Source of the DNA: Acidobacteriota bacterium
Lineage (GTDB): Bacteria; Acidobacteriota; Thermoanaerobaculia; Multivoradales; J023
Reading direction: 5' to 3'
Length of the DNA stretch: 63,358 nt
Assembly (NCBI GenBank): GCA_003697015.1
Contig: RFGL01000065.1
Span: 1 to 63,358 of the forward strand
Below are positions 1-63,358 of this stretch, piece after piece (the first letter of the stretch is position 1; each line of letters opens with the position of its first letter). The notes below the pieces were generated by a model, which was given only the letters and a program-made list of their open reading frames with translations, made no database searches and was not told the DNA's origin. The position numbers and the translations under genes were made by a program.

Positions 1-1493
1 GAGTCGTCGTCCGAATTGTCGTGCAGGGTGATGGAGAAGGTGTTGGCGCCGAAGTTGAAGAATTCGGGCACGTCGACGAAGTTGACGGTAAAGGTCTCCG
101 CCGTCTCGTCGAAGAACACCGTGCCGCCGTTGTTCGGGCTGAGGTCGTCCCACAACCCGGCGATGCGCGGCGGGCCGCTGAGCATCTCGCCGGTCGACTC
201 GGTGAAGTCCGCGTCGCCGCTGCCGAAGGTCAGGCTGCCGTTCGAGTTGACGAAGACCGAGTCGAAGGGCTGGCCGGCGATGCAGAAGGTGAAGGGCATG
301 AAGAGCTCGATCGAATCGTCGTCCCCCAGGGGCAGGGGAGCGCCCGGAGCCGGGCGGTTGAAGACGACGTCGATGCCGCTCACCGTGGCGCCGGCGCTGC
401 AGGTCACCTTGACGAACTCGCTCGGATCGTCGGCCGCACCGTCGCTCGACTCGTTGGCGCCGTTCCAGAATTCCTCCGGCCCGGGAAGGGTGATCGGCGG
501 GGTCGAGAACCCGCCTTGGAGGATCTGGTCGGTGTGGATGGTGTACTCCCCCGGCGGCACGGTGATGTGGTACGCCCCGGCGACGCCGCGGTCGCCGGAA
601 ATCGACGAAGCGGCATCGACGAAGGGGTTGAGCATCTCCCGCGCGATGACGTTGACGCCGGTCAGGGGCGTGCCGTTGGCCGCCAGGATCGAGCCGGTGA
701 TGGTGCACAGGCCGGAGGCGGCCGCCGACGGGTAGAGGTTGGTCAGGGCGCCGACGTCGTCGGCATGGGGGGTCGCCTCGCCGCCGCCGATGATGGCGAA
801 GGGGTACATGGTCTCGACCTGGTCGAGGGGGGCGTTGCCGAAGGTGTTGAACGGCGAGGGACCGGAGGCGTCGCCGAAGGCGATGTTCTGGCCGTTGACC
901 ACCGTATGCGCGAGACCGCTGTAGTGGCCGAACTCGTGCACCATGACGCCGAAGAAATCGCTGACCGGGAAGCCGCCGAGGATCGAGCCGCCGTTGAGAA
1001 ACGACACGCCCTCGATCGGTACCCCGTTGGCGTCGCGGGTGTCGGGGCTGGCGAAGCCCAGCACGCCGGTGCCGGCGCCGAAGAGGAGGGTGAAGATGGC
1101 GCCGTCCTCGTCGAAGACGATCGGGCTCTGGCCGTCGGCGACGTTGGTGCCGAAGAAGAGATTGGAGATGAAGGGGCAGAAGTTGGTCTCGTCGACGTCG
1201 GTGGGCACGCCGCCGATCAGGATCGGCCCGTTGTTGGAGTAGGTGGCGGTCGAGGTGGGGATGTCCGCCCAGGTCTGATAGGCGTCGTCCACCAGCGCGA
1301 CGGCGGTGGCGTTGTCGAGCGGCCCCAGGCCGCCGAGGTCAGGCTGGTACGGAATGCCGAGGCCGCCGTTGCCCCAACGCTCCTGGTTGTCCGGCTCGTT
1401 GGGGTTCAGATTGAGCGGGCCGCCGGCGAAGGCGGGGGCGGCGAGCAGCAGGATCGCGGCCACGGCGAGGAGCTTGATCGTCGTTTTCATCAT
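1..1493 (-). CDS. Secreted metzincin-type zinc metalloprotease with NIDO-like module (paralog of 2476..5100); C-terminal end cut by the window edge
   Basis: Absent from the ORF track because it runs off the left edge. My reverse-strand translation from ATG 1493/1490 gives MMKTTIKLLAVAAILLLAAPAFAGGPLNLNPNEPDNQERW (signal peptide). It also gives VHEFGHYSGLAH (HExxHxxGxxH) around 920-960 and FVNSNGSLTFGSGDADF...PRIAGLWDDLSPNNGG around 60-330. It is collinear with the 874-aa paralog. Confidence 0.8.
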   Translation of the reverse strand, partial: MMKTTIKLLAVAAILLLAAPAFAGGPLNLNPNEPDNQERWGNGGLGIPYQPDLGGLGPLDNATAVALVDDAYQTWADIPTSTATYSNNGPILIGGVPTDVDETNFCPFISNLFFGTNVADGQSPIVFDEDGAIFTLLFGAGTGVLGFASPDTRDANGVPIEGVSFLNGGSILGGFPVSDFFGVMVHEFGHYSGLAHTVVNGQNIAFGDASGPSPFNTFGNAPLDQVETMYPFAIIGGGEATPHADDVGALTNLYPSAAASGLCTITGSILAANGTPLTGVNVIAREMLNPFVDAASSISGDRGVAGAYHITVPPGEYTIHTDQILQGGFSTPPITLPGPEEFWNGANESSDGAADDPSEFVKVTCSAGATVSGIDVVFNRPAPGAPLPLGDDDSIELFMPFTFCIAGQPFDSVFVNSNGSLTFGSGDADFTESTGEMLSGPPRIAGLWDDLSPNNGGTVFFDETAETFTVNFVDVPEFFNFGANTFSITLHDNSDDD

Positions 1494-1496
1494 GGC

Positions 1497-2084
1497 TTAC
1501 GCCCCCCCGCCGATCAGGCTGTGGATGAGGTCGGCGAGGGTCGAATACGACACCGGCCCCGAGCTCGGCATGCCGGCGGCGCTCATGCCGTCGAAGAGGC
1601 CGGCGTTGCCGATGGCGTTGACCGCGGTCTCCTCCCCCGGCTTGCCGCTGATGGTGAAGCAGCCCTGTCCCAGGCCCATGGTGGCGGTGAGGCCGACCGG
1701 ACCGGCGGGGGCGACCAGCAGCAGGTAGTCGCCGCCGATCTCGAGGGTCGGCAGACCGGGGATCGGATGCTGGCCGCTCTGGTGCTGCTTGAGAGTGCCG
1801 ACGACGGTGAAGCGGGCGACGGTCACGCCCTTGACGGTCTCGAAGTCGCCCGCGAAGGCTTCCTTGACCTCGGCGACGTAGGTCACCGCCGGCAGGGTGC
1901 CGCCGCCGACCTCGATCGTCGTCTCGTACATGTCGACGATGGTGCCGCGGAAGATCTGGTGCGCCCCGGCACACATGGTCTCCAGATTCATCTGGAGCAC
2001 GCTGGTAGCCCCGGCGCCGGCAGCGCACAAGAGCGCCACGGCGAGCAACGAAACCAGGACTTTTCGAAAGACAAAGGTACCCAT
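1497..2084 (-). CDS. Secreted ~195-aa protein of unknown function, conserved partner of the metalloprotease
   Basis: 195-aa ORF with signal peptide MGTFVFRKVLVSLLAVALLCAAGAGA. About 60% identical by hand alignment to the 5102..5686 product (shared VLQMNLE, QIFRGT, VVGTLKQH, APAGPVGLTATMGLGQGCFT, GKPGEETAVN, SGPVSY). GAGGAG lies 8 nt upstream of the ATG, and the TAA stop lies 3 nt before the protease ATG. Confidence 0.8.
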   Translation of the reverse strand: MGTFVFRKVLVSLLAVALLCAAGAGATSVLQMNLETMCAGAHQIFRGTIVDMYETTIEVGGGTLPAVTYVAEVKEAFAGDFETVKGVTVARFTVVGTLKQHQSGQHPIPGLPTLEIGGDYLLLVAPAGPVGLTATMGLGQGCFTISGKPGEETAVNAIGNAGLFDGMSAAGMPSSGPVSYSTLADLIHSLIGGGA

Positions 2085-2273
2085 GTTCCAAGCTCCTCAT
2101 GAAGAGGTTGCAAACGGAGGCAGGCTCCGGCATGACCGATCCGCAGAAGGATCGGCCGCCGCGCCTGCGACGAAGATCAGGCAATCAGAGGAAGAAATCC
2201 CCGACGAAAGCTCAAGCAGACCAAGAGCGAGCTCACGCCTCGAGCCGGCCTTTACGATCCTGACTTGGCCGCG

Positions 2274-2302
2274 ACTATAGCGCCCGTCCAGCGACTTGGC
2301 AA
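2274..2302 (-). promoter_or_regulatory. Putative sigma70-type promoter for the 2084<-1 gene pair (TTGCCA-17 nt-TATAGT)
   Basis: On the minus strand, TTGCCA (2302..2297), a 17-nt spacer, then TATAGT (2279..2274), about 190 nt upstream of the ATG at 2084. AT-rich hexamers are rare in this GC-rich DNA. Confidence 0.35.
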
Positions 2303-2383
2303 GAAGCTTGGCAAGATTCTCATAAGCTGATGAATGAGCCGGCGGTTCATCGGGATCCGCGATCGGAAATCTCTGACAGGAGC

Positions 2384-2419
2384 AAAAATCTTCGGTCGGC
2401 GAAAAATCTTCAATCGACG
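2384..2419. repeat. Two tandem 18-nt A/T-tract repeats (AAAAATCTTCGGTCGGCG / AAAAATCTTCAATCGACG)
   Basis: Read directly from the sequence. The two units differ at 4 of 18 positions and are followed by a third A5 run at 2420..2424 that is the U-tract of the adjacent terminator. Confidence 0.7.
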
Positions 2420-2450
2420 AAAAAGGGCGGTGAGCCGAAGCCCACCGCCC
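2420..2450 (-). terminator. Rho-independent terminator downstream of the 2476..5100 protease gene
   Basis: Minus-strand RNA reads GGGCGGUGGGC-UUCG-GCUCACCGCCC followed by UUUUU: an 11-bp stem including one G-U pair, with a UUCG tetraloop. It starts 26 nt after the stop codon at 2476. Confidence 0.8.
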
Positions 2451-2475
2451 GGAGACAGCGCCTGTCTTCGCCGCG

Positions 2476-5100
2476 TCAGTCGAATTCCACCGTCAGGAAA
2501 TCGAGGTCGAAGGGATCGGCGAGACCGGTGAACTGCTCGTAGGTCACGCCGGTGGCGGAAAACGGCCCGCCGCTCGACAGGTCGCTCTCCCCCGGATCGG
2601 ACGCACCGCCGCCGGGGGAAACGCCGGCGATGCCGTCGTTGGCGGTGACGCTGCCGTAGGCCACGTCGATGCTGCCGTCGGCGCAGGTCAGGGTGACGGT
2701 GAAGTTGTTGGCACCGGTGGAGAAGAACTCCGGCACGTCGACGAAGGCGACGCTGAACGAGCCGCTGGCGCGGCTGGCGATGACCTGGCCGCCGTTGTTG
2801 GGCGACAGATCGTCCCACAGGGCGGCGATGCGCGGCTGGTCGTTGAGCAGCTCGCTGACCGACTCGCTGAAGTCGGCGTCGCCGCTGCCGAAGGTCAGGT
2901 TGCCGTTCGAGTTGACGAACACCGAGGTGTAATTCGTCCCCTGGAACGGGAAGGTGCAGCCGAGATCCACCTCCTCGAAGTCGTCGTCGCCGAGGTCGAG
3001 GAGGATGCCGTCGATCAGCATCACGTCGAGCACGTAGCGGCCGCTGCTGCCGCCGTCGCCGTCGAAGTCGAAGTCCGGGAAGGTGGAGACGGCGATGAAG
3101 TAGGTGCCGTCGGCCGGGATCTCGAAGAGGAGGAAGGAGAGCAGGCCGGTGCCGCCGTCGTCGTCGATCGCCAGCAGATTGCCGGCGGCGTCGAAGACGC
3201 CGATCAGGGAGTCGAGACAGCCGTTGGTGATCTCGACCTTCAGGGTCTGGCCCGCCGCGGCGTCGACCGCGAAGTAGTCGACGTCGCCCCCCTGGGGCGA
3301 GATGGTGGTCAGCACCGAGGCGCTGTTGAAGGGGGTCGGGATCGGCGTCGCGCTGCCGGGGGAGTCGTTGGGCTCGAACGGATCGACGAAGGGTTTGTCG
3401 AGGTTGACCCACTGGATGCTGGCGCCGGCGACGTCGTTCTCGCCGAAAGCGAAGAGCTCGTAGGCCGCCGTCAGGCCGTTCATGTTGTGGCTGGTCAGAT
3501 TGGGCTGGGTGCGGACGTCGATCTCCGGCTCGCTGCCCGAAGCCACCTCACAGCCACAGGTGACGCCGACCAGACCGTCCGGCGCCGAGACGGCGCCGTA
3601 GTCGACGATCACGTGATCGGACGCACGGGTGAGGGTGACGTCGAAGCTGTTGGCGCCGGTGTTGAAGAACTCCGGCACGTCCTCGAAGCTGACGGTGAAG
3701 GCGTTCTTGCTCGCGGCGAAGGACACCCGGCCGCCGTTGTTGGGCGACAGGTCGTCCCACAGAGCGGCGATGCGCGGCGGGCCGCCGAGGAACTCGCCGG
3801 CCGACTCGGTGAAGTCGGCGTCGCCCTCGCCGAAGGTCAGGCTGCCGTTCGAATTGACGAAGACCGAATTGAAGGTCAGACCGCAGATGGTGAAGGGAAA
3901 GGGCAGCGGCACCTCGATGAAATCGTCGTCGCCCAGGGGCAGGTCCCCCGGCGCGAGGCCGTTCATGAAGATGTCGGCGGTCGAGGTCTGACCGGCGGCG
4001 ACCGTGATCTTGACGAAGGCGGCGGGGTCGTCGACCGTCGGATCGGTCGACTCGCCGGCGCCGTTCCAGAACTCCTCCGGGCTCGGCGCAAGGGTGGTCG
4101 GCGGGGTCGAGAAGCCGCCCTGAAGGATCTGGTCGGTGTGGATGGTGTACTCGCCGGGCGGCACGTTGATGGTGAAGACCCCGGGCACCCCGCGGTCGCC
4201 GGAGATCGACGAGGCGGCGTCGACGAAGGGCGAGCTCATCTCCCGCGCGATGACGTTGACGCCGGTGCGCGGCGTGACGCCGTCGGGACCGAAGACGGTA
4301 CCGGTGATGGTGCCGAGGGTGGTCGCCGCCGACGCCGCCGGATAGAGGTCGGAGAGGATGTTGACCTCGTCGGCGTGGAGCGTCGCTTCGCCGCCGCCGA
4401 TGATGGCGAAGGGATACATGGTCTCGACCTGATCGGCAGGCGCGTTGCCGAAGGTGTTGTTGGGGCTCGGCCCGGAGGCATCGCCGAGGGCGATGTTCTG
4501 GCCGTTGGTGACGGTGTGGGCGAGGCCGGTGTAGTGGCCGATCTCATGCACCACGACGCCGAAGAAGTCGGCCTCCGGGAAGCCGCCGACCACCGAGCCG
4601 CCGTTCAGGAAACACACCGCCTCGATCGGCACGCCGTTGGCGTCGCGGGTATCCGGGCTGGCGAAGCCGAGGACGCCGCTGACGCCGAAGAGGGCGAGGA
4701 AGATCGAACCGTCGGGATCGAAGACGATCGGGCTCAATCCGTCGGCGACGTTGGAGCCGAAGAAGAGGTTCTGGATGAAGGGGTTGAAGTTGGTGGCGTC
4801 GACGTCGAAGGGCATCGGGCCGCTGGTGGCGTAGGCGTTGGTCGCGGTGGCGACGCTCTCCCACTCGGCGAAGGCGGCGAGCAGCTGGGCTACGCCGTCG
4901 GCATTGCTGCGGTTGAGCGGCGCGCCGATGTAGTCCCCAAGGTCGATGTTGAAGGGGATGCCGACGCCGCCGTTGGGCCAGCGCTCCATGTTGTCGCTTT
5001 CGTTGGGGTTCAGGTTGAGCGGCCCGCCGGCGAAGGCGGGAACGGCGATCAGAAGGATCGCGGCCAGGGCGGAGACGAGGGTGGTGGCATGCTTCGTCAT
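2476..5100 (-). CDS. Secreted metzincin-type (M10-like) zinc metalloprotease with two NIDO-like modules flanking a PPC-like module
   Basis: 874-aa ORF with signal peptide MTKHATTLVSALAAILLIAVPAFA. Carries HEIGHYTGLAH (HExxHxxGxxH) and a Met-turn-like ETMYPF. There are two copies of a ~150-aa module (VFVNSNGxLTFGxGDADFxES...PRIAALWDDLSPNNGG). Between them lies EPNDSPGSA...GDVDYFAV...AIDDDGG, which resembles a bacterial pre-peptidase C-terminal domain. Confidence 0.85.
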   Translation of the reverse strand: MTKHATTLVSALAAILLIAVPAFAGGPLNLNPNESDNMERWPNGGVGIPFNIDLGDYIGAPLNRSNADGVAQLLAAFAEWESVATATNAYATSGPMPFDVDATNFNPFIQNLFFGSNVADGLSPIVFDPDGSIFLALFGVSGVLGFASPDTRDANGVPIEAVCFLNGGSVVGGFPEADFFGVVVHEIGHYTGLAHTVTNGQNIALGDASGPSPNNTFGNAPADQVETMYPFAIIGGGEATLHADEVNILSDLYPAASAATTLGTITGTVFGPDGVTPRTGVNVIAREMSSPFVDAASSISGDRGVPGVFTINVPPGEYTIHTDQILQGGFSTPPTTLAPSPEEFWNGAGESTDPTVDDPAAFVKITVAAGQTSTADIFMNGLAPGDLPLGDDDFIEVPLPFPFTICGLTFNSVFVNSNGSLTFGEGDADFTESAGEFLGGPPRIAALWDDLSPNNGGRVSFAASKNAFTVSFEDVPEFFNTGANSFDVTLTRASDHVIVDYGAVSAPDGLVGVTCGCEVASGSEPEIDVRTQPNLTSHNMNGLTAAYELFAFGENDVAGASIQWVNLDKPFVDPFEPNDSPGSATPIPTPFNSASVLTTISPQGGDVDYFAVDAAAGQTLKVEITNGCLDSLIGVFDAAGNLLAIDDDGGTGLLSFLLFEIPADGTYFIAVSTFPDFDFDGDGGSSGRYVLDVMLIDGILLDLGDDDFEEVDLGCTFPFQGTNYTSVFVNSNGNLTFGSGDADFSESVSELLNDQPRIAALWDDLSPNNGGQVIASRASGSFSVAFVDVPEFFSTGANNFTVTLTCADGSIDVAYGSVTANDGIAGVSPGGGASDPGESDLSSGGPFSATGVTYEQFTGLADPFDLDFLTVEFD

Positions 5101-5101
5101 G

Positions 5102-5686
5102 TTACTGCCCCCCTCCGACGATGCCCTGGATCATGGAGGCGAGGGCGGCGTAGGACACCGGGCCGCTCGCCGGCATGCCCGGCACCGTCATGCCGGCGAA
5201 CAGGCCGTTGTTGTTGAAGCCGTTGACCGCCGTCTCCTCGCCGGGCTTGCCGGCGAGGGTGAAGCAGCCCTGGCCGAGGCCCATGGTGGCGGTGAGGCCG
5301 ACCGGGCCGGCCGGCGCCACCATCAGGAGGTACTCGCGCCCCTCCTGCAGCAGCGGGAAGCCGGCGATCGGCGGCCGGCCGGCGGCATGCTGCTTCAGGG
5401 TGCCGACCACCAGGATCTCGGCGATCGGAACGCCCTTGACGGTCTGAAACTGCCCTTTGAGCGCCTCGTCGACGCGCACCGTGTACCGCAGCGCCGGAAT
5501 CTCACCGCCGCCGGCGGTGACGCGGGTTTCGTCGATGCGCAGCACGGTGCCGCGAAAGATCTGCGCGGCACCGTCGCAAAGCCCTTCCAAGTTCATCTGC
5601 AGCACGGTCGTCGCACCGGCCGGCAATGCGGCGATCAGCACGACGGCGAGCACGGCGGCCCAGGCTCGGAAATGAAAACGTCGCAT
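5102..5686 (-). CDS. Secreted ~194-aa protein of unknown function, partner of the metalloprotease (paralog of 1497..2084)
   Basis: The track ORF 5102..5908 is trimmed to ATG 5686 (MRRFHFRAWAAVLAVVLIAALPAGA). That is where homology to the paralog begins, and AAGGAGGG lies 7 nt upstream. The TAA stop is 1 nt before the protease ATG at 5100. Confidence 0.8.
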   Translation of the reverse strand: MRRFHFRAWAAVLAVVLIAALPAGATTVLQMNLEGLCDGAAQIFRGTVLRIDETRVTAGGGEIPALRYTVRVDEALKGQFQTVKGVPIAEILVVGTLKQHAAGRPPIAGFPLLQEGREYLLMVAPAGPVGLTATMGLGQGCFTLAGKPGEETAVNGFNNNGLFAGMTVPGMPASGPVSYAALASMIQGIVGGGQ

Positions 5687-6146
5687 GGTGACCCTCCTTG
5701 GTCCGGTTCCCCCACGGACGCGGGCCGCCGGCCGCACGTCGGCCGTTCTGGATTGTGCCCGCGCCGCGACGGCACGCCGGGCCGTAGCCGGCACGGCCTG
5801 CCGCGTGGGCGGCGATCCCATCGGAGATGCCAGGTGGCTCGGAGGGCCGATGTGGGTAGGGGCGACGGCGACGGCGGAGCGGAGCGCGGGCTCCGTTCCC
5901 CCCGTCACCTCGGACCGTGGTCTAGACGGACGGAAAAGAAGGTCGGCCGTGCCTGAAAGGCGGGGCGAAAATCATCTCCCCCCGGGCCTCGCCGCCAGGC
6001 TGTGCCGCTCGTTTTGATCGGTCGTCGTGTCGGGTCCAAGCTCCTCGGGAGCTCGAGCATGTGCTCGCTGGTACTGTCCTGTCTTGAACGATACCCGGGC
6101 TCCCTCTCTCGCCGGTTTGCACCTGTCGGGAATCACGTCTAAGCCG

Positions 6147-6175
6147 ACTATACGCCAATGCCGATATCGCTGCAA
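6147..6175 (-). promoter_or_regulatory. Possible sigma70-type promoter (TTGCAG-17 nt-TATAGT) upstream of the 5686<-2476 gene pair
   Basis: Minus strand: TTGCAG (6175..6170), a 17-nt spacer, then TATAGT (6152..6147). It has the same -10 hexamer plus flanking CG as the 2274..2302 element. It would imply a ~455-nt leader, so confidence is low. Confidence 0.25.
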
Positions 6176-6315
6176 GTGCATGGGGCCGGGGGGCCGGGGC
6201 GCCGGCTCGGCGCCGATCGCGGGCGCTTGCGGACGACCCGGCCCGGCCTGGGCGCGGCTCGCGCCGCCACCGCAGCCGCGGGCGGCGGGCATGCGCTAGG
6301 ATCGACGGCGGGACG

Positions 6316-7404
6316 ATGGCACGGACCACGACAACCGCGCGGACGAGCACCGGACTGCGGGCCCTCGCCGGCAGCGGCGTGCTGCTGGCGCTCTGGCTCC
6401 TGCTCGTCGCCCCGGCCGGGGCCCAGGAGGGGGGGGAGGAGCGCTTCGGCGGCGAGATCACGGTCACCGAGGTGCTGCTCGACGTGGTGGTCACGGGCCG
6501 CGACGGCGAGCCGGTGCCCGGCCTGACGGCGGACGACTTCCTGGTGCTCGAGGACGGCGTGGCGGTGGAGATCACCGGCCTCACCTTCAACAGCTACCGG
6601 CGTTACCGGGACGGCGACCGGCCGGCGGCGGTCTACGAGCCCGGGATCGACGCCCTGGCGGTGCCCCAGCCGCGCTACTTCGTGCTCTTCTTCCACGACC
6701 TGATGCGGCCCGACTACGTCACCCTCGGGCTCACCGCCCAGCAGTCGATCGCCACCCAGATCTGCCGCGACTGGCTGCGCCGGGACCTGGCGCCGGGGGA
6801 CTACGTGGCGGTGGCGAGCTTCGATTCGCGGCTCAAGATCCAGCAGGATTTCACCCGCGACCTGGTCGCCCTCGACCAGGCTCTGCGCGACGTCATGATG
6901 CGCCGCGACCCCGAGCGGCGGCGGCCGCGGGCACGGCAGGCGAAGGCGCCGGCGGCGATTCTCGACGCGCTGCCCGCGGGCCGCGAGCTGCGCGATCGCA
7001 CGCCGAGCGTCGGCGCCGCCTTGATCCTCCTCGCCGGCGCCCTCGGTCGCATCGACTCCCGCAAGAGCCTGCTCTACCACGGCGTCGGCATCGGTCTCGG
7101 GCCGGCGGTGGCGGATGCCCTGGCGCGCGGCAACGTCGACGTCTACGCCCTCGACGTCACGCCGCTCCACGCCGAGCACCTGCAACAGGTAAGCCTCCGT
7201 ACCCTGGCGCGCGATACCGACGGCTTCTTCTACCGCGGCGTCTTCCCCAACGCCCTGCGCGACGTCCAACGGCGCGCCAGCGACTACTACCAGATCAGCT
7301 ACCGGCGCGATCCCCAGGCGCCGCCGGCGGTGGGCGAGATCGAGGTCCAGGTGCGGGATCCGCGTCTCGAGGTGCGCTACAGCCGGCGCTACAGGGCGCG
7401 ATAA
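6316..7404 (+). CDS. VWA domain-containing secreted protein (resembles the Acidobacteria-type VWFA-related family, TIGR03436)
   Basis: 362-aa ORF with a signal-like N-terminus (LLALWLLLVAPAGAQE). Continues FGGEITVTEVLLDVVVTGRDGEPVPGLTADDFLVLEDG...YFVLFFHDL...VAVASFDSRLKIQQDFT, the pattern I associate with that family. Confidence 0.65.
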   Translation: MARTTTTARTSTGLRALAGSGVLLALWLLLVAPAGAQEGGEERFGGEITVTEVLLDVVVTGRDGEPVPGLTADDFLVLEDGVAVEITGLTFNSYRRYRDGDRPAAVYEPGIDALAVPQPRYFVLFFHDLMRPDYVTLGLTAQQSIATQICRDWLRRDLAPGDYVAVASFDSRLKIQQDFTRDLVALDQALRDVMMRRDPERRRPRARQAKAPAAILDALPAGRELRDRTPSVGAALILLAGALGRIDSRKSLLYHGVGIGLGPAVADALARGNVDVYALDVTPLHAEHLQQVSLRTLARDTDGFFYRGVFPNALRDVQRRASDYYQISYRRDPQAPPAVGEIEVQVRDPRLEVRYSRRYRAR

Positions 7405-8225
7405 CCGCGGCGGTAATCGGGATAGGCGAAGCGGTAGCCGCTGGCCCGCAGAAGCCGGTTGGAGCAGCGCTTGCCGCCGCCGCGGCGCCGATCTTCGGCC
7501 GCCGCCCAGTCGAGGGCCGGCGGCCGCGGCCAGCCGCGCTGATCGCAGATCCAGTCGACCACCTCGGCCAGCGGCGCCGGCCGGTCGTCGACCGCGAGGT
7601 AGAGCGGCGCCGGCCGCTCGACGGCCAGCAGGTGAGCGAGGACGCCGGCGCAGTCGTCGCGATGGATGCGATTGGTCCACAGGGGCGGCCGGCGCTGCAC
7701 CGGCTCGCCGGCGTGGGCGCGACGGATCAACCGGCTGCGGCCGGGGCCGTAGATGCCGCCGAAGCGGACCACCACCCCCGGCCACGGCGCCGCCCGCACC
7801 CGTTCCTCCCCCGCCCGCAGGTGGCGGGCGTTCCAGCCCTCGGCCTCGGCCGGCGAGGTCTCGTCCACCCAAGAGCCGTCGCGCTGATCGTAGACCGAGG
7901 TCGAGGAGGTGAAGATCAACCGCCGGAGCGTCTGGCCGGCGGCCTCGAGAGCGGCGATCAGGTGGCCCAGGCCGGCGTCGTAGATCGCCCGGTAGGCGTC
8001 CTCGGTCCGGCGCGCCGGCGCGGCGGCGTAGACCACCTGATCGAGCCCCGCGGGCAAGGCCCGCAGGCTCTCCGGCTCCCCGAGGTCGGCGACCAGGGGC
8101 CTGATCGACGGCGGCAGGGCCGCCGCCGAGCGGCGCAGGCCCCAGACCTCGTGGCCGGCGGCGGCGAGACGCTCGCCGAGAGCGCAGCCGACGTCGCCGC
8201 AGCCGGCGATCAGGATCCTTGCCAG
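7389..8225 (-). CDS. NAD(P)-dependent SDR-family oxidoreductase/epimerase; start codon uncertain (candidate CTG at 8225)
   Basis: Rossmann N-terminus (A)RILIAGCGDVGCALGERLAAAGHEVWGLRR followed by an SDR-like body. The upstream part of track ORF 7389..8876 overlaps the DUF2911-like gene in another frame and is R/G/P-rich. No ATG/GTG/TTG precedes the Rossmann motif. Confidence 0.75.
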   Translation of the reverse strand: MARILIAGCGDVGCALGERLAAAGHEVWGLRRSAAALPPSIRPLVADLGEPESLRALPAGLDQVVYAAAPARRTEDAYRAIYDAGLGHLIAALEAAGQTLRRLIFTSSTSVYDQRDGSWVDETSPAEAEGWNARHLRAGEERVRAAPWPGVVVRFGGIYGPGRSRLIRRAHAGEPVQRRPPLWTNRIHRDDCAGVLAHLLAVERPAPLYLAVDDRPAPLAEVVDWICDQRGWPRPPALDWAAAEDRRRGGGKRCSNRLLRASGYRFAYPDYRRGYRAL

Positions 8226-9061
8226 CCCTTGATCTCCTCGCGCAGGCGCTCGGCGTCGCGGGCGGCGAATTCCGCCGACGGCGAGCCATCGATCACCGTG
8301 AGGGCGTGCTCGGCGGCCGCCACGGCATCGGCATGGCGGCCGTGCTTGGCCAACAGCCGCGCCTTCAGGGCGTGGGTCCAGTAGATGTCGCTCGCCGCCG
8401 CCGCCTGCTCGGCCCAGCTCAGGGCGGCGTCGAGGTGCATGTCGTTGTTGTAGAAGTACTGGGCCCAGGTGTACGGCGCGCGCGGATCGGTGCCGGCGGC
8501 GACGGCGGCGCGGGCGGCCTCGAGCAGGATGGTCTCGTTGTCGAAGGCGACGTCGAAGCTCACCCGCACGTCGGCCCAGTGGATCGCCACCGTCGCGCTG
8601 TCGGCGGTGAAGGCGGGAAAGCCGATCCACAAGGACTCCTGGTGCGGCGCCTTCTCGCTCTTGACCTCGATCCGCAAGGCGTCTTTCTCCGGCTCGTGAT
8701 TGAAGGCACCCCATTGGTCGGGGACCGTATTGAAGATCACCGTCCAGGACTCGGGGTTGGGGATGGTGAAGAGGGCGTACTTCCCGGCCTTCAGGGGCTG
8801 GCCGTTGATCTTGGCGTCGTGGCTGATCTCGAAGGTGGTGGCTTCGTTGGCACCGGTGCGCCAGACCTTGCCCCACGGGACCAGCTCGCCGAAGATCTTG
8901 CGGCCGCGGACGCTCGGCCGGCTGTAGTGGATGGAGATCTTGCTGATGCCGACGGTCTGTTCGACCGCCGCCGGCGGGCTGACCCGCGGCTGCGCCGCCA
9001 GATCGGTCGCCAAAAGGGTACCGGCGAGGGCGAGCGCCGGAAGGACGATCATCTGCTTCAT
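8210..9061 (-). CDS. DUF2911-like secreted protein with TPR-like C-terminal region
   Basis: 283-aa ORF with signal peptide MKQMIVLPALALAGTLLATDLAAQ. The motif SIHYSRPSVRGRKIFGELVPWGKVWRTGANEATTFE is as I recall for DUF2911. Confidence 0.65.
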   Translation of the reverse strand: MKQMIVLPALALAGTLLATDLAAQPRVSPPAAVEQTVGISKISIHYSRPSVRGRKIFGELVPWGKVWRTGANEATTFEISHDAKINGQPLKAGKYALFTIPNPESWTVIFNTVPDQWGAFNHEPEKDALRIEVKSEKAPHQESLWIGFPAFTADSATVAIHWADVRVSFDVAFDNETILLEAARAAVAAGTDPRAPYTWAQYFYNNDMHLDAALSWAEQAAAASDIYWTHALKARLLAKHGRHADAVAAAEHALTVIDGSPSAEFAARDAERLREEIKGWQGS

Positions 9062-9232
9062 GGATGGGATTCCTCTCGGTAGTTGGGGCCGCAGGCGACC
9101 CGGAAACGGGATGGGGGCCTCACCACCATACGGGGCAGCGGACGAAAAGATCCGCCGCCGGCTCGACCGGGGGCCGGGCGGTATACTCCGGCCGCCTGCG
9201 GCGTGCCGCCGCTTCGAAAGGCCGAGACGCCG

Positions 9233-9847
9233 ATGACCTGGCTCGAGGACCCGATCGCCGCCATCGCGGCACTGCCGCCCCTGACCCTGCCTCTGGTCGT
9301 CTTCGCCGCAGCGTTTCTCGAATACGTCGTGCCGCCCTTCTGGGGCGACACGGTGATTCTACTGGGGTTTTTTCTCGCCGGCCAAGGGGTGATCGGTTGG
9401 GGGGAGATCTTCGCCGCCGCCTTCGCCGGCGGCCTCCTCGGCGCGGTGGCGGCCTATCTCCTCGGCCGGCGCTACGGCCTGCGCGCGGTGCGACGCCTCA
9501 CCCCGCGCCGCAGGTCGCGATTCCGCTCCCGCGAGCGCGTCCAACGCCTCTTCGCCCGCTTCGGCGAACGGGTGCTGCTGCTCAATCGCTTCCTGCCGGT
9601 AGTACGCGGGCTGATGCTCTACGCCGCTGGCGCCATGCATCTGCGGCTGCGGCCGGTGCTGGTCTACTGCACCGTCGGCAATCTGCCGTGGATCGTCCTC
9701 CTGATGACGGTCGGCATGCTGACCGGCGGCAGCTGGGATCAGATCCTGGCCAGCTTCCGGGGCTACAGCCAGCTGCTCGGCGCCTTCGCCTTCGGCGTCC
9801 TCCTCCTGTGGCTCGGCTGGCTGGTCTGGCAGTACCGGCGGGTCTGA
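9233..9847 (+). CDS. DedA-family (SNARE-associated/VTT) membrane protein
   Basis: Track ORF 9083..9847 trimmed to ATG 9233 (MTWLEDPIAAIAALPPLTLPLVVFAAAFLEYVVPPFWGDTVILLGFFLA...). Multi-pass hydrophobic protein. A TATACT -10-like hexamer lies at 9182..9187. Confidence 0.75.
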   Translation: MTWLEDPIAAIAALPPLTLPLVVFAAAFLEYVVPPFWGDTVILLGFFLAGQGVIGWGEIFAAAFAGGLLGAVAAYLLGRRYGLRAVRRLTPRRRSRFRSRERVQRLFARFGERVLLLNRFLPVVRGLMLYAAGAMHLRLRPVLVYCTVGNLPWIVLLMTVGMLTGGSWDQILASFRGYSQLLGAFAFGVLLLWLGWLVWQYRRV

Positions 9848-9869
9848 GCCCCCCGCCTTCCCGCGCTGC

Positions 9870-11078
9870 TCACGGATCCCCCGGCCAGTCGACCAGCGGC
9901 AGGATCTCGCACGGCGCTCCGGCCTCCCTGGCCTCGGCATCGGCGGGGATGCGCAGCAGGACGCTGCCGCGGCCGTAGGCGGCGACGTCGTGCGAGCCGC
10001 GCGGCGGCAAGGGGGTGGCGAAGAGGCGTCCCCGGCGGATCGCCGCCTTCGCCGCCAGGAAGCGATCCCGCCCCTTGGCCCCGCGCAAGGGCGCGGTCAG
10101 CTCGGCGGCCAGGGCGCCGTGCCAGAAGCCGTCGGCGAGCCCCATCAGCCGGCGCAGCAGGGGACGGACGAAGAGCCAGAAACCGACCATCACCGACGCC
10201 GGATTGCCCGGCAGCCCGAAGACCCAGCCGCCGGCGTGGCGGGCGGCGACCAGGGGCTTGCCCGGCTGCATGGCGACGCGGTCGAAGATCGCCGTGCAGC
10301 CGAGCTCGGCGAGGACGTCCTCCACCAGATCGAGCTCCCCCATCGACACCCCGCCGCTGAGCAGCAGGACGTCCCGCGTCAGGCCCTGCCGTATCAAGCG
10401 GCGCAGGGCCGACGGCTCGTCCGGCGCGATGCCGAGGGCATGGGGAGCGATGCCGAGGGTGCCGAGGGCGGCGGCCAGGAAGGCGCTGTTGGAATCGCGC
10501 AGCTGGCCGGCGGCGGGCTCGACCTCCGGCGGCACCACCTCGTCGCCGGTGGCCAGGGTGGCGACCGACGGCCGGCGGTGGACCTTCACCGCGGCGTAGC
10601 CGTGCGCCGCCAGGAGTGAAATGCCGGCCGGCGTCAGCCGCTCGCCGGCGGCGAGCAACGGCGCCCCTCGCGCCAGCACCTCGGCCCGGCGGCGGATGTG
10701 GGCCCCGGCCGGCGGCGCTACGTCGATGCGCACCCGCCGGTCGCCGCCGTCGGTCTCCTCGACCGGCACCACCCGGTCGCCGCCGTCCGGCACCACCGCG
10801 CCGGTCATGATCTTGGCCGCCGTGCCCGGCTGCAGGCGGAAGGACGGCGGCCGGCCGGCGGTGACCGTGCCGGCCACCGGCAGGACGCTGCCCGCCGCCA
10901 CCGGCCCGGCACAGACGTAGCCGTCCATCGCCGAGACGTCGGCCGGCGGCAGGTCGGCGGTGGCCGCCAGCGCCTCCGCCAGCACCCGCCCGCAGGCGTC
11001 GGCGCGGCTTACCGACTCCGGCGGCAAGGGCGACAGGTGGCGGTCGATCCGCCGCCAGGCTTGCTCGGGTACCAGCAT
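9870..11078 (-). CDS. moeA: Molybdopterin molybdenumtransferase MoeA
   Basis: 402-aa ORF. Contains ...ADLPPADVSAMDGYV..., a MoeA/gephyrin E-domain-like layout and the GGVSMGELD motif. Confidence 0.85.
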   Translation of the reverse strand: MLVPEQAWRRIDRHLSPLPPESVSRADACGRVLAEALAATADLPPADVSAMDGYVCAGPVAAGSVLPVAGTVTAGRPPSFRLQPGTAAKIMTGAVVPDGGDRVVPVEETDGGDRRVRIDVAPPAGAHIRRRAEVLARGAPLLAAGERLTPAGISLLAAHGYAAVKVHRRPSVATLATGDEVVPPEVEPAAGQLRDSNSAFLAAALGTLGIAPHALGIAPDEPSALRRLIRQGLTRDVLLLSGGVSMGELDLVEDVLAELGCTAIFDRVAMQPGKPLVAARHAGGWVFGLPGNPASVMVGFWLFVRPLLRRLMGLADGFWHGALAAELTAPLRGAKGRDRFLAAKAAIRRGRLFATPLPPRGSHDVAAYGRGSVLLRIPADAEAREAGAPCEILPLVDWPGDP

Positions 11079-11114
11079 CGACAGGCTCCGTCTCAGCCCC
11101 GAGAGGGCGTTAGG

Positions 11115-11123
11115 TGGTATAGT
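11115..11123 (+). promoter_or_regulatory. Possible extended -10 promoter element (TGGTATAGT) upstream of 11268..12035
   Basis: TG-G-TATAGT read on the plus strand in the 189-bp divergent intergenic region. No convincing -35 element. Confidence 0.3.
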
Positions 11124-11267
11124 TCCGTAGTCGGTCTCATGACGCTCAGCGCGGTGCGGGCCGCCTTATGCTAACGTCCCCCGCGCCGAGACCGAACCGC
11201 TTGCCTCGGGGAATGCCGCACGCGCCGGAATGAGGGGGGGGAGCGGCCCAGGGAACGCCGACCGTCG

Positions 11268-12035
11268 ATGTCCAGTCCATTCCACTACCGCGGTACCTTG
11301 GAAGAAACGGCCTTGCCGGAGATGTTCTTCACCATCTTCCGGCATCGGGTGCCGGGGCTGATCGACATCAGCCGAGACGGCGTCACCAAGCGCATCTACA
11401 TCCAAGACGGCAACGTCCTCCACGCCTCGTCGACCGATCGGGCGGACCGGCTCGGGGCCTACCTCTACCGCACCGGCAAGCTGTCGCGCCAGGACCTGGA
11501 GCGGACCATCCGCAAGCTGGCAGGCTCCAGCGCCAAACACGGCCAGATCATGATCGAGGAGGGCCTGCTCTCCCCCGGCGAGCTCTACGAGGCGATCCGC
11601 GGCCAGATGGAGTCGATCATCTGGAGCGTCTTCTCGTGGCAGGAGGGCGAGGTCTCCTTCCGCATCGGGGAGTTCAACGAGCCGACGATCAAGATCCACC
11701 TGCCGATGCGGCAGGTCATCCTGCGCGGCATCAAGCGGGCGCCGGACACCAAGTCCCTGATCGGCCGCCTGGGCCGCAAACAGACCGTGCTGCGCCCCTG
11801 CTATTGCACCGAGGATCTGATCGAGATCGCCATCGACCTCGAGGAGTACGCCCTCCTGCGGCTGGTCGACGGCAAGCGGACGATCTACGACGTCTGCACC
11901 GAGGGGCCGTTCAACGTCTCCGAGAATGCGCGCCTGCTCTACGCTTTCTACGTCCTGCAGATGGTGGAGAGGGTCGAGGGCGACGGCCGCGGGGTCACCA
12001 TCCGCCTCGACGCCGACAAGAAAGTCGCGTCGTAG
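11268..12035 (+). CDS. DUF4388-like domain protein
   Basis: 255-aa ORF. Begins GTLEETALPEMFFTIFRHRVPGLIDISRDGVTKRIYIQDGNVLHASS...LGAYLYRTGKLSRQDL, the pattern I associate with DUF4388 (PATAN-like) proteins. Confidence 0.6.
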   Translation: MSSPFHYRGTLEETALPEMFFTIFRHRVPGLIDISRDGVTKRIYIQDGNVLHASSTDRADRLGAYLYRTGKLSRQDLERTIRKLAGSSAKHGQIMIEEGLLSPGELYEAIRGQMESIIWSVFSWQEGEVSFRIGEFNEPTIKIHLPMRQVILRGIKRAPDTKSLIGRLGRKQTVLRPCYCTEDLIEIAIDLEEYALLRLVDGKRTIYDVCTEGPFNVSENARLLYAFYVLQMVERVEGDGRGVTIRLDADKKVAS

Positions 12036-12135
12036 GAATACCAAGCCCGCCGGCGTTGTTGATGCCTACGGCGTCAGGGCGACGGCGGTCGTCGTCTGCA
12101 ATCCCTTCACCGGCAGGTCCAAGCGAGGTTCGACC

Positions 12136-12459
12136 ATGCCCCTCTACGAATACCGATGCCCCGACTGTGAGGCCCAGTACGAGGTCATGCAGCGTTTCAG
12201 CGATCCGCCTCTGACCACCTGCAAAGAGTGCGAGGGCCCCAACCTGCAGAAGCTCATCTCGGCGCCCGCGTTTCAGTTCAAGGGCAGCGGCTGGTACGTC
12301 ACCGACTACGCCCGCAAAGGCAACGGCACCAAGGCCAAGGGCGGCGACGAGGCAGCCGGCGACGGCGCGAGCAAGGAAGCGGCCAAGAGCGACGGCAAGG
12401 CCAAGAGCGACGGCAAGGCGGCGGGCAGCGCGCCGGCGAACGCCGGTGCCGCCAGCTGA
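12136..12459 (+). CDS. FmdB-family zinc-ribbon protein (CxxC...CxxC) with a low-complexity K/A/G/D tail
   Basis: Track ORF 11926..12459 trimmed to ATG 12136: MPLYEYRCPDCEAQYEVMQRFSDPPLTTCKECEG...FKGSGWY, the canonical FmdB/TIGR02605-like N-terminus. Confidence 0.85.
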   Translation: MPLYEYRCPDCEAQYEVMQRFSDPPLTTCKECEGPNLQKLISAPAFQFKGSGWYVTDYARKGNGTKAKGGDEAAGDGASKEAAKSDGKAKSDGKAAGSAPANAGAAS

Positions 12460-13856
<1,397 letters not shown>

Positions 13857-13860
<4 letters not shown>

Positions 13861-15623
13861 GACTCCGCCTCCCCCGGCGCGGTGGCCGTCGCGGCACCCT
13901 CCAGGGGCAGGACGACGGTGATCGCCGAGCCGCGCCCGGGCTCGCTGTCGACCACGATCTCGCCGCCATGCTCGTCCACGATTCGATACACAATAGCCAT
14001 GCCTATACCCGTTCCATCATCAAAAAACGACTTGAATGGATGAAAGAGATTCGCCCGCTCCTCTTCGTTCATGCCGCTCCCGGTGTCCTGGACCCGGATA
14101 GCATACCTGTCTTCCCAGATCCGGCCCGCCACCGTCAGGGTACCGCCATCCGGCATCGCCTTCAGCGCATTGCGCACCAGATTCCAGAATACCTGGCTGA
14201 TCTGGTCCGGATCGGCGACGATCTCGACCGACGGCGGATCGAGATCGACCACCAGCCGGTGCTCCGGCTTGACCTCCGGGCTGTGCTCGAGCAGCTCCAC
14301 GTGCTCCGCCAGGGCCGCGGCGACGTCGAAGCGCTTCGGCCGGCGGGGGCGCGGGCGGGCGAATTCGAGGAAGCTCTTGACCGTGCGGTCCAGGCGCTGG
14401 CTCTCGCGGCGGATGATGTCGAGCAGCTTGCTCTGGGAGGGGCTGGCGGCGAGGGACGAAGCGAGCATCTGGGTCGAGCCCGAGATCGCCGCCAGGGGAT
14501 TCCCGACCTCATGCGCCAGACCGGCAGCCATCGCTCCCACCGCTGCCATGCGATCCTTCATCCGCACCTGATCCTGGAGCCGGCGCAGCTCGGTGAGGTC
14601 CTGGAAGATGACGATGAAGCCGCGTTCCGCCCCCCGGCCGTCGCGCAGGATGGCGAGAGAGTAGCCGACCGGCACCGTCTCGTCGCCGCGCCGGACGTCG
14701 TGCTCGAGCCGCAGATTGTGCACCCCGCTGCCCTTGGTGACCAGATGGTGCTCGCTGGTCTCGGCCCAGGCCTCGCGGCTGAAGAGGCCGGAGTCGGCGA
14801 TGTGCCGGCCGATCAGCTGCTGCCGGCTACGGCCGAGGATCTCCTCCGCCGCCAGGTTGACGCTGGTGACGATGCCGCCGACGTCGGTGGTGATCAAGCC
14901 GCTGGTGATCGACTGCACGACGTCGTGGTGGAGGGCCTGAAGGTGGGCGAGGTCGGCGTCGCGCTCGGCCAGCGCCCGCTCGGCGCGGGCGACGTCGCGC
15001 CCCAGGTAGGCGGTGAGGATGGCGATGGCGTAGAAGCCGATCAGATGGACCATCAGGTTGTAGACCAGCTGCACCGTCGACGGGAACGGCGTCGCCGGCT
15101 GGATGAAGGCGGGCAACGGGTAGTGGGCGGCGAGCAGCGGCAGGCTGTGCATGACGAAGGCGAGGCCGGCGACGATCAGCCCGGCCGAGCGCCGCAACAG
15201 CACCGAGGCGACGCTGATCACCACCAGATAGAGGATGGTGAAGCCGCCGGCCGGGCCGCCGAGGACGTTGATGAAGAGGTAGACCAGCACCAGGTCGCCG
15301 AGGAATTGGACGTAGGCCTGGGCGACGACGAAGCGCTGCGGCAGGAACTGCAACAGGGCGATGTAGACCAGGGTGAGGACCGAACCGCCGGCGAGCAGGA
15401 CGCGCGCCGGCCGGGCGAGCCAGGCGACCTCGTCGCCCGCCGTGCCGCTGGTGGCGAATTGGTAGGTGACCGCGACGGTGCAGATCACCAGCATGCGGAT
15501 GGCGATCAGCCAACGCAGCTGGTGGGCCAGCTCGGCGGGCTGGGCGTCCGCCGGCGCCGGCGGGACGATGCGCCGTTTGAAGGGCCGAAGACCCTCTTTG
15601 CTCGCCGCCGCCAACGCGATCAA
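13857..15623 (-). CDS. pilS: Membrane sensor histidine kinase (PilS-like by context)
   Basis: 588 aa with a multi-TM N-terminus and a PAS-like region. H-box AGLAHEVGNPLAAI and HATPase motifs DTGSGM, GTGIGMAIVYRIV. Start uncertain (TTG at 15623 overlapping the pilC stop). Confidence 0.75.
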
Positions 15624-16825
15624 TTGATCTGGGTGATGATCGAGTACATCGGCAAGTACATCGCCGTGACGATGGTGCCGATCACCACGCCCAGGAAGGT
15701 GATCATGAGCGGCTCGATCAGCTTCATCAGACCGGCGACCGCGGTGTCGACCTCGTCCTCGTAGAAGTCGGCGATCTTGGACAGCATCTGGTCGAGAGCA
15801 CCGGTCTGCTCGCCGACGCCGATCATCTGCACCACCATCGCCGGGAAGACCTTGGTCTCCGCCAGCGGGCCGCTGATCGTCTTGCCCTCCTCAACGCTCT
15901 TGCGCACCAGCATGATCGAGTCTTCGATGATCGCGTTGCCCGAGGTCTTGGCGGTGATCTCGAGCCCGTCGAGGATCGGCACGCCGCTGGAGGTCAGGGT
16001 GGCCAGGGTGCGGCAGAAGCGGGCGATGGCGATCTTGCGCAGCAGCATGCCGATCACCGGCATCTTGAGCAGCAGATTGTCGAGCACCCGCCGGCCCTGG
16101 TAGGTCTGGTGCCACTGGCGGATGGCCAAGACGCCGAGGATGACCAGCAGGATGATCCACGGCGCGTAGTCGGCGACGAATTCGCTGGCGCTCACCACCC
16201 AGCGGGTGAGGAAGGGCAGCTCGGCACCGAGGCCGGCGAAGAGCTGGGCGAAGACCGGGATCACCTTCCACAGGATGATGAAGACCACCCCGCAGGCGAT
16301 GACGATCACCGTCACCGGGTAGATCATCGCCGACTTGACCTGCGACTTGAGCTTGACCGCCTTCTCGATGTAGTTCGCCAAGCGCTGCAGGATGATGTCG
16401 AGGATGCCGCCCGCTTCGCCGGCGGCGATCATGTTGACGTAGAGGTTGTCGAAGGCCTTGGGATGCTTCTGCATCGCGTCGGCCAGGGACGAGCCGCTCT
16501 CGACGTCGGTGCGCACCGTGGTCAGGACGTCGCGGAAGGTTCGCTGCTCCTCCTGCTCGCCGAGGATCTCCAGGCACTGCACCAGCGGCAGGCCGGCGTC
16601 GAGCATGACCGAGAACTGGCGGGTGAAGATGGCGATCTTCTTCGACCCCACCTTGCCGCCGAACTTCGGCAGCAGGGGGATGCGCCGGTCCTTCTCGCGC
16701 AGGGAAGTGACCTGGATCTGCTGCCGCCGCAGGATGGCGGCCGCAGCGTCGCGGCTGTCCGCCGCCAGCACGCCGCCGCGCACCTCGCCGGCCCGGGTTC
16801 GGCCTTTCCAGACAAAGCTCGCCAC
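15620..16825 (-). CDS. pilC: Type IV pilus assembly platform protein PilC (T2SS F family)
   Basis: 401 aa. Begins MASFVWKGRTRAGEVRGGVLAADSRDAAAAILRRQQIQV, has two T2SSF repeats and three TM segments. GTG start with AGGAGG 6 nt upstream. Confidence 0.9.
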   Translation of the reverse strand: MASFVWKGRTRAGEVRGGVLAADSRDAAAAILRRQQIQVTSLREKDRRIPLLPKFGGKVGSKKIAIFTRQFSVMLDAGLPLVQCLEILGEQEEQRTFRDVLTTVRTDVESGSSLADAMQKHPKAFDNLYVNMIAAGEAGGILDIILQRLANYIEKAVKLKSQVKSAMIYPVTVIVIACGVVFIILWKVIPVFAQLFAGLGAELPFLTRWVVSASEFVADYAPWIILLVILGVLAIRQWHQTYQGRRVLDNLLLKMPVIGMLLRKIAIARFCRTLATLTSSGVPILDGLEITAKTSGNAIIEDSIMLVRKSVEEGKTISGPLAETKVFPAMVVQMIGVGEQTGALDQMLSKIADFYEDEVDTAVAGLMKLIEPLMITFLGVVIGTIVTAMYLPMYSIITQIN

Positions 16826-16848
16826 AGCTCACCTCCTGCTCGTCGGGT

Positions 16849-17973
16849 CTATCGTCGCCTGCCGGCCGCCACCGGCCGCTGTTGGACGTTGGGATTGAGG
16901 GCGGTTGGTCCGCGGTTGATCAGCTCCTGCAACTCGTCGGGATAGCTCGAGCGCGACATCGCCACCTGCAGGGTGATCAGGCGCTTGAAGTAGAGCGAGG
17001 CCAGGGCCTGGTTGAAGGTCTGCATGCCGTACTTGGCCTGGCCGGTCTGCATCATGCCGTAGATCTGATGCACCTTGTCTTCGCGGATCAGGTTGCGGAT
17101 CGCCGAGTTGGGGATCAGGATCTCCATCGCCATCGCCCGTCCCTGGCCCGACGCCCGGGGCAGCAGGGTCTGGCAGAGGATGCCCTCCAGCACCAGCGAC
17201 AGCTGGGCGCGCACCTGCGCTTGCTGGTGCGCCGGGAAGACGTCGATGATGCGGTTGATGGTCTGGGCGGCGGAGTTGGTGTGCAGGGTGGCGAAGGTCA
17301 GATGGCCGGTCTCGGCGATGCGCAGGGCCGACTCGACGGTCTCCAGATCGCGCATCTCGCCGATCAGCACCACGTCGGGGTCCTGGCGCAGGGCGGCGCG
17401 CAGGGCGGCGGCGAAGCTGTGGGTGTCGGCGTGCAGCTCGCGCTGGTTGACCAGGCAGCTCTTGTGACTGTGCAGGTACTCGACCGGATCCTCGATGGTG
17501 ATGATGTGCTCGTGGCGCTCGCGGTTGATCTTGTCGAGCATCGCCGCCAGGGTGGTCGACTTGCCCGAGCCGGTCGGGCCGGTGACCAGCACCAGACCAC
17601 GGGGCTTCTCGCAGATCTTCTCCACCACCGCCGGCAAACCGAGCTCGCGGAAGCTGCGGATCTCGTAGGGGATGGTGCGGAAGACCGCCGCCACCGCCCC
17701 GCGCTGGTGGAAGACGTTGGCGCGGAACCGGGCCAACCCCTTGATGCCGAAGGAGAAGTCGATCTCCAGATCCTCCTCCAGGCGGTGCTTCTGGATGTCG
17801 GTGAGGATCGAGTAGGCGATCTGCTTGGTCTCGGTGGCGTTCAGCGGCGGCAGATTGAGCGCCTTCAGCTTGCCGTCGACCCGCACCAAAGGCGGAGAAT
17901 TGGTGGTGATGTGGAGGTCAGAGCCGCCTTGCTCGACCATGCTCTTGAGCAGCGCGTTTAGGGTCGGTGGCAC
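16849..17973 (-). CDS. pilT: Type IV pilus retraction ATPase PilT
   Basis: 374 aa with Walker A GPTGSGKST, Asp/His boxes and the PilT signature AIRNLIREDK. GTG start. Confidence 0.9.
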   Translation of the reverse strand: MPPTLNALLKSMVEQGGSDLHITTNSPPLVRVDGKLKALNLPPLNATETKQIAYSILTDIQKHRLEEDLEIDFSFGIKGLARFRANVFHQRGAVAAVFRTIPYEIRSFRELGLPAVVEKICEKPRGLVLVTGPTGSGKSTTLAAMLDKINRERHEHIITIEDPVEYLHSHKSCLVNQRELHADTHSFAAALRAALRQDPDVVLIGEMRDLETVESALRIAETGHLTFATLHTNSAAQTINRIIDVFPAHQQAQVRAQLSLVLEGILCQTLLPRASGQGRAMAMEILIPNSAIRNLIREDKVHQIYGMMQTGQAKYGMQTFNQALASLYFKRLITLQVAMSRSSYPDELQELINRGPTALNPNVQQRPVAAGRRR

Positions 17974-18080
17974 AATGCGCTCCCGAGTCGGAACCTGCGG
18001 TCGCCCGAACGACGTGGAGCCCGTAGTCTACACGATAGCTCCCAGAGGCGAAAGACGGCCTGGGATATCCTCGGGATCCG

Positions 18081-19946
18081 ATGCTCGACGCCGACGCCTT
18101 CCACGAAGAAGAATCCCTGGGCACGATCTACGACGGCCGCCTGATGCGCCGCCTGCTGGGCTACGTCGCGCCCTACCGGAGCATGGCGGCGGCGGCGGTG
18201 GCCCTGATCCTGATCTCCTCCCTGCTGCAGCTGGTCGGGCCGCTGATCGTCGCCGCGACCCTCGACCTCTTCATCCGCCCGCCGGCCGAGCAGCAGGCCT
18301 TCAACCGCGCCCTGGCCGACTACCTGGCCCAGGCCGGCATCGCCCTCGAGCCGCGGGCCGGGGTGGCGGCGATGGCGCTCGCCTACCTGGGCAACCTCGG
18401 CCTGATCTTCCTGGTGCTCTACGCCCAGAGCTACGTCATGCAGATGATGGGCCAGCGCATCATGCACGACCTGCGGCGCGACGTCTTCACCGCCCTCCAG
18501 GAGCTGCCGATCCGCTACCTCGATCGCAACCCCACCGGGCGCCTGGTGACCCGCGCCACCACCGACGTCGGCGCCCTGAACGAGCTCTTCACCGCCGGCC
18601 TGGTGTCGATCTTCGGCGACGTTGCGCTCCTCGCCGGCATCATCGTGGTGCTCTTCGTCATCAACTGGCAGCTGGCGCTGGTCAGCTTCTCGATCCTGCC
18701 CCTGTTGCTCGCCCTGACCCTGTGGTTCAAGTCCCGTGCCCGCGCCAGCTACCGCCGGGTGAGGGTGAGGTTGGCGCGGATCAACGCCTTCCTCCAGGAG
18801 CACGTGGGCGGCATGAGCGTGGTGCAGCTCTTCGGCCGCCAGGCGGCGGCGCGCGACGCCTTCGCGACGATCAACGCCGCCCACCGCGACGCCAACGTGC
18901 AGGCGATCGTCTACTACGCCTTCTACTACCCGGCGATCGACCTGATCACCGCCCTCGGCCTGGCGCTGATCGTCTGGTACGGCGGCGGCCAGGTGATGGC
19001 CGGCCTGCTGACCTTCGGCTTCCTGGTCGCCTTCCTGCAGTACGCCCAGCGCTTCTACCAGCCCCTCGCCGACTTGTCGGAGAAGGTCAACATCCTGCAG
19101 GCGGCGATGGCCAGCGCCGAGCGCATCTTCGCCCTGCTCGACGCCGAGCGCAGCATCGTCTCGCCGCCCGATGCCTACCGCCCGGAGCAGGTCGAAGGGG
19201 CGATCGAGCTGGATCGCGTATGGTTCGGCTACAACCCCGGCGAGCCGGTGCTGCGCGACGTCTCCTTCCGCATCGACCCGGGGGAGACGGTGGCGGTCGT
19301 CGGCCACACCGGCGCCGGCAAGAGCACCCTGGCGAGCCTCATCCTGCGCTTCTACGACGTCGACCGCGGGCGCCTGCTGGTCGACGGCGTCGACGTCCGG
19401 CGGTGGGATCTCGAGCGCCTGCGCGGCGCCATCGCCCTGGTGCTCCAGGACGCCTTCCTCTTCGCCGGCACCCTGCGCCAGAACCTCGCCCTGGGCGCGC
19501 CGGACGCCGATCTGGAGCGCCTGCGCTGGGCGGCGCGCGAGGTCCAGGCCCTCGACTTCATCGAACGCCTGCCCGCGGGCTTCGACACCGTCGTGCAGGA
19601 ACGCGGCGCCGGGCTGTCGGTGGGACAGAAGCAGCTCATCGCCTTCGCCCGCGCCCTGGCGGTCGACCCGCGGATCCTGATCCTCGACGAGGCGACGGCG
19701 TCGATCGACACCGAGACCGAGCAGCGCATCCAGCGCGCCCTGCGCCACCTGCTGCGCGGCCGCACCAGCCTGGTGATCGCCCACCGCCTGTCGACCATCA
19801 AGCAGGCCGACCGCATCCTGGTGCTGCACAAGGGCCGCCTGCGCGAGCAGGGAACCCACCGCCAGCTGCTGGCGCGCAAAGGCATCTACTACACCCTCTA
19901 CCAACTGCAGTACCGAGAGCCGGCACGGGCCCTGACCGGCGGCTAG
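18081..19946 (+). CDS. ABC exporter, fused permease/ATPase (MsbA-like type)
   Basis: 621 aa with a six-TM N-terminal half. Walker A GHTGAGKST, signature LSVGQKQ, Walker B ILILDEATAS. Confidence 0.85.
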   Translation: MLDADAFHEEESLGTIYDGRLMRRLLGYVAPYRSMAAAAVALILISSLLQLVGPLIVAATLDLFIRPPAEQQAFNRALADYLAQAGIALEPRAGVAAMALAYLGNLGLIFLVLYAQSYVMQMMGQRIMHDLRRDVFTALQELPIRYLDRNPTGRLVTRATTDVGALNELFTAGLVSIFGDVALLAGIIVVLFVINWQLALVSFSILPLLLALTLWFKSRARASYRRVRVRLARINAFLQEHVGGMSVVQLFGRQAAARDAFATINAAHRDANVQAIVYYAFYYPAIDLITALGLALIVWYGGGQVMAGLLTFGFLVAFLQYAQRFYQPLADLSEKVNILQAAMASAERIFALLDAERSIVSPPDAYRPEQVEGAIELDRVWFGYNPGEPVLRDVSFRIDPGETVAVVGHTGAGKSTLASLILRFYDVDRGRLLVDGVDVRRWDLERLRGAIALVLQDAFLFAGTLRQNLALGAPDADLERLRWAAREVQALDFIERLPAGFDTVVQERGAGLSVGQKQLIAFARALAVDPRILILDEATASIDTETEQRIQRALRHLLRGRTSLVIAHRLSTIKQADRILVLHKGRLREQGTHRQLLARKGIYYTLYQLQYREPARALTGG

Positions 19947-19977
19947 GGCCGGCTGCCGGAGTAGGAGACGACGAGCG

Positions 19978-21567
19978 ATGACGAGTTGGTTCCTGTGGGG
20001 CGTGCTGGGGTTTCTCGCCCTGGTGGTGATCTACGACCTGGTGCAGAAAAAGCACGCCATCCTGCGCAACTTCCCGATCATCGGCCACCTGCGCTACATG
20101 CTGGAGGCGGTGGGGCCGGAGCTGCGCCAGTACATCGTCACCAACAACGACGAGGAGCGCCCGTTCAGCCGCGATCAACGGCGCTGGGTCTATGCTTCGG
20201 CCAAGGGGCAGAACAACTACTTCGGCTTCGGCACCGACAACGACCTGGAGCTCCGATCGAATTACCTGATCGTCAAACACAGCGCGTTTCCGCTCCTCGA
20301 TCCCCACCCCGGCGAGCCGGGTTACGATCCGCAGTACCGCATCCCCTGCGCCAAGGTGCTCGGGGCCTGGCGCGGCCGGGCCAAGGCCTTCCGCCCGCGG
20401 TCGGTGGTCAACGTCTCCGGCATGAGCTACGGCTCCCTGTCGGCGGCGGCGGTCGAGGCGCTCAACCGGGGCGCCGCGCTCGCCGGCTGCCTGCACAACA
20501 CCGGCGAAGGGGGCATCGCTCGCCACCACCGCCACGGGGGCGAGCTGATCTGGCAGATCGGCACCGGCTACTTCGGCTGCCGCGACCCGCAGACCGGCGG
20601 CTTCAGCCGCGAGCGCTTCCTCGAAACGGTGGCGGCGACCCCCAACCTGAAGGCGATCGAGATCAAGCTCAGCCAGGGCGCCAAGCCGGGACTCGGCGGC
20701 GTCCTCCCCGCGGCCAAGGTGACCCCGGAGATCGCCGCCATCCGCGGCATCCCCCTGGGTCGCGACTGCATCAGCCCGGCGCGCCACACCGCCTTCGACG
20801 ACGTCGACGGCATGCTCGACTTCATCGAGCTCCTCGCCGACCTCACCGGCCTGCCGGTGGGCATCAAGTCGGCGGTCGGCGAGCTCGACTTCTGGCAACG
20901 GCTGGCGGCGCGCATCACCAGCACCGGCAAGAGCCCGGACTTCATCACCATCGACGGCGGCGAGGGCGGCACCGGCGCCGCGCCGCTGTCGTTCTCCGAT
21001 CACGTGGCGCTGCCCTTCAAGCTCGGCTTCGCCCGGGTCTACCGGGTCTTCGCCGAGGCGGCGCTGACCGACCGCATCGTCTTCGTCGGCTCGGGCAAGC
21101 TCGGCTTCCCCGAGACCGGCCTCCTCGCCTTCACCCTGGGCTGCGACCTGATCAACGTCGGCCGCGAGGCGATGCTGGCGATCGGCTGCATCCAAGCCCA
21201 GCGCTGCCACACCGGCCACTGCCCGACCGGGGTCGCGACCCAGAACCGGTGGCTGATGCACGGCCTCGACCCGTCCTCCAAAGCCGCCCGCCTGGCCAAC
21301 TACGTCACCATCATGCGCAAGGAGCTGCTGCGCCTGTCGCGCGCCTGCGGCGTCGCCCATCCGGCCTGCGTCACCGCCGACCACATGGAGATCCTCGACG
21401 ACCAGTTCGCCGGCCACCCGGTGCGCGACGTCTTCGGCTACCACCCCGACTGGGGGGTGCCGTCGGCGGCGGATTGCGCGGCGGTGGTGAAGCTGATGCA
21501 GGGCGGCTCAGAAGGTCCAGGTGGCGGTGCGGCCGTCGAAGGCGAGGACGGAACGGCCGAAGCGTAG
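19978..21567 (+). CDS. FMN-binding glutamate synthase family protein (GltB domain-2-like), N-terminal TM anchor
   Basis: 529 aa. Contains ILRNFPIIGHLRYMLEAVGPELRQYIVTNNDEERPFSRDQR and ITIDGGEGGTGAAP, typical of this family. Confidence 0.8.
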   Translation: MTSWFLWGVLGFLALVVIYDLVQKKHAILRNFPIIGHLRYMLEAVGPELRQYIVTNNDEERPFSRDQRRWVYASAKGQNNYFGFGTDNDLELRSNYLIVKHSAFPLLDPHPGEPGYDPQYRIPCAKVLGAWRGRAKAFRPRSVVNVSGMSYGSLSAAAVEALNRGAALAGCLHNTGEGGIARHHRHGGELIWQIGTGYFGCRDPQTGGFSRERFLETVAATPNLKAIEIKLSQGAKPGLGGVLPAAKVTPEIAAIRGIPLGRDCISPARHTAFDDVDGMLDFIELLADLTGLPVGIKSAVGELDFWQRLAARITSTGKSPDFITIDGGEGGTGAAPLSFSDHVALPFKLGFARVYRVFAEAALTDRIVFVGSGKLGFPETGLLAFTLGCDLINVGREAMLAIGCIQAQRCHTGHCPTGVATQNRWLMHGLDPSSKAARLANYVTIMRKELLRLSRACGVAHPACVTADHMEILDDQFAGHPVRDVFGYHPDWGVPSAADCAAVVKLMQGGSEGPGGGAAVEGEDGTAEA

Positions 21568-22365
21568 CTCGCGCTCCCCCTGCCACGGCCGCCGCAGGGC
21601 GAGCTCGAGCTCGACGACGCCGCGGCGCTCGTCGCTGGCGGGGACGATGCGCAGGTGGACGCCGGGGCCGCTGGCGAGGTGGCCGTCGCCGGCGACCTCG
21701 AGGCGATAGCCGAAGGCCTCGAGCTGGGCGAGTAGGCGCGCTCTCTCGGCCGCGGGCACGGCGACGGTGACGCCGGTGACGTCATCGAGCAGGCGCTCGG
21801 GCTTGTAGTCGCGGGCGCGGTTCTGGCGCCGGCTGACGTCGGTCGCGGCCGCCTCCCCGTCGCCGTACCAGGCGCCGAGGTAGCCCCGTTCGTACTCCAT
21901 CACCCCCACCCCGAGCACGTCGCCGGGGTCGTAGTAGCCGGTCATGCGGAACCAGGGGATCGGCTCCTCCCCCTTGACCCGCCGGCGCTCGAGGACCGGC
22001 GGCTCCTCCCCCAGCTCCGCCGCCAGCCGCGCCCGCACCCGCTCGAGCTCCCCCGGCCGGTCGACGCCGAAGATCACCCCGCCCCGGCCGACGCCGGCGA
22101 CGCCGCCGGGACCGAAGAGCTCGACGTAGGTCTCCTCGCCGTAGAGATAGGTGCCGGTCCAGGACATGCCACCGGCGGTGGTGGTGCGCTGCTCGAATCC
22201 GGCGAGCTCCCGGCGCACGAAGTCCGAGCCGGCGATCGCCTCGTAGGTCTCGCCGTCGAGCACCAGGTAGACGTGATTCAGATACACCGCCAGCGGCGGC
22301 GGTGGTTCCGCCGCCACCGCGCCCGGCGTCCAGAGCAAGGCGAGGGCGACGGAGAGTCGGATCAT
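21508..22365 (-). CDS. Secreted hypothetical protein
   Basis: Track ORF 21508..22491 trimmed to ATG 22365 (MIRLSVALALLWTPGAVAAEP signal peptide). High GC3 and non-repetitive composition. No family recognised with confidence. Confidence 0.55.
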   Translation of the reverse strand: MIRLSVALALLWTPGAVAAEPPPPLAVYLNHVYLVLDGETYEAIAGSDFVRRELAGFEQRTTTAGGMSWTGTYLYGEETYVELFGPGGVAGVGRGGVIFGVDRPGELERVRARLAAELGEEPPVLERRRVKGEEPIPWFRMTGYYDPGDVLGVGVMEYERGYLGAWYGDGEAAATDVSRRQNRARDYKPERLLDDVTGVTVAVPAAERARLLAQLEAFGYRLEVAGDGHLASGPGVHLRIVPASDERRGVVELELALRRPWQGERELRFGRSVLAFDGRTATWTF

Positions 22366-22421
22366 TGGCGCATGGTAGCGCAAGCCGGTACAGTCGGCGA
22401 AGCTCTTCGGGATCGACGAAG

Positions 22422-23543
22422 GTGAAGCGATCGGCAACAGAGACGGCTGCTCGGAGCGCCCGGCGACTGGCGCTGCTGCTCTTCCTGGCACCGGCTGCGG
22501 CGCTCGCCGCCGGCGACGGCGGGCCCCGCCTCACCTTCCTCGACAGCTACGACGTAGCCGCCGGCACGCGCCTTGACGGCACCTGCGTCGGCGGATTGTC
22601 GGCGATCGCCTACGCCGGCGGCGAGCGCTACTTCGTCCTCTCCGACAGCGGGCGGGAGGCGCGCTTCTACCGGCTCAAGCTGGCGCTCGCCACCGGCGCC
22701 GGCGGCGCGGCGGAGATCGCCGAGGTCGCCTTCGAGCGCGCCGTACGGCTCAAGACCCGCGAGGGCCTGCCCTATCCCGAGGGCCGCGTCGACCCGGAGG
22801 GCCTGGCGCTCCTCGACGACCGCGCGGCCTTCCTCTCCAGCGAAGGGGCGGCGCCCCTCGGGGTGCCGCCCTTCGTCGACCTCGTCGCCCTCGACGACGG
22901 TGCCTGGCTCGCCACCGCTCCGCTGCCCGTCGCCTATCGGCCGCTGGCGACGGACGGCGTGCAGGTGGCCGGCGTGCGGCGCAACCTGGGCCTCGAGGCC
23001 CTCGCCTTGAGCCCCGACCGCCGCGTGCTCTACGCCGCCACCGAATCCGCTCTGGCCCAGGACGCGGCGCCCGGCAAGCCGCTCTACGCCCGCCTGCTGC
23101 GCTTCGCCGTCGGCCGCACCACCTCCCTCGCCGGCGAGTACCTCTACCCCCTGGTCGAGCCCGAGGGCGAGGTGATCGTGCACGGGGTGGTCGAGCTCCT
23201 GGCCCTCGACGACGGCGGCCGGCTGCTCGCCCTCGAGCGCACCTACGGCCCCGCCATCGGCCTCGCCGTCACCCTCTACGCCGTCGACCTGGAGCAGCGC
23301 GCCGCACCGGGCGAGCGCGCCCACCTCGCCGCCGGCGTCCGCTCCCTGCCGCTCCTGGTCAAACGGCCGCTGCTCGACTTCGCCACCCTGCCGGTGGCGG
23401 TGGAGAACTACGAGGGCATGACCCTCGGCCCGCCCCTGCCCGGCGGCGGCCAGAGCCTGCTGATCGTCGGCGACAACGACGACGTCGACTGCACCGCCGG
23501 CGCCAGCCGTCCGAGCCGCTTCCTGCTCTTCCGTCTCGAATAG
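22422..23543 (+). CDS. Phytase-like esterase family protein (PF13449-like), secreted
   Basis: Track ORF 22302..23543. Proposed GTG start at 22422 gives VKRSATETAARSARRLALLLFLAPAAALAAG. Also GGLSAIAYAGGERYFVLSDSGREARFYRLKL and NYEGMTL, as in that family. Confidence 0.7.
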   Translation: MKRSATETAARSARRLALLLFLAPAAALAAGDGGPRLTFLDSYDVAAGTRLDGTCVGGLSAIAYAGGERYFVLSDSGREARFYRLKLALATGAGGAAEIAEVAFERAVRLKTREGLPYPEGRVDPEGLALLDDRAAFLSSEGAAPLGVPPFVDLVALDDGAWLATAPLPVAYRPLATDGVQVAGVRRNLGLEALALSPDRRVLYAATESALAQDAAPGKPLYARLLRFAVGRTTSLAGEYLYPLVEPEGEVIVHGVVELLALDDGGRLLALERTYGPAIGLAVTLYAVDLEQRAAPGERAHLAAGVRSLPLLVKRPLLDFATLPVAVENYEGMTLGPPLPGGGQSLLIVGDNDDVDCTAGASRPSRFLLFRLE

Positions 23544-23571
23544 GGGGGAACTTTTCCCCCGCAGCGGCGTT

Positions 23572-24207
23572 ATGACGGCTGAGATGACGGTGGCCGAGAC
23601 CCTGATCGACGACGCTGAGCTTCTCGCCCGGGCACGGGCGCAGGACGGCGACGCCTTCGCCGCCCTGGTCGAACGCTACAAGGACCTGATCGTCGGCTAC
23701 CTGGCGCGGCTTACCGGCAGCCGCAGCCGCGCCGAGGACGTGGCGCAGGAGACCTTCATGCGCTTCTACCAGCAACTCCACCGCTACCGCGAGCGCGGCA
23801 CCCTCGCCGCCTACCTGCTGCGCATCGCCACCAACCTGGTACGCAGCGAGGAGCGACGGGCGCGGCGCTGGCGGCTCCTCAAGCCCCTCTTCGCGGTCAG
23901 CGACGGCGCCCACCGGCCAGCCCCCAGCCCTCAGGCCGAAGCCCTGGCGGGGGAGGTCCAGCGCCAGGTGACGGCGGCGATCGCCGCTCTCGACCTGCGC
24001 TACCGGGTGCCGCTGGTGCTGCGCGAGATCGAGGGCCTGTCCTACCGCCAGATCGCCGACGTCGTCGGCGTCGGCGAAGGCACCGTCAAGTCGCGGCTTC
24101 ACCGGGCGCGCGAGCTGCTCAAGGCGCGCCTCGAGCCCTTTTGGAACGGAGGTCAAGTCCATGCAACCCACGGCCGACGATCGATGGCTCGACCGGATCC
24201 TGCGTGA
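23572..24207 (+). CDS. ECF-type RNA polymerase sigma-70 factor
   Basis: 211 aa. Region 2 is FAALVERYKDLIVGYLARLTGSRSRAEDVAQETFMRFY. Region 4 is REIEGLSYRQIADVVGVGEGTVKSRLHRARELLK. Confidence 0.9.
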   Translation: MTAEMTVAETLIDDAELLARARAQDGDAFAALVERYKDLIVGYLARLTGSRSRAEDVAQETFMRFYQQLHRYRERGTLAAYLLRIATNLVRSEERRARRWRLLKPLFAVSDGAHRPAPSPQAEALAGEVQRQVTAAIAALDLRYRVPLVLREIEGLSYRQIADVVGVGEGTVKSRLHRARELLKARLEPFWNGGQVHATHGRRSMARPDPA

Positions 24208-24664
24208 TCTCCCGCGCCAGCGGGCGTCGAGCGACTTCACGGCGCGGGTGATGCGCCGCCTCGAGACGCCGGCGAGCGGCCCGCCGCGCCGGAGCTGGCG
24301 CTGGCTCGCCGCCGCCGCCGGCCTGGTGCTGGTGCTCGCCGCGTCCTGGGGCGTGGCCCAGCAGCGCGCCAGCCGCCAGGCGCGCGCCGAGCTCGAAGCC
24401 CTGCGCGCCGAGCACCGCGCCCTGCGCGCCGAGCTGGAGGAGCTGCGCCAGCTCGAGGCCGCCGCCCGCGGCGTCGTCTACCTGGGCTCGACCGACGACG
24501 CCGACTGGGTGCTCGATCTGCGTCGCCTGGCGCGGCGCCTGGAGCTGCCCGGCGAGGGCGCTCCCGGCCGCCTGAAGGGCGAGCCGCTGCCCGCCCTGCT
24601 CGATCCCGAACGCGATCCGATCCGACAACGGTCTCCATCCCGCGAAGGAGGAATCTACCGATGA
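24161..24664 (+). CDS. Putative anti-sigma factor (single-pass membrane, coiled-coil)
   Basis: 167 aa, immediately after and overlapping the ECF sigma gene by 47 nt. One TM segment (WRWLAAAAGLVLVLAASWGVA) followed by a heptad-like AELEALRAEHRALRAELEELRQLE. Assignment is by position only. Confidence 0.5.
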   Translation: MQPTADDRWLDRILRDLPRQRASSDFTARVMRRLETPASGPPRRSWRWLAAAAGLVLVLAASWGVAQQRASRQARAELEALRAEHRALRAELEELRQLEAAARGVVYLGSTDDADWVLDLRRLARRLELPGEGAPGRLKGEPLPALLDPERDPIRQRSPSREGGIYR

Positions 24665-25437
24665 CCATCTACCATCCGTACCGGCATCTCGCCCCGCCGG
24701 CCTGCCTCTTGCTCCTGCTCTTCGCCGCCCTGCCCGCCCTCGCCGGCGACGAGGCGCCGGCGGGAGCCGGCGACGAGACCCGCTACGCCAGCACCTGGAA
24801 GCAGGACTGCGACGACGAGGACTCGGACTGCCCGAGCTCCTGGACCGTGCGGTTCGGCGGCGGCTACCTCGGCGTCGAGCTGACCGACGTCGGCCCGGAC
24901 CTGCGGCGCTACTTCGGCGCCCCGGAAGATCGCGGCGTGCTGGTGGCGCGGGTGGTGCCGGACAGCCCGGCCGAACGCGCCGGCCTGAGGGTCGGTGACG
25001 TCGTCACCGCCATCGACGGCCAGCCGGTGACCTCGAGCTGGGACCTCGGCCGGGCGGTGCGCCGCGCCGAAGAGGGCCAGAGCGTCGCCCTCGAGGTCTA
25101 TCGCGACCACCAGCCGCTGACCTTCACCGCCGAGGTGGCGCGGCGCGACGACATGAAGGTGATCGACGTCGGCGAGCTGGTCGGCAAGTCCCTCGACGGC
25201 GTCGACTGGGAGAACCTCGGCGAGCACAGCTACGCGATCAGTCGCGAGGCGATGGAGCAGGCCATCGAGAGCATGCGGCACGTCTTCGAGAACCAGGACT
25301 GGTCGGCCTTCGCCGAGCGCTTCGAGCACTTCGACCAGGAGGCGCTGGAGAAGCGCATGGAAGAGCTCCAGGAACGGCTCAAAGAGCTCGAACGGCGGAT
25401 CGAGGAACGCTACGGCGAGAAACCCGACGGTCTGTGA
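24661..25437 (+). CDS. Secreted PDZ domain protein
   Basis: 258 aa, ATGA-coupled to the anti-sigma gene, with a signal peptide. PDZ-like GGYLGVELTDV...GVLVARVVPDSPAERAGLRVGDVVTAIDGQPV. Confidence 0.75.
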   Translation: MTIYHPYRHLAPPACLLLLLFAALPALAGDEAPAGAGDETRYASTWKQDCDDEDSDCPSSWTVRFGGGYLGVELTDVGPDLRRYFGAPEDRGVLVARVVPDSPAERAGLRVGDVVTAIDGQPVTSSWDLGRAVRRAEEGQSVALEVYRDHQPLTFTAEVARRDDMKVIDVGELVGKSLDGVDWENLGEHSYAISREAMEQAIESMRHVFENQDWSAFAERFEHFDQEALEKRMEELQERLKELERRIEERYGEKPDGL

Positions 25438-25485
25438 GGCGCAGGCGACGCGACGATCGTCGCGCTGACAGGCCGCGGGCGCGAC

Positions 25486-25519
25486 GCGCAGCCGGGGGTC
25501 CTACAGCCCCCGGCTGCGC
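25486..25519. terminator. 13-bp GC-rich hairpin between convergent genes, loop containing the lipase stop codon
   Basis: Arms 25486..25498 and 25507..25519 are perfectly complementary (core GCAGCCGGGGG / CCCCCGGCTGC) around an 8-nt loop. No U-tract. A 14-nt perfect palindrome GCGACGATCGTCGC lies at 25450..25463. Confidence 0.35.
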
Positions 25520-26940
25520 CGCTCCTCCATCAATTGGTAGAGGACGTTGTCGGTGAAGGTGGCGTCGCGGGTCAGACCGAGGTGATCGTTGAACAGGAAG
25601 GTCACCGTATGCCAGGTGATCGGCGTCTCCAGGGTCGGCCGCCACGTCTCGGCGCCGAGGCGTTCGTCCATCAGGGCGCTCGAGCGCAGCACCGTGCCGT
25701 CCCCCGGGGCGGTCGCCGTCACCTCGACGGCTCCGCTCTCGAGGTCGATGGCGGCGACCGCATCGGTAGGCTGCGAGTCGCCGGCGATCAGCGCCAGGGT
25801 GGTGCCCGGGGGCGGCGCCGCCGGCTGGTCGAGGGCGGCCTGAAACTGGCGCGCCCGCGCCAGCCGCCGGGCGAGGAAGGCGGCGGCGATGCGCCGGCGC
25901 TCGGCGCGCTCCGCCACCTCGGGAAGAAGCCAGCTCAGGACCTCGTCCTGCTCGGGATCGAGCAGCCCCCAGCCCAGCTTGCGCCACAGCTCGACCTCGA
26001 GCACGTCGCCGAGCGGCCGGTGCGGCGGCCGGGCGTCGACGTAGGCGCCGTGGCGGGCGCGCGGCAGGAGCTCGTAGACCGAGGCGAAGGTGCCGATCAG
26101 GGCGGCGGGATAGCGCGCCACCAGCGGCCCGGGTTTGTACCCTTTGACCAGATGCTCCAGCACCTCGATGGAGCCGGCATTGGGCGGCGCGACGAGGATC
26201 GCGCGCTCGACGTAGCGCGCGCCCTCCCAGGTCAGCTCCGGCAGGGAGCCGTCCGCCGGCAGTCCCTGGGTGCCGTAGCGCAGGTAGTAGCGCGCCACCA
26301 GGGCGCCCATCGAGTGCGCGACGATGTCGAAGCGCACCTCGTCGCGACCCAGGCCGCGTTTGTCGAGCTCCCGCTTGACGTAGGCCTGCTTGTCGAGGAT
26401 GAAGCGGTGCAGCCGGCGGGCGTTCTCGGCATTGCTCAGCCGCCAGTCGTAGGCGAATTGAAAGCAGGTGAAATGGTCGTCGCCGTAGTCCACCGCCCCC
26501 GACAGGCCGAGGCTCTCGTCGCGGAAGCCGGCGGTGCCGAGCATGGTGAGGATGTGGTAGTAGGCCTTGACCTGGAGCGGCAGCCCGAGGAGCTTGACCT
26601 TGACCCGATCGAGGACGCCGTCGGCCACCACCCGCGCGTCGGCGTCCTCCTGCCGCAGGGGCATGGCGAGGAGGCGCAGGTCCTCGGGTTTCTTCGGGCT
26701 CGCCGCCTTGCCGCCGAACGCCCCCCACAGCTGGCGGCCGGTGTCGGCATCCTTGAGCCGGCTGCCGAGGAGGCCGGGGATGACGATGATCGGATTGCGT
26801 TCCTCATGGTGGGCATGGGCGGCGCGGTCGTAGAGCCCGCCGAGATCCGGCCGCCGGACGTTCGACAGACAGCCGGTGGCGAGCAGGAGCGGGGCTAGCA
26901 ACCAGACCAGGGGTCCGGCGTGGGTAGGGCCTTTCATCAT
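25501..26940 (-). CDS. Alpha/beta-hydrolase lipase/esterase lipoprotein (LCAT/PGAP1-like, AHSMG nucleophile elbow)
   Basis: Track ORF 25501..27033 trimmed to ATGATG 26940 with AAGGAGG upstream. Lipobox LLLATGC, NPIIVIPGLLGS and VAHSMGALVARYYLRYG. Paralog of 27030..28535. Confidence 0.75.
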   Translation of the reverse strand: MMKGPTHAGPLVWLLAPLLLATGCLSNVRRPDLGGLYDRAAHAHHEERNPIIVIPGLLGSRLKDADTGRQLWGAFGGKAASPKKPEDLRLLAMPLRQEDADARVVADGVLDRVKVKLLGLPLQVKAYYHILTMLGTAGFRDESLGLSGAVDYGDDHFTCFQFAYDWRLSNAENARRLHRFILDKQAYVKRELDKRGLGRDEVRFDIVAHSMGALVARYYLRYGTQGLPADGSLPELTWEGARYVERAILVAPPNAGSIEVLEHLVKGYKPGPLVARYPAALIGTFASVYELLPRARHGAYVDARPPHRPLGDVLEVELWRKLGWGLLDPEQDEVLSWLLPEVAERAERRRIAAAFLARRLARARQFQAALDQPAAPPPGTTLALIAGDSQPTDAVAAIDLESGAVEVTATAPGDGTVLRSSALMDERLGAETWRPTLETPITWHTVTFLFNDHLGLTRDATFTDNVLYQLMEERRSRGL

Positions 26941-27029
26941 CGCCTCCTTTGCGCCTCGGGGCGCTCGCGGGTGGAGGTGTCCGGCTCGGCGGAGAAGCAC
27001 GAGCGTCGATCGCGCCGCAATGGGGGCGC

Positions 27030-28535
27030 TCACTTCCTTGATACGGTGCCGGGGAGCCTATCCGATTGACCCTCCCGCCGGGCGTCGTCGAACGGACGGC
27101 GCGGCTCCTCCAACAGTTGGTAGAGGACGTTGTCGGTGAAGGTGGGGTCGCGCACCAAGCCGAGGTGGTCGTCGAAGAAGAACGTCACCGCGTGCCAGGC
27201 GATCGGCGATCGGAGCGTCGCGCGCCAGTCGCTGATGCGGCGCTCGTCCATCAACGCGCTCGAACGCAGGACGATGCCGTCGCCTGGCGCGCGCGAAGCG
27301 ACCTCGAAGTCGCCGCCGTCGAGGTCGATGGCGATGCTCGCCGCGGTCGGAACCGCGTCGCCGGCGACCAGGACGAGGGTGGTGCCCGCCGGCGGCGTCG
27401 CGGGGCGGTCGAGGGCGGCATGAAAACGGCGCGCGCGATCGAGATGGCGCGCCAGGGCGGCGCGGGCCAGACGCCGCCGCTCGTTGCGCGCGCCGACGTC
27501 GGGCAGAAGCCAGGCGAGGACCTCGTCCTGCCGCGGATCGGCCAGCCCCCAGCCCAGCCGCTGCCACAGAGCCGGGTCGAAGAGGTCGAGCTGGCGCCGG
27601 TGACCGGCGTCGACGTAGGCGCCGTGGCGGCTGCGGGGCAGCAGCTGGTAGACCGAGGGGAAGGAGCCGATCACCGCCGGCGGGTAACGGGGCAGAAAAG
27701 CGCCGGGCTTGTGACCGCGGACGATCCGCTCCAGCACCACCAGAGAGCCGCCGTTGGGCGGTCCGACGAGGATCGCGCGCTCGACCAACCGGGCGCCGGC
27801 CCAGGTCAGCTGCGGCAGGGAACCGTCCGCCGGCAGGGGCTGGCGGCCGTAGCGCAGGTAGTAGCGGGTGAGGAGCGCCCCCATCGAATGGGCGACGACG
27901 TCGAAACGCACCTCCCGCTCGATGCCACGCCGCCGCAGCTGCGCCTCGACGTAGGCCTTCTTGCGGTGGATGAAGTCGTCCAGGCGGCGGGCGTTGTCGG
28001 CGTTGTCGAGCCGCCAGTCGTAGCCGAACTGGAAGCAGGTGAAGTGATCGTCGCCGTAATCGACGGCGCCGGAACGGGCCAGAGACTCGTCGCGGAAACC
28101 GGCGCTACCGAGCATGCTCAGGAGATAGAAGTAGGCCTGCTGCTCGAGGGGAAGGCCGAAGAGCCGCACTCTCACCCGGTCGAGCACCCCTGCCGGCACC
28201 ACCGGCGCCGGCGGCCGTTCGTCCGCTCGCAGGGGCAGGGCGAAGCGGCGCGCCCCGTCGGGACGCGTCGGGTCGAGCGCGCCGCCGCCGAAATTGCCCC
28301 ACGCCACCTCACCGGTGGTGGCGTCCTCGAGACGGGTGCCCATGATGCCGGGGATCAGGATGACCGGATTGCGTTCCAGATGGTGGCGGATCGCGTCGCG
28401 GCCGTAGATGCCTCCCAAATCCGGTGCCGCCAGGCGCTGGCGGCAGCCGTCGAGCAACAGGGCGAGCAGCAGAAGGGAGCCGGCGGCCCACAGCCAGCGA
28501 CGGTCCGAGCGACGTAGGGGCCGCATGATCGTCAC
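27030..28535 (-). CDS. Alpha/beta-hydrolase lipase/esterase lipoprotein (paralog of 25501..26940)
   Basis: 501 aa with lipobox LLLDGC, NPVILIPGIMGT and VVAHSMGALLTRYYLRYG. Collinear with its neighbour along the full length. Confidence 0.75.
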   Translation of the reverse strand: MTIMRPLRRSDRRWLWAAGSLLLLALLLDGCRQRLAAPDLGGIYGRDAIRHHLERNPVILIPGIMGTRLEDATTGEVAWGNFGGGALDPTRPDGARRFALPLRADERPPAPVVPAGVLDRVRVRLFGLPLEQQAYFYLLSMLGSAGFRDESLARSGAVDYGDDHFTCFQFGYDWRLDNADNARRLDDFIHRKKAYVEAQLRRRGIEREVRFDVVAHSMGALLTRYYLRYGRQPLPADGSLPQLTWAGARLVERAILVGPPNGGSLVVLERIVRGHKPGAFLPRYPPAVIGSFPSVYQLLPRSRHGAYVDAGHRRQLDLFDPALWQRLGWGLADPRQDEVLAWLLPDVGARNERRRLARAALARHLDRARRFHAALDRPATPPAGTTLVLVAGDAVPTAASIAIDLDGGDFEVASRAPGDGIVLRSSALMDERRISDWRATLRSPIAWHAVTFFFDDHLGLVRDPTFTDNVLYQLLEEPRRPFDDARREGQSDRLPGTVSRK

Positions 28536-28574
28536 CTCCGAGGATGCCTACGCCCGGCCGCGGCCGGCGGTTTG

Positions 28575-29459
28575 TCATCCGGCGAGACGTCCGATGCGCT
28601 CCCCCAGGCGGTCGAAGCCGAGCTCGGCGATCAGCGGCTCGACGCGCTGCGGTTCGGCGCGGCGCCGGCGCAGGCCCTCGACCTCGACGGCGGCCGGCTT
28701 GTCGGTCGCCACCGTCGCCAGGCGGCGCGACAGGAAGGCCGCCTCGCGCTGCGCTTCGAGCTTCGGTGCCAGGGTCTTGGCGCCGCGGATCGGCAGGCGG
28801 GCGACGGCGCCGAGGTCGGCGTAGATGGCGTCGAGGTCGGGGAAGGCCTGGAGCAGGGCCGCCGCCGTCTTCTTGCCCACCCCGCGCACCCCGGGGATGT
28901 TGTCGACGCTGTCGCCGGCCAGCCCCAGGTAGTCGGTGATCTGCTCCGGGCGAACGCCGAACTTGGCCTCCACCTCCGCCGGCCCGAAGCGCTCGTCGCG
29001 GGCGTAGTCCCACAGCGACACCCGCGGGCCGACCAGCTGGGCGAGGTCCTTGTCCGAGGTGATGATCACCACCTCGTGACCCTGGGGCTCGAGGCCGGCG
29101 ACCAGGCCGCCGATCAGGTCGTCGGCCTCGTAGCGCTCGTCGACGTAGCAGGCGATGCCGAGAACCTCGCCGAGGGCATGGCACCAGCCGAGCTGATCCT
29201 CGAGCTCCTTCGGCGGCAGCTCCCGTTGGGCCTTGTACGGCGGGTAGATCTCGTTGCGAAAGCTCGAATTCAAGCTGCGGTCGAAGGCCAGGGCGAGGTG
29301 GCTCGGCGCCACCTCCTCGAGCAACTTGACCAGGAAGCCGCCGAAGCCGTAGGCCGCGTTCGCCGGCCGTCCGTCCGGGGTGGTGACGTCCTCCGAGACC
29401 GAGAAGTAGGCGCGGAAGATGTAGGGACTGGCGTCGATCAGATAGACGGTCTGTGGCAT
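28575..29459 (-). CDS. 5'-3' exonuclease / flap endonuclease (Pol I N-terminal-domain-like)
   Basis: Track ORF trimmed to ATG 29459 (MPQTVYLIDASPYIFRAYF). Also YKAQR, YEADDLIG, SDKDLAQL and the H3TH motif GDSVDNIPGVRGVGKKTA. Confidence 0.85.
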   Translation of the reverse strand: MPQTVYLIDASPYIFRAYFSVSEDVTTPDGRPANAAYGFGGFLVKLLEEVAPSHLALAFDRSLNSSFRNEIYPPYKAQRELPPKELEDQLGWCHALGEVLGIACYVDERYEADDLIGGLVAGLEPQGHEVVIITSDKDLAQLVGPRVSLWDYARDERFGPAEVEAKFGVRPEQITDYLGLAGDSVDNIPGVRGVGKKTAAALLQAFPDLDAIYADLGAVARLPIRGAKTLAPKLEAQREAAFLSRRLATVATDKPAAVEVEGLRRRRAEPQRVEPLIAELGFDRLGERIGRLAG

Positions 29460-29516
29460 GCTGGCGGCAGTTTCGCTCAAGCCCCCCCGGCGGGTCAACC
29501 GCCGGCGTTCTGCACC

Positions 29517-30602
29517 TCAGCGGTCCGTCGCCGAGCTGCGCAGAAGCTCCTGCAGACGCCGGCCCATCGCTTCGAGGGCGGCCAGGTCGGTGGGCTCGTC
29601 GGGCTCCAGGGGGAGGGCGACGAGCTGTTGCTCGGGGGGCAGGAGGGCGCGCAGGGCGTCGACGCCGCGGGCGTGGCGCTCGCCGAGCCAGGCGAAGAGC
29701 TGGCGGCCGTCGCGCTCGGCGGCGGAGCTCCCCTCCGCTCCGCCGTCGAAGCGGGGGTGGACGCGGTTGACCACCAGCGGCCCGAGACGCCACCCCGCAG
29801 CCTTGAGCCGGCGGGCGAAGAAGAGGGTGTCGGGGATCCGCGCCTCCCCCGGTCCAGCGACCAGCAGGAAGTGCGCGTCGGGGGAAGCCAGCAGGTTCTC
29901 CACCGCCTGAGCGCGCTGGCGGAAGCCGTCGAAGAGGGGCTCGAAGGCGCGGAAGAATTCCGACATGTCGCGCAGCAGCTGCAAGCCGACGACGCGGTCG
30001 AGAAAACGCTCCAGGCCGCGGCCGATGAAGCCCAGGCGGCGGCCGCCGGGCTGCAGGTGGCCGTCCTCGTCGAACCACGGCTTGAGAGCGATCTTGAGCG
30101 CCCCGGAGTCGAGGAAGCTGACGATCCGCTGCGGCGCCTCCAGGAAATCGATCGCCTGACGGGTCGGCGGCGTGTCGAGGATCACCCGGTCGTAACGCCG
30201 TTCCCGCGCCACCTCGTAGAGACGCTCGACCGCCATGTATTCGAGGATGCCGCCGAGGTGGCCGGCGAGATGGTCGTAGTAGGGATTGCCCAGGATGCGG
30301 TCGCGGGTGGCGTCGTCGGGGGCGTAGCGGGCGACCAGACGATCGAAGGTCTTGCGCGGATCGAGCAGGCTGGCGTGGAGGCTTCCCGGCGCATCGTACG
30401 GCACCGCCACCTCTTCGCCGTGGGCCGCGGCGCCGACGCCGAGGGCGTCTTTGAGGCGCAGGGAGGGGTCGAAGGTCATCACCAGAGTGCGGTGGCCGGC
30501 GCGCGCCGACAGCAAGCCCAGGGCCGCCGCCAGGGTGGTCTTGCCGACGCCGCCGGCGCCGACGCAGACCAGAAACGGCGGCCGCCCTGCCCGGAGATCC
30601 AT
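29517..30602 (-). CDS. ArsA/Get3-like ATPase (second gene of a pair)
   Basis: Track ORF 29517..30773 trimmed to ATG 30602 (ATGA overlap with the upstream stop). MDLRAGRPPFLVCVGAGGVGKTTLAAALG P-loop. Confidence 0.75.
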   Translation of the reverse strand: MDLRAGRPPFLVCVGAGGVGKTTLAAALGLLSARAGHRTLVMTFDPSLRLKDALGVGAAAHGEEVAVPYDAPGSLHASLLDPRKTFDRLVARYAPDDATRDRILGNPYYDHLAGHLGGILEYMAVERLYEVARERRYDRVILDTPPTRQAIDFLEAPQRIVSFLDSGALKIALKPWFDEDGHLQPGGRRLGFIGRGLERFLDRVVGLQLLRDMSEFFRAFEPLFDGFRQRAQAVENLLASPDAHFLLVAGPGEARIPDTLFFARRLKAAGWRLGPLVVNRVHPRFDGGAEGSSAAERDGRQLFAWLGERHARGVDALRALLPPEQQLVALPLEPDEPTDLAALEAMGRRLQELLRSSATDR

Positions 30603-31513
30603 CACGCCGCCCCCCTTGGCCCCAGCAGCACCGCCTCGAGCCGCTCTTGGAGAGCGCCGATCAACGCCGGCCCGCGATCGATCGGCAAAAGCGGCAGCTC
30701 CACCTTCGGCCCCTGCCAGTCCCGCTCCAGCCGCGCCAGCTCGTCCTCGTTGATCCGCCGCCGGCGGCGCCACAGCTCGAGCAGCGGATCGCCGGCGCCG
30801 GCGGCGTCCGGCGGCAGGGGCGGGTAGAGGCCGTTGGTGATCAGCAGGTCCGGCTGGCGGCCGAAACGCTCGGCCAGGGCCTGGCGCAGCTCCAGGGCCT
30901 CCTGCACCGGCATCTCCTCCGCCAGGGTGACGATCACCAGCCCGGCGTCGTCGGGATCGGCGACGAAGTCGGCCCCCTGCTGCGCCAGGTGGTGGAAGGG
31001 GCCGTCGGTGATCGCCTCGGCGAAGAGCCGCGGTGCGGTCAGCAGGTAGATGCCGTGGCCGGTCGCCGGCGCGTCGAGAATGACCGTGTCGATGCGCGGG
31101 CGGGAGAAGGCCTGGCCGCTCACCACCCGCAGGCAGTGACCGATGATCGCCATCTCCTGCAGCCCCGGCGCCCCCTCGACGAAGCGCTGGTAGACCGGGC
31201 TCTCCTTGACCCGCCGTGCCAGCATGGGGATCGGCACCTTTTCGTCGACCAGCCAGTCGACCACCGCCTTGGGCTTGAGGTTCTGCAGGTAGAGGTCGGC
31301 CGCCACCCGGGTCACCTCGCCGCCGGAGGGAGGCACGTCGAGCAGCTGGTGGAGGTTCTCCCGCGGATCGACCTCGAGCACCAGGGTGCGTCGCCCGCGC
31401 GCCGCCAGGCTGCGGCCGAGCGCCGCGGTCATGGCGCTCTTGCCCACTCCCCCCTTGCCGGTCACCACCAGCAGGCGCCGGCTCTTCAGTCGCTGATAGA
31501 GGTCCATGCTCAA
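30602..31513 (-). CDS. ArsA/Get3-like ATPase (first gene of a pair)
   Basis: 303 aa with RLLVVTGKGGVGKSAMTAALG P-loop and DAPATGHG motif. Start is either TTG 31513 or ATG 31507. Confidence 0.75.
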   Translation of the reverse strand: MSMDLYQRLKSRRLLVVTGKGGVGKSAMTAALGRSLAARGRRTLVLEVDPRENLHQLLDVPPSGGEVTRVAADLYLQNLKPKAVVDWLVDEKVPIPMLARRVKESPVYQRFVEGAPGLQEMAIIGHCLRVVSGQAFSRPRIDTVILDAPATGHGIYLLTAPRLFAEAITDGPFHHLAQQGADFVADPDDAGLVIVTLAEEMPVQEALELRQALAERFGRQPDLLITNGLYPPLPPDAAGAGDPLLELWRRRRRINEDELARLERDWQGPKVELPLLPIDRGPALIGALQERLEAVLLGPRGAA

Positions 31514-32145
31514 TCGAAGTCCACGCCCGGCCCGCGCAGCGCCGCGATGCCCTGGACGACGAGCACCATGCCGAAGCCCAGGAGCAGCAGGCCGCAGGCG
31601 CGAAGCGCCCTACGATACCAGCGTGCGTCGAGATGGTGGCGGCCGCGGGCGACGCCGGCGGCGACGGCGATCTTGCTCCCCACCAGGCCGGCGTAGAAGA
31701 GGCCGACGAAGCCCGCCGTCAGCGCCGCCCCCCGGCCGCGCCACAGGGCCACCACCTGCGGCCCGAGGACGCCGAGCCAGAAGAGCCACGGATGGGGGCT
31801 CAGGGCGTTGACCATCACCCCGCGCCACAGATCGCGCGGCCCTCCGCCGCCACCCGCCGGCCGCGGCTCGGCGCTGCCCGCCCGCCGCAACACGCCGGCT
31901 CCCAGGTAGGCGGCGAAGAGGCCACCCCCCACCCCGAGGCCGGCGAGCGCCGCCGCCGGCAGACCGGCGAGCAACCACAAACAGGCGGCGACGATCGGCA
32001 CGTCCGTCACCAGCGGCGCGCTCGCTACCCGCAGCCCGGCACCAAACCCCCGTTCGAGAGTCGCCGTCAGCACCAGGGTCAAGAGCGGCCCCGGGCTGAT
32101 CCCGGCCGACAGGCCGAGGGCAAGAGCGAAGAAGAGCGCATCCAT
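31510..32145 (-). CDS. LysE/RhtB-family amino-acid exporter
   Basis: 211 aa. Begins MDALFFALALGLSAGISPGPLLTLVLTATLERGF; multi-TM. Confidence 0.8.
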   Translation of the reverse strand: MDALFFALALGLSAGISPGPLLTLVLTATLERGFGAGLRVASAPLVTDVPIVAACLWLLAGLPAAALAGLGVGGGLFAAYLGAGVLRRAGSAEPRPAGGGGGPRDLWRGVMVNALSPHPWLFWLGVLGPQVVALWRGRGAALTAGFVGLFYAGLVGSKIAVAAGVARGRHHLDARWYRRALRACGLLLLGFGMVLVVQGIAALRGPGVDFD

Positions 32146-32244
32146 GGTCGGTCAACGGCGCCGGATCGTAGCACCCATGGGACGACGGCACCCCATCCCC
32201 GCCTCTGCGTCACTAGGTGCCGAGCTGATAGAGTCGCCGCCGCG

Positions 32245-33492
32245 ATGCCCCTCACCAAGCTCGAATCGCGCTACTTCCGCAGCCTCTACGAGGTCGATCT
32301 GGCCTTCAAGCCGATCACCGTCGTCATCGGTCCGAACGGCAGCGGCAAGTCCAACGTATTGAAGGCGTTGCGCTTCCTCTACGACGCCGTCGCCGGGGAC
32401 GTGAGCGACTGGCGGCGTTACGACGCCCTGATCGACGATCTACCCTGGTACGGCGTCGGCGACGAAGGCGAGCGCCCGGCCCGGATCGCCCTGACCATCG
32501 AGGTCGACGCCGCCGGATGTTCATTGTGTCCGCTGCGCTACGAGACGGACTTCACGGCGGCCGACTACTTCCGGGTTGGCCAGGAGTCACTCACGGCGGG
32601 CGCCGCCGAGGATCGCTCGATTCTCTTCCGCCGGGAAGGCGACGTGATCGAGCAATGGATCAACCGTCGCGGCAGAGCGCTCAAACGCGCCGCCAAGGCG
32701 ACGGCCCGATCGCCGCGCAACCTGACCCTGCGCGACGAGGGCCCCAGCCCGAGTTTCCCGGGACCTGAGGTCATCCATAGGGAAATCGCCGGCTGGCGTT
32801 TTTTCGAAGTCAATCCGCGGGCAGCGCGCCGGGCTTCCGCCGTCCCCGAGATTCCCGAGGAGATCCCTCCCCTGGCGGCGGATGCCTCCAACCTCAGCGC
32901 TTTCCTTTACGCGCTCTATCGCCTGTCGGCGGCGGACTACGACGCGGTGATCGACGCCACCAGCCGGGCGATCGAGTTGCCGCAGAAAATCCTGGTCGAG
33001 CACGACGCGAACCGCGCCGACGTCGACTCCCCCCTCTGGCGCGGCACCGACGCCCGCTACGCCTTTATCGAGACGCCCTTCGGCGAGAATCGGCCCGTGC
33101 CGCCCGACAGCATCTCCGACGGCACCATCCGCTACCTCGCCCACATGGCGCTGCTTCTCGGCGACCCCAGCGTCACCCTGGCCTGCCTCGAAGAGCCCGA
33201 CAGCGGCCTCCACCCGCGCCTCATGTACCACCTCGCCGACGCCATGCGCCTCGCCGTCGGCAGCGGCGATCCCGCCGTCGAGATCGACCTGCCGCGGGTC
33301 TTGATCACCACCCACAGCCCCGAGCTTCTCGACTGCTTCGACCTTGCCGAGGAGACCGACTACCTCCAGGTCTACGTCGCCGAGCGCGGCGAGCACGGCG
33401 AGACGATCTTGACCTCCGTCACCGCTGCCGAGTTCGCCCCCTGGCTCGAACGCTATCGCCTGGGGGAGGCGGTGCGGCGGCACTTCGTTTGA
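32245..33492 (+). CDS. ABC/SMC-like AAA ATPase (AAA_21/AAA_15-type, OLD/AbiL/PARIS-class ATPase)
   Basis: Track ORF 31633..33492 trimmed to ATG 32245. Walker A VVIGPNGSGKSNVLKAL, SISDGTIRYLAHMALLLG signature-like segment, Walker B TLACLEEPDSGLHP, H-loop LITTHSPELL. Confidence 0.8.
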   Translation: MPLTKLESRYFRSLYEVDLAFKPITVVIGPNGSGKSNVLKALRFLYDAVAGDVSDWRRYDALIDDLPWYGVGDEGERPARIALTIEVDAAGCSLCPLRYETDFTAADYFRVGQESLTAGAAEDRSILFRREGDVIEQWINRRGRALKRAAKATARSPRNLTLRDEGPSPSFPGPEVIHREIAGWRFFEVNPRAARRASAVPEIPEEIPPLAADASNLSAFLYALYRLSAADYDAVIDATSRAIELPQKILVEHDANRADVDSPLWRGTDARYAFIETPFGENRPVPPDSISDGTIRYLAHMALLLGDPSVTLACLEEPDSGLHPRLMYHLADAMRLAVGSGDPAVEIDLPRVLITTHSPELLDCFDLAEETDYLQVYVAERGEHGETILTSVTAAEFAPWLERYRLGEAVRRHFV

Positions 33493-34214
33493 CGACTTGG
33501 GGGGCGGGAGACGTGGCGCTTCATATCTTCGTCGAAGACCGCGAAACCCGCGCCTACGAGATCCTTGCCCGGCGGGCGCTTGAAGCCGCCGGTGCCGGCG
33601 ATAAGGTAGACCGTCTCCGGGCTTCGAAGATCGACCTGCGCGACCTCATCACCACCGACGGCCTGCGCGATCTCCTGAGCCGCGCCGTCAGGAGCGGTTA
33701 CGACTGCGTGATGTTCGTCATGGATCAAGAAGCGCGATCGAGCTCGCCCGAAAGGCCGCGCCTGCTGGCACGGTTCAAGAAGTCATTCACCGAATTGTGC
33801 TCCTATCAGGCGAAGCTGCCGGAGCGAGATCCCATGCGCCGCGCGAGGATCATCCGCGTCGTCTGCCGGCGCTGCCTGGAGGGTTGGCTCGCCTCTGACC
33901 CGCAAGCCGTCGTCGACGCGGTTCGCGGGGTGCGCGGTACGGACTATTCTCCGAGTTACAGACAAACGGAGCACCTCGAACCCAAGAAGGCCGGCGAGCA
34001 GATCGTCCGCTGGATCCGGGAAGTGGGGCACCGGCTCGGGCGCCGGGATCTGCAACGAACAACTCTGCGCAACGTCAAGTCGCGCAGCGCCGACATCGCC
34101 GAGCAACTCGATCCGCAGCGTGGTCGCTCCTACAACGCCAGCCTGGCCTATTTCTTCGACATGGTGCACTGCCAGAGGTCCGGTTGCGATCACCCCTTCC
34201 CGGAGCGAGGATAG
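33489..34214 (+). CDS. Toprim-like DUF4276/RloB-like protein (partner of the ABC-type ATPase)
   Basis: 241 aa from TTG 33489 (TTGA overlap with the upstream stop); the alternative start is GTG 33513. Acidic pattern LHIFVEDRETRAY ... CVMFVMDQEA ... RCLEGWLASDPQAV resembles the E ... DxD ... FE-W-L layout of DUF4276/RloB proteins. By-eye only. Confidence 0.55.
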   Translation: MTTWGAGDVALHIFVEDRETRAYEILARRALEAAGAGDKVDRLRASKIDLRDLITTDGLRDLLSRAVRSGYDCVMFVMDQEARSSSPERPRLLARFKKSFTELCSYQAKLPERDPMRRARIIRVVCRRCLEGWLASDPQAVVDAVRGVRGTDYSPSYRQTEHLEPKKAGEQIVRWIREVGHRLGRRDLQRTTLRNVKSRSADIAEQLDPQRGRSYNASLAYFFDMVHCQRSGCDHPFPERG

Positions 34215-34218
34215 GCGG

Positions 34219-35358
34219 ATGGCGAATCCCTTTGGCGAGATCGAGAAGGCCCTCGCCGTGCTGGGGCAGGAAGCCGAGGTGATCCCCGCCGTGGGTCCCG
34301 CCCGCCTCGATCTCGCTGCACCCGACGCTGAGGAGACCTACGACCGCATGACCAGCGGCGAAGCAGCCACGAAGGGCATCTGGGAAACGGAACCGGGTAA
34401 GGGCCTATACCGGCCTCTGCGTCCGATCCACCGCCGCCAGGGCAGCGCCCTACGCCACTTCGTCGCCGGTACCGCTCGGGTCTACTACCTGGGGACCGTG
34501 CTCGAGCGGGAACGCTCCTCGCCCATTCAGTTTGCGCAGATCGGTGCGGCGGCGATCCGCCGGCGAGACGACGGCACGGTGAGGCCGGCTTCAGCCGGCA
34601 TGCGCGTGGAGAATCTCTTGATCCTCAACGGCATTCTCTCCCCGCAACTTCTCGAGCGCTTCCAGCACGCCTTGCCCGCTGGAACGCGGCTGATCACCAC
34701 CTCCGCTCGCAGCGGCGGGTCGGCGGAGCCGCGGTCCCGCGGTGCGCACGCCGCCAACGAAGCGATGCGCGCTCTCCAGCAGAGCATCCTTGAGCAGCTG
34801 CAGGAGGATCCGCCCCCGGTCCTGGACGGCAGCCTGGGCAACGAATACTTCAATTGGACGTCCGGCAGCTTGCTGGCGGTGCTCAAGAGCTTTCGCCAGG
34901 AAAGCCGGTTCACGATCGGACGCGGTATTCGCCCGCGAGACCAGCCCACCCTCTTCCGCCTGCTCAACGATCTACCACCCGAGTCCCGAACCGTCGTCTT
35001 CCCGCGGATCACGGCCGAGCACCCGGACGGCAGCGTCGTCTTCTGGTACGTGCGCCTGCATGCGTTGTCCCCCGCCATGCGCACCTCTCCGCTGATGGGC
35101 GTGATCAAGGTCGAGATGCCCAATGCCGGCGCCCAGTGCGTTCCGACCGAGCTCGTAGACCGCTTGAGCGCACGCCTGCTTGCTGAACGTACCGTCGCCC
35201 CGTACGGCAGCGGAGCGCGCTGGCATGCGCATCTGTATCCTCTCTATCTTGCCGGCCGGCTGGTGCGCAACCGTTTCCATTCCGAGGAAGTGATCCGTTC
35301 CGGGCTGCGATGGCCTGCGACTGCCCCCGCCGCGAGTAAGGATGGTGCTCAGCGATGA
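34219..35358 (+). CDS. NurA-like (RNase H-fold) protein, partner of the HerA-like ATPase
   Basis: Track ORF 34120..35358 trimmed to ATG 34219 (GAGG 8 nt upstream, 4 nt after the previous stop). PPVLDGSLGNEYF matches the NurA llDGSL motif. Beta-rich segments VVFWYVRL, GVIKVEM and a C-terminal YPLYLAGRLVR. ATGA-coupled to the downstream HerA-like gene. Confidence 0.55.
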   Translation: MANPFGEIEKALAVLGQEAEVIPAVGPARLDLAAPDAEETYDRMTSGEAATKGIWETEPGKGLYRPLRPIHRRQGSALRHFVAGTARVYYLGTVLERERSSPIQFAQIGAAAIRRRDDGTVRPASAGMRVENLLILNGILSPQLLERFQHALPAGTRLITTSARSGGSAEPRSRGAHAANEAMRALQQSILEQLQEDPPPVLDGSLGNEYFNWTSGSLLAVLKSFRQESRFTIGRGIRPRDQPTLFRLLNDLPPESRTVVFPRITAEHPDGSVVFWYVRLHALSPAMRTSPLMGVIKVEMPNAGAQCVPTELVDRLSARLLAERTVAPYGSGARWHAHLYPLYLAGRLVRNRFHSEEVIRSGLRWPATAPAASKDGAQR

Positions 35359-37022
35359 CCAAGGAAGCCAAAGAGACCATCGGTCGCGCGTCGGCGACCG
35401 AGCAGCGCCCGAATACGGCAGACAGATTCCAATTCTGGATCAAGAAGGGCGGCCGCATCAACCCCTTCGACATTGTCAGCGCCGAGCATCACGGAGGAAG
35501 CGAGACCTTCGGGCTGGTCACGGCCATCCGCCATCTCACGGACTCCTCGAGTCACCTCGCCAACTACATCTCGAACGATTTCGGCGAGCGCCTGATCGAG
35601 GAGCCGCAGACTTTGCGGCAGGGGACCAACGTAGCAGAGGCCACGGTACTGGCCAACACCCACGACGTCTACATGCCCGTGCAGAACGAGGCGACCGTCT
35701 CGTTTGCCGACGAGGAGTCCATCCACCGGGCGCTGGGCATCGACGGCATACCCGAGGAGCGACGCGTCCCCGCTGGGGTGGTGGAGATGAGCAACGGCGC
35801 CGAGGCGGTAGCGTATCTCGATCGCCATTTCGTCCTCGGCCCGGAGGCCGGACACGTCAACATTTCGGGCATCTCCGGCCTCGCTACCAAGACCTCCTAC
35901 GCCATGTTCCTCATCCAGTCGCTTCTGCAAAGAACCGAGAATGAGGAAGTTCCCGCGACGATCCTGCTGAACGTCAAGTACGACGATTTGCTGAGCCTGC
36001 ACGAACCGGCCGAGCTGAGCGACGAGGAGAAAGAAAAATGGCGACGGATGGGTCTCGAGCCGAAGCCATGGCCGCGCGACCGGGTGCACTACCTCCTGCC
36101 GAACGGTCCCCGGGGCAATCCCAATTCGTACGTCACCCTCGCCGACCTCCCCCAAGCGCAGATCTATGGCTACGAGCTCAACCATTGTGCAAGCAAGCTC
36201 GATCTTCTCTTGTCCGACATTCCGGATGCCGGCGGTACGCTCGAATCGGTCATCGGCGAGGTAGAAAGCGGACTCACCTCTAACGACAGGCTCTGGCAGT
36301 CGGTCGAGACCTGGGCAGATCTGCTCAACGGACCGCCGCTGGTCCAGCAGGGGATGCCGCAGAAGCTGCGCAGCATCCACGCCAGCAGCGTCGGCCGGTT
36401 CTTGCGCCTCATGCGCTCGATGGTCAGGACGCGCCAGTCCGGCATCTTCGTCGACCGCCTGTCGAACAAGATGACGACGATCGCCGAGACCTTGGCGGAC
36501 CTGCAGGCAGGACACACCTACGTCATCGACGTGGCCCGGCTCAAGGCCGCGGAGCAGACCCTGGTCTTCGGCGACGTGCTGCGGACGGTCTACGAGCTGT
36601 GTTCGGGCGAGTTCGAGTCGGAGATCGACGACTCGGAGCCGCCGAAGAAAGTGATCATCTTCGTCGACGAGCTGAACAAGTACGCACCCGCCCGGCAGGA
36701 CCAGGCCGCGTCGCCGATCCTGACGCAAGTTCTCGACATCGCGGAACGCGGCCGTTCATTCGGCATCATCCTCTTCTCCGCCCAGCAATTCCTGAGCGCC
36801 GTACACCAGCGGGTGACGGGCAACGCGGCGACCAAGATCCTCGGCCGCAGCGACAGCGCAGAAATCAGTCAGCCCAGCTATCGATCCCTAGAGCAGGACG
36901 TCAAGAGCTATCTGACGCGGCTCGACAAGGGCGAGCTCATCCTCTCCCACCCGATCTATCGCCAACCGATCAAGATCCGCTTCCCCCGATTGCCCTACCG
37001 GCAGGGAAGAGAGCACGGCTGA
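35355..37022 (+). CDS. HerA-like FtsK/HerA-superfamily ATPase (HAS-barrel + ATPase, COG0433-like)
   Basis: 555 aa with an N-terminal barrel-like segment (RFQFWIKKGGRINPFDIVSAEHHGGSETFGLVTAI). P-loop region HVNISGISGLATKTSYAMFL, Walker B KKVIIFVDELNKYAP, arginine-finger region AERGRSFGIILFSAQQ...ATKILGRSDSAE. Confidence 0.7.
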   Translation: MTKEAKETIGRASATEQRPNTADRFQFWIKKGGRINPFDIVSAEHHGGSETFGLVTAIRHLTDSSSHLANYISNDFGERLIEEPQTLRQGTNVAEATVLANTHDVYMPVQNEATVSFADEESIHRALGIDGIPEERRVPAGVVEMSNGAEAVAYLDRHFVLGPEAGHVNISGISGLATKTSYAMFLIQSLLQRTENEEVPATILLNVKYDDLLSLHEPAELSDEEKEKWRRMGLEPKPWPRDRVHYLLPNGPRGNPNSYVTLADLPQAQIYGYELNHCASKLDLLLSDIPDAGGTLESVIGEVESGLTSNDRLWQSVETWADLLNGPPLVQQGMPQKLRSIHASSVGRFLRLMRSMVRTRQSGIFVDRLSNKMTTIAETLADLQAGHTYVIDVARLKAAEQTLVFGDVLRTVYELCSGEFESEIDDSEPPKKVIIFVDELNKYAPARQDQAASPILTQVLDIAERGRSFGIILFSAQQFLSAVHQRVTGNAATKILGRSDSAEISQPSYRSLEQDVKSYLTRLDKGELILSHPIYRQPIKIRFPRLPYRQGREHG

Positions 37023-37031
37023 CGGCGGCGG

Positions 37032-38285
37032 ATGAGCGACGCCTGCCCACCTCTCCCCCCACGGTTCGAGTACCGGCTCGATCTCGCCGGCCACGTAACG
37101 CCGAAGCTGCTGAAGAACGAGCCCATCCACCGCTGGTTCTATTTCCAACACAGCTTCTCGCCCCAGCTCGTCGACCTGCTCTTCGATCGTTGGCAGGTGA
37201 CGCGAGGATCGGTCGTCGTCGATCCATTCGTCGGCGCGGGGACGACCCTCGTCTGTGCCAAACAGCGTGGCGTCGAGTCCGTCGGCGTCGACGTCTCTCC
37301 CCTCGCCGTTCTCGCCAGCAACGCCAAGATCGCGACGTACGACGTCACGTCCCTGGTCGATGCGCTCTCAACGGTGGCGCGGTTCGTTCGATCGAATGGG
37401 ACCGTCGATCTGTCGAGACCGCAACGTCTGCAAAGAGCCTTCACCGACGCCGAATTCGACGTCCTCTTTCGTCTGCGCCGGGCCATCTTGCGCCAAAAAA
37501 TGCCTGAACGCGACCTTCTGCTCCTGGCGCTGCTCAGGACCCAGCGGGAGATTTCGCGGGCCGTGCCCGACGGCGGCTGGTTTCGCTGGCGCGAGCGACG
37601 TTCGTCCGAGACGACGATCTGGCCGCGATTCAAGCGTTGGGTCGAGCAGTGGCTGAGAGACCTTTCGGCTCGGCCTCCGGCGGCCGTTCATTGCCGAGCA
37701 TGCACGGGTGATGCGCGGCGACTCGGAGACGTGCTGGCGGGTGCTTCAGGGCGTCGGCAACGCTGCCGTGCGATCGTCACCTCTCCGCCCTACCCGAACC
37801 GCCATGACTACAGCCGGATCTTCCAGATCGAGCTCTTGACCCTCGGGGTGACGGAGGGGGAGATCCGTCACTTGCGACAGACGTCATTGCGCTCGCACGT
37901 CGAAGCGAGGCCACCGGCCCGCTCGCCCCAACCCCGCGCGCACGCGGCGCCCTGGGCCGATCTGCTCGCGAGCATCCCGGTGGACGGGGTCGACTCGAGG
38001 GTGAAGTCGATGCTCGAAGGCTACTTCGAAGACATGCATGCGGTGCTGAGGTCGTGCTGGGACGCGTTGACGCCCGGTGGCAAGATGGCCCTCGTGGTCG
38101 GCAACGTCCGTCATGGCGGCGTGATGATTCCCGTCGACGAGCTCCTGACCTCCCTCGCTCAGAATCTCGGCTTTTCCTTTGAAGCGGGATGGGTCGCCAG
38201 GTTGCGCGGCAACAGCGCGCAGCAGATGGGCCGCTTCGGTCGCCGACCAGCACGGGAAAGCGTCTTGCTCTTCGAGAAGGTTTGA
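37032..38285 (+). CDS. DNA methyltransferase (N6-adenine/N4-cytosine type; motif I before motif IV; SPPY)
   Basis: 417 aa. Motif X/I-like IHRWFYFQHSFSPQLVDLL...VVVDPFVGAGTTLVCAKQRGVESVGVDV at residues ~31-88. Catalytic motif IV AIVTSPPYPNRHDY at ~247-260. Confidence 0.75.
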   Translation: MSDACPPLPPRFEYRLDLAGHVTPKLLKNEPIHRWFYFQHSFSPQLVDLLFDRWQVTRGSVVVDPFVGAGTTLVCAKQRGVESVGVDVSPLAVLASNAKIATYDVTSLVDALSTVARFVRSNGTVDLSRPQRLQRAFTDAEFDVLFRLRRAILRQKMPERDLLLLALLRTQREISRAVPDGGWFRWRERRSSETTIWPRFKRWVEQWLRDLSARPPAAVHCRACTGDARRLGDVLAGASGRRQRCRAIVTSPPYPNRHDYSRIFQIELLTLGVTEGEIRHLRQTSLRSHVEARPPARSPQPRAHAAPWADLLASIPVDGVDSRVKSMLEGYFEDMHAVLRSCWDALTPGGKMALVVGNVRHGGVMIPVDELLTSLAQNLGFSFEAGWVARLRGNSAQQMGRFGRRPARESVLLFEKV

Positions 38286-38376
38286 GAGCGCTACGGGACA
38301 GCATGCGAGTGAGAATCGGCGCTTGTGCCGCGCCGGCACGCACGACGCACTCACGCGGGCTCGCCCCGAGCTCGAC

Positions 38377-38583
38377 TCACAGCAGACGGACGTCGGCCCA
38401 GGCGGTGCAGATGCGGAGGGTGTCGTCGCCGCCGCGGGCGGCGAGGGCGGAGGCGGAGAAGCGCTGGATCTCGTCGCGGGTGGCGCCGGAGCGGCGCAGG
38501 GCCTGGCGCACCTCGCTCACCCACACCAGGGGGTTGCGGCTGTGGAAGCTCAGGCGGATGTCCGGATAGCGCGGCTCGCTCAC
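38377..38583 (-). CDS. Small (68-aa) hypothetical protein
   Basis: GTG-initiated ORF. Nearly every codon ends in G/C, like the host backbone. The composition is non-repetitive and protein-like (MSEPRYPDIRLSFHSRNPLVWVSEVRQALRRSGATRDEIQRFSASALAARGGDDTLRICTAWADVRLL). Function unknown. Confidence 0.5.
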   Translation of the reverse strand: MSEPRYPDIRLSFHSRNPLVWVSEVRQALRRSGATRDEIQRFSASALAARGGDDTLRICTAWADVRLL

Positions 38584-38713
38584 GTGCCCTGTTCCCCGAC
38601 GGCGGTAGCCGACGATACGTCCTCATTGGACTATAGCGCCGGAGAGCGGGTTCCTATTCGCCATCGAGGGCGATTTTGACCAAGGCGTTACCTGGGGTCC
38701 GGCCGCCGGGGGG

Positions 38714-38743
38714 TTGACTCGGCCCCGTGTCGGGGAGTACCGT
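38714..38743 (+). promoter_or_regulatory. Putative promoter of the TetR-RND operon (TTGACT-18 nt-TACCGT)
   Basis: TTGACT at 38714..38719 and TACCGT at 38738..38743, read directly. Immediately followed by the operator-like palindromes. Confidence 0.35.
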
Positions 38744-38775
38744 CAAACGGACGTTTGATTCAAGCGTCCGTTTGA
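38743..38775. promoter_or_regulatory. Putative TetR operator: two 16-bp quasi-palindromes forming a 33-bp inverted repeat
   Basis: TCAAACGGACGTTTGA (38743..38758), then T, then TCAAGCGTCCGTTTGA (38760..38775). The second is the reverse complement of the first with one mismatch. Located between the candidate -10 and the GAGG RBS of the TetR gene (ATG 38789). Confidence 0.55.
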
Positions 38776-38788
38776 GCGAGGGTCGACC

Positions 38789-39466
38789 ATGGGAAACGCC
38801 GCCGCAGCCAGGAACGCCAGCGAGGCCGTCAACCACACCAAGGAGAACCTGCTCGACGCCGCCGAGGTGCTCTTCGCCGAGCACGGGGTGGCGGGGGCCT
38901 CGCTGCGCGCCATCACCGCCCGCGCCGGCGTCAACCTGGCCGCGGCCCACTATCACTTCGGCTCGAAGGAAGCGCTGTTGCGGGCGGTGATGGCCCGCCG
39001 CCTGCGGCCGATCAACGCCCGCCGGCTGGCGCTCCTCGACGCCTACGAGGCGCAGCCGGCGGCGGAGCGCTCATTGGTCGAGCTGCTCCGGGCGTTCGTC
39101 GACCCGGTGGTGCGCTTCGGCCGCGAGTTGCCGGACGAGGGACGCGCCTTCGCTCAGCTCTGCGGCCGCGCCATGAACGCGCCGGACGACGTCCTGCGCT
39201 CGATCCTGATCGACGAGCTGGGGGAGGTGGTGCGCCGTTTTCTCCCCGCCTTCGCCCGGGCCCTGCCGGCGTTGCCGCGGCGGGAGCTGCTGTGGCGGGT
39301 CCACTTCACGGTCGGCGCGATGGCCCACGCCATGGCCGGCCGGCGGCTGATCGAAGCGGTCAGTGGCGGCCTCTGCGACACCCGCGACGTCGACGGCACG
39401 GTCGAACGGCTGGTGCGCTTTCTCGCCGCCGGCTTCGCTGCGCCGGCGGCGGAGGACTCGCCGTGA
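38789..39466 (+). CDS. TetR/AcrR-family transcriptional regulator
   Basis: 225 aa with HTH region TKENLLDAAEVLFAEHGVAGASLRAITARAGVNLAAAHYHFGSKEALL. Confidence 0.9.
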   Translation: MGNAAAARNASEAVNHTKENLLDAAEVLFAEHGVAGASLRAITARAGVNLAAAHYHFGSKEALLRAVMARRLRPINARRLALLDAYEAQPAAERSLVELLRAFVDPVVRFGRELPDEGRAFAQLCGRAMNAPDDVLRSILIDELGEVVRRFLPAFARALPALPRRELLWRVHFTVGAMAHAMAGRRLIEAVSGGLCDTRDVDGTVERLVRFLAAGFAAPAAEDSP

Positions 39467-40989
39467 GCGCCCTGCGCCGCCGTCCGTCGCCGGCCCTGCT
39501 GCCGGCTTTGCTGCTGCTGGCGGCATGCGCCAGCGCGCCGCCGGCGTCGCCGCCGGTCCTCGACGGCGAGATCCCCGAGGCCTGGCAGGCCGCGGGCGAC
39601 GAGGCCACCGCCGCCGCCCTCCCCGCCGGCCAGCCCTGGTGGACGGCCTTCGACGATCCCGAGCTGACGGCGTTGATCGACGAGGCCCTGGCCCACAACC
39701 ACGACCTGCGCGCAGCGGCGGCGCGGGTCGAGGCTGCCGCCGCCCAGGCGCGCATCGCCGGCGCGGCGCTCAAGCCGCAACTCGACGGCCGCGTCGACGC
39801 CAGCCGCCGGCAGCAGGTCTTCGTCGGCCTGCCGATTCCCGGCACCGGCAACGTGCTGTCGTCGCGTTCGAGCTCGGTCGGGCTGAGCCTGAACGTCAGC
39901 TGGGAAGCCGACCTCTGGGGCCGCCTGAAGGCCGGACGGGCGGCGGCGGCGAGCGATCTCCAGGCCGCTGCCGCCGATCTCGAGGGGGCGCGGCTGTCCC
40001 TCGCCGCCCAGACCGCCAAGGCCTACTTCGCCCTCGCCGAAGCGACGCGCCAGGTGGAGCTGGCCGAGGCCACTGCCGCCAGCCGGCGGGCCGCCACCGA
40101 GCGCGCCGAAAGGCGCTACCGCCGCGGCCTCCTGCCGGCCCTCGACGTCCGCCTGGCGCGCGCCAGCGAGGCCCAGGCAGCGAGCGCGCTCGCCCTGCGA
40201 CGGCGCCAGCGGGAGGGCATCGAACGCCAGCTCGAGGTGCTCCTCGGTCGCTATCCGTCCGGCGACCTCGATCGACCGGGTGGCGCGTTGCCGGCGCTGC
40301 CGGGAGCGGTGCCCGCCGGGCTGCCGGCCGCCCTCGTCACCCGCCGCCCCGACCTGGCGGCGGCCGAGCGGAGAATGGCCGCCGCCGGCTGGCGCGTCGC
40401 CGAGGCCCGCCGCGCCCTCTACCCGCGGCTCAGCCTGACCGCCGGCGGCGGCACCACCAGCGACGACGTCCGCGACCTGCTCGACGAGGATTTCTCGGTG
40501 TGGAACGTCGCCGGCAATCTGCTGCGACCGATCTTCCAGGGCGGCCGCCTGCGGGCGGCGGTGGAGCTCGCCGAGGCCGGTCGCGAGCGGCGGCTGGCCG
40601 AGTACGCCGCCGCGGCGTTGCGCGCCTTCGCCGAAGTCGAGACCGCGCTTGAGAACGAGCGCCGGCTGGCGGCGGAGGAAGCGGCCTTGGAGAAGCTGGT
40701 GGAGGAGTCCCGCGGCGCCCTGCGCCTGGCTGAGGAACGCTACTTCGCCGGCGCCGCGGGCGGCGGTTATCTCGCCATCCTCGACAGTCAGCGGCAGCTC
40801 TTCGCCGCCGAGAGCCAACTCCTCGCCGCCCGCCGGCAGCGCCTCGACAACCGCGTCGACCTCTACGTCGCCCTCGGCGGCGGCTTCACCACCCGCAGCG
40901 ACGACGCGGCCGGCGATCCCGGCGACCTCGACGACCAGGCGGACGGCCGGCCCAGTCACCACGGCGGGCCGGCGGAGGCCCGACCATGA
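39463..40989 (+). CDS. RND efflux outer-membrane factor lipoprotein (NodT family)
   Basis: Track ORF 39292..40989. GTG start at 39463 (GTGA overlap with the TetR stop), lipobox LLLLAACAS, WWTAFDDPELTALIDEALAHNHDLRAA. Confidence 0.85.
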   Translation: MSALRRRPSPALLPALLLLAACASAPPASPPVLDGEIPEAWQAAGDEATAAALPAGQPWWTAFDDPELTALIDEALAHNHDLRAAAARVEAAAAQARIAGAALKPQLDGRVDASRRQQVFVGLPIPGTGNVLSSRSSSVGLSLNVSWEADLWGRLKAGRAAAASDLQAAAADLEGARLSLAAQTAKAYFALAEATRQVELAEATAASRRAATERAERRYRRGLLPALDVRLARASEAQAASALALRRRQREGIERQLEVLLGRYPSGDLDRPGGALPALPGAVPAGLPAALVTRRPDLAAAERRMAAAGWRVAEARRALYPRLSLTAGGGTTSDDVRDLLDEDFSVWNVAGNLLRPIFQGGRLRAAVELAEAGRERRLAEYAAAALRAFAEVETALENERRLAAEEAALEKLVEESRGALRLAEERYFAGAAGGGYLAILDSQRQLFAAESQLLAARRQRLDNRVDLYVALGGGFTTRSDDAAGDPGDLDDQADGRPSHHGGPAEARP

Positions 40990-42191
40990 AAACGAAGCTG
41001 ATCCTGCCCCTCGTGATCCTCCTCCTCTCCGCCGCCGGCACCCTCGCCCTGGTGCGCTCGCGCAAGCCGGTCGAGACCCGGCCCGACGTGCCCCAGACGC
41101 CCCTGGTGCGGGTGGTGGTGGCCGAACGCCAGGACGTGCCCCTCGACGTCCACGCCCAGGGCACCGTCCTGCCGCGCACCGAGACCACCCTGGTGGCCCA
41201 GGTCGCCGGCCAGGTGATCGCCGTCAGCGAGTCCTTCGTCAGCGGCGGGTTCTTCGCCCGCGGCGAGCTGCTGGTCAAGCTCGATCCGCGCGACCACGAG
41301 CTCGCCCTGCGGCGGGCCGAGGCCCAGGTCGCCCAGGCCGAGCTGCGCCTGACCCAGGAACGGGCCGAGGCGCAGGTGGCGCGCGAGGAGTGGCAGGCCC
41401 TGGGGGGACGTGAGGCCTTCGGCGCCGATCCGGACCCGCTGGTGTTGCGCCAGCCCCAGATCGCCCAGCTCGAGGCCACCCTGGCCGCCGCCCGGGCGGA
41501 GGTCGAGCAGGCGCGCTTGAACCTCGAGCGGACCGAGATCCGCGCCCCCTTCGCCGGCCGCCTGCGCAGCAAGCTGGTCGACGTCGGCGCCTACCTGATG
41601 CCCGGCTCCCCGGTCGCCACCATCCACGCCATCGACTACGCCGAGGTCAAGCTGCCGGTAGCCGACGACGAGCTCGCCTTTCTCGAGCTGCCCGTCGCCT
41701 ACCGCGACGGCGCCGCCGGCCCCCGGCCGGAGGTGACCCTGAGCGCCCGCTTCGCCGGCCGCAGCCACAGCTGGAGCGGCCGCATCGTACGCAGCGAGGG
41801 GGAGCTCGACCCGCGCAGCCGCATGCTCAATCTGGTCGCGCGGATCGAGGATCCCTACGGCCGCAGCGGACGGCCGCCGCTGGTGGTCGGCCAGTTCGTC
41901 GACGCGATCATCGCCGGCCGCGTCGCCGAGGGGGTCTTCGTGCTGCCGCGCGCCGCCCTGCGCCGCGGCGAAGAAGATCACGTGCTGGTGGTCGGCGACG
42001 ACGAGCGGCTGCGCAAGCGGCCGGTGGAGGTGGTGCGCATCGCCGGCGAGACGGTGATCGTCGGCCGCGGGCTGGAAGAGGGCGAGCGGGTCTGCCTGTC
42101 GAACCTCGAGGTGGTGGTCGACGGCATGCCGGTCCGGGTGGTGGAGGAGGAGCAGCCGGCGGTTGGAGCGCCGGCGGAGGACAGGTCATGA
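40986..42191 (+). CDS. RND efflux periplasmic adaptor (MFP/HlyD family)
   Basis: 401 aa with an N-terminal anchor, coiled-coil hairpin and beta-barrel segments. ATGA-type overlap with both neighbours. Confidence 0.85.
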   Translation: MKTKLILPLVILLLSAAGTLALVRSRKPVETRPDVPQTPLVRVVVAERQDVPLDVHAQGTVLPRTETTLVAQVAGQVIAVSESFVSGGFFARGELLVKLDPRDHELALRRAEAQVAQAELRLTQERAEAQVAREEWQALGGREAFGADPDPLVLRQPQIAQLEATLAAARAEVEQARLNLERTEIRAPFAGRLRSKLVDVGAYLMPGSPVATIHAIDYAEVKLPVADDELAFLELPVAYRDGAAGPRPEVTLSARFAGRSHSWSGRIVRSEGELDPRSRMLNLVARIEDPYGRSGRPPLVVGQFVDAIIAGRVAEGVFVLPRAALRRGEEDHVLVVGDDERLRKRPVEVVRIAGETVIVGRGLEEGERVCLSNLEVVVDGMPVRVVEEEQPAVGAPAEDRS

Positions 42192-45100
42192 ACGGCGCTC
42201 TCGCCTGGTTCGCCAGGAATACCGTCGCCGCCAATCTGCTGATGGTGCTGATCATCGTCGGCGGCCTGACCAGCCTGCCGAAGCTGCGCAAGGAGGTGAT
42301 GCCGGAGATCTCCAGCGACCTGATCACCGTCACCGTGCCCTACCCCGGCGCCGCACCGGCGGAGGTCGAGCAGGGGGTGTGCTCGCGCATCGAGGAGCAG
42401 GTGCAGGACCTGGAGGCGGTCAAACGCTTGCGCTCGGTGGCGCGGGAGGGGTCGTGCACGGTGTCGATCGAGCTCCTCGGCGACGCCGACCTGCGCCAGG
42501 CCCTCGACGACGTCAAGGCGCGGGTCGATGCCATCGACACCTTCCCCGACGAGGCCGAGAAGCCGGTCGTCCAGGAGCTGATCGTACGCCGCCAGGTGCT
42601 GTCGGTGGCGGTCTCGGGACCGCTCGACGAGGCGAGCTTGAAGCGTCTCGGGGAGCAGGTGCGCGACGAGATCAACGACCTGCCGGGGATCACCCAGGTG
42701 ACCCTCGCCGCGGCGCGGCCCTACGAGATCTCGATCGAGGTGTCGGAGGACGCCCTGCGCCGCCACGGCCTGTCCTTCGATCGGGTGGCGCAGGCGGTGC
42801 GACGCTCCTCCCTCGACCTCCCCGGCGGCACGGTCAAGACCCGCGGCGGCGAGATCCTGCTGCGCACCGAGGGCCAGGCCTACACCGGGACGGAATTCGA
42901 GCGCCTGGTGCTCCTTACCCGCGCCGACGGCACCCGCCTTACCCTCGGCGACGTGGCGACGGTGGTCGATGGCTTCGCCGACGTCGAGCAGGCGGCGCGC
43001 TTCGACGGCCAGCCGGCGGTCCTGGTGCAGGTCTTCCGCGTCGGCGACCAGGACGTGACCGCCATCGCCCGGGAGGTCAAGGACTACGTCGCAGCGGCCA
43101 ATCAGCGCCTGCCGGCGGGGGTGGAGCTGACCATCTGGCAGGACGACAGCCGCTACCTGCGCAGCCGTCTCGACGTGCTGATGCGCAACGGCCGCGCCGG
43201 CCTGGTGCTGGTGCTGCTGGTGCTGGCCCTCACCCTGCGCCTGCGCCTCGCCGGCTGGGTGGCGATGGGCATCGTGGTCTCCTTCATGGGCGCCCTGTGG
43301 CTGATGCCGGCCCTCGATCAGTCGATCAACCTGATCTCCCTCTTCGCCTTCATCGTGGTGCTCGGCATCGTCGTCGACGACGCGATCGTGGTGGGGGAGA
43401 ACATCTACCGCCACCACGAGATGGGCAAGGAGGGCCTGGAAGCGGCGGTCGACGGGGTGCGCGAGGTGGCGGTGCCGGTGGCGTTCTCGATCCTCACCAC
43501 CATCGCCGCCTTCGCCCCCCTGACCCTGGTGGCGGGCAATACCGGCAAGCTGATGAAGCTGATCCCGCTGATCGTCATCTCCACCCTGGTCTTCTCGATG
43601 ATCGATTCGCTCTTCATCCTGCCCGCCCACCTGTCGCACCTGAAGAGGCGCCGGCGGCCGCCGCGCGCCGGCCTGCGCGCCGCCTGGCGGCGCTTTCAGG
43701 ACCGCATGGCGGCGGGCTTCACTTGGGTGATCGAGCGCTGGTACCGGCCGAGCCTCGACCTGGCCCTGCGCTGGCGCCAGGTGTCGCTGGCGGTGGCCCT
43801 GGCCGTGCTGCTGCTGACCGTCGGCTTCGTCGCCGGCGGCCACCTGGAGTTCTCCTTCTTCCCGCCCCTCGAGGCCGACAGCCTGGTCGCCTTCCTGACC
43901 ATGCCGCAAGGCACGCCGGCGAGCGAGACGGCGCGGGCGCTGGAACGCATCGAGGCCGGCGTCGAGGGGTTGCGGCAGGAGGTGACGGCGGCCGGGGAGC
44001 CGGGGGCGATCCAGCACGTCCTGACCTCGATCGGCGAGCAGCCCTATCGCACCCGCCAGCGCTCGCCGGCGATGGGACCGGGGGAATCGATCGCCGCCGC
44101 CAACGTCGGCGAGGTGCACGTCGAGCTGGCGCCGTCGGAGAATCGGGTGGCGGCGGCCGGCGATCTCCTGCGCCGCTGGCGCGAGCTCACCGGCCCGGTG
44201 CCCGACGCTCTCGAGCTGACCTTCAACGCCTCCCTCTTCTCCACCGGCGAACCGATCAACATCCAGCTCGCCGGGCCGCGCATCGACGAGCTCAAGGCGG
44301 CGGCGGAGCGGCTCAAGGAGGCTCTGCGCCAGTACCCTGGCGTGCTCGACATCGCCGATTCCTTCCGCGCCGGCAAGGAGGAGCTGAAGCTCGAGATCAC
44401 CCCCGAGGGCGAAGCCCTCGGCCTCACCCTCGCCGACCTCGCCCGCCAGGTGCGGCAGGGCTTCTACGGCGAGGAGGCGCAGCGCGTCCAGCGCGGGCGC
44501 GAGGAGCTCAAGGTGATGGTCCGCTACACCGCCGCGGAACGCAGCTCCCTGGGCGGCCTGGAGCGCATGCGCATCCGCACGCCGGACGGCGCGGAGGTGC
44601 CCTTCTCGGTGGTCGGCCGGGTCCGCCCCGGCCGCGGCTTCGCCGCCATCGAGCGCACCGACCGCAAACGCACGATCAACGTCACCGCCGACGTCGACCT
44701 GTCGAAAGCCAACAGCAACAAGATCCTGCAGGACGTGCGCGCCCGCGTGCTGCCGCGAATCCTCGCCGACTACCACGGCCTGACCTACTCGCTGGAGGGC
44801 GAGCAGCAGCAGCAGCGCGAGACCTTGGGCGACCTGGCCCGCGGCTTCGTCCTGGCGCTGGTCATCATCTACGCCCTGCTGGCGATCCCCTTCCGCTCCT
44901 ACCTGCAACCGGCGATCGTCATGAGCGCCATCCCCTTCGGCATCATCGGCGCCATCTGGGGGCACGTGCTGATGGGCATGACCCTGACCATCATGTCGGG
45001 CTTCGGCATCGTCGCCCTGACCGGGGTGGTGGTCAACGACAGCCTGGTGCTGGTCGACTTCGTCAACCGCCGGCGACGGGCCGGCGACAGCGTCGGGAAG

Positions 45101-45376
45101 GCGGTGCGCGAGGCGGGGGAGAAGCGTTTCCGGCCGATCATCCTCACCTCCCTCACCACCTTCGCCGGCCTGCCGCCGCTGCTGTTGGAGAAGAGCCTGC
45201 AGGCCCAATTCCTCATCCCGATGGCGATCTCCCTCGGCTTCGGCGTCCTCTTCGCCACCGCCATCAGCCTCATCCTGGTGCCGGTGGGATACGTCCTCCT
45301 CGACGACCTCATCCGGGGCACCCGCCGCCTCTTCCGCCGCCCGCAGGCGCCTCCCGAGCTGGCGCCGGAGGCATGA
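42188..45376 (+). CDS. RND efflux permease (AcrB/HAE family)
   Basis: 1062 aa. Begins MNGALAWFARNTVAANLLMVLIIVGGL, with 12-TM/two-loop RND architecture. Confidence 0.9.
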   Translation: MNGALAWFARNTVAANLLMVLIIVGGLTSLPKLRKEVMPEISSDLITVTVPYPGAAPAEVEQGVCSRIEEQVQDLEAVKRLRSVAREGSCTVSIELLGDADLRQALDDVKARVDAIDTFPDEAEKPVVQELIVRRQVLSVAVSGPLDEASLKRLGEQVRDEINDLPGITQVTLAAARPYEISIEVSEDALRRHGLSFDRVAQAVRRSSLDLPGGTVKTRGGEILLRTEGQAYTGTEFERLVLLTRADGTRLTLGDVATVVDGFADVEQAARFDGQPAVLVQVFRVGDQDVTAIAREVKDYVAAANQRLPAGVELTIWQDDSRYLRSRLDVLMRNGRAGLVLVLLVLALTLRLRLAGWVAMGIVVSFMGALWLMPALDQSINLISLFAFIVVLGIVVDDAIVVGENIYRHHEMGKEGLEAAVDGVREVAVPVAFSILTTIAAFAPLTLVAGNTGKLMKLIPLIVISTLVFSMIDSLFILPAHLSHLKRRRRPPRAGLRAAWRRFQDRMAAGFTWVIERWYRPSLDLALRWRQVSLAVALAVLLLTVGFVAGGHLEFSFFPPLEADSLVAFLTMPQGTPASETARALERIEAGVEGLRQEVTAAGEPGAIQHVLTSIGEQPYRTRQRSPAMGPGESIAAANVGEVHVELAPSENRVAAAGDLLRRWRELTGPVPDALELTFNASLFSTGEPINIQLAGPRIDELKAAAERLKEALRQYPGVLDIADSFRAGKEELKLEITPEGEALGLTLADLARQVRQGFYGEEAQRVQRGREELKVMVRYTAAERSSLGGLERMRIRTPDGAEVPFSVVGRVRPGRGFAAIERTDRKRTINVTADVDLSKANSNKILQDVRARVLPRILADYHGLTYSLEGEQQQQRETLGDLARGFVLALVIIYALLAIPFRSYLQPAIVMSAIPFGIIGAIWGHVLMGMTLTIMSGFGIVALTGVVVNDSLVLVDFVNRRRRAGDSVGKAVREAGEKRFRPIILTSLTTFAGLPPLLLEKSLQAQFLIPMAISLGFGVLFATAISLILVPVGYVLLDDLIRGTRRLFRRPQAPPELAPEA

Positions 45377-45377
45377 C

Positions 45378-45710
45378 TCACGGAGCGGCGGCCGCGCCCG
45401 GGCCCGCCTCGTCCGGCCACGTCCAGCCGCGCAGCTCGTAGTACCGGCGACGGGGGCTTGCTTGCCACGGATCGATCCCGTGTTTCCTGCACCAGACGAA
45501 GTGGAAGGTCAACCCCATGAGACCGAGGGTTGCGGTGACGAGGATCGCCCAATGCCCGACCAGCGGGTAGAGGCCCAGGGTCAGCGCCGCGACCAGGGCC
45601 CATTTCAGGATCTTCTTCCACGGCGGGGTCTCGACCTCGAAGGGCGCGAAGATCTCGCTGCCGAGAGCCTGGGCGGCGAGGAGAAAGCCGAGCTCGAGCT
45701 CGATGCCCAT
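45378..45710 (-). CDS. Small membrane protein, unknown function
   Basis: C-terminal 110 codons of track ORF 45378..46613, from ATG 45710 (ATGA overlap with the upstream stop). Two or three hydrophobic helices (ILKWALVAALTLGLYPLVGHWAILVTATLGLMGLTFHFVW). Confidence 0.55.
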   Translation of the reverse strand: MGIELELGFLLAAQALGSEIFAPFEVETPPWKKILKWALVAALTLGLYPLVGHWAILVTATLGLMGLTFHFVWCRKHGIDPWQASPRRRYYELRGWTWPDEAGPGAAAAP

Positions 45711-46189
45711 CAGCCCCCCTCTTCCGCCGAGGGCTCCTCCGCCGACGGCCGGGCCCGCGTCAGGTGGTAGAGATCCATCACCCGATCCCAGTCGGCGCCG
45801 ACGGGGCTCTCCGGCGGCGACTCGAAGTCGTTGACCACCCCCAGGGTCAGGTCGTCGCCCTCGAACTTGACGAGCGCGACGACCACTTTGCCGATGTCCC
45901 GCGGGCGCTGGGTGCTGTCTTTGACGATGGTGGCGTGGAGCTGCAGGGGATCGGTGCCGGCGGGGAGGGTGAAGGTGGTCTGATACCAGAAATCGGGCCT
46001 GGCCCAGAAATGGAGCGAGTCGCCCGCCACGGTCACCGTGCAGTCGCCTCCCGGCCCACGGCCTTGCCAATGGCCCTGGAGACGCTGCATGTCCGCTGCC
46101 ATCGGCGCACTCCGGCAGGCGGCGAGCAGCGCCGCCGGCAGCAGGGCCAGGACGCTCAACAGAAGTCGCTTGTTCGGCCTCTTGTTCAT
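45710..46189 (-). CDS. Lipoprotein, unknown function
   Basis: Track ORF 45710..46501 trimmed to ATG 46189. MNKRPNKRLLLSVLALLPAALLAAC lipobox, then LQGHWQGRGPGGDCTVTVAGDSLHF... Confidence 0.6.
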   Translation of the reverse strand: MNKRPNKRLLLSVLALLPAALLAACRSAPMAADMQRLQGHWQGRGPGGDCTVTVAGDSLHFWARPDFWYQTTFTLPAGTDPLQLHATIVKDSTQRPRDIGKVVVALVKFEGDDLTLGVVNDFESPPESPVGADWDRVMDLYHLTRARPSAEEPSAEEGG

Positions 46190-46293
46190 CACGGAACCAT
46201 CCCTTCTGGCGAGCCCGCTTGCCGATCGGGCCGGCCGGCGGTCGGGGAGGAGCCGGCGGATCGGCCTCGCTCCCGAGTCGGTGTGACGGCGCG

Positions 46294-47694
46294 CTAGCGG
46301 ACCAGGTGCCAGCGGGTCTGCCGGCCGGCGAGGTAACGCACCGCGTCGCCGTCGAAGAGGGCGCTCTGCTCGAGCTTGATCCGCACCCACTGCCCGTCCC
46401 ACTCCGGCACCTGGACGATGACGTTGCCCTCGATGGCGTAGGCGGTGTCGGGGTGAAGCGGCCAGTCGCCGCGCACCGGCGTCGGGCCCTGATTGTCCCA
46501 CATGCCGACGGTCGGCCCGGGGGCGTGGCCGAAGAAGCCCAGGGGGTGGGTGTAGACCATCGAGCGGATGCCTTCGGCGCGCGCGGCGTCGAGGGCGGCG
46601 GCGAGGATCTCATTGCCGCTGCGGCCGGTGACGAAGGCCGCCGTCAACACGTCCTGCCAGCGGTTGCCGACCGCCAGGGCGCGGCGCAGGCCGGCGGGGG
46701 CCTGGCGCTCGCCGGGGCGCAGCACGTAGCCCATCTCCTGGGTGTCGGTGCACAGGCGCAGGTAGCAGATGCCGACGTCGGTATGGAGCACGTCGCCGCG
46801 GTGGATGACGCCGGAGGTGCCGCAGAAGGGATTGTCGGGATCGCAGGCCACCCCGGGCCGCTGGAGGTTGACGTAGGGCATGAACCACGCCTGCAGGTCG
46901 AGATCGGCGAAGCGCTGGCGGATGTACCAGGCGACGTCGTCGGTGGTGGTGACGCCGGGGGTGATCACCCGATCGGAGAAGGCTTCGGCGATCACCCCGC
47001 GGGCGAGCGCGACGACGTGGGGATAGACCTCCTGCTCGAGGCGGCTGCGGGTCTCGAGCCAGCGCACCACCAACTTCTCCGCCGATACCACCCGCGCCGC
47101 ATGCTCCGCGCCGAGGGCGGCGAGCAGGCGGTCGCGCAGGCTGGCGGTGAGGCCGTCGGCCACCGGCCAATCGTGGCTGACGTCGACGCCGATGGTCTGC
47201 GGGTCGCGCTCGCGCACCAGCTCCCCCAGGCGCTGCCACTGCTGCTCCAGGTCGCCTCCCTGCCACACCGAGCGGTAGAGGTCGCCGACGTCGTAGCGGC
47301 TGACCGTGGCGCGTTCGACCCCGTCGGCGCCGCGGTCGTGGAACATCAGGATGGTGGTGCGCCGGGCGGCGAAGACCGGTTCCGGCACCAGGGTGAGGTA
47401 GACCGGATCCTCGGCGTACTCGCGGCTCACCACCAGCCACATCTCGATGCCGCTCTCCCGCATCAGCCGCGGCAGGAGCTCGTCGAGACGCTGGCGCAGC
47501 ATGCGGTTGACCGCCTCCACCCGCGCCCGCTGCGGCAACACCGCCCCCTCCGCCGCCGCCAGCACCCGCCCTTGATCGTCCCCCGCCACCCCTTCCTCAT
47601 GCGCGGCGAGCGGCCCTCCTGCGAGCAGGACCAGGGCGGGAATCCACCACCATCCGACGGCTTGTGCGCTCATCCTCCAACCTCCGCGCGGCAT
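46294..47694 (-). CDS. M24-family metallopeptidase (Xaa-Pro aminopeptidase/creatinase fold), secreted
   Basis: 466 aa (the start may be ATG 47673). Candidate metal ligands in GDVLHTDVG, THPLGFFGHA, YAIEGNV, IKLEQSA. Confidence 0.65.
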   Translation of the reverse strand: MPRGGWRMSAQAVGWWWIPALVLLAGGPLAAHEEGVAGDDQGRVLAAAEGAVLPQRARVEAVNRMLRQRLDELLPRLMRESGIEMWLVVSREYAEDPVYLTLVPEPVFAARRTTILMFHDRGADGVERATVSRYDVGDLYRSVWQGGDLEQQWQRLGELVRERDPQTIGVDVSHDWPVADGLTASLRDRLLAALGAEHAARVVSAEKLVVRWLETRSRLEQEVYPHVVALARGVIAEAFSDRVITPGVTTTDDVAWYIRQRFADLDLQAWFMPYVNLQRPGVACDPDNPFCGTSGVIHRGDVLHTDVGICYLRLCTDTQEMGYVLRPGERQAPAGLRRALAVGNRWQDVLTAAFVTGRSGNEILAAALDAARAEGIRSMVYTHPLGFFGHAPGPTVGMWDNQGPTPVRGDWPLHPDTAYAIEGNVIVQVPEWDGQWVRIKLEQSALFDGDAVRYLAGRQTRWHLVR

Positions 47695-47754
47695 GCGCCT
47701 TCGTCCTCAGAGTCGACGTCGAAGCCCAGACCCTACCATCCGCACTCCCCCGCC

Positions 47755-50184
47755 CTACCAGGCCCGTTCCATGCGCCCGTCGCGGCGGCGATAGGGGGCC
47801 CAGGCGAGGGCGACGAGGCGGACGTCGACGTCGGTGCGGCGGGGTTTGAGCTCGAGGGTCTCGAGCGCCTCGGCGGTGGGGTCGAAACGCGCTTCGAGCT
47901 CGGCGACGTCGGCTTCGAGCTCGGCTTCGAGCTCGGCGTAGCGTCGCTGCTGCACTTCGAGCTCCTCGCGGGCGCGCTTCACGTCCTGGCGTTCCTTGGC
48001 GATGCGACTGATGCCGCGCACGCCGCCGGCCAGGGAGCGGCGGCGGCCGCCGAGGAGGGCGCCGAGCAGGCTCTGGCCGACGGAAATCGCCGTCGCCATC
48101 TTTTGCTCGCCGACCTGCGACTGCTCCCGCTCCAGCCGGTGCTCGGCGCGCCGGATGCGGTCCTCCAAGGTGCGCAGCTTGCGGGCATAGCGCTGGCGCA
48201 GTTTGTCGACCGCCTCGTCCCGCGCCTCGCGCATCGCTTCGGCGAGGCGGATGCGGAAGTCGCGCTCGCTCTCCCCCGGCCGCGAGGTCAAGCCGGTGGT
48301 CGGGCTTTCGAACAGCGGCAGGCGGCGCTGGCGGTAGAGGGCGTCGGCCAGGTCCTTCCCCCAGCGCCGGTAGCGTCTGGGGTCGCCGGCGACCTCGGGC
48401 AGCTCGCCGTAGGCCAGCCCCTCCGCCGCCGGCTCGTCCTCCAGGTCTTCGATCTCGAGCGTCAGCTCCTCGGCCTCGTACCAGTCGGCGTCCGTCGCCT
48501 CGGGGCCGAGGGGAGCCCACAGAATCGGGCGCTCCTCCGCCTCGAGGCGGCGCCGCTTGTCGACGAAGTGGACCGTCGCCGCGCCGAGCACCCCGGGCTG
48601 ATAGACCACGTCGTCGCCGGGTCGACCGGCCAGAGGCAGGAAGCGCTGCTCGATCTCCGGCGCCAGGAGGGGCCGCTCGGCGGCGGCGCGATCGGCGGCC
48701 GGCACCGGCGAGGGGAGATGGCCGGGGGCGGCCGGAGCGCTCGCCGGCGCCGCCCTCATCCCGGCGGTGAGGCGCTGCAGCTGGTCGCGGGTGAGGGGGC
48801 CGCGCAGGTAGGACATCGCCCACCGCACCTGGAAGAGCTGCGGGCCGTCCTGATGCACGTTGTGCAGCAGAAAGACCCGTTTGGCGAGGCCGGAGAGGAT
48901 GCGGTCGACCTCGCGCCGCGACAGGCCCTGACCGCTGGCGGCACGCTCGAGCCCGTCGAGCACCCTCGCCTTGTCACGCTCGGTCTGCAGCCGGCCGAGG
49001 AACCAGGTGCCGATGTTCGACAGCGCTCGGTAGTCCAGGTCGACCGGATTCTGGGTCGCCAGCAGGAGACCGAGGCCGAAGGCCCGGGCCTGCTTGAGCA
49101 TGGTCAGGAGCGGCGGCTTCGACGGCGGATTGGCCACCGGCGGCAGATAGCCGTAGATCTCGTCCATGTAGAGCAACGCCCGCAGGCTCGAGGTGCCCTC
49201 CTTGCTGCGCATCCAGCCCAGGGTCTGATTGAACAGCAGGGTGACGAAGAACATGCGTTCGGCGTCGGTCAGGTGGCTGAGGGAGAAGATCGCGATCCGC
49301 GGTTTGCCGGCCTCGGTGTAGAGCAACCGGTCGACGTCGAGCGGCGTCCCCTTGAGCCACATCTCGAAGCCCGGCGAAGCCAGCAGGTTGTTGAGCGCCA
49401 GGGTGAGGGCGAAGCGCTCCTTGGCCGGGTAGAAGGATTCGAGGGGCAACACGCCGACCTGACTGAAGGGCGGGTCGCCGATCTGGTGGATCAGGTCGGT
49501 GAGATCGAGATCACGGCCCTCGCGCCAGGCGTTCTCCAGCAGATTGGCGAGCAGGATGTGCTCGCGGCTCTGCAGCGGGTCGCCGCCGATGCCGATCAGG
49601 TCGAGCAAGCTGGTGACGGTCGAGATGATGCGCTCGCGCAGCAGGTCGACGTCGTCGCGCAGCGCCGGCGGCGGAGCCTGGAACGACGACAGGATCGACA
49701 CCGGCAGACCGGCCTCGCTGCGCGGGGTGTAGACGGCGAACTCCGCCGCTTGCTTGAGACGGGCGATTCGCTCGCCGCTCTGGCCCCACGACGCCAGGCC
49801 TTTCTTCCACAGCTCCGCCTGCTGCGCGGCGTAGACCTCGGGCTCCACCCCCTTGCGCCGGGCTGCGTCCTCGTCGATCCACGGCCGGAAATCCTCCGGC
49901 GACAGCTCGGGGAAGGTCAGCAGCAGATTGCCGAGGTCGCCCTTGGGGTCGACCACCAGCGCCGGCACCCCGTCGAGCGCCGCCTCCTCCAGCAGGGTGA
50001 CGCAGAGACCGGTCTTGCCGCTGCCGGTCATGCCGACGCAGACCGCATGGGTGGTCAGGTCGCGGGAGTCGTAGAGCAGCGGCACCTCCTCCGTCCCGCC
50101 GCGCTCCGCGTCCCACGGCCGTCCGAGGTAGAACAGCCCCAGCTTCTCGTACGCCAACTCGTCCATGCTCACGCCTTTCTCCAC
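47755..50184 (-). CDS. HerA/FtsK-superfamily ATPase, YjgR/DUF853-like, with long coiled-coil C-terminal extension
   Basis: 809 aa. Walker A VCVGMTGSGKTGLCVTLLEEAALDGVPALVVDPKGDLGNL, Walker B LRALLYMDEIYGY, LLLATQNPVDLDYRALSNIGTWFLGRLQTERD. The C-terminal ~200 aa are rich in R/E heptads. Confidence 0.7.
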   Translation of the reverse strand: MEKGVSMDELAYEKLGLFYLGRPWDAERGGTEEVPLLYDSRDLTTHAVCVGMTGSGKTGLCVTLLEEAALDGVPALVVDPKGDLGNLLLTFPELSPEDFRPWIDEDAARRKGVEPEVYAAQQAELWKKGLASWGQSGERIARLKQAAEFAVYTPRSEAGLPVSILSSFQAPPPALRDDVDLLRERIISTVTSLLDLIGIGGDPLQSREHILLANLLENAWREGRDLDLTDLIHQIGDPPFSQVGVLPLESFYPAKERFALTLALNNLLASPGFEMWLKGTPLDVDRLLYTEAGKPRIAIFSLSHLTDAERMFFVTLLFNQTLGWMRSKEGTSSLRALLYMDEIYGYLPPVANPPSKPPLLTMLKQARAFGLGLLLATQNPVDLDYRALSNIGTWFLGRLQTERDKARVLDGLERAASGQGLSRREVDRILSGLAKRVFLLHNVHQDGPQLFQVRWAMSYLRGPLTRDQLQRLTAGMRAAPASAPAAPGHLPSPVPAADRAAAERPLLAPEIEQRFLPLAGRPGDDVVYQPGVLGAATVHFVDKRRRLEAEERPILWAPLGPEATDADWYEAEELTLEIEDLEDEPAAEGLAYGELPEVAGDPRRYRRWGKDLADALYRQRRLPLFESPTTGLTSRPGESERDFRIRLAEAMREARDEAVDKLRQRYARKLRTLEDRIRRAEHRLEREQSQVGEQKMATAISVGQSLLGALLGGRRRSLAGGVRGISRIAKERQDVKRAREELEVQQRRYAELEAELEADVAELEARFDPTAEALETLELKPRRTDVDVRLVALAWAPYRRRDGRMERAW

Positions 50185-50478
50185 CGCACTTGGGGATCCT
50201 CGCCCGATCGTTGCGGGCGCGGAAACCGGCCGGCGTTTGCAGCCGGCGGTACGGCCGCCCCTCGATCGCGCCCCGAGGTCAGAAGCCCGGGGACTCGGAC
50301 AAGACCCCCGGTCCCCGCGCGGTCGCCCCGCCGCCGTCCGCGCGCGTCCGACGTCGCGTCCGACGTCAGAGGATATCGCGCCGGAGACGGGCGGGCGGGA
50401 GCAGGTCGCTGCGGCCCGCCGGCTGGGCTCCTGCTAGACTTCGACGCCATCCACCCAAAGCTTCGAGGGAGCCCGTCG

Positions 50479-52002
50479 ATGTGCAAACGCCTGGCCGTCG
50501 CGCTCTTCGCCGGCGGCACCTTCGCCGCCCTGCCGCTCGCAGCCCAAATCGGCGGTCATCTGCCGCTCGACACGGCGCTGAGCAATGCCCGCCCGATCAT
50601 CGTCGAGCTCGACAACGCCACCATCCAGGTCGCCGTCGACCCGTCGCCGACCACCAAGTCGTGGCTGCGCGCCGCCACCGCCCGCCCCGAAGACGATCCC
50701 GCCGCCGGCGCCCTCGCCATCGACTGGCAGGAAGGGCCGATCACCGTCCGCCGGGCGGTGGCGCCGGCGGCGGACGAGACGCCGGTACGGGTGCTCGTCG
50801 AGCTGACGGTGCTCGCCCGCCAACCGCTGGTGATCAAGGGCAGCGACCTCGACGTCACCGTCACCACCGCCGCCGACCTGCGCGCCCGGTACGGCGATTC
50901 GGGGGGCAAGCTGCCGCCGCCGCGGCCGCGCCAGCTCACCCCCTCGCCGCCGGCGACGGGGGAGAAGGGCTACAACCTCGAGATCGAGGTCGAGGGCTCG
51001 CGGATCGACCTCTTCGGCGTGCGCGAGGCCCTGGTCATCGCCGCCGCCAGTCGCCTGCGCAGCGAGCGCTCGAGCGGGCTGCTGGTGGTCGAGGCCAAGG
51101 ACGACGCCGAAGGCGAGATCCTCGACCACCGGGGTCCCCTCGAGCTCCGCGCCACCGACAGCGACCTGGCGGTCCAGGGCACCCTCGGCCAGGTGCGCTT
51201 CGACCTGCGGCAGAGCAACGCCGTGCTGCGCGACGGCCAGGGCGCGGTCGAAGGCAGCATCGGCGGCGGCCTGCTGGTGGTCGACAACTGGCGCGGGGGA
51301 ACGGTGATCAAGGACAGCAGCAACGCCTCCCTCGACGTCCGCGGCGACGTCGCCAACAACAACCTGGAGATCGCCGGCGAGGAGCTGGAGGTGACGATCG
51401 CGGGCTGGCACGGCTCGATCCAGCTCGACCAGGAGGGCGGTCGCCTGCGGACGGAGGGCTGCGCCGGCCCCTCGACCATGCAGCTGGCGGGCACGCGCTT
51501 CGAGCTGACGCAGATGCGCGGGCCCCTCGCCATGGAGATGACCGATGGCGCGAGCGGCAAGCTGCTCGGCCTGGAAGGCCAGCTCAACGGCAAGATCGCC
51601 CGCAGCGAGATCGAGCTGCGCGACGTCTTCAGCCTCGACCTGGCGGCGCAGCGTGCCACCATCACCGGCGGCGGCATCCGTCGCCTGCGGGGTTTCGAGG
51701 TGACGAGCTCGACCGTCGACCTCGACCTCAGCGCCACGGCGGGCATTCTCGACGTCAAGCTGCGCGGCGAGACCAAGGCGGCCCTGGAGCTCAAGACGCC
51801 GTGCGCGGTGATGGTCGAGGCCGAGGCCGCCCCCCGGGTCAAACTCGACGGCTGCACCATCCAGGTCGGTTACGCCTCCCCCAGCCAGGTGATGGCCAGG
51901 CCAGCCGGCGGCGGGCGATCGACGTTGCTGCGCGCCGTACTCGATGCCGCCGCCGAGCTCGAGGTCTCGGGCACTACCCCCCAGGTTGGAGAATCGCCAT
52001 GA
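50479..52002 (+). CDS. Secreted beta-helix-like repeat protein (DUF4097/adhesin-like)
   Basis: Last 507 codons of the chimeric 1927-aa track ORF, from ATG 50479. Signal peptide MCKRLAVALFAGGTFAALPLAAQ. Repetitive short beta-strand pattern (DLDVTVTT, RIDLFGV, SLDVRGDV, LEVTIAG, VDLDLSA). Confidence 0.6.
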   Translation: MCKRLAVALFAGGTFAALPLAAQIGGHLPLDTALSNARPIIVELDNATIQVAVDPSPTTKSWLRAATARPEDDPAAGALAIDWQEGPITVRRAVAPAADETPVRVLVELTVLARQPLVIKGSDLDVTVTTAADLRARYGDSGGKLPPPRPRQLTPSPPATGEKGYNLEIEVEGSRIDLFGVREALVIAAASRLRSERSSGLLVVEAKDDAEGEILDHRGPLELRATDSDLAVQGTLGQVRFDLRQSNAVLRDGQGAVEGSIGGGLLVVDNWRGGTVIKDSSNASLDVRGDVANNNLEIAGEELEVTIAGWHGSIQLDQEGGRLRTEGCAGPSTMQLAGTRFELTQMRGPLAMEMTDGASGKLLGLEGQLNGKIARSEIELRDVFSLDLAAQRATITGGGIRRLRGFEVTSSTVDLDLSATAGILDVKLRGETKAALELKTPCAVMVEAEAAPRVKLDGCTIQVGYASPSQVMARPAGGGRSTLLRAVLDAAAELEVSGTTPQVGESP

Positions 52003-55000
52003 CGTCTGATCCCGCCGCCCGCGTCGCCCGCTGGCTCGCGCCGCTCTTCGCCGCCGCCCTGACCACCCTCGCCGTCGCCGCCCGGGAGGAAAAGCCGCCG
52101 GCGACGCCCGAGGAGGGGACGGCGGCGGCGGCCGAGACGCCCCCGCCGCGCTTCGACCCGACCCTCTTCCAGGCCCTGGAGTGGCGCTCGATCGGCCCCT
52201 ACCGCGGCGGGCGGTCGACCGCCGTCGCCGGCGTGCCGCAAGAGCCTCTCACCTTCTACTTCGGCGCTACCGGCGGCGGCCTGTGGCGCACCACCGACGG
52301 CGGCCTCACCTGGCACAACGTCTCCGACGGCCACTTCCGCACCGGCTCGGTGGGGGCCATCGCGGTGGCGCCCTCCGACCCCAACGTGATCTACGTCGGC
52401 ATGGGGGAGGCGCCGGTGCGCGGGGTGATGACCACCCATGGCGACGGCCTCTACCGCTCCCGCGACCGCGGCCGCAGCTTCCAGCACGTTGGGCTGTCGG
52501 ACAGCCGCCACATCGCGCGCATCCGCGTTCACCCCGGCGACCCGGACGTGCTGTGGGTGGCGGTGCAGGGCCACCTATGGGGCCCCAACGACGAGCGCGG
52601 CATCTACAAATCGATCGATGGCGGCGACACCTTTCGCCGGGTGCTCTTCGTCGACGATTCGACCGGCGCCAGCGACCTCGCTCTCGACGTCACCAATCCG
52701 CGCATCCTCTACGCCGCCATGTGGCAGCACCGCCGCCGGCCGTGGCGGATCGAGAGCGGCGGTCCGGGCAGCGGCCTCTACAGGTCGAGCGACGGCGGCG
52801 AGACCTGGGAGGAGCTGACCGACGGACTGCCCGAGCTGATGGGCAAGATCGGCGTCGCCGTCTCCGCCGCCGACCCGCTGCGGGTGTGGGCGCTGATCGA
52901 GGCCGAGGACGGCGGCCTCTTCCGCTCCGACGATGGCGGCACCTCGTGGCAGCGGATCAACGACGACCGGGTGCTGCGCGCCCGCGCCTGGTACTACACC
53001 CACGTCTTCGCCGATCCCGTCGACGCCGACACGGTCTACGTCCTGAACGCGCCGATGATGCGTTCCACCGACGGCGGCAAGACCTTCGAGCGCCTTCCGA
53101 CCCCCCACGGCGACAACCACGACCTGTGGATCAACCCGCACGACAACCGCCTGATGATCAATGCCAACGACGGCGGCGCCAACGTGTCGTCGAACGGCGG
53201 CGCCAGCTGGTCGACCCAGGCCAACCAGCCGACCGGTCAGTTCTACCGGGTGATCACCGACAACCGCTTCCCCTACTGGGTCTACGGCGGCCAGCAGGAC
53301 AACTCGGCGATCGCCATCAAGAGCCGCTCCCTGACCGGCGGCGGCATCGGCGAGCGCGACTGGCACTCGATCGGCGGCTGCGAGAGCGCCTACCCGGCCT
53401 TCGACCCGGACAACCCGCGCTACGTCTACGCCGGCTGCTATCAGGGGTTGATCGACGAATACGACATGGAGACCGGCGCCAGCCGCAGCATCATGGCCTA
53501 CCCCTACCTCGGCCTCGGCTCGACGCCGCGGGAGGTGCGCTATCGCTTCAATTGGAACGCACCGATCCTCGTCTCGCCGCACGATCCGCGGGTGGTCTAC
53601 CACGCCGGCAACAGGGTGCTGAAGACCAGCAACCGCGGGGTCACCTGGGAGGAGATCAGCCCCGACCTGACCCGCGACCAGAGCGAGCGCCAGGGTCCGG
53701 GAGGCGGGCCGATCACCAACGAGGCCGCCGGTGGCGAGGTCTACAACACCATCCTGTCGCTGGTCGAGTCGCCGCACGAGGCCGGCGTGCTGTGGACCGG
53801 CAGCGACGACGGTCTGGTGCACCTGACCCGCGACGGCGGGGTGCTGTGGGTCGACGTCACGCCGGAAGGCATCGGCGAGGCGATGATCAACGCCATCGAG
53901 ATCTCCCCCCACGATCCGGCCACCGCCTACCTGGCGGTGACGCGCTACAAGTGGGACGACCTCACCCCCTACGTCTTCGTCACCAGCGACTACGGCGAGA
54001 CCTGGGAGCGCCGCGTCGCCGGCATTCCCGGCGACGCCATCGTGCGGGTGGTGCGCGAGGACCCGGCGCGCCCCGGCCTGCTCTACGCCGGTACCGAGAT
54101 CGGCGTCTTCGTCTCCTTCGACCATGGGGAGCGCTGGCAGCCCCTCGATCTCGGCCTGCCGGTGGTGCCGGTCACCGATCTGACCATCCGCCGTCACGAT
54201 CTCGTCGCCTCGACCCAAGGTCGTGGCTTCTGGATCCTCGACGACCTCACCCCCCTGCACCAGCTCGACGACGAGGTGGCGGCGGCCGAGCTCCACCTCT
54301 TCGCTCCGCGCCCGGCCTATCGCACCGGCGGCGGACGCGGGCGCGGCGGCGCTCCCCGCGGCCAGAATCCACCCGCCGGCGTCGTCCTGCACTATCTGCT
54401 GGGCGCGCAGGCGGAGGACGCGGCGGCGCCCGAAGAAAGCGCTGCGGAACCCGTCGCCGGCGACGAGCCCGGCGGCGACCCGGCGGCCGGCGCCGAGGGG
54501 ATGGAAACGCCGCCGGCGGAGGCGCCGGAAGCGGCGGAGAACGGCGGGGGCCCACCGCCCCTGGTGCTCGAGATCGTCGATCAGCTCGGCCGGGTGGTGC
54601 GGAGGGTGACCAGCGAGAAGCCGGAGGACGACCCCGAGGCCGCGGTCTTGACGGTCGAGAACGGGATGAATCGTTTCGTGTGGAACATGAGGCGCGATCC
54701 GATGCTCAAGGTGCCCGAGCTGACGGTCTTCGGCGACCTCGGCGGCTACCGCGTCCGTCCCGGGATCTACCGCGCCCGCCTGTCGCGCGGCGACCTCGCC
54801 GTCGAGCAGGAGATCGAGATCCTGCCCGACCCGCGCCTCGAGGTACCGGAGGAGCGCTTCGCCGACCAGGAACGCCTGCTGGCCGCCATCCGCGACCGCG
54901 TGGTCGCCATCCACGACGGGGTCAACCGCATGCGGGCGGTGCGCGAGCAGGTCGAGGAGCTGGTCGAGCGCACCGCCGGTCACGACCAGGCCGAGGCCAT

Positions 55001-55358
55001 CGCCGGCGCCGCCGAGACCCTCACCGCGGCCATCGACGCCTGGGAGGAGAAGCTCGTCCAACGCCGGCAGAAGACCTTCCAGGACGTGATCAACTTCCCC
55101 AATCGGCTGAACGCCGAGTTCCTCTTCCTGATGGATCAGATCGAGAACCTGGAGCCCCTGGTCACCGATGGCCAACGCCAGCGCTTCGCCGACCTCGACG
55201 CCGAATGGCAGCCCTTGAAGGCGGAGATGGATCGCATCCTGAACGAAGACCTGGCGGCCTTCAACCGGATCTTCGCCGACCACGGCATCCCCGCCGTCAT
55301 CGTACCGCCGGTCGATCCGCTTCTTCTTCGTCCGGATCCGCCGTCAGAGCTACGGTGA
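51999..55358 (+). CDS. Sortilin/VPS10-type BNR (Asp-box) repeat protein, secreted
   Basis: 1119 aa from ATG 51999 (ATGA overlap). Repeated Asp-boxes TTDGGLTWHNV, SIDGGDTF, SSDGGETWEEL, SDDGGTSWQRI, STDGGKTFERL, SSNGGASWSTQ. Confidence 0.8.
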   Translation: MTSDPAARVARWLAPLFAAALTTLAVAAREEKPPATPEEGTAAAAETPPPRFDPTLFQALEWRSIGPYRGGRSTAVAGVPQEPLTFYFGATGGGLWRTTDGGLTWHNVSDGHFRTGSVGAIAVAPSDPNVIYVGMGEAPVRGVMTTHGDGLYRSRDRGRSFQHVGLSDSRHIARIRVHPGDPDVLWVAVQGHLWGPNDERGIYKSIDGGDTFRRVLFVDDSTGASDLALDVTNPRILYAAMWQHRRRPWRIESGGPGSGLYRSSDGGETWEELTDGLPELMGKIGVAVSAADPLRVWALIEAEDGGLFRSDDGGTSWQRINDDRVLRARAWYYTHVFADPVDADTVYVLNAPMMRSTDGGKTFERLPTPHGDNHDLWINPHDNRLMINANDGGANVSSNGGASWSTQANQPTGQFYRVITDNRFPYWVYGGQQDNSAIAIKSRSLTGGGIGERDWHSIGGCESAYPAFDPDNPRYVYAGCYQGLIDEYDMETGASRSIMAYPYLGLGSTPREVRYRFNWNAPILVSPHDPRVVYHAGNRVLKTSNRGVTWEEISPDLTRDQSERQGPGGGPITNEAAGGEVYNTILSLVESPHEAGVLWTGSDDGLVHLTRDGGVLWVDVTPEGIGEAMINAIEISPHDPATAYLAVTRYKWDDLTPYVFVTSDYGETWERRVAGIPGDAIVRVVREDPARPGLLYAGTEIGVFVSFDHGERWQPLDLGLPVVPVTDLTIRRHDLVASTQGRGFWILDDLTPLHQLDDEVAAAELHLFAPRPAYRTGGGRGRGGAPRGQNPPAGVVLHYLLGAQAEDAAAPEESAAEPVAGDEPGGDPAAGAEGMETPPAEAPEAAENGGGPPPLVLEIVDQLGRVVRRVTSEKPEDDPEAAVLTVENGMNRFVWNMRRDPMLKVPELTVFGDLGGYRVRPGIYRARLSRGDLAVEQEIEILPDPRLEVPEERFADQERLLAAIRDRVVAIHDGVNRMRAVREQVEELVERTAGHDQAEAIAGAAETLTAAIDAWEEKLVQRRQKTFQDVINFPNRLNAEFLFLMDQIENLEPLVTDGQRQRFADLDAEWQPLKAEMDRILNEDLAAFNRIFADHGIPAVIVPPVDPLLLRPDPPSELR

Positions 55359-55365
55359 GGTTGTG

Positions 55366-55414
55366 CTCCTTCGTAGCCATCTATTCTTCCTCGCTTGAGA
55401 AGACTACGAAGGAG
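55366..55414. terminator. Nested hairpin in the convergent gap (possible bidirectional terminator)
   Basis: CTCCTTCGTAG (55366..55376) pairs with CTACGAAGGAG (55404..55414). An inner TCTTC/GAAGA pair closes a 9-nt loop. The region is locally AT-richer. No clear U-tract. Confidence 0.4.
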
Positions 55415-55504
55415 GGCAGCGATCGACGTCACGCTTGACGTCACAGGCACGACGCTCCGGGGCTCGCGGGGTAGACATGATCGAACGTTCGTCGACGCGT
55501 CGCG

Positions 55505-56131
55505 TCATGAGTCGGTTCTCAGACGGCGTCCGAGGAGCCAGAGGAGGGCGGCGATGGCGAGGACGAGAGCGAAGATCAGCGACGCGTGGTCGAGGCGGGC
55601 GGCGGTGGCGCCGGTGAGGGCGTAGAGCAGGGCGGCCGGCAGCAGGCCGGCGACGGACGCGGCGCTCAGGCTGACCCAGCCGAGGGGGGAGGTGCCGGCG
55701 AGGATGGCGACGGTCTCGGCGACGATCGGCACCGGCCGGCTGACGACGATCGCCAGGGGGCCCCAGCGGGCGAGCAGGGCCCCGGCCCGGCGGCGCTCGT
55801 CCTCCGGCACCAGGCGGGCGACGAGGGGCCCGCCGCGGCGGCCGATCCAGAAGCCGAAGAGCGCCGCTCCGAGGCCACCGGCGAGGGAGAGGGCGGTGCC
55901 GGCGGCGACGCCGAAAAGCGCGCCGTGGGCGATCATCACCAGGCTCGCCGGCACCGGCAACGCGACGTCGGCGATCAGCAGCCCGACGCCGGCGGCGGCG
56001 GCGATCGCTCCGCCTCCGGCGAGCAGCGGCTCGGGATCGCTGAGGAGCGGCAGCTCCAAGGCTTCGACGACGGCGAAGAGGAGCGCGAAGGCGAGCATCA
56101 TCGCCCCGGCGAGGTAGGCGTAGTGCCTCAT
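55505..56131 (-). CDS. VTT/DedA-family (TVP38/TMEM64-like) membrane protein
   Basis: Track ORF 55505..56416 trimmed to ATG 56131 (ATGA overlap with the TonB-receptor stop). MRHYAYLAGAMMLAFALLFAVVEALELPLL...; multi-TM. Confidence 0.7.
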   Translation of the reverse strand: MRHYAYLAGAMMLAFALLFAVVEALELPLLSDPEPLLAGGGAIAAAAGVGLLIADVALPVPASLVMIAHGALFGVAAGTALSLAGGLGAALFGFWIGRRGGPLVARLVPEDERRRAGALLARWGPLAIVVSRPVPIVAETVAILAGTSPLGWVSLSAASVAGLLPAALLYALTGATAARLDHASLIFALVLAIAALLWLLGRRLRTDS

Positions 56132-58065
56132 CCGCCGATCCGATGCCGCAGGCCGAGACGCAGACCGCGCGACGCCCCGGGGAAGCCGATGAAGGTCTCG
56201 TAGTCGCGGTCCATCAGGTTGTCGATGCGGCCGCGCAGCTGCCAGCGGCGGGCGAGCTGCCAGGAGCCCGCCAGGCCGACCAGGGCGTAGCCCGGAGCGA
56301 CGGTGCGCGACGGCACCGGGATCTGCTGATCGAGACGCGCGCCGACCAGCTGGCCGTCGAGCCACAGCACGGCGCCGGCCCCCGGCGCCAGGCGCAGGCG
56401 GGCGCTGCCGGCCCATTCAGGCCGGCCGCGCAGGCCGGCGCCGGTCGTCCGGTCCTCGACCTCCTGGCGGGTGAGGTCGGCGGCGAAGGTCAGCCACGAA
56501 CGGGGCGTCCAGCGCAGGTGGAGCTCGAGCCCGACGGCGTCGACCCGGGCACGATTCAGGTGGGTGAATCGCTCGAAGTCGAAGTCGACCAAGTCGTCGA
56601 AACGGTTGGCGAAGAGGGTGACGCCGAGCGTCAGATCGGCGCCGGGCATCTCGTGCTCCACCCCGACGTCGGCGCCGATCGCCACCTCGGGCTCGAGCTC
56701 GGGGTTGCCGCCGAGCTGCGGCGGGCTGGCCAGGGCGAAGAAACTCGGCAGCTTGAAGGCCCGGCCGACGGATCCCCGCAGACGCGTCGCCCCGCCGCCG
56801 GGGCGGTAGGCGACCGCCAGCCGCGGGCTGAGCTCCGCCCCCCGCCCCTGCGGCAGGTCGAGACGCGCACCGAGCTCGAGCACCAGGTCGCCGCGCTGGC
56901 GGATGAGCTCGGCGTAGAGGCCGCCGGTGGTGCGGTCGATCCGGTAATCCCCCGTCACCTCGCCGCCGAGGAAGGGGGGGAGCGCGAGGACGCTGTCGTT
57001 GTCGCCCTCCTCGTTTTCGATCTCGGCACCGGCGTGAAGCACCAGGCCGCGACCGCCGAGTACCGCCGATGCCCAGCCCAGGCGCGACCGCCGGTAGGTG
57101 GTCGACTCGCGCGACGGCGGTACCAGGGGGAAGACGCCGGGGCTCCGGCGATCGAGCCGATGCTGGTAGAAGGCGCCGTTCAGGCGATGGCGTGGAGCGC
57201 CGCCCGCCGCCGCGGCGCCGAAGCGCAGATCGAGCCCCAGTCCGAGCTCGTCGTGGTCCGTGCGGCGCAGCTCCCCGGAACCGAAACGCGGGCCGCCGGA
57301 GGCCTCGGGGTAGTCGCGGGCCCGCCAGTCGGCGATCCGCGTGGTGAGCCGCAGGCTCCCGCCGTCGCGCAGAGCGAAGGCGGCCTTGGCCGACAGCTCG
57401 AGCTGCTCGAATCGCTCCGCCGCCACCCGCTCCCTCTCCTCCTCGTAGGAGACGCCGGCGAAGTAGTCGCCCCGCTCCCCCAGCCTGCCGCCGGCACCGG
57501 CGAAGCCGCGCCGCTGGTCGGCGTCGCCGCCCTCGACGTCGATCTGCACCGACGGCTCGCCGTCCGCGCCGCCGCGGCGGGTGATGACGTTGATCGCCCC
57601 CGCCAGGCCGGTCGAGCCGTAGTAGGACGACAGCGGCCCGCGCACGATCTCGATCCGTTCCACCGCCGCCGCCGGCAGGCCCTCGAGGTTGAAGGCACCG
57701 CCCACCGGGTCGGTAACGTCGTTCAGCGGCACGCCGTCGAGCAGCACCAGGGTGAAGTTCGGGTCGCCGCCGCGGATGGCGGCGGTGGTGAAACCGCCGC
57801 GGGTGCCGGCCGGGGAGACCACCACGCCGGCGGCGTAGCGCAGGAGCTCCGCCACCGTCCGCGCCGCGGCGGCGTCGACCGTCTGGCGTTCGATCACCGT
57901 CACCGAGCCGGCGGCGGTATCCAGGGGCCGCTCGTCGACGGTGGCGGTGGCGTAGAACGTCGGCGGCGTGGCCGGCGGCAGCGGCGCCGCGGCATTCGGC
58001 AAGAGAATGGAGAGAAGAAGAGCGGCGGGGGACAGGACCGGCCTCCAGTCTGTGCGTTCGATCAA
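56128..58065 (-). CDS. TonB-dependent outer-membrane receptor
   Basis: Track ORF 56128..58785. Proposed TTG start at 58065 gives a signal peptide (LIERTDWRPVLSPAALLLSILLPNAAA). Plug motif VERIEIVRGPLSSYYGSTGLAGAINVITRRG and a beta-barrel body. The upstream part of the ORF overlaps the phosphoesterase gene. Confidence 0.8.
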   Translation of the reverse strand: MIERTDWRPVLSPAALLLSILLPNAAAPLPPATPPTFYATATVDERPLDTAAGSVTVIERQTVDAAAARTVAELLRYAAGVVVSPAGTRGGFTTAAIRGGDPNFTLVLLDGVPLNDVTDPVGGAFNLEGLPAAAVERIEIVRGPLSSYYGSTGLAGAINVITRRGGADGEPSVQIDVEGGDADQRRGFAGAGGRLGERGDYFAGVSYEEERERVAAERFEQLELSAKAAFALRDGGSLRLTTRIADWRARDYPEASGGPRFGSGELRRTDHDELGLGLDLRFGAAAAGGAPRHRLNGAFYQHRLDRRSPGVFPLVPPSRESTTYRRSRLGWASAVLGGRGLVLHAGAEIENEEGDNDSVLALPPFLGGEVTGDYRIDRTTGGLYAELIRQRGDLVLELGARLDLPQGRGAELSPRLAVAYRPGGGATRLRGSVGRAFKLPSFFALASPPQLGGNPELEPEVAIGADVGVEHEMPGADLTLGVTLFANRFDDLVDFDFERFTHLNRARVDAVGLELHLRWTPRSWLTFAADLTRQEVEDRTTGAGLRGRPEWAGSARLRLAPGAGAVLWLDGQLVGARLDQQIPVPSRTVAPGYALVGLAGSWQLARRWQLRGRIDNLMDRDYETFIGFPGASRGLRLGLRHRIGG

Positions 58066-58202
58066 CGGAATGGGTTGACCGCCGCGCCGCCGCAGTCTGC
58101 AGAACGTTGTCGTTCTGCGTAGCCAGCAGCTGTCGCGCCGAGCGCTCGGCAACCCGTCGTTGTCTCCATGGTCGGAATAGAGCGTATCGCGCCGCGGCCT
58201 TC

Positions 58203-58949
58203 TCACACCCCGAGGGCCAGGCGGTCGGCCAGGACCTTGGGCAGGCCGGAGCGGATGATGCGCTCCTGGGCCTTGGCGATGGCGTAGTCGACCCGCTGCC
58301 AGCGCGCCACCCGCGTGCCGCTGTCGTAGGTCATGTAGGCCGCCCGCGGATCCCGATCCCGGGGCTGGCCGATCGAGCCCGGGTTGAGCAGGTAGCGCTT
58401 GTCCTTCTCCAGCTTGAGGGTGAAGGACTCGCCCTGCACCACCGCCACCTCGATTCCCTCCTCGTGGCGCACGAAGAGCGACGGGATGTGGGTGTGGCCG
58501 AAGAAGATCACCGGCGCCTCGTAATGGCTGAAGATCTCGTAGGCGTCGTAGATCGAAAAGACGTAGGCGTCCTCGTCGAGGGGCGAGCCGTGGCAGATGT
58601 GGACCTCGTCGGAGACCGGCATCGGCCCGCGCGGCAGCTCGCGCACGTAGCGCAGGTTGGCCGGCAGCAGGCGCTCGGTGGTCCAGCGGGCGGCGGCCAG
58701 GGCCGGCTGGTTGAAGTTGGCGCCGTCCTCGATCTCCGCCACCACCTTGTCGTGGTTGCCGCGTACCACGTGCACCTCGCCCCACAGGCTGTTCTTGACC
58801 GCCTCCACCACCTCGTTGGGGCCGGCACCGTAGCCCACCAGGTCGCCGAGCACCAGGGTGACGTCGAACTCCTCGCCGCGGACGTGGCGCAGGATGGCAG
58901 CGAACGCCTCCCAGTTACCGTGCATGTCGGTGAGGATCAGATAACGCAA
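58203..58949 (-). CDS. Metallophosphoesterase family protein (YfcE/MJ0936-like)
   Basis: TTG start at 58949 gives (M)RYLILTDMHGN. Also GDLVGYG, RGNHD and FFGHTH motifs. Confidence 0.8.
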   Translation of the reverse strand: MRYLILTDMHGNWEAFAAILRHVRGEEFDVTLVLGDLVGYGAGPNEVVEAVKNSLWGEVHVVRGNHDKVVAEIEDGANFNQPALAAARWTTERLLPANLRYVRELPRGPMPVSDEVHICHGSPLDEDAYVFSIYDAYEIFSHYEAPVIFFGHTHIPSLFVRHEEGIEVAVVQGESFTLKLEKDKRYLLNPGSIGQPRDRDPRAAYMTYDSGTRVARWQRVDYAIAKAQERIIRSGLPKVLADRLALGV

Positions 58950-59452
58950 CGTTGCTCCCGCAGCAGGTGGGCGATGCGCGCGGCGACCTCTTCCGGGGTC
59001 TCGCACCGGCCGACGTCCACCCGTAGATCGGCCAGCTTATAGGCTGCGGCCCGGCGATTGAAGAGCGCCAGGGCCTGCTCGGGCGAACGAAAGAGCGGGC
59101 GGTCCTCCTTGCCCTGCGCTCCGATCCGCTCGACGATGGTGGAAAAACTCGGGTTGAGCCACACGCTGACCCCCAGCCGGCGGATCACGGCCCGATTCCC
59201 CGCGAAGGCGATCGTGCCGCCGCCGGTGGCGATCACCGCATCGTCGAAGCGCGCCGTCCGCCGCAGGCAGGCGTGCTCCAGCTCACGAAACGCGCCCTCG
59301 CGATGGCGTTCGAAAATCTCCCGCACCGTCATACCGGCCTCGGCCTCGATCAGCGCGTCGAGATCGACGAAGCGATAGCCTAGCGTCGCCGCCAGGCACT
59401 TGCCAACCGAGGTCTTGCCCGCCCCCATGAACCCCGTCAAGTAGATCCTCAT
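58937..59452 (-). CDS. aroK: Shikimate kinase
   Basis: Track ORF trimmed to ATG 59452: MRIYLTGFMGAGKTSVGKCLAATLGYRFVDLDALIE; ~171 aa. Confidence 0.85.
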   Translation of the reverse strand: MRIYLTGFMGAGKTSVGKCLAATLGYRFVDLDALIEAEAGMTVREIFERHREGAFRELEHACLRRTARFDDAVIATGGGTIAFAGNRAVIRRLGVSVWLNPSFSTIVERIGAQGKEDRPLFRSPEQALALFNRRAAAYKLADLRVDVGRCETPEEVAARIAHLLREQRCVI

Positions 59453-59571
59453 CGACGTTCGTGATCGCGTTTCCGGGCCTCCCGGCGGATGGCCCGCAGG
59501 AGCAGGGCGACAAAACCGCCCCACACCACGCCGGTGATCAGGATCATGGTGACGGCGGCCCCGATGCTCAT
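59449..59571 (-). CDS. MetS-like small subunit of an NSS transporter (40 aa, single TM)
   Basis: MSIGAAVTMILITGVVWGGFVALLLRAIRREARKRDHERR. ATGA-coupled to the upstream NSS transporter stop and to the downstream aroK start. Matches my recollection of the MetS-family small subunits. Confidence 0.65.
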   Translation of the reverse strand: MSIGAAVTMILITGVVWGGFVALLLRAIRREARKRDHERR

Positions 59572-61022
59572 CGACCTGCCTCCTTGAGCGTACGGCGCGC
59601 CAGCCAGCGGTTGGCCAACCCCAGCACCAGCAGCGCCGCCGCCCACTGCCACAGTACCGTACCGACGTTGTAGGTGTCGAAGGGTGCCAGCCAGTTGGCG
59701 GGATCGTCGCGGTAGGCGGCGACCAGCCACCAGACGATCAGCACCACCGCCTCGATCGGCACCACGATCCCCACCAGCACCACCCACCAGCGGCCGATGG
59801 GCAGATCGCAGCCGTCGCCGTTGACCACCTCGGTGCGCAGGCGCTCGAGGCCGTAGCGGGCCGCGGCGATGGCGAAGAACAGCCCCGAGACCATCAGGCC
59901 GACCCCCCACACCCAGTCCTGGTTCTGGAAGACCTCCAACTTGAGCGCCGACGGCACGCCGGCGAGCAGAGCGACCGCGGCGAAGCCGAGGAGGGCCGGC
60001 TTGCGCCGCAGGCCGAGGTCGATCAGGACCCGGGTGGCGAGCTCGAGCATCGAGATCAGGCTGGTGATGGCGGCGAAGGATAGGGCGAGGAAGAAGAGCA
60101 CCATGAAGAAGCCGCCGCCGGGCATGGCGTCGAAGAGGGCCGGCATCCAGATGAAGGTCAGCCCCTCGTTGCCGGCGCCGACGATCTCGCTCTGCGCCTG
60201 GGGATTGATGGCGAAGACCGTGCACAGCACCATGATCCCGGCCAGGAGCGACACCGAGTTGTTGCCGAAGCCGATCAGGAAAGCGTTCAGGGAGACGTCC
60301 TCGCGCATCCGCATGTAGATCGCATAGGTGACGATCAGGCCCCAGCCGGCGCCGGTATCCCAGGCGTTCTGGGTCAGGGCCTGGAGCCAGATGGTGGGCT
60401 CGGCGAGCAGCTGCCAGTCGATGGTGAAGAGGAACTCGAGCCCCTTCACCGCACCGGGGAGGGTGACGGCGCGCAGGGCCAGCACCACCACCAGCACGAA
60501 GAGGGTGGGGATCAAGACCTTGGCCACCCGTTCGATGCCGCGTACCCCGAACCACACCACCGAGACGCAGATGCCGAGCGCCAGGACCTGGGTGATCATC
60601 GCCGCCGGGGTGCTGTTGAACGATCGCCACAGCGCTTCCCCCGCCCCCTCGCCGCGGAGCCCGCCGGTGACCGCGGCGGCCAGATAGCGCAGGCACCAGC
60701 CGCTGACCACCGCATAGTAGGCGCCGATGGCGCTGGCGCAGAGGGCCGCCCACGCCCCCATCCACGCCATGCCCGGGCCACCGTGGGCGACGAAGGCGCC
60801 GATCACCCCCTTGCGCGCCCGCTTGCCGAAGGAGAACTCGACGATCATCAGCGGCACCGACCAGAGCAGCAGGAAGACCACCCAGGCGACCAGGAAGCTG
60901 CCGCCGCCGTTGGTCGCTGCGATGCGCGGAAACCGCCAGATGTTGCCGGTGCCCACCGCCATGCCGAGGGTGGCGAGCACCAGTCCCCAACGACTGCCAA
61001 AGAGCTCTGCGCTGCGACTCAT
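59568..61022 (-). CDS. Sodium-dependent neurotransmitter:sodium symporter (NSS/SNF) family transporter
   Basis: Track ORF trimmed to ATG 61022. RWGLVLATLGMAVGTGNIWRFPRIAATNGGGSFL signature; multi-TM. Confidence 0.85.
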   Translation of the reverse strand: MSRSAELFGSRWGLVLATLGMAVGTGNIWRFPRIAATNGGGSFLVAWVVFLLLWSVPLMIVEFSFGKRARKGVIGAFVAHGGPGMAWMGAWAALCASAIGAYYAVVSGWCLRYLAAAVTGGLRGEGAGEALWRSFNSTPAAMITQVLALGICVSVVWFGVRGIERVAKVLIPTLFVLVVVLALRAVTLPGAVKGLEFLFTIDWQLLAEPTIWLQALTQNAWDTGAGWGLIVTYAIYMRMREDVSLNAFLIGFGNNSVSLLAGIMVLCTVFAINPQAQSEIVGAGNEGLTFIWMPALFDAMPGGGFFMVLFFLALSFAAITSLISMLELATRVLIDLGLRRKPALLGFAAVALLAGVPSALKLEVFQNQDWVWGVGLMVSGLFFAIAAARYGLERLRTEVVNGDGCDLPIGRWWVVLVGIVVPIEAVVLIVWWLVAAYRDDPANWLAPFDTYNVGTVLWQWAAALLVLGLANRWLARRTLKEAGR

Positions 61023-61652
61023 CAGCGTCCCCCTGTGGCGGCCAGGAGCCGCCGGCAATTGTCCTCCAGGTCGCCGCGGCATAGGGCGCCCAACGCCGCA
61101 ACCGCGTCGGCACCGGCGGCGAGGACGGCGGCGGCGGTGCGGGCGTCGATGCCGCCGATCGCCACCAGCGGCTTGCGCGTCGCCCGCCGCGCCCGGCGCA
61201 CGAAGTCGAGGCCGACCACCGGCTCCGCCGACGCCTTGCCGGTGGTGGCGAAGACCGGGCCCACCGCCACCACGTCCACCGCCGGGTCGGCGTCGGCGGC
61301 GGCGAGCTCGGCGTCGCCGTGGGTCGACTGGCCGATCATGATCCCGCCGCCGACGACGCGCCGCGCTGCCGCCGGCGGCAGGTCACGCTGGCCGAGGTGG
61401 AGGCCGGCCAGCGGCAGGAGCGCGGCGACGTCGGCCCGGTCGTTGATCCACAGGCGCGCGTCGCTGCCCTCGAGACGTCGCAGGCAGTCCTCCGCCAGGC
61501 GGACGACCAGGGCTCCGGGCGCACCTTTGGCCCGCAGCTGGATCCAGCCGATGCCACAGCCCGCCATGGTTTCGACCGCGGCCGGCAGGCGCTCCGGACC
61601 CAACACGCCGAGGTCGGCGAGGGCATAGAGCCGCGGCGGCCGGAGGACGGCC

Positions 61653-61666
<14 letters not shown>
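61022..61666 (-). CDS. thiE: Thiamine-phosphate synthase
   Basis: 214 aa. Contains LYALAD..., [40 protein letters not shown]. Confidence 0.85.
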
Positions 61667-63017
<1,351 letters not shown>

Positions 63018-63033
63018 CCGTGCCGGCGCGGGA

Positions 63034-63358
<325 letters not shown>

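What the first reader, a model, noticed from the sequence alone, without database searches (positions are those of the whole stretch)
32245..38285. Five-gene operon coupling an ABC-ATPase/Toprim-like pair, a NurA-HerA-like pair and a DNA methyltransferase: candidate undescribed defence-type system
Seen: five co-directional genes are packed with TTGA overlap (or 20-nt gap), 4-nt gap, ATGA overlap and 9-nt gap, so they are almost certainly one transcript. By-eye domain calls are: (A) ABC/SMC-like ATPase (GPNGSGKSN, LACLEEPDSGLHP, TTHSPELL); (B) small acidic-motif protein resembling Toprim-like DUF4276/RloB; (C) NurA-like protein (VLDGSLG); (D) HerA-like HAS-barrel ATPase (IIFVDELNKY, ERGRSFGIILFSAQQ); (E) amino-methyltransferase (DPFVGAGTT, SPPY). 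Established: HerA-NurA is a helicase-nuclease DNA end-resection machine. HerA is the motor in the SIR2-HerA and DUF4297-HerA anti-phage systems. ABC-ATPase plus Toprim partner pairs underlie OLD/AbiL/PARIS-type defence. A dedicated methyltransferase in an operon with nucleases is the hallmark of restriction-modification-like self/non-self discrimination. Inference: this looks like a modification-linked system in which NurA-HerA, possibly with the ATPase/Toprim-like pair, replaces a classical restriction endonuclease. I do not recall a described system with this gene combination. An alternative is two adjacent independent systems (A+B and C+D+E).
Basis: partly seen in the sequence, partly recalled or inferred. 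Interest (0 to 1): 0.9.

Follow-up and report, generated by a model that had tools for sequence, protein, structure and literature searches.

The report
TdtA-type NurA–HerA–methylase operon, variant form
The five genes are real and form one tight operon, but three of them match a Thermus operon already studied for DNA donation between cells; what is new here is that an ATPase/Toprim-like pair sits where the restriction enzyme normally is, and the NurA nuclease appears to have lost its active site.

Summary
Five co-directional genes at 32245-38285 form a low-GC island. Every by-eye domain call is supported, two of them only at family level: A is an AAA_21 ABC ATPase, B a divergent DUF4276 (Toprim-like), C has a NurA fold, D is a HerA homolog, and E is an alpha-class SPPY amino-methyltransferase.

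The claim that the system is undescribed does not hold. C-D-E corresponds to the T. thermophilus ICETh1 tdtA operon (Tth111II type IIG enzyme, NurA-like, TdtA, pfam01555 methylase), which is needed for DNA donation in transjugation. Across 36 species-level loci with enough flanking sequence, NurA-HerA sits beside a methylase-bearing gene in 33, and that gene is usually the type IIG enzyme.

A+B is a separable module. It occurs alone in other Acidobacteria-like contigs, and it sits upstream of C-D in at least 6 sequence-divergent loci.

One result was unexpected. The window's NurA lacks two acidic residues that all 69 species-level orthologs keep (D83A, D332G). Every other eroded NurA whose neighbours are known is also A+B-linked.

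My best reading is a methylation-linked DNA break-processing machine in which A+B replaces the type IIG enzyme. Whether the outcome is defence or DNA export is unresolved. This is a new variant of a known kind and of moderate interest.

The parts
32245..33492 (+). Gene A: ABC/SMC-type ATPase of the AAA_21/AAA_15 family (415 aa), relative of PADLOC HEC-01A, AriA and MAD3
   Evidence: Pfam AAA_21 1e-31 and AAA_15 3e-15. PADLOC HEC-01A 5e-34 and AriA 2e-32. NCBIfam MAD3 scores 63 bits against a 420-bit cut-off. The best PDB hit is an OLD-family endonuclease, over the P-loop region only.
33513..34214 (+). Gene B: divergent DUF4276 (Toprim-superfamily-like) protein, 233 aa, with invariant E8/D9 after strand 1 and D71-x-E73 after strand 3
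   Evidence: 21 of 22 family members match PF14103, best 4e-7; the window copy scores 0.094. 11 of 22 weakly match one PADLOC HEC-01B model, and the best hit to any HEC-01B model is 3.5e-4. The AF2 model has pLDDT 92 and an alpha/beta fold with four strands, but there is no significant PDB fold match. DUF4276 is placed in the Toprim superfamily and equated with Mad4 in PMC12065111. Conserved residues are from the alignment.
34219..35358 (+). Gene C: NurA-fold protein (379 aa), counterpart of TTC1878. Its active site is eroded (D83A, D332G, and other invariant positions changed)
   Evidence: Family-level Pfam NurA match in 17 of 34 members. Family profile against PDB gives 7f6d NurA at 0.004. 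Foldseek gives 7f6d_G at 2e-11 and 1zup at 3e-8. Residue loss against 69 of 69 orthologs and 117 of 120 homologs.
35355..37022 (+). Gene D: HerA/FtsK-family hexameric ATPase (555 aa), TdtA-type, with Walker A K179/T180 and Walker B D438/E439 intact
   Evidence: Family profile against PDB gives D. radiodurans HerA at 3e-47, in stretches 24-239 and 389-553. Invariant columns are listed. It is 63% identical to the Chloracidobacterium protein and 57% to the D of the T. scotoductus DSM 8553 cluster; the tdtA paper names C. thermophilum and that T. scotoductus strain as carrying tdtA-like clusters.
37032..38285 (+). Gene E: alpha-class amino-methyltransferase (417 aa), counterpart of TTC1880. Motif I DPFVGAGTT lies at residues 64-72 and motif IV SPPY at 251-254, so it is probably an N4-cytosine methylase
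   Evidence: Pfam N6_N4_Mtase 1.7e-9. PADLOC MTase_II PDLC03224 4e-60. Both motifs are invariant in 30 of 30 orthologs. Motif order and the SPPY interpretation follow PMC6712171.

Best explanation
The locus is a horizontally acquired composite of two modules.

- Module 2 (C-D-E) is a TdtA-type unit: a NurA-fold protein, a HerA/FtsK-family hexameric dsDNA motor, and an alpha-class SPPY DNA methyltransferase. It corresponds to the ICETh1 tdtA ('DNA secretion system') operon of Thermus thermophilus.
- Module 1 (A-B) is an ABC ATPase plus a DUF4276 Toprim-like protein, a distant relative of the PADLOC candidate HEC-01 and of Mad3/Mad4. It sits where most relatives carry an MmeI/Tth111II-family type IIG restriction-modification enzyme.

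Proposed mechanism (inferred): a break-making enzyme creates DNA ends or nicks. In most relatives this is the type IIG enzyme; here it is presumably the Toprim-like B under control of ATPase A. The HerA-type ring, capped by the NurA-fold dimer, loads there and translocates or unwinds the DNA. E methylates host DNA so that the host's own genome is spared.

In this copy NurA has lost two universally conserved acidic residues. It probably acts only as the HerA-activating, strand-splitting cap, and any nuclease chemistry comes from B. I favour degradation of unmodified incoming DNA (restriction-like defence) as the outcome. DNA export as in Thermus is the one experimentally shown alternative.
For: Shown:
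- Domain identities are established.
- The gene order matches the published TTC1877-1880 operon. The paper names T. scotoductus DSM 8553 (the strain of L039) and Chloracidobacterium thermophilum as carrying tdtA-like clusters.
- C-D are adjacent in essentially all 80 species-level loci. A methylase-bearing partner is present in 33 of 36 loci with adequate flanks: 31 have the type IIG enzyme, 16 have E, and only 2 have E without the type IIG enzyme.
- A+B lies immediately upstream of C in the same order in the window, L005, L006/L015, L011, L094 and L096. A and B identities between these loci are only 40-64%.
- In L011 the order is type IIG, A, B, C, D, E. In L003, L008, L010 and L012 a different ATPase-containing module sits between the type IIG gene and C. 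That position therefore accepts accessory modules.
- NurA active-site erosion occurs only in A+B-linked operons, where the context is known: the window, L094 and L096. P0166 has the same substitutions as L094's C but its context was not looked up. P0199 is probably A+B-linked, on contig-length evidence only. All 69 species-level orthologs and 116 of the 120 best homologs keep all three conserved aspartates. This argues that A+B and C-D are functionally coupled.
- The D. radiodurans NurA D53A mutant loses nuclease activity, yet the complex keeps normal ATPase activity. A catalytically dead NurA can therefore still serve the motor (PMC9960219).
- A, B, D and E keep their catalytic motifs.
Against: - No experiment exists for this variant.
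- The only functional data for the family concern DNA donation, not defence. In Thermus, deleting the methylase has only minor effects on transfer.
- A+B also exists as a stand-alone pair, so the adjacency could be island-type clustering.
- B has no significant structural match in the PDB, and the window copy is below Pfam threshold. Its nuclease role rests on family assignment and on literature.
- The equivalence of family residue D83 with drNurA D53 is inferred from strand position and from Pfam profile coordinates. It is not from a residue-level alignment; the attempt to obtain one failed.
- Three of the six A+B-linked loci whose C was examined directly keep an intact NurA.
- No defence genes, integrase, tRNA or att repeats lie nearby.
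Confidence: 0.5

Rival explanations
1. DNA donation or secretion machinery, as in Thermus transjugation. Breaks are made in the donor genome, and the TdtA-type motor, with NurA, pushes DNA out of the cell for uptake by a competent neighbour. The methylase is accessory.
For: This is the only experimentally supported role for the family. [quoted passage not shown] In L008/L009 the cluster lies next to an integrase, ParA and an FtsK/SpoIIIE gene, which is a mobile-element context. The window also carries type IV pilus genes at about 13.9-18 kb, though these are not adjacent.
Against: The window locus has no integrase, tRNA or flanking direct repeats. It lacks the type IIG enzyme proposed to define the transfer origins. 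The near-universal pairing with methylases and the patchy, HGT-like spread across many phyla are typical of restriction-like systems. Transjugation has been described only in Thermus.
Confidence: 0.2
2. Two independent systems that merely sit side by side: an autonomous HEC-01-like ABC-ATPase/DUF4276 pair, and a separate NurA-HerA-methylase unit.
For: The closest B homologs (52-58% identity) occur with an A-type ATPase and no C-D-E nearby, in four contigs. Most C-D loci lack A+B. A strongly matches PADLOC HEC-01A, and B-family members weakly match HEC-01B.
Against: The order is the same and the spacing tight (a 4-nt gap from B to C here) in at least 6 sequence-divergent loci. NurA active-site erosion is confined to A+B-linked operons, which independence would not predict.
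Confidence: 0.2
3. A decaying remnant. A tdtA-type operon lost its type IIG gene and is losing NurA function, leaving no coherent activity.
For: The type IIG gene is absent. NurA carries D83A and D332G, and several other near-invariant positions are changed. C diverges faster than expected: 45% identity where other pairs at the same D identity show 57 +/- 8%.
Against: All five ORFs are full length. A, B, D and E keep their catalytic motifs. Three loci (window, L094, L096) retain full-length eroded NurA genes with different substitution patterns, which points to retention in a non-catalytic role.
Confidence: 0.07
4. A housekeeping HerA-NurA double-strand-break end-resection complex.
For: D and C are homologous to D. 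radiodurans HerA and NurA.
Against: The locus is a low-GC island. D is 60-69% identical across different phyla. The pair is linked to methylases and restriction enzymes rather than to Mre11/Rad50. The probable NurA catalytic Asp is missing. In Thermus the housekeeping HepA-NurA pair is a separate locus from tdtA.
Confidence: 0.03

Closest known systems
ICETh1 tdtA / 'DNA secretion system' operon of Thermus thermophilus HB27 (TTC1877 Tth111II/TthHB27I, TTC1878 NurA-like, TTC1879 TdtA, TTC1880 methylase; Blesa et al. 2017, PMC5365140)
   Same: The order is the same: a NurA-like gene of about 377 aa, then a HerA/FtsK-family ATPase, then a pfam01555 methylase of about 410 aa, with overlapping or few-nt junctions. 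Window D is 57% identical to the D of the T. scotoductus DSM 8553 cluster and 63% to a Chloracidobacterium protein; the paper names that T. scotoductus strain and C. thermophilum as carrying tdtA-like clusters.
   Different: There is no type IIG enzyme; an AAA_21/DUF4276 pair occupies its place. The locus is not on a recognisable ICE. The NurA active-site residues are eroded. The host is an Acidobacteria MAG. I did not have the HB27 sequences themselves, so the relationship to TdtA is established through clusters named in the paper.
Deinococcus radiodurans HerA-NurA end-resection complex (PDB 7f6d; PMC9960219)
   Same: It is the best solved-structure relative of both C (Foldseek 2e-11) and D (profile 3e-47). 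It gives the model of a hexameric dsDNA translocase capped by a NurA dimer.
   Different: That pair has a housekeeping repair role and is not described as methylase-linked. Its NurA is catalytically active, and D53 is essential for nuclease activity.
ABC-ATPase + Toprim-like pairs: PADLOC candidate HEC-01, MADS Mad3/Mad4, PARIS AriA/AriB
   Same: A is an AAA_21/AAA_15 ATPase (HEC-01A 5e-34, AriA 2e-32, mad3 2e-15). B belongs to DUF4276, which PMC12065111 places in the Toprim superfamily and equates with Mad4. In MADS the pair is likewise embedded in a methylation-based system.
   Different: B does not match AriB (DUF4435) or any mad4 model. The MAD3 score is far below its cut-off (63 against 420 bits). 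MAD6-8, which are mandatory for MADS, are absent. HEC-01 is a candidate system; I know of no published mechanism for it (not checked here).
SIR2-HerA / DUF4297-HerA (Gao_Her) and the predicted 'HerA/FtsK capture systems' (PMC10853773)
   Same: A HerA-family motor is paired with an effector in a mobile, conflict-type context.
   Different: The effectors differ: there is no SIR2 or DUF4297 here. D matches the PADLOC HerA models only weakly (4e-10 and 0.0024), so it belongs to a different HerA clade.

Membership tests
TdtA-type (ICETh1 tdtA operon) NurA-HerA-methylase system | HerA/FtsK-family ATPase with a HAS barrel and Walker A/B motifs, related to TdtA | tested here: met
   Family profile hits DrHerA at 3e-47, with Walker residues invariant. 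D is 57-63% identical to the D genes of the T. scotoductus DSM 8553 cluster and a Chloracidobacterium cluster; the paper names that strain and C. thermophilum as tdtA-like. The HB27 TdtA sequence itself was not available.
TdtA-type (ICETh1 tdtA operon) NurA-HerA-methylase system | NurA-like gene immediately upstream of the ATPase gene, overlapping or nearly so | tested here: met
   ATGA overlap between C and D. NurA fold. C-D adjacency across the 80 species-level loci, with very few exceptions.
TdtA-type (ICETh1 tdtA operon) NurA-HerA-methylase system | pfam01555 N4/N6 methylase immediately downstream | tested here: met
   E starts 9 nt after D. PF01555 at 1.7e-9. SPPY and FxGxG motifs are invariant.
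TdtA-type (ICETh1 tdtA operon) NurA-HerA-methylase system | MmeI/Tth111II-family type IIG restriction-modification enzyme in the operon | tested here: not met
   No such gene lies within +/-10 kb. It is present in 31 of 36 related loci. Here A+B occupies that position.
TdtA-type (ICETh1 tdtA operon) NurA-HerA-methylase system | Carried on an ICE with an integrase and att direct repeats at a tRNA gene | tested here: not met
   No tRNA in the window. No integrase within +/-10 kb. No convincing flanking direct repeats. Only the GC dip marks an island.
TdtA-type (ICETh1 tdtA operon) NurA-HerA-methylase system | Required for DNA donation (transjugation) | not testable with these tools
   Needs mating assays.
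HerA-NurA DNA end-resection complex | Catalytically competent NurA (motif I Asp, equivalent to drNurA D53) | tested here: not met
   The window has Ala where 69 of 69 orthologs have Asp, and Gly at a second invariant Asp. The equivalence to D53 is inferred.
HerA-NurA DNA end-resection complex | Linkage with Mre11/Rad50 (SbcCD), or conserved housekeeping synteny | tested here: not met
   Neighbours are LysE, ArsA-like ATPases and a TetR/RND operon. The locus is a low-GC island.
MADS (methylation-associated defence system) | MAD6, MAD7 and MAD8 present (mandatory in the authors' model) | tested here: not met
   Only a partial match of D's C-terminal region to mad8 (4e-10). No mad6 or mad7 hits. 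MAD3 scores 63 bits against a 420-bit cut-off.
PARIS / OLD-like ABC-ATPase + Toprim pairs; PADLOC HEC-01 | AAA_15/21 ABC ATPase | tested here: met
   AAA_21 1e-31, HEC-01A 5e-34, AriA 2e-32.
PARIS / OLD-like ABC-ATPase + Toprim pairs; PADLOC HEC-01 | Partner Toprim-type nuclease (AriB/DUF4435, or HEC-01B/DUF4276) | tested here: inconclusive
   No AriB hit. For DUF4276, 21 of 22 family members match but the window copy scores only 0.094. HEC-01B is hit weakly, by 11 of 22 members for one model. Foldseek gives no significant PDB hit. The acidic motifs E8 and D71-x-E73 are conserved.
Type II restriction-modification system | DNA methyltransferase with intact catalytic motifs | tested here: met
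   DPFVGAGTT and SPPY are present and invariant in orthologs. PADLOC MTase_II 4e-60.
Type II restriction-modification system | Cognate site-specific restriction endonuclease | tested here: not met
   None of A-D matches a REase model. Relatives carry a type IIG enzyme that is absent here.
SIR2-HerA / DUF4297-HerA (Gao_Her) | SIR2 or DUF4297 effector next to HerA | tested here: not met
   No such domain occurs in the cluster.

The most novel reading that the evidence does not exclude
TdtA-type NurA-HerA modules form a widespread, so far unrecognised methylation-coupled DNA-targeting immune family. It spans many bacterial phyla and has no NurA model in PADLOC. In it the enzyme that makes the initiating break is interchangeable: a type IIG restriction enzyme in most members, and an ABC-ATPase/DUF4276 Toprim pair in this variant. 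In the ABC/Toprim variants NurA has repeatedly become a catalytically dead adaptor for the HerA motor. On this reading the Thermus 'transjugation' phenotype would be a by-product of a restriction-like machine.
Probability: 0.3. Interest if true: 0.75.

Novelty: new variant of a known kind. Interest (0 to 1): 0.5.

Why it matters
The NurA-HerA-methylase core has been studied in only one organism, and only as a DNA-donation device. This survey shows the same core in many phyla, almost always beside a methylase or a type IIG restriction enzyme, which is the signature of self/non-self discrimination. If it is a defence system, it would be a restriction system with a dedicated ring translocase, and it would change how Thermus transjugation is interpreted.

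The variant in this window adds a natural experiment. The restriction enzyme is replaced by an ABC-ATPase/Toprim-like pair and the NurA active site is gone. That suggests which parts are interchangeable and which are structural. It also gives direct mutational tests: restore A83D in C, or inactivate E8/D71 in B.

Tried and rejected
- **MADS.** Rejected. Only weak P-loop or methylase-level matches, no MAD6 or MAD7, and MAD3 far below cut-off.
- **BREX-related capture systems, DndFGH HerA capture systems and MANTIS/Gao_RL.** Read and rejected, because their component sets differ: PglZ/BrxC/DUF4007, DndFGH, and MtsABCD respectively.
- **SIR2-HerA / DUF4297-HerA.** No such effector is present.
- **Fold search for B.** Foldseek against the PDB gave no significant match despite a pLDDT 92 model. 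The profile search against PDB sequences gave only chance hits.
- **Residue-level alignment of NurA motif I.** I tried aligning the N-terminal half of the C family to solved NurA sequences. No NurA was recovered, so the D83 to D53 equivalence remains inferred.
- **Plasmid records.** A tblastn search with D found only distant relatives, at most 43% identity over partial matches and 23-28% over full length. I found no evidence of plasmid carriage.
- **Island boundaries and signals.** No tRNA, no att-like direct repeats, no sigma-70-type promoter match, and no + strand terminator inside the operon.
- **Literature.** Searches combining NurA, HerA, methyltransferase, type IIG, MmeI and anti-phage terms found no paper naming this gene set as a defence system. 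The library does not cover most subscription journals.
- **Not done.** Phage collections and metagenome contig scans were not run. DefenseFinder itself was not available.

Full report
**1. The observation**

The five + strand ORFs are present at the stated coordinates.
- A: 32245-33492.
- B: 33513-34214. The GTG start is supported by the homolog alignment and by existing gene calls.
- C: 34219-35358, 4 nt after B.
- D: 35355-37022, with an ATGA overlap with C.
- E: 37032-38285, 9 nt after D.

No terminator-like site on the + strand lies inside the cluster, and no sigma-70 consensus promoter was found. The cluster has the lowest GC of any 6-kb stretch in the window: 0.654 against 0.708 +/- 0.017 elsewhere. 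Its GC3 is also lower than in the flanking genes. It is therefore a small, horizontally acquired island. It sits between a LysE transporter gene and a TetR/RND efflux operon. No integrase or other recognisable defence gene lies within 10 kb, the whole window has no tRNA, and the 9.5 kb around the cluster shows no att-like repeats. The window comes from an Acidobacteria MAG contig.

**2. What the proteins are**

- **A** is an ABC/SMC-type ATPase: AAA_21 at 1e-31, PADLOC HEC-01A at 5e-34 and AriA at 2e-32. Its NCBIfam MAD3 score is 63 bits against a 420-bit cut-off.
- **B** has no hit on its own. In its family, 21 of 22 members match DUF4276 (best 4e-7; window copy 0.094), and 11 of 22 weakly match one PADLOC HEC-01B model.
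  - The family is small, with 23 proteins found.
  - It keeps an invariant E8/D9 after strand 1 and D71-x-E73 after strand 3.
  - DUF4276 is placed in the Toprim superfamily and equated with Mad4 of MADS in PMC12065111.
  - A confident AF2 model (pLDDT 92) has no significant PDB neighbour, so the nuclease assignment rests on family membership.
- **C** has the NurA fold. 17 of 34 family members match Pfam NurA, and the family profile's best PDB hit is D. radiodurans NurA. The AF2 model (pLDDT 79, pTM 0.82) matches D. radiodurans NurA at 2e-11 and Thermotoga TM1739 NurA at 3e-8. No PADLOC model matches any of the 34 scanned members of this family.
- **D** is a HerA. Its family profile matches D. 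radiodurans HerA at 3e-47 over the N-terminal region with Walker A and over the C-terminal ATPase region. The Walker A Lys/Thr and Walker B Asp/Glu are invariant.
- **E** is an amino-methyltransferase. An N-terminal DPFxGxGTT motif and a C-terminal SPPY motif are separated by about 180 residues, and both are invariant in 30 orthologs. This order and the SPPY motif are what PMC6712171 describes for an alpha-class N4-cytosine methylase.

**3. Related loci**

D belongs to a large family: more than 7,600 hits, and 327 clusters at 50% identity with E <= 1e-30. Members are 60-69% identical across Chloroflexota, Acidobacteriota and Gammaproteobacteria, which implies horizontal spread.

I fetched 80 species-level genome loci plus several metagenome loci. 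I scored their ORFs against the window proteins and against the extra genes seen in L008. Results:
- C and D are adjacent in essentially all loci.
- Among the 36 loci with at least 5.5 kb upstream and 4.5 kb downstream, 33 carry a methylase-bearing partner.
- 31 of these carry a roughly 1,100-aa MmeI-family type IIG restriction-modification enzyme (PADLOC REase_MTase_IIG, about 1,500 bits). It lies either upstream of C or downstream of D.
- 16 carry E, and only 2 carry E without the type IIG enzyme.
- NurA sequences fall into E-linked and E-less subfamilies.
- The slot between the type IIG gene and C is variable. It is empty in some loci, occupied by A+B in L011, and occupied by a three-gene module with a BrxD-like ATPase in L003, L008, L010 and L012.

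**4. The known counterpart**

Blesa et al. 2017 (PMC5365140) describe a four-gene operon on ICETh1 of T. thermophilus HB27.
- TTC1877 is Tth111II, a type IIG enzyme of 1,106 aa.
- TTC1878 is NurA-like, 377 aa.
- TTC1879 is TdtA, a hexameric HerA/FtsK-family ATPase.
- TTC1880 is a pfam01555 methylase of 410 aa.
- The junctions are 4, 2 and -4 bp.

They name T. scotoductus DSM 8553 and Chloracidobacterium thermophilum as carrying tdtA-like clusters. My locus L039 comes from that T. scotoductus strain, and L001 is from a related Chloracidobacterium. [quoted passage not shown] The methylase has only a minor effect.

C-D-E is therefore a member of this described operon type, not an undescribed combination. 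I did not have the HB27 sequences, so the link runs through the loci named in the paper. In the searchable library I found no paper that treats this gene set as an anti-phage system.

**5. Are A+B and C-D-E one system or two?**

Evidence that A+B is separable:
- The closest B homologs (52-58% identity) sit with an A-type ATPase and no C-D-E nearby, in four Acidobacteria-like contigs.
- Most C-D loci lack A+B.

Evidence that the two are coupled:
- A+B lies directly upstream of C, in the same order, in the window, L005, L006/L015, L011, L094 and L096. A and B identities between these loci are only 40-64%.
- The window's NurA has Ala in the family's 'F-x-D-G-S' motif and Gly in its 'G-x-D-x-R-W-H' motif. 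All 69 species-level orthologs keep Asp at both positions.
- Of the 120 best homologs, only four have lost any of three conserved aspartates: the window copy, P0166 (which shows the same substitutions as L094's C), P0196 (the L096 copy) and P0199.
- Where the context is known (window, L094, L096), all are A+B-linked. P0199 shares its contig length with a B homolog, so it is probably A+B-linked too. P0166's context was not looked up.
- The substitution patterns differ between these loci, and the ORFs stay full length.
- The window's C is also more diverged than expected: 45% identity where other pairs at the same D identity show 57 +/- 8%.
- In D. radiodurans, NurA D53A abolishes nuclease activity but leaves the ATPase of the complex unchanged.

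I infer that, in part of the A+B-linked lineage, NurA survives as a non-catalytic partner of the motor. This is easier to explain if A+B and C-D work together. The mapping of the family Asp to D53 is inferred from its position on the first strand of the RNase H-like core and from Pfam profile coordinates. A direct alignment attempt failed. Three A+B-linked loci keep an intact NurA.

**6. Mechanism**

Shown:
- the identities of the parts;
- the conserved NurA-HerA pairing;
- the near-universal methylase or restriction-enzyme linkage;
- the interchangeability of what sits upstream;
- the active-site erosion.

Inferred: a break-maker creates DNA ends. This is the type IIG enzyme in most relatives, and here the Toprim-like B controlled by ATPase A. 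The HerA ring, capped by NurA, loads on the ends and translocates or unwinds the DNA. E protects host DNA.

Open: the outcome. I weight restriction-like degradation of unmodified DNA above DNA export because of the methylase linkage and the HGT pattern. However, DNA export is the only experimentally shown role. I give the composite, functionally coupled reading 0.5, DNA donation 0.2, two independent neighbours 0.2, and decay or housekeeping repair the remainder.

**7. Comparison and verdict**

The locus is a new variant of a known kind: the tdtA-type operon.
- It meets three of that operon's defining features: a TdtA-type HerA, an upstream NurA-like gene and a downstream pfam01555 methylase.
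- It fails two: the type IIG enzyme and the ICE context.
- It is not MADS, PARIS, SIR2-HerA, a BREX-related capture system, DndFGH or MANTIS.

What remains interesting is the breadth of the family outside Thermus, its absence from PADLOC, the swap of the restriction enzyme for an ABC/Toprim-like pair, and the dead NurA. I score interest at 0.5.

Noticed in passing
window 34219-35358 (gene C); also L094 10710-11849 and L096 2210-3325: The NurA-like protein has lost universally conserved acidic residues. The window copy carries D83A and D332G. L094 carries D83R, D203G and D332G. L096 carries D83A and D203N. All remain full-length ORFs, and all three are in operons that carry the AAA_21/DUF4276 pair.
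   Followed up: yes
L003, L008/L009/L017, L010, L012 (for example L008 5843-8850): In some relatives a different three-gene module sits between the type IIG gene and nurA, the same slot that A+B occupies in L011. It comprises a 333-aa protein, a roughly 390-aa AAA_22/BrxD-like ATPase and a roughly 278-aa protein. Only the ATPase has any PADLOC hit, a weak one; none of the three has a precomputed Pfam hit stronger than weak or faint.
   Followed up: partly
L091, L092, L093, L095: Stand-alone A+B pairs lie in conserved synteny (PMT_2 glycosyltransferase, A, B, carbamoyltransferase, GDSL-like lipase) in four Acidobacteria-like contigs. That context does not look like a defence island.
   Followed up: partly
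L008/L009 12999-20363: Immediately downstream of the tdtA-type cluster lie an integrase, an RHH protein, ParA, an FtsK/SpoIIIE ATPase and a protein with a DnaA_N-like domain, so the cluster appears to ride on an integrative element there.
   Followed up: no
window 13857-17973 (- strand): Type IV pilus/secretion genes: a PilS-like sensor kinase (6TM_PilS, PAS, HisKA), a T2SSF (PilC-like) protein and a T2SSE (PilB/PilT-like) ATPase, in a region of slightly lower GC (0.66-0.67). This may matter only if the tdtA-type module turns out to be involved in DNA exchange.
   Followed up: partly
window 38377-38583 (- strand): A 68-aa ORF lies directly downstream of E on the opposite strand. JGI calls it as a gene, and it has no Pfam hit. 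Its function is unknown, and it may mark the island boundary.
   Followed up: partly
window 2476-5100 (- strand) and 21-2102 (+ strand): An 874-aa ORF with PPC (pre-peptidase C-terminal) and NIDO-like domains, and a 693-aa ORF with no Pfam hit, both in another lower-GC stretch (0.65-0.68).
   Followed up: no

What the first reader, a model, noticed from the sequence alone, without database searches (positions are those of the whole stretch)
34219..37022. NurA-like/HerA-like pair with apparently non-canonical catalytic motifs
Seen: HerA-family proteins normally carry a GxxGSGK[ST] P-loop, but this protein reads ISGISGLATKTS, with Lys-Thr kept and the glycine register shifted. Walker B (IIFVDELNKY) and the arginine-finger region look intact. 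In the NurA-like partner, the first beta-strand reads HFVAGTARVYYLG where I expect the NurA catalytic DG[ST]. The C-terminal helix reads YPLYLAGRLVR where I recall an acidic or His residue. The central llDGSL motif is present (VLDGSLG). Inference: the NurA-like subunit may be a partially or fully inactivated nuclease serving as a scaffold. Cleavage could then be contributed by the upstream Toprim-like protein. The ATGA translational coupling argues for a stoichiometric complex, as in archaeal HerA-NurA.
Basis: partly seen in the sequence, partly recalled or inferred. Interest (0 to 1): 0.7.

Follow-up and report, generated by a model that had tools for sequence, protein, structure and literature searches.

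The report
Dead NurA nuclease beside active HerA
This is a bacterial NurA-HerA "DNA motor plus nuclease" gene pair inside a restriction-modification-like defence cassette; the motor's odd ATP-binding loop is normal for its clade, but the nuclease has naturally lost three of its four catalytic residues and seems to be kept as a non-cutting partner.

Summary
ORFs 34219-35358 and 35355-37022 are a bacterial-type NurA-HerA pair joined by an ATGA overlap.

**HerA.** Its Walker A (GISGLATKTS) is not a defect. It is invariant in 69/69 homologues. It has the same register as Deinococcus radiodurans HerA ([10 protein letters not shown]), whose K175/T176 bind ADP/Mg in a crystal structure.

**NurA.** It is truly degenerate. 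The only near-universal carboxylates of the family are D83/E187/D203/E346, each present in at least 98 of 103 representatives. The window protein reads A-Q-D-G there. Every other column that is at least 95% conserved is kept. D83A matches the engineered nuclease-dead D58A/D49A mutants of archaeal NurA.

**Relatives.** Only three other sequences among about 300 homologues are similarly dead. All four sit directly downstream of a DUF4276-like (Toprim-superfamily) gene. An AAA_21 ATPase gene precedes it in the two loci whose contigs reach that far. Two dead relatives share the same substitutions and evolve with pN/pS 0.32, like active NurAs (0.31). This argues for a selected pseudo-nuclease rather than a decaying gene.

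**Cassette.** The pair belongs to a widespread cassette family for which I found no description: Type IIG-like enzyme and/or AAA_21-DUF4276, then NurA, HerA and a methyltransferase. Cleavage by the DUF4276 protein is plausible but unproven.

The parts
32239..33492 (+). AAA_21/AAA_15 ABC-type ATPase (417 aa), first gene of the cassette; Walker A GPNGSGKS is present
   Evidence: Pfam AAA_21 1.1e-31 and AAA_15 3e-15. PADLOC HEC-01A 5e-34, AriA 2e-32, mad3 2e-15. NCBIfam MADS3 scores only 63 bits against a cut-off of 420.
33489..34214 (+). DUF4276-like small protein ('p241'; 241 aa from the TTG start, 233 aa from GTG 33513 as in the NCBI record). Conserved acidic residues follow strand 1 (FVED), strand 3 (MDxE) and strand 4 (CLEGW).
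   Evidence: No hit at default thresholds. 6/6 homologues hit PF14103 DUF4276, best E 6e-5, window 0.1, all below the gathering score. AF2 pLDDT 92, four-stranded alpha/beta domain. No PDB fold match better than E=0.03. DUF4276 is placed in the Toprim superfamily by PMC12065111.
34219..35358 (+). NurA-like protein (379 aa), bacterial type, with three of four catalytic-type carboxylates lost
   Evidence: Foldseek hits 7f6d_G E=5e-12 and 1zup E=7e-9, then Argonaute PIWI domains. Family profile against drNurA gives E=9e-4. Pfam NurA passes the gathering score in close homologues P0026/P0030/P0032 (26-30 bits) but the window protein scores 11 bits.
34465..34467 (+). Codon 83, GCC = Ala, where the family has the strand-1 catalytic Asp of the DGS motif
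   Evidence: D in 78/79, 117/120 and 99/103 homologues. Codon read. The equivalent D58A (S. solfataricus) and D49A (T. kodakarensis) mutations abolish nuclease activity on linear DNA.
34777..34779 (+). Codon 187, CAG = Gln, where the family has Glu (in helix 174-193 of the model)
   Evidence: E in 98/103 representatives. Lost in all four degenerate sequences.
34825..34827 (+). Codon 203, the retained Asp of VLDGSLG (end of strand 201-203)
   Evidence: D in 98/103 representatives. Retained in the window but lost in P0046, P0153 and P0076.
35254..35256 (+). Codon 346, GGC = Gly, where the family has Glu (C-terminal helix 340-350)
   Evidence: E in 100/103 representatives. It aligns with the Glu of drNurA ...ALEQAM....
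35355..37022 (+). HerA-like hexameric ATPase/translocase (555 aa), bacterial drHerA type, with all ATPase motifs intact
   Evidence: phmmer against 7f6d_B HerA E=1.5e-35. PADLOC HerA and mad8 4e-10. Departs at only 9 of 190 conserved columns, mostly I/V exchanges, and is not an outlier.
35868..35897 (+). Walker A G172-ISGLATKT-S181 (K179, T180), with Thr instead of Gly before the Lys
   Evidence: GISGLATKTSY is invariant in 69/69 homologues. drHerA has [11 protein letters not shown], with K175 on the beta-phosphate and T176 on Mg (PMC9960219).
36654..36683 (+). Walker B IIFVDELNKY (D438, E439)
   Evidence: FVDELNKYAP is invariant in the family. It aligns with drHerA VLDELNKYAP, whose D487/E488 coordinate Mg.
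37032..38285 (+). DNA methyltransferase (417 aa; motifs FVGAGTT and TSPPY seen by eye)
   Evidence: Pfam N6_N4_Mtase 1.7e-9. PADLOC MTase_II PDLC03224 4e-60. Lies directly downstream of HerA in about 41 of 80 genome loci. Conservation is ordinary, 4/88 deviations.

Best explanation
The two genes encode a bacterial-type NurA-HerA complex. It is the core of a five-gene, operon-like cassette resembling a restriction-modification system: AAA_21 ATPase, DUF4276-like protein, NurA, HerA, DNA methyltransferase.

HerA is a competent ATP-driven dsDNA translocase. Its unusual Walker A is the normal one for its clade.

NurA keeps the NurA/RNase H-like fold and every other superfamily-invariant residue. 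It has lost three of the four carboxylates that would hold the catalytic metals (D83A, E187Q, E346G), so it can no longer act as a two-metal nuclease. It is retained as a non-catalytic partner. By analogy with D. radiodurans NurA-HerA, it would cap the HerA ring, stimulate its ATPase and split the duplex.

Shown here: gene order and overlaps, folds, motif states, the family-wide rarity of the losses, their restriction to loci with a DUF4276-like gene directly upstream (preceded by AAA_21 where the contig extends), and purifying selection on a dead sister lineage.

Inferred: that the complex still forms. Also inferred, with lower confidence (about 0.3), is that DNA cleavage in this variant comes from the upstream ABC-ATPase/Toprim-like pair, which resembles OLD, PARIS and Mad3-Mad4.
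For: - HerA: 7f6d_B E=1.5e-35 with an identical P-loop register. GISGLATKTSY, FVDELNKYAP and RGRS are invariant in 69 homologues. drHerA K175/T176/D487/E488 are functional.
- NurA fold: AF2 pLDDT 78, pTM 0.81. Foldseek gives drNurA 5e-12 and TM1739 7e-9.
- Catalytic tetrad: D83, E187, D203 and E346 are the only near-universal carboxylates in 103 representatives. They lie on strand 1, a helix, strand 4 and the C-terminal helix. The window reads A, Q, D, G.
- Specificity of the loss: 3 of 3 deviations at columns conserved at 95% or more fall in the tetrad (P=0.004).
- Experimental parallel: the strand-1 Asp-to-Ala mutant is nuclease-dead in archaeal NurAs.
- Selective constraint: NurA is the top outlier of 79 (13/72), while HerA (9/190) and the MTase (4/88) are ordinary.
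- Context: the other dead members P0046, P0153 and P0076 all have a DUF4276-like gene directly upstream and a HerA gene downstream. HerA's Walker A is intact in L081 and L115, the two loci where it can be read; the L082 fragment ends before it.
- Association: after dereplication, 5/9 loci with the upstream pair are degenerate against 1/47 others (Fisher p=1.8e-4).
- Selection: P0046 and P0153 share D83R/D203G/G204Q at 65% identity. Their pN/pS is 0.32, against 0.31 +/- 0.05 for active pairs of similar divergence.
- Operon: 4-nt overlaps or short gaps and no + strand terminator inside the cluster.
Against: - No biochemical data exist for this family.
- The residue-level equivalence of E187 and E346 with experimentally defined NurA metal ligands rests on conservation and fold topology. 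Profile alignment to drNurA covers only the C-terminal third.
- The window lineage itself has no close relative (best 47% identity), so purifying selection is shown only for a sister dead lineage.
- NurA in the window has diverged faster than expected from HerA (45.8% against 55.7 +/- 5.7%). That is also what early decay would look like.
- About 20 loci with the same AAA_21/DUF4276 pair keep a canonical NurA.
- The pair occurs alone (L083, L084, L109-L114), so it may be an independent neighbour.
- Loci with the pair form one clade in the HerA tree, so the association is phylogenetically confounded.
- The DUF4276-like model has no significant PDB match.
Confidence: 0.55

Rival explanations
1. 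Decaying remnant. The cassette lost its restriction function. This locus has no Type IIG-like gene, unlike most relatives. NurA is in early pseudogenisation after inactivating mutations, perhaps selected to stop self-damage. HerA and the methyltransferase have simply not decayed yet.
For: - The window has no homologue of the ~1,100-aa Type IIG-like gene that flanks NurA-HerA in 58 of 106 loci and most canonical loci with the upstream pair.
- NurA has diverged faster than HerA predicts and deviates at 13/72 conserved columns.
- A related locus without the Type IIG-like gene (L085) has E187Q plus an apparent HerA frameshift.
- Loss of the nuclease with retention of the methylase is common in R-M systems (general knowledge).
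Against: - The ORF is intact and still translationally coupled.
- At the most conserved columns only the catalytic carboxylates are lost.
- The N-terminal region and K223/R257/R334/W335/Y340 are kept.
- HerA and the MTase show normal constraint.
- The dead state persists with pN/pS equal to active NurAs in the P0046/P0153 lineage.
Confidence: 0.28
2. Two independent neighbours. AAA_21-DUF4276 is a self-contained two-gene defence module of the OLD/PARIS/Mad3-Mad4 type. It merely sits next to a NurA-HerA-MTase module in a defence island, and NurA inactivation is unrelated to it.
For: - The pair occurs without NurA-HerA in L083, L084 and L109-L114, in a conserved acidobacterial context.
- The window's DUF4276-like protein is closer to those stand-alone copies (55-57%) than to most cassette copies (39-51%).
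- NurA-HerA(-MTase) occurs without the pair in most loci.
- Defence genes cluster in islands (general knowledge).
Against: - Fixed order and spacing (AAA, DUF4276-like, NurA, HerA, MTase) in about 25 loci from different phyla and samples.
- In six-gene relatives the pair is inserted between the Type IIG-like gene and NurA.
- All four dead NurAs have a DUF4276-like gene directly upstream.
Confidence: 0.3
3. NurA is still an active nuclease or nickase that uses the remaining D203 and other residues.
For: S. solfataricus NurA D58A kept nicking activity on circular dsDNA (PMC4641729). D203, K223 and R334 are retained in the window protein.
Against: Three of four near-universal carboxylates are gone and no acidic residue replaces them locally (AGT, ALQQS, LAGRLV). 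Single strand-1 Asp mutants already abolish activity on linear DNA.
Confidence: 0.07

Closest known systems
Deinococcus radiodurans NurA-HerA end-resection complex (PDB 7F6D; drHerA 7WRW/7WRX)
   Same: Closest solved relatives of both proteins. HerA has the same deviant Walker A register (GISGxATKTS) and the same Walker B (DELNKYAP). NurA is of the bacterial type. The genes are adjacent.
   Different: NurA sequence similarity is marginal (E about 1e-3, 16% identity in the fold alignment). The window NurA lacks three catalytic-type carboxylates. The pair here sits in a methyltransferase/ABC-ATPase cassette rather than a repair context.
Archaeal HerA-NurA (S. solfataricus 2YGK/4D2I, P. furiosus 3TAI, T. 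kodakarensis)
   Same: Hexameric HerA translocase feeding DNA to a NurA dimer with an RNase H-like fold and a strand-1 DGS aspartate. D58A and D49A mutants are nuclease-dead.
   Different: SsoHerA matches only at E=0.05. No archaeal NurA appears among the significant fold hits.
MADS (methylation-associated defence system, mad1-8, P. aeruginosa)
   Same: It combines a methyltransferase (mad2), an AAA_21-type ATPase (mad3), a DUF4276 protein (Mad4, per PMC12065111) and an ATPase whose PADLOC model (mad8) matches part of this HerA. Weak PADLOC/NCBIfam hits to mad2, mad3 and mad8.
   Different: MADS has eight genes including a kinase and a specificity subunit. Here MADS3 scores 63 bits against a cut-off of 420. 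No mad4, mad6 or mad7 hits; mad6-8 are mandatory for detection. No NurA is reported in MADS.
OLD-family / PARIS (AriA-AriB) / Gabija ABC-ATPase plus Toprim nuclease systems
   Same: The upstream pair is an AAA_15/21 ATPase plus a small Toprim-superfamily-like partner. PADLOC AriA 2e-32, GajA 1e-12. DUF4276 is listed among partners of AAA15/21 defence ATPases (PMC11464382).
   Different: The partner is DUF4276-like, not DUF4435 or Toprim_OLD. No nuclease activity or trigger is known. It is fused into a NurA-HerA-MTase operon.
HerA-based defence systems (SIR2-HerA, DUF4297-HerA)
   Same: A HerA-family hexamer is paired with an effector encoded next to it. PDB 8xau HerA matches weakly (E=0.29).
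   Different: The effector fold differs (NurA, not SIR2 or Cap4-like). There is a methyltransferase and a Type IIG-like partner, so discrimination is probably by modification.
Type IIG / BREX-like methylation-based restriction
   Same: Most relatives carry a ~1,100-aa protein matching PADLOC REase_MTase_IIG PDLC03630 over its full length (1611 bits) and, weakly, PglX, plus a second MTase.
   Different: The window locus lacks that gene. No BREX core genes are present. NurA-HerA are not part of any described Type II or BREX system that I could find.

Membership tests
NurA (RNase H-like nuclease, Pfam PF09376) | NurA/RNase H-like fold | tested here: met
   AF2 model (pLDDT 78, pTM 0.81). Foldseek top hits are drNurA 7f6d_G E=5e-12 and TM1739 1zup E=7e-9, then PIWI domains.
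NurA (RNase H-like nuclease, Pfam PF09376) | Score above the Pfam gathering threshold | tested here: not met
   The window protein scores 11.1 bits against 21 (E=0.27). Close homologues P0026, P0030 and P0032 pass at 26-30 bits. The family is a divergent NurA clade poorly covered by Pfam.
NurA (RNase H-like nuclease, Pfam PF09376) | Catalytic strand-1 Asp (DGS) and the other metal-binding carboxylates | tested here: not met
   A83, Q187 and G346 replace D, E and E, which are conserved in at least 98 of 103 representatives. D203 is kept.
NurA (RNase H-like nuclease, Pfam PF09376) | Adjacent, co-directional herA gene | tested here: met
   ATGA overlap in the window. A HerA homologue lies next to NurA in all 78 genome loci whose contig extends past NurA; L036 and L080 end too soon.
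NurA (RNase H-like nuclease, Pfam PF09376) | Mn2+-dependent nuclease activity | not testable with these tools
   Needs purified protein.
Bacterial-type HerA (FtsK-HerA superfamily, drHerA-like) | Significant sequence similarity to a solved HerA | tested here: met
   7f6d_B E=1.5e-35 in two stretches covering the Walker A and Walker B/C-terminal regions.
Bacterial-type HerA (FtsK-HerA superfamily, drHerA-like) | Walker A Lys-Thr, Walker B Asp-Glu, conserved acidic residue after strand 2, RGRS arginines | tested here: met
   K179/T180, D438/E439, NVKYDDLL and ERGRS are all present. They are invariant, or nearly so, in 69 homologues. drHerA residue roles come from PMC9960219.
Bacterial-type HerA (FtsK-HerA superfamily, drHerA-like) | Canonical GxxxxGK[ST] glycine before Lys | tested here: not met
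   T178 precedes K179. drHerA and all 69 homologues show the same loop, so this feature does not define the bacterial clade.
Bacterial-type HerA (FtsK-HerA superfamily, drHerA-like) | Curated model hit (Pfam, or NCBIfam helicase_HerA) | tested here: not met
   No Pfam family. NCBIfam helicase_HerA scores 17.8 bits against 970; that model is an archaeal equivalog.
MADS (mad1-mad8) | Mandatory MAD6, MAD7 and MAD8, plus a MAD3 equivalog | tested here: not met
   Only partial mad8 (4e-10), mad3 (2e-15) and mad2 (3e-10) PADLOC hits. No mad4, mad6 or mad7. NCBIfam MADS3 63 bits against 420.
OLD/PARIS-like ABC ATPase + Toprim pair | AAA_15/AAA_21 ABC ATPase | tested here: met
   AAA_21 1.1e-31, AAA_15 3e-15.
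OLD/PARIS-like ABC ATPase + Toprim pair | Toprim-fold partner with a conserved Glu after strand 1 and DxD after strand 3 | tested here: inconclusive
   DUF4276 hits are all below the gathering score (window E=0.1, best 6e-5). Invariant E16/D17 and D79/E81 sit at the expected positions. There is no PDB fold match with E below 0.03, and no Toprim structure among the 50 matches shown. The Toprim assignment of DUF4276 is taken from PMC12065111.
Type IIG restriction-modification enzyme | Large fused REase-MTase protein in the locus | tested here: not met
   Present in 58 related loci (PDLC03630, 1611 bits) but no tblastn hit anywhere in the 63-kb window.

The most novel reading that the evidence does not exclude
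A widespread defence family for which I found no description uses a NurA-HerA translocase-nuclease as the effector arm of a methylation-based restriction system (Type IIG-like enzyme plus a second methyltransferase). The NurA profile finds 637 clusters at 50% identity across many bacterial phyla. In one sub-clade that acquired an OLD/PARIS-like ABC-ATPase plus DUF4276 Toprim pair, NurA has been converted at least twice into a pseudo-nuclease that is kept under purifying selection. The cutting role would then have passed to the Toprim protein. That would be a natural case of effector replacement inside a molecular machine.
Probability: 0.3. Interest if true: 0.8.

Novelty: new variant of a known kind. 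Interest (0 to 1): 0.62.

Why it matters
NurA-HerA is studied as a DNA end-resection machine. Its role in bacteria, and any role in defence, is still open.

This locus shows three things.
- The deviant HerA Walker A is a clade signature, not a defect. That is useful for annotation, because no Pfam family reached E<=0.1 for this HerA and the closest NCBIfam model (helicase_HerA) scored 17.8 bits against a cut-off of 970.
- A large bacterial NurA-HerA family is embedded in restriction-modification-like cassettes. This makes a defence role directly testable.
- Nature has produced nuclease-dead NurA variants that stay under selection next to an intact HerA. They are ready-made separation-of-function alleles. 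They can be used to ask what NurA does for HerA besides cutting, and whether a neighbouring ABC-ATPase/Toprim pair can take over cleavage.

Tried and rejected
- Pfam, PADLOC, NCBIfam and PDB single-sequence searches of the NurA-like protein gave nothing usable. Profiles (A1, A2) reached drNurA only over the C-terminal third. Residue mapping of D83 and E187 to solved NurAs therefore rests on conservation and topology.
- I used a homologue search on a 107-aa drNurA fragment to build a bridging alignment. It returned only three fragments, so the search was wasted.
- The J Bacteriol 2015 drNurA-HerA paper is not held.
It was rerun with A1.
- MADS membership was considered and rejected. MANTIS (Gao_RL) was inspected from its abstract and section list only; it has a different four-gene composition.
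- Literature searches for a NurA-HerA-methyltransferase defence system found none. Absence from this library does not prove absence from the literature.
- No NurA homologue was found in plasmids, and only distant HerA homologues. Only one IMG/VR contig carries a NurA homologue, so there is no sign of a plasmid- or phage-borne origin.
- Foldseek of the DUF4276-like model found no Toprim or nuclease structure.
- A sequencing or assembly artefact was rejected. There are 13 separate substitutions in an intact ORF, and independent metagenomes hold similarly degenerate relatives.
- One dN/dS baseline run timed out and was redone.

Full report
**What is there**

The finding covers two + strand ORFs: 34219-35358 (379 aa) and 35355-37022 (555 aa). 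The start of the second overlaps the stop of the first (cgATGAcc). They are genes 3 and 4 of a tight five-gene block:
- an AAA_21/AAA_15 ABC-type ATPase (32239-33492);
- a 233-241-aa protein (33489/33513-34214);
- the NurA-like gene;
- the HerA-like gene;
- an N6_N4-type DNA methyltransferase (37032-38285).

Gaps between the genes are 0-20 nt. No + strand terminator-like site lies inside the block. G+C falls to 0.65-0.67 across 32-38 kb, against 0.71-0.75 in the four adjacent 2-kb bins. The genes on either side look like housekeeping genes by eye. The contig is an Acidobacteria MAG; the NurA-like protein is NCBI D6696_03120.

**HerA**

The protein hits D. radiodurans HerA (PDB 7f6d_B) at E=1.5e-35. 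The printed alignment shows that drHerA carries the same loop: [20 protein letters not shown] against the window's GHVNISGISGLATKTSYAMF.

In 69 homologues recovered from genome loci, GISGLATKTSY is invariant. So are FVDELNKYAP (Walker B), NVK..DLL and RGRS.

In the drHerA crystal structures, K175 pairs with the beta-phosphate, T176 and D487/E488 coordinate Mg, and K175 or Walker B mutants lose ATPase activity and resection (PMC9960219).

But this is the normal, functional Walker A of the clade. The window HerA departs from only 9 of 190 columns that are at least 90% conserved, mostly I/V exchanges, and it is not an outlier.

**NurA: fold and family**

Single-sequence searches found nothing. 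However, 590 homologues exist, with the best non-self match at 45-47% identity, and a few carry Pfam NurA. Rescanning gave 26-30 bits for P0026, P0030 and P0032 against a threshold of 21, and 11 bits for the window protein.

An AF2 model built on 31 sequences (pLDDT 78, pTM 0.81) has three significant Foldseek hits on two structures: D. radiodurans NurA (7f6d_G, E=5e-12) and the NurA-like TM1739 (1zup chains A and B, E=7e-9 and 3e-8). Argonaute PIWI domains follow. The family profile reaches drNurA at E about 1e-3 over the C-terminal third. It is a bacterial-type NurA.

**NurA: catalytic residues**

The family consensus is canonical (RYFLDGSARTYF ... WLVLDGSLG ... YPIxLAERVIK), whereas the window reads RHFVAGTARVYY ... 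PPVLDGSLG ... YPLYLAGRLVR.

A profile search of 1.84 billion representatives found 637 relatives. In 103 full-length members, including the window protein and the two degenerate proteins P0046 and P0076 added by hand, the only near-universal carboxylates are D83 (99), E187 (98), D203 (98) and E346 (100). In the model they sit on strand 80-96, helix 174-193, strand 201-203 and helix 340-350. That is the strand-1 / helix / strand-4 / C-terminal-helix order of RNase H-like active sites. This topological reading is inference from established knowledge of the fold.

The window protein has A, Q, D, G at these four positions. The equivalent strand-1 Asp-to-Ala mutants are nuclease-dead on linear DNA: S. 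solfataricus D58A in VAIDGGS (PMC4641729) and T. kodakarensis D49A (PMC12977600).

Against 97 non-degenerate representatives, the window departs from 3 of 19 columns that are at least 95% conserved, and all three lie in the tetrad (P=0.004). Among 79 genome homologues it is the top outlier: 13/72 deviations, next 6, median 1. It has also diverged more than its HerA predicts, at 45.8% identity against 55.7 +/- 5.7%.

**Other dead NurAs and their context**

Only three further sequences lack the tetrad: P0046 (R-S-G-E), P0153 (R-V-G-E) and P0076 (A-V-N-E).

Their contigs all show a homologue of the small upstream protein directly before NurA and a HerA gene directly after it. HerA's GISGLATKTSY is intact in L081 and L115; the 136-aa L082 fragment ends before that loop. 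P0076's contig also includes the AAA_21 ATPase.

In 80 genome loci the NurA-HerA pair is adjacent wherever the contig continues past NurA (78 loci). The methyltransferase follows in about half. The AAA_21/small-protein pair is present in only three. A metagenome scan with the small protein added about 20 more loci with the same five-gene order, nearly all with a canonical NurA.

After dereplication at 80% NurA identity, degenerate NurAs make up 5/9 loci with the pair and 1/47 without it (Fisher p=1.8e-4). The caveat is that loci with the pair form one clade in a HerA NJ tree. In that tree the window is sister to L115 (P0153), and L081 (P0076) groups with the canonical L007. This suggests at least two losses, but the events are not independent samples.

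**Is the dead NurA decaying or kept?**

P0046 and P0153 share the same replacements (D83R, D203G, G204Q) at 65% identity, so the loss predates their split. Their genes give pS 0.67 and pN 0.215, a ratio of 0.32. Fifty-five active NurA pairs of similar divergence give 0.31 +/- 0.05.

The dead protein has therefore stayed under ordinary purifying selection in that lineage. Combined with the selective nature of the window's losses, this favours a retained non-catalytic partner over a pseudogene. The window's own branch cannot be tested for lack of close relatives.

**The upstream pair**

The small protein has no hit at default thresholds. All six homologues tested match DUF4276, below the gathering score (best E 6e-5), and several database relatives carry a precomputed PF14103 hit.

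Its AF2 model is confident (pLDDT 92). It shows a four-stranded alpha/beta domain with invariant acidic residues after strands 1, 3 and 4. No PDB structure matches better than E=0.03.

A published analysis places DUF4276 and RloB in the Toprim superfamily and names Mad4 of MADS as a homologue (PMC12065111). DUF4276 is also listed among partners of AAA15/21 defence ATPases (PMC11464382).

The closest relatives of the window's copy (55-57%) are stand-alone AAA_21/DUF4276-like pairs in Acidobacteriota, between a PMT_2 gene and a carbamoyltransferase gene. The pair is thus an autonomous module that has been recruited upstream of NurA.

Whether it supplies cleavage here remains inference. I put that at about 0.3.

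**The wider system**

Clustering of all ORFs in the fetched loci revealed a ~1,085-1,110-aa protein next to NurA-HerA in 58-65 loci. It matches PADLOC REase_MTase_IIG PDLC03630 end to end (1611 bits), Pfam N6_Mtase/Eco57I/MmeI_Mtase and, weakly, PglX.

Most canonical loci with the pair are in fact six-gene: Type IIG-like, AAA_21, DUF4276-like, NurA, HerA, MTase. Three loci instead insert an uncharacterised gene, an AAA_22/NACHT-like ATPase and a PIN protein.

The window has no Type IIG-like gene. The family therefore looks like a methylation-based restriction system with NurA-HerA as a processive effector. I found no description of such a system. PADLOC and NCBIfam have no specific models for its NurA or HerA. 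MADS shares part types (mad2, mad3, Mad4, mad8-like) but is a different eight-gene system, and its thresholds are not met.

**Verdict**

The most likely reading (0.55) is an active HerA with a selected, catalytically dead NurA partner inside an RM-like cassette. The main rivals are simple decay of a remnant lacking the Type IIG-like gene (0.28) and coincidental adjacency of two modules (0.3). The second rival is compatible with the dead-partner claim but not with the hand-over.

It is a new variant of known kinds: NurA-HerA, HerA-based defence, and ABC-ATPase/Toprim pairs. Interest is moderate to high because it offers natural separation-of-function alleles and a testable defence role for bacterial NurA-HerA.

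Noticed in passing
L001:3690-7022 (also L022:6741-9998 and about 58 other loci): A ~1,085-1,110-aa Type IIG-like restriction-methyltransferase lies directly next to NurA-HerA in most related loci. It matches PADLOC PDLC03630 (1611 bits, full length) and Pfam N6_Mtase/Eco57I/MmeI_Mtase. It is absent from the window.
   Followed up: partly
L001:6959-9993 (same in L003, L011): Three extra genes sit between the Type IIG-like gene and NurA: a 353-aa protein with no family, a 402-aa AAA_22/NACHT/BrxD-like ATPase and a 259-aa PIN-domain protein. This is a third architecture of the cassette.
   Followed up: partly
L109:5810-7693, L111:5845-7693, L113:4176-5989: The closest relatives of the window's DUF4276-like protein (55-57% identity) occur as stand-alone AAA_21 + DUF4276-like pairs. 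In several Acidobacteriota they share a conserved neighbourhood: PMT_2 glycosyltransferase upstream in two of the three loci (four genes further upstream in L111), and carbamoyltransferase and a GDSL-like gene downstream.
   Followed up: partly
L085:7846-9512; also L053:11354-12939 and L096:6594-8250: HerA is split into two overlapping tblastn pieces, in different frames for L085. These are apparent frameshifts or sequencing errors. L085 also has E187Q in NurA and no Type IIG-like gene, so it may be a decaying copy.
   Followed up: no
window 32000-38000: G+C drops to 0.65-0.67 across the five-gene block, against 0.71-0.75 in the four adjacent 2-kb bins. This is consistent with a horizontally acquired island. 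No integrase or tRNA was looked for.
   Followed up: no
window 33489-33513: The start of the DUF4276-like gene is ambiguous. TTG at 33489 overlaps the ATPase stop (241 aa). GTG at 33513 gives the 233-aa product in the NCBI record, and homologues begin near that point.
   Followed up: partly
P0165, P0189 (representatives): Two further NurA-family representatives lack tetrad residues. P0165 (D-R-S-R) looks frameshifted in its C-terminal half. P0189 (D-E-N-K) is a distant member. Their contexts were not examined.
   Followed up: no
L036:10001-11086: This NurA shows Lys at the E346 position, but the contig ends at the gene's end, so this may be an alignment or edge artefact.
   Followed up: no
L117:6001-7140 (IMGVR_UViG_3300045912_000930): This is the single IMG/VR contig encoding a NurA homologue (37% identity), possibly a prophage-borne copy. 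It was not inspected.
   Followed up: no
window 28575-31513 (- strand) and 38789-45376 (+ strand): By eye from the ORF translations only: a 5'-3' exonuclease-like ORF and two tandem ArsA/GET3-like P-loop ATPases lie upstream. A TetR-like regulator and an outer-membrane factor/MFP/RND efflux operon lie downstream. Many long antisense ORFs are high-G+C artefacts.
   Followed up: no
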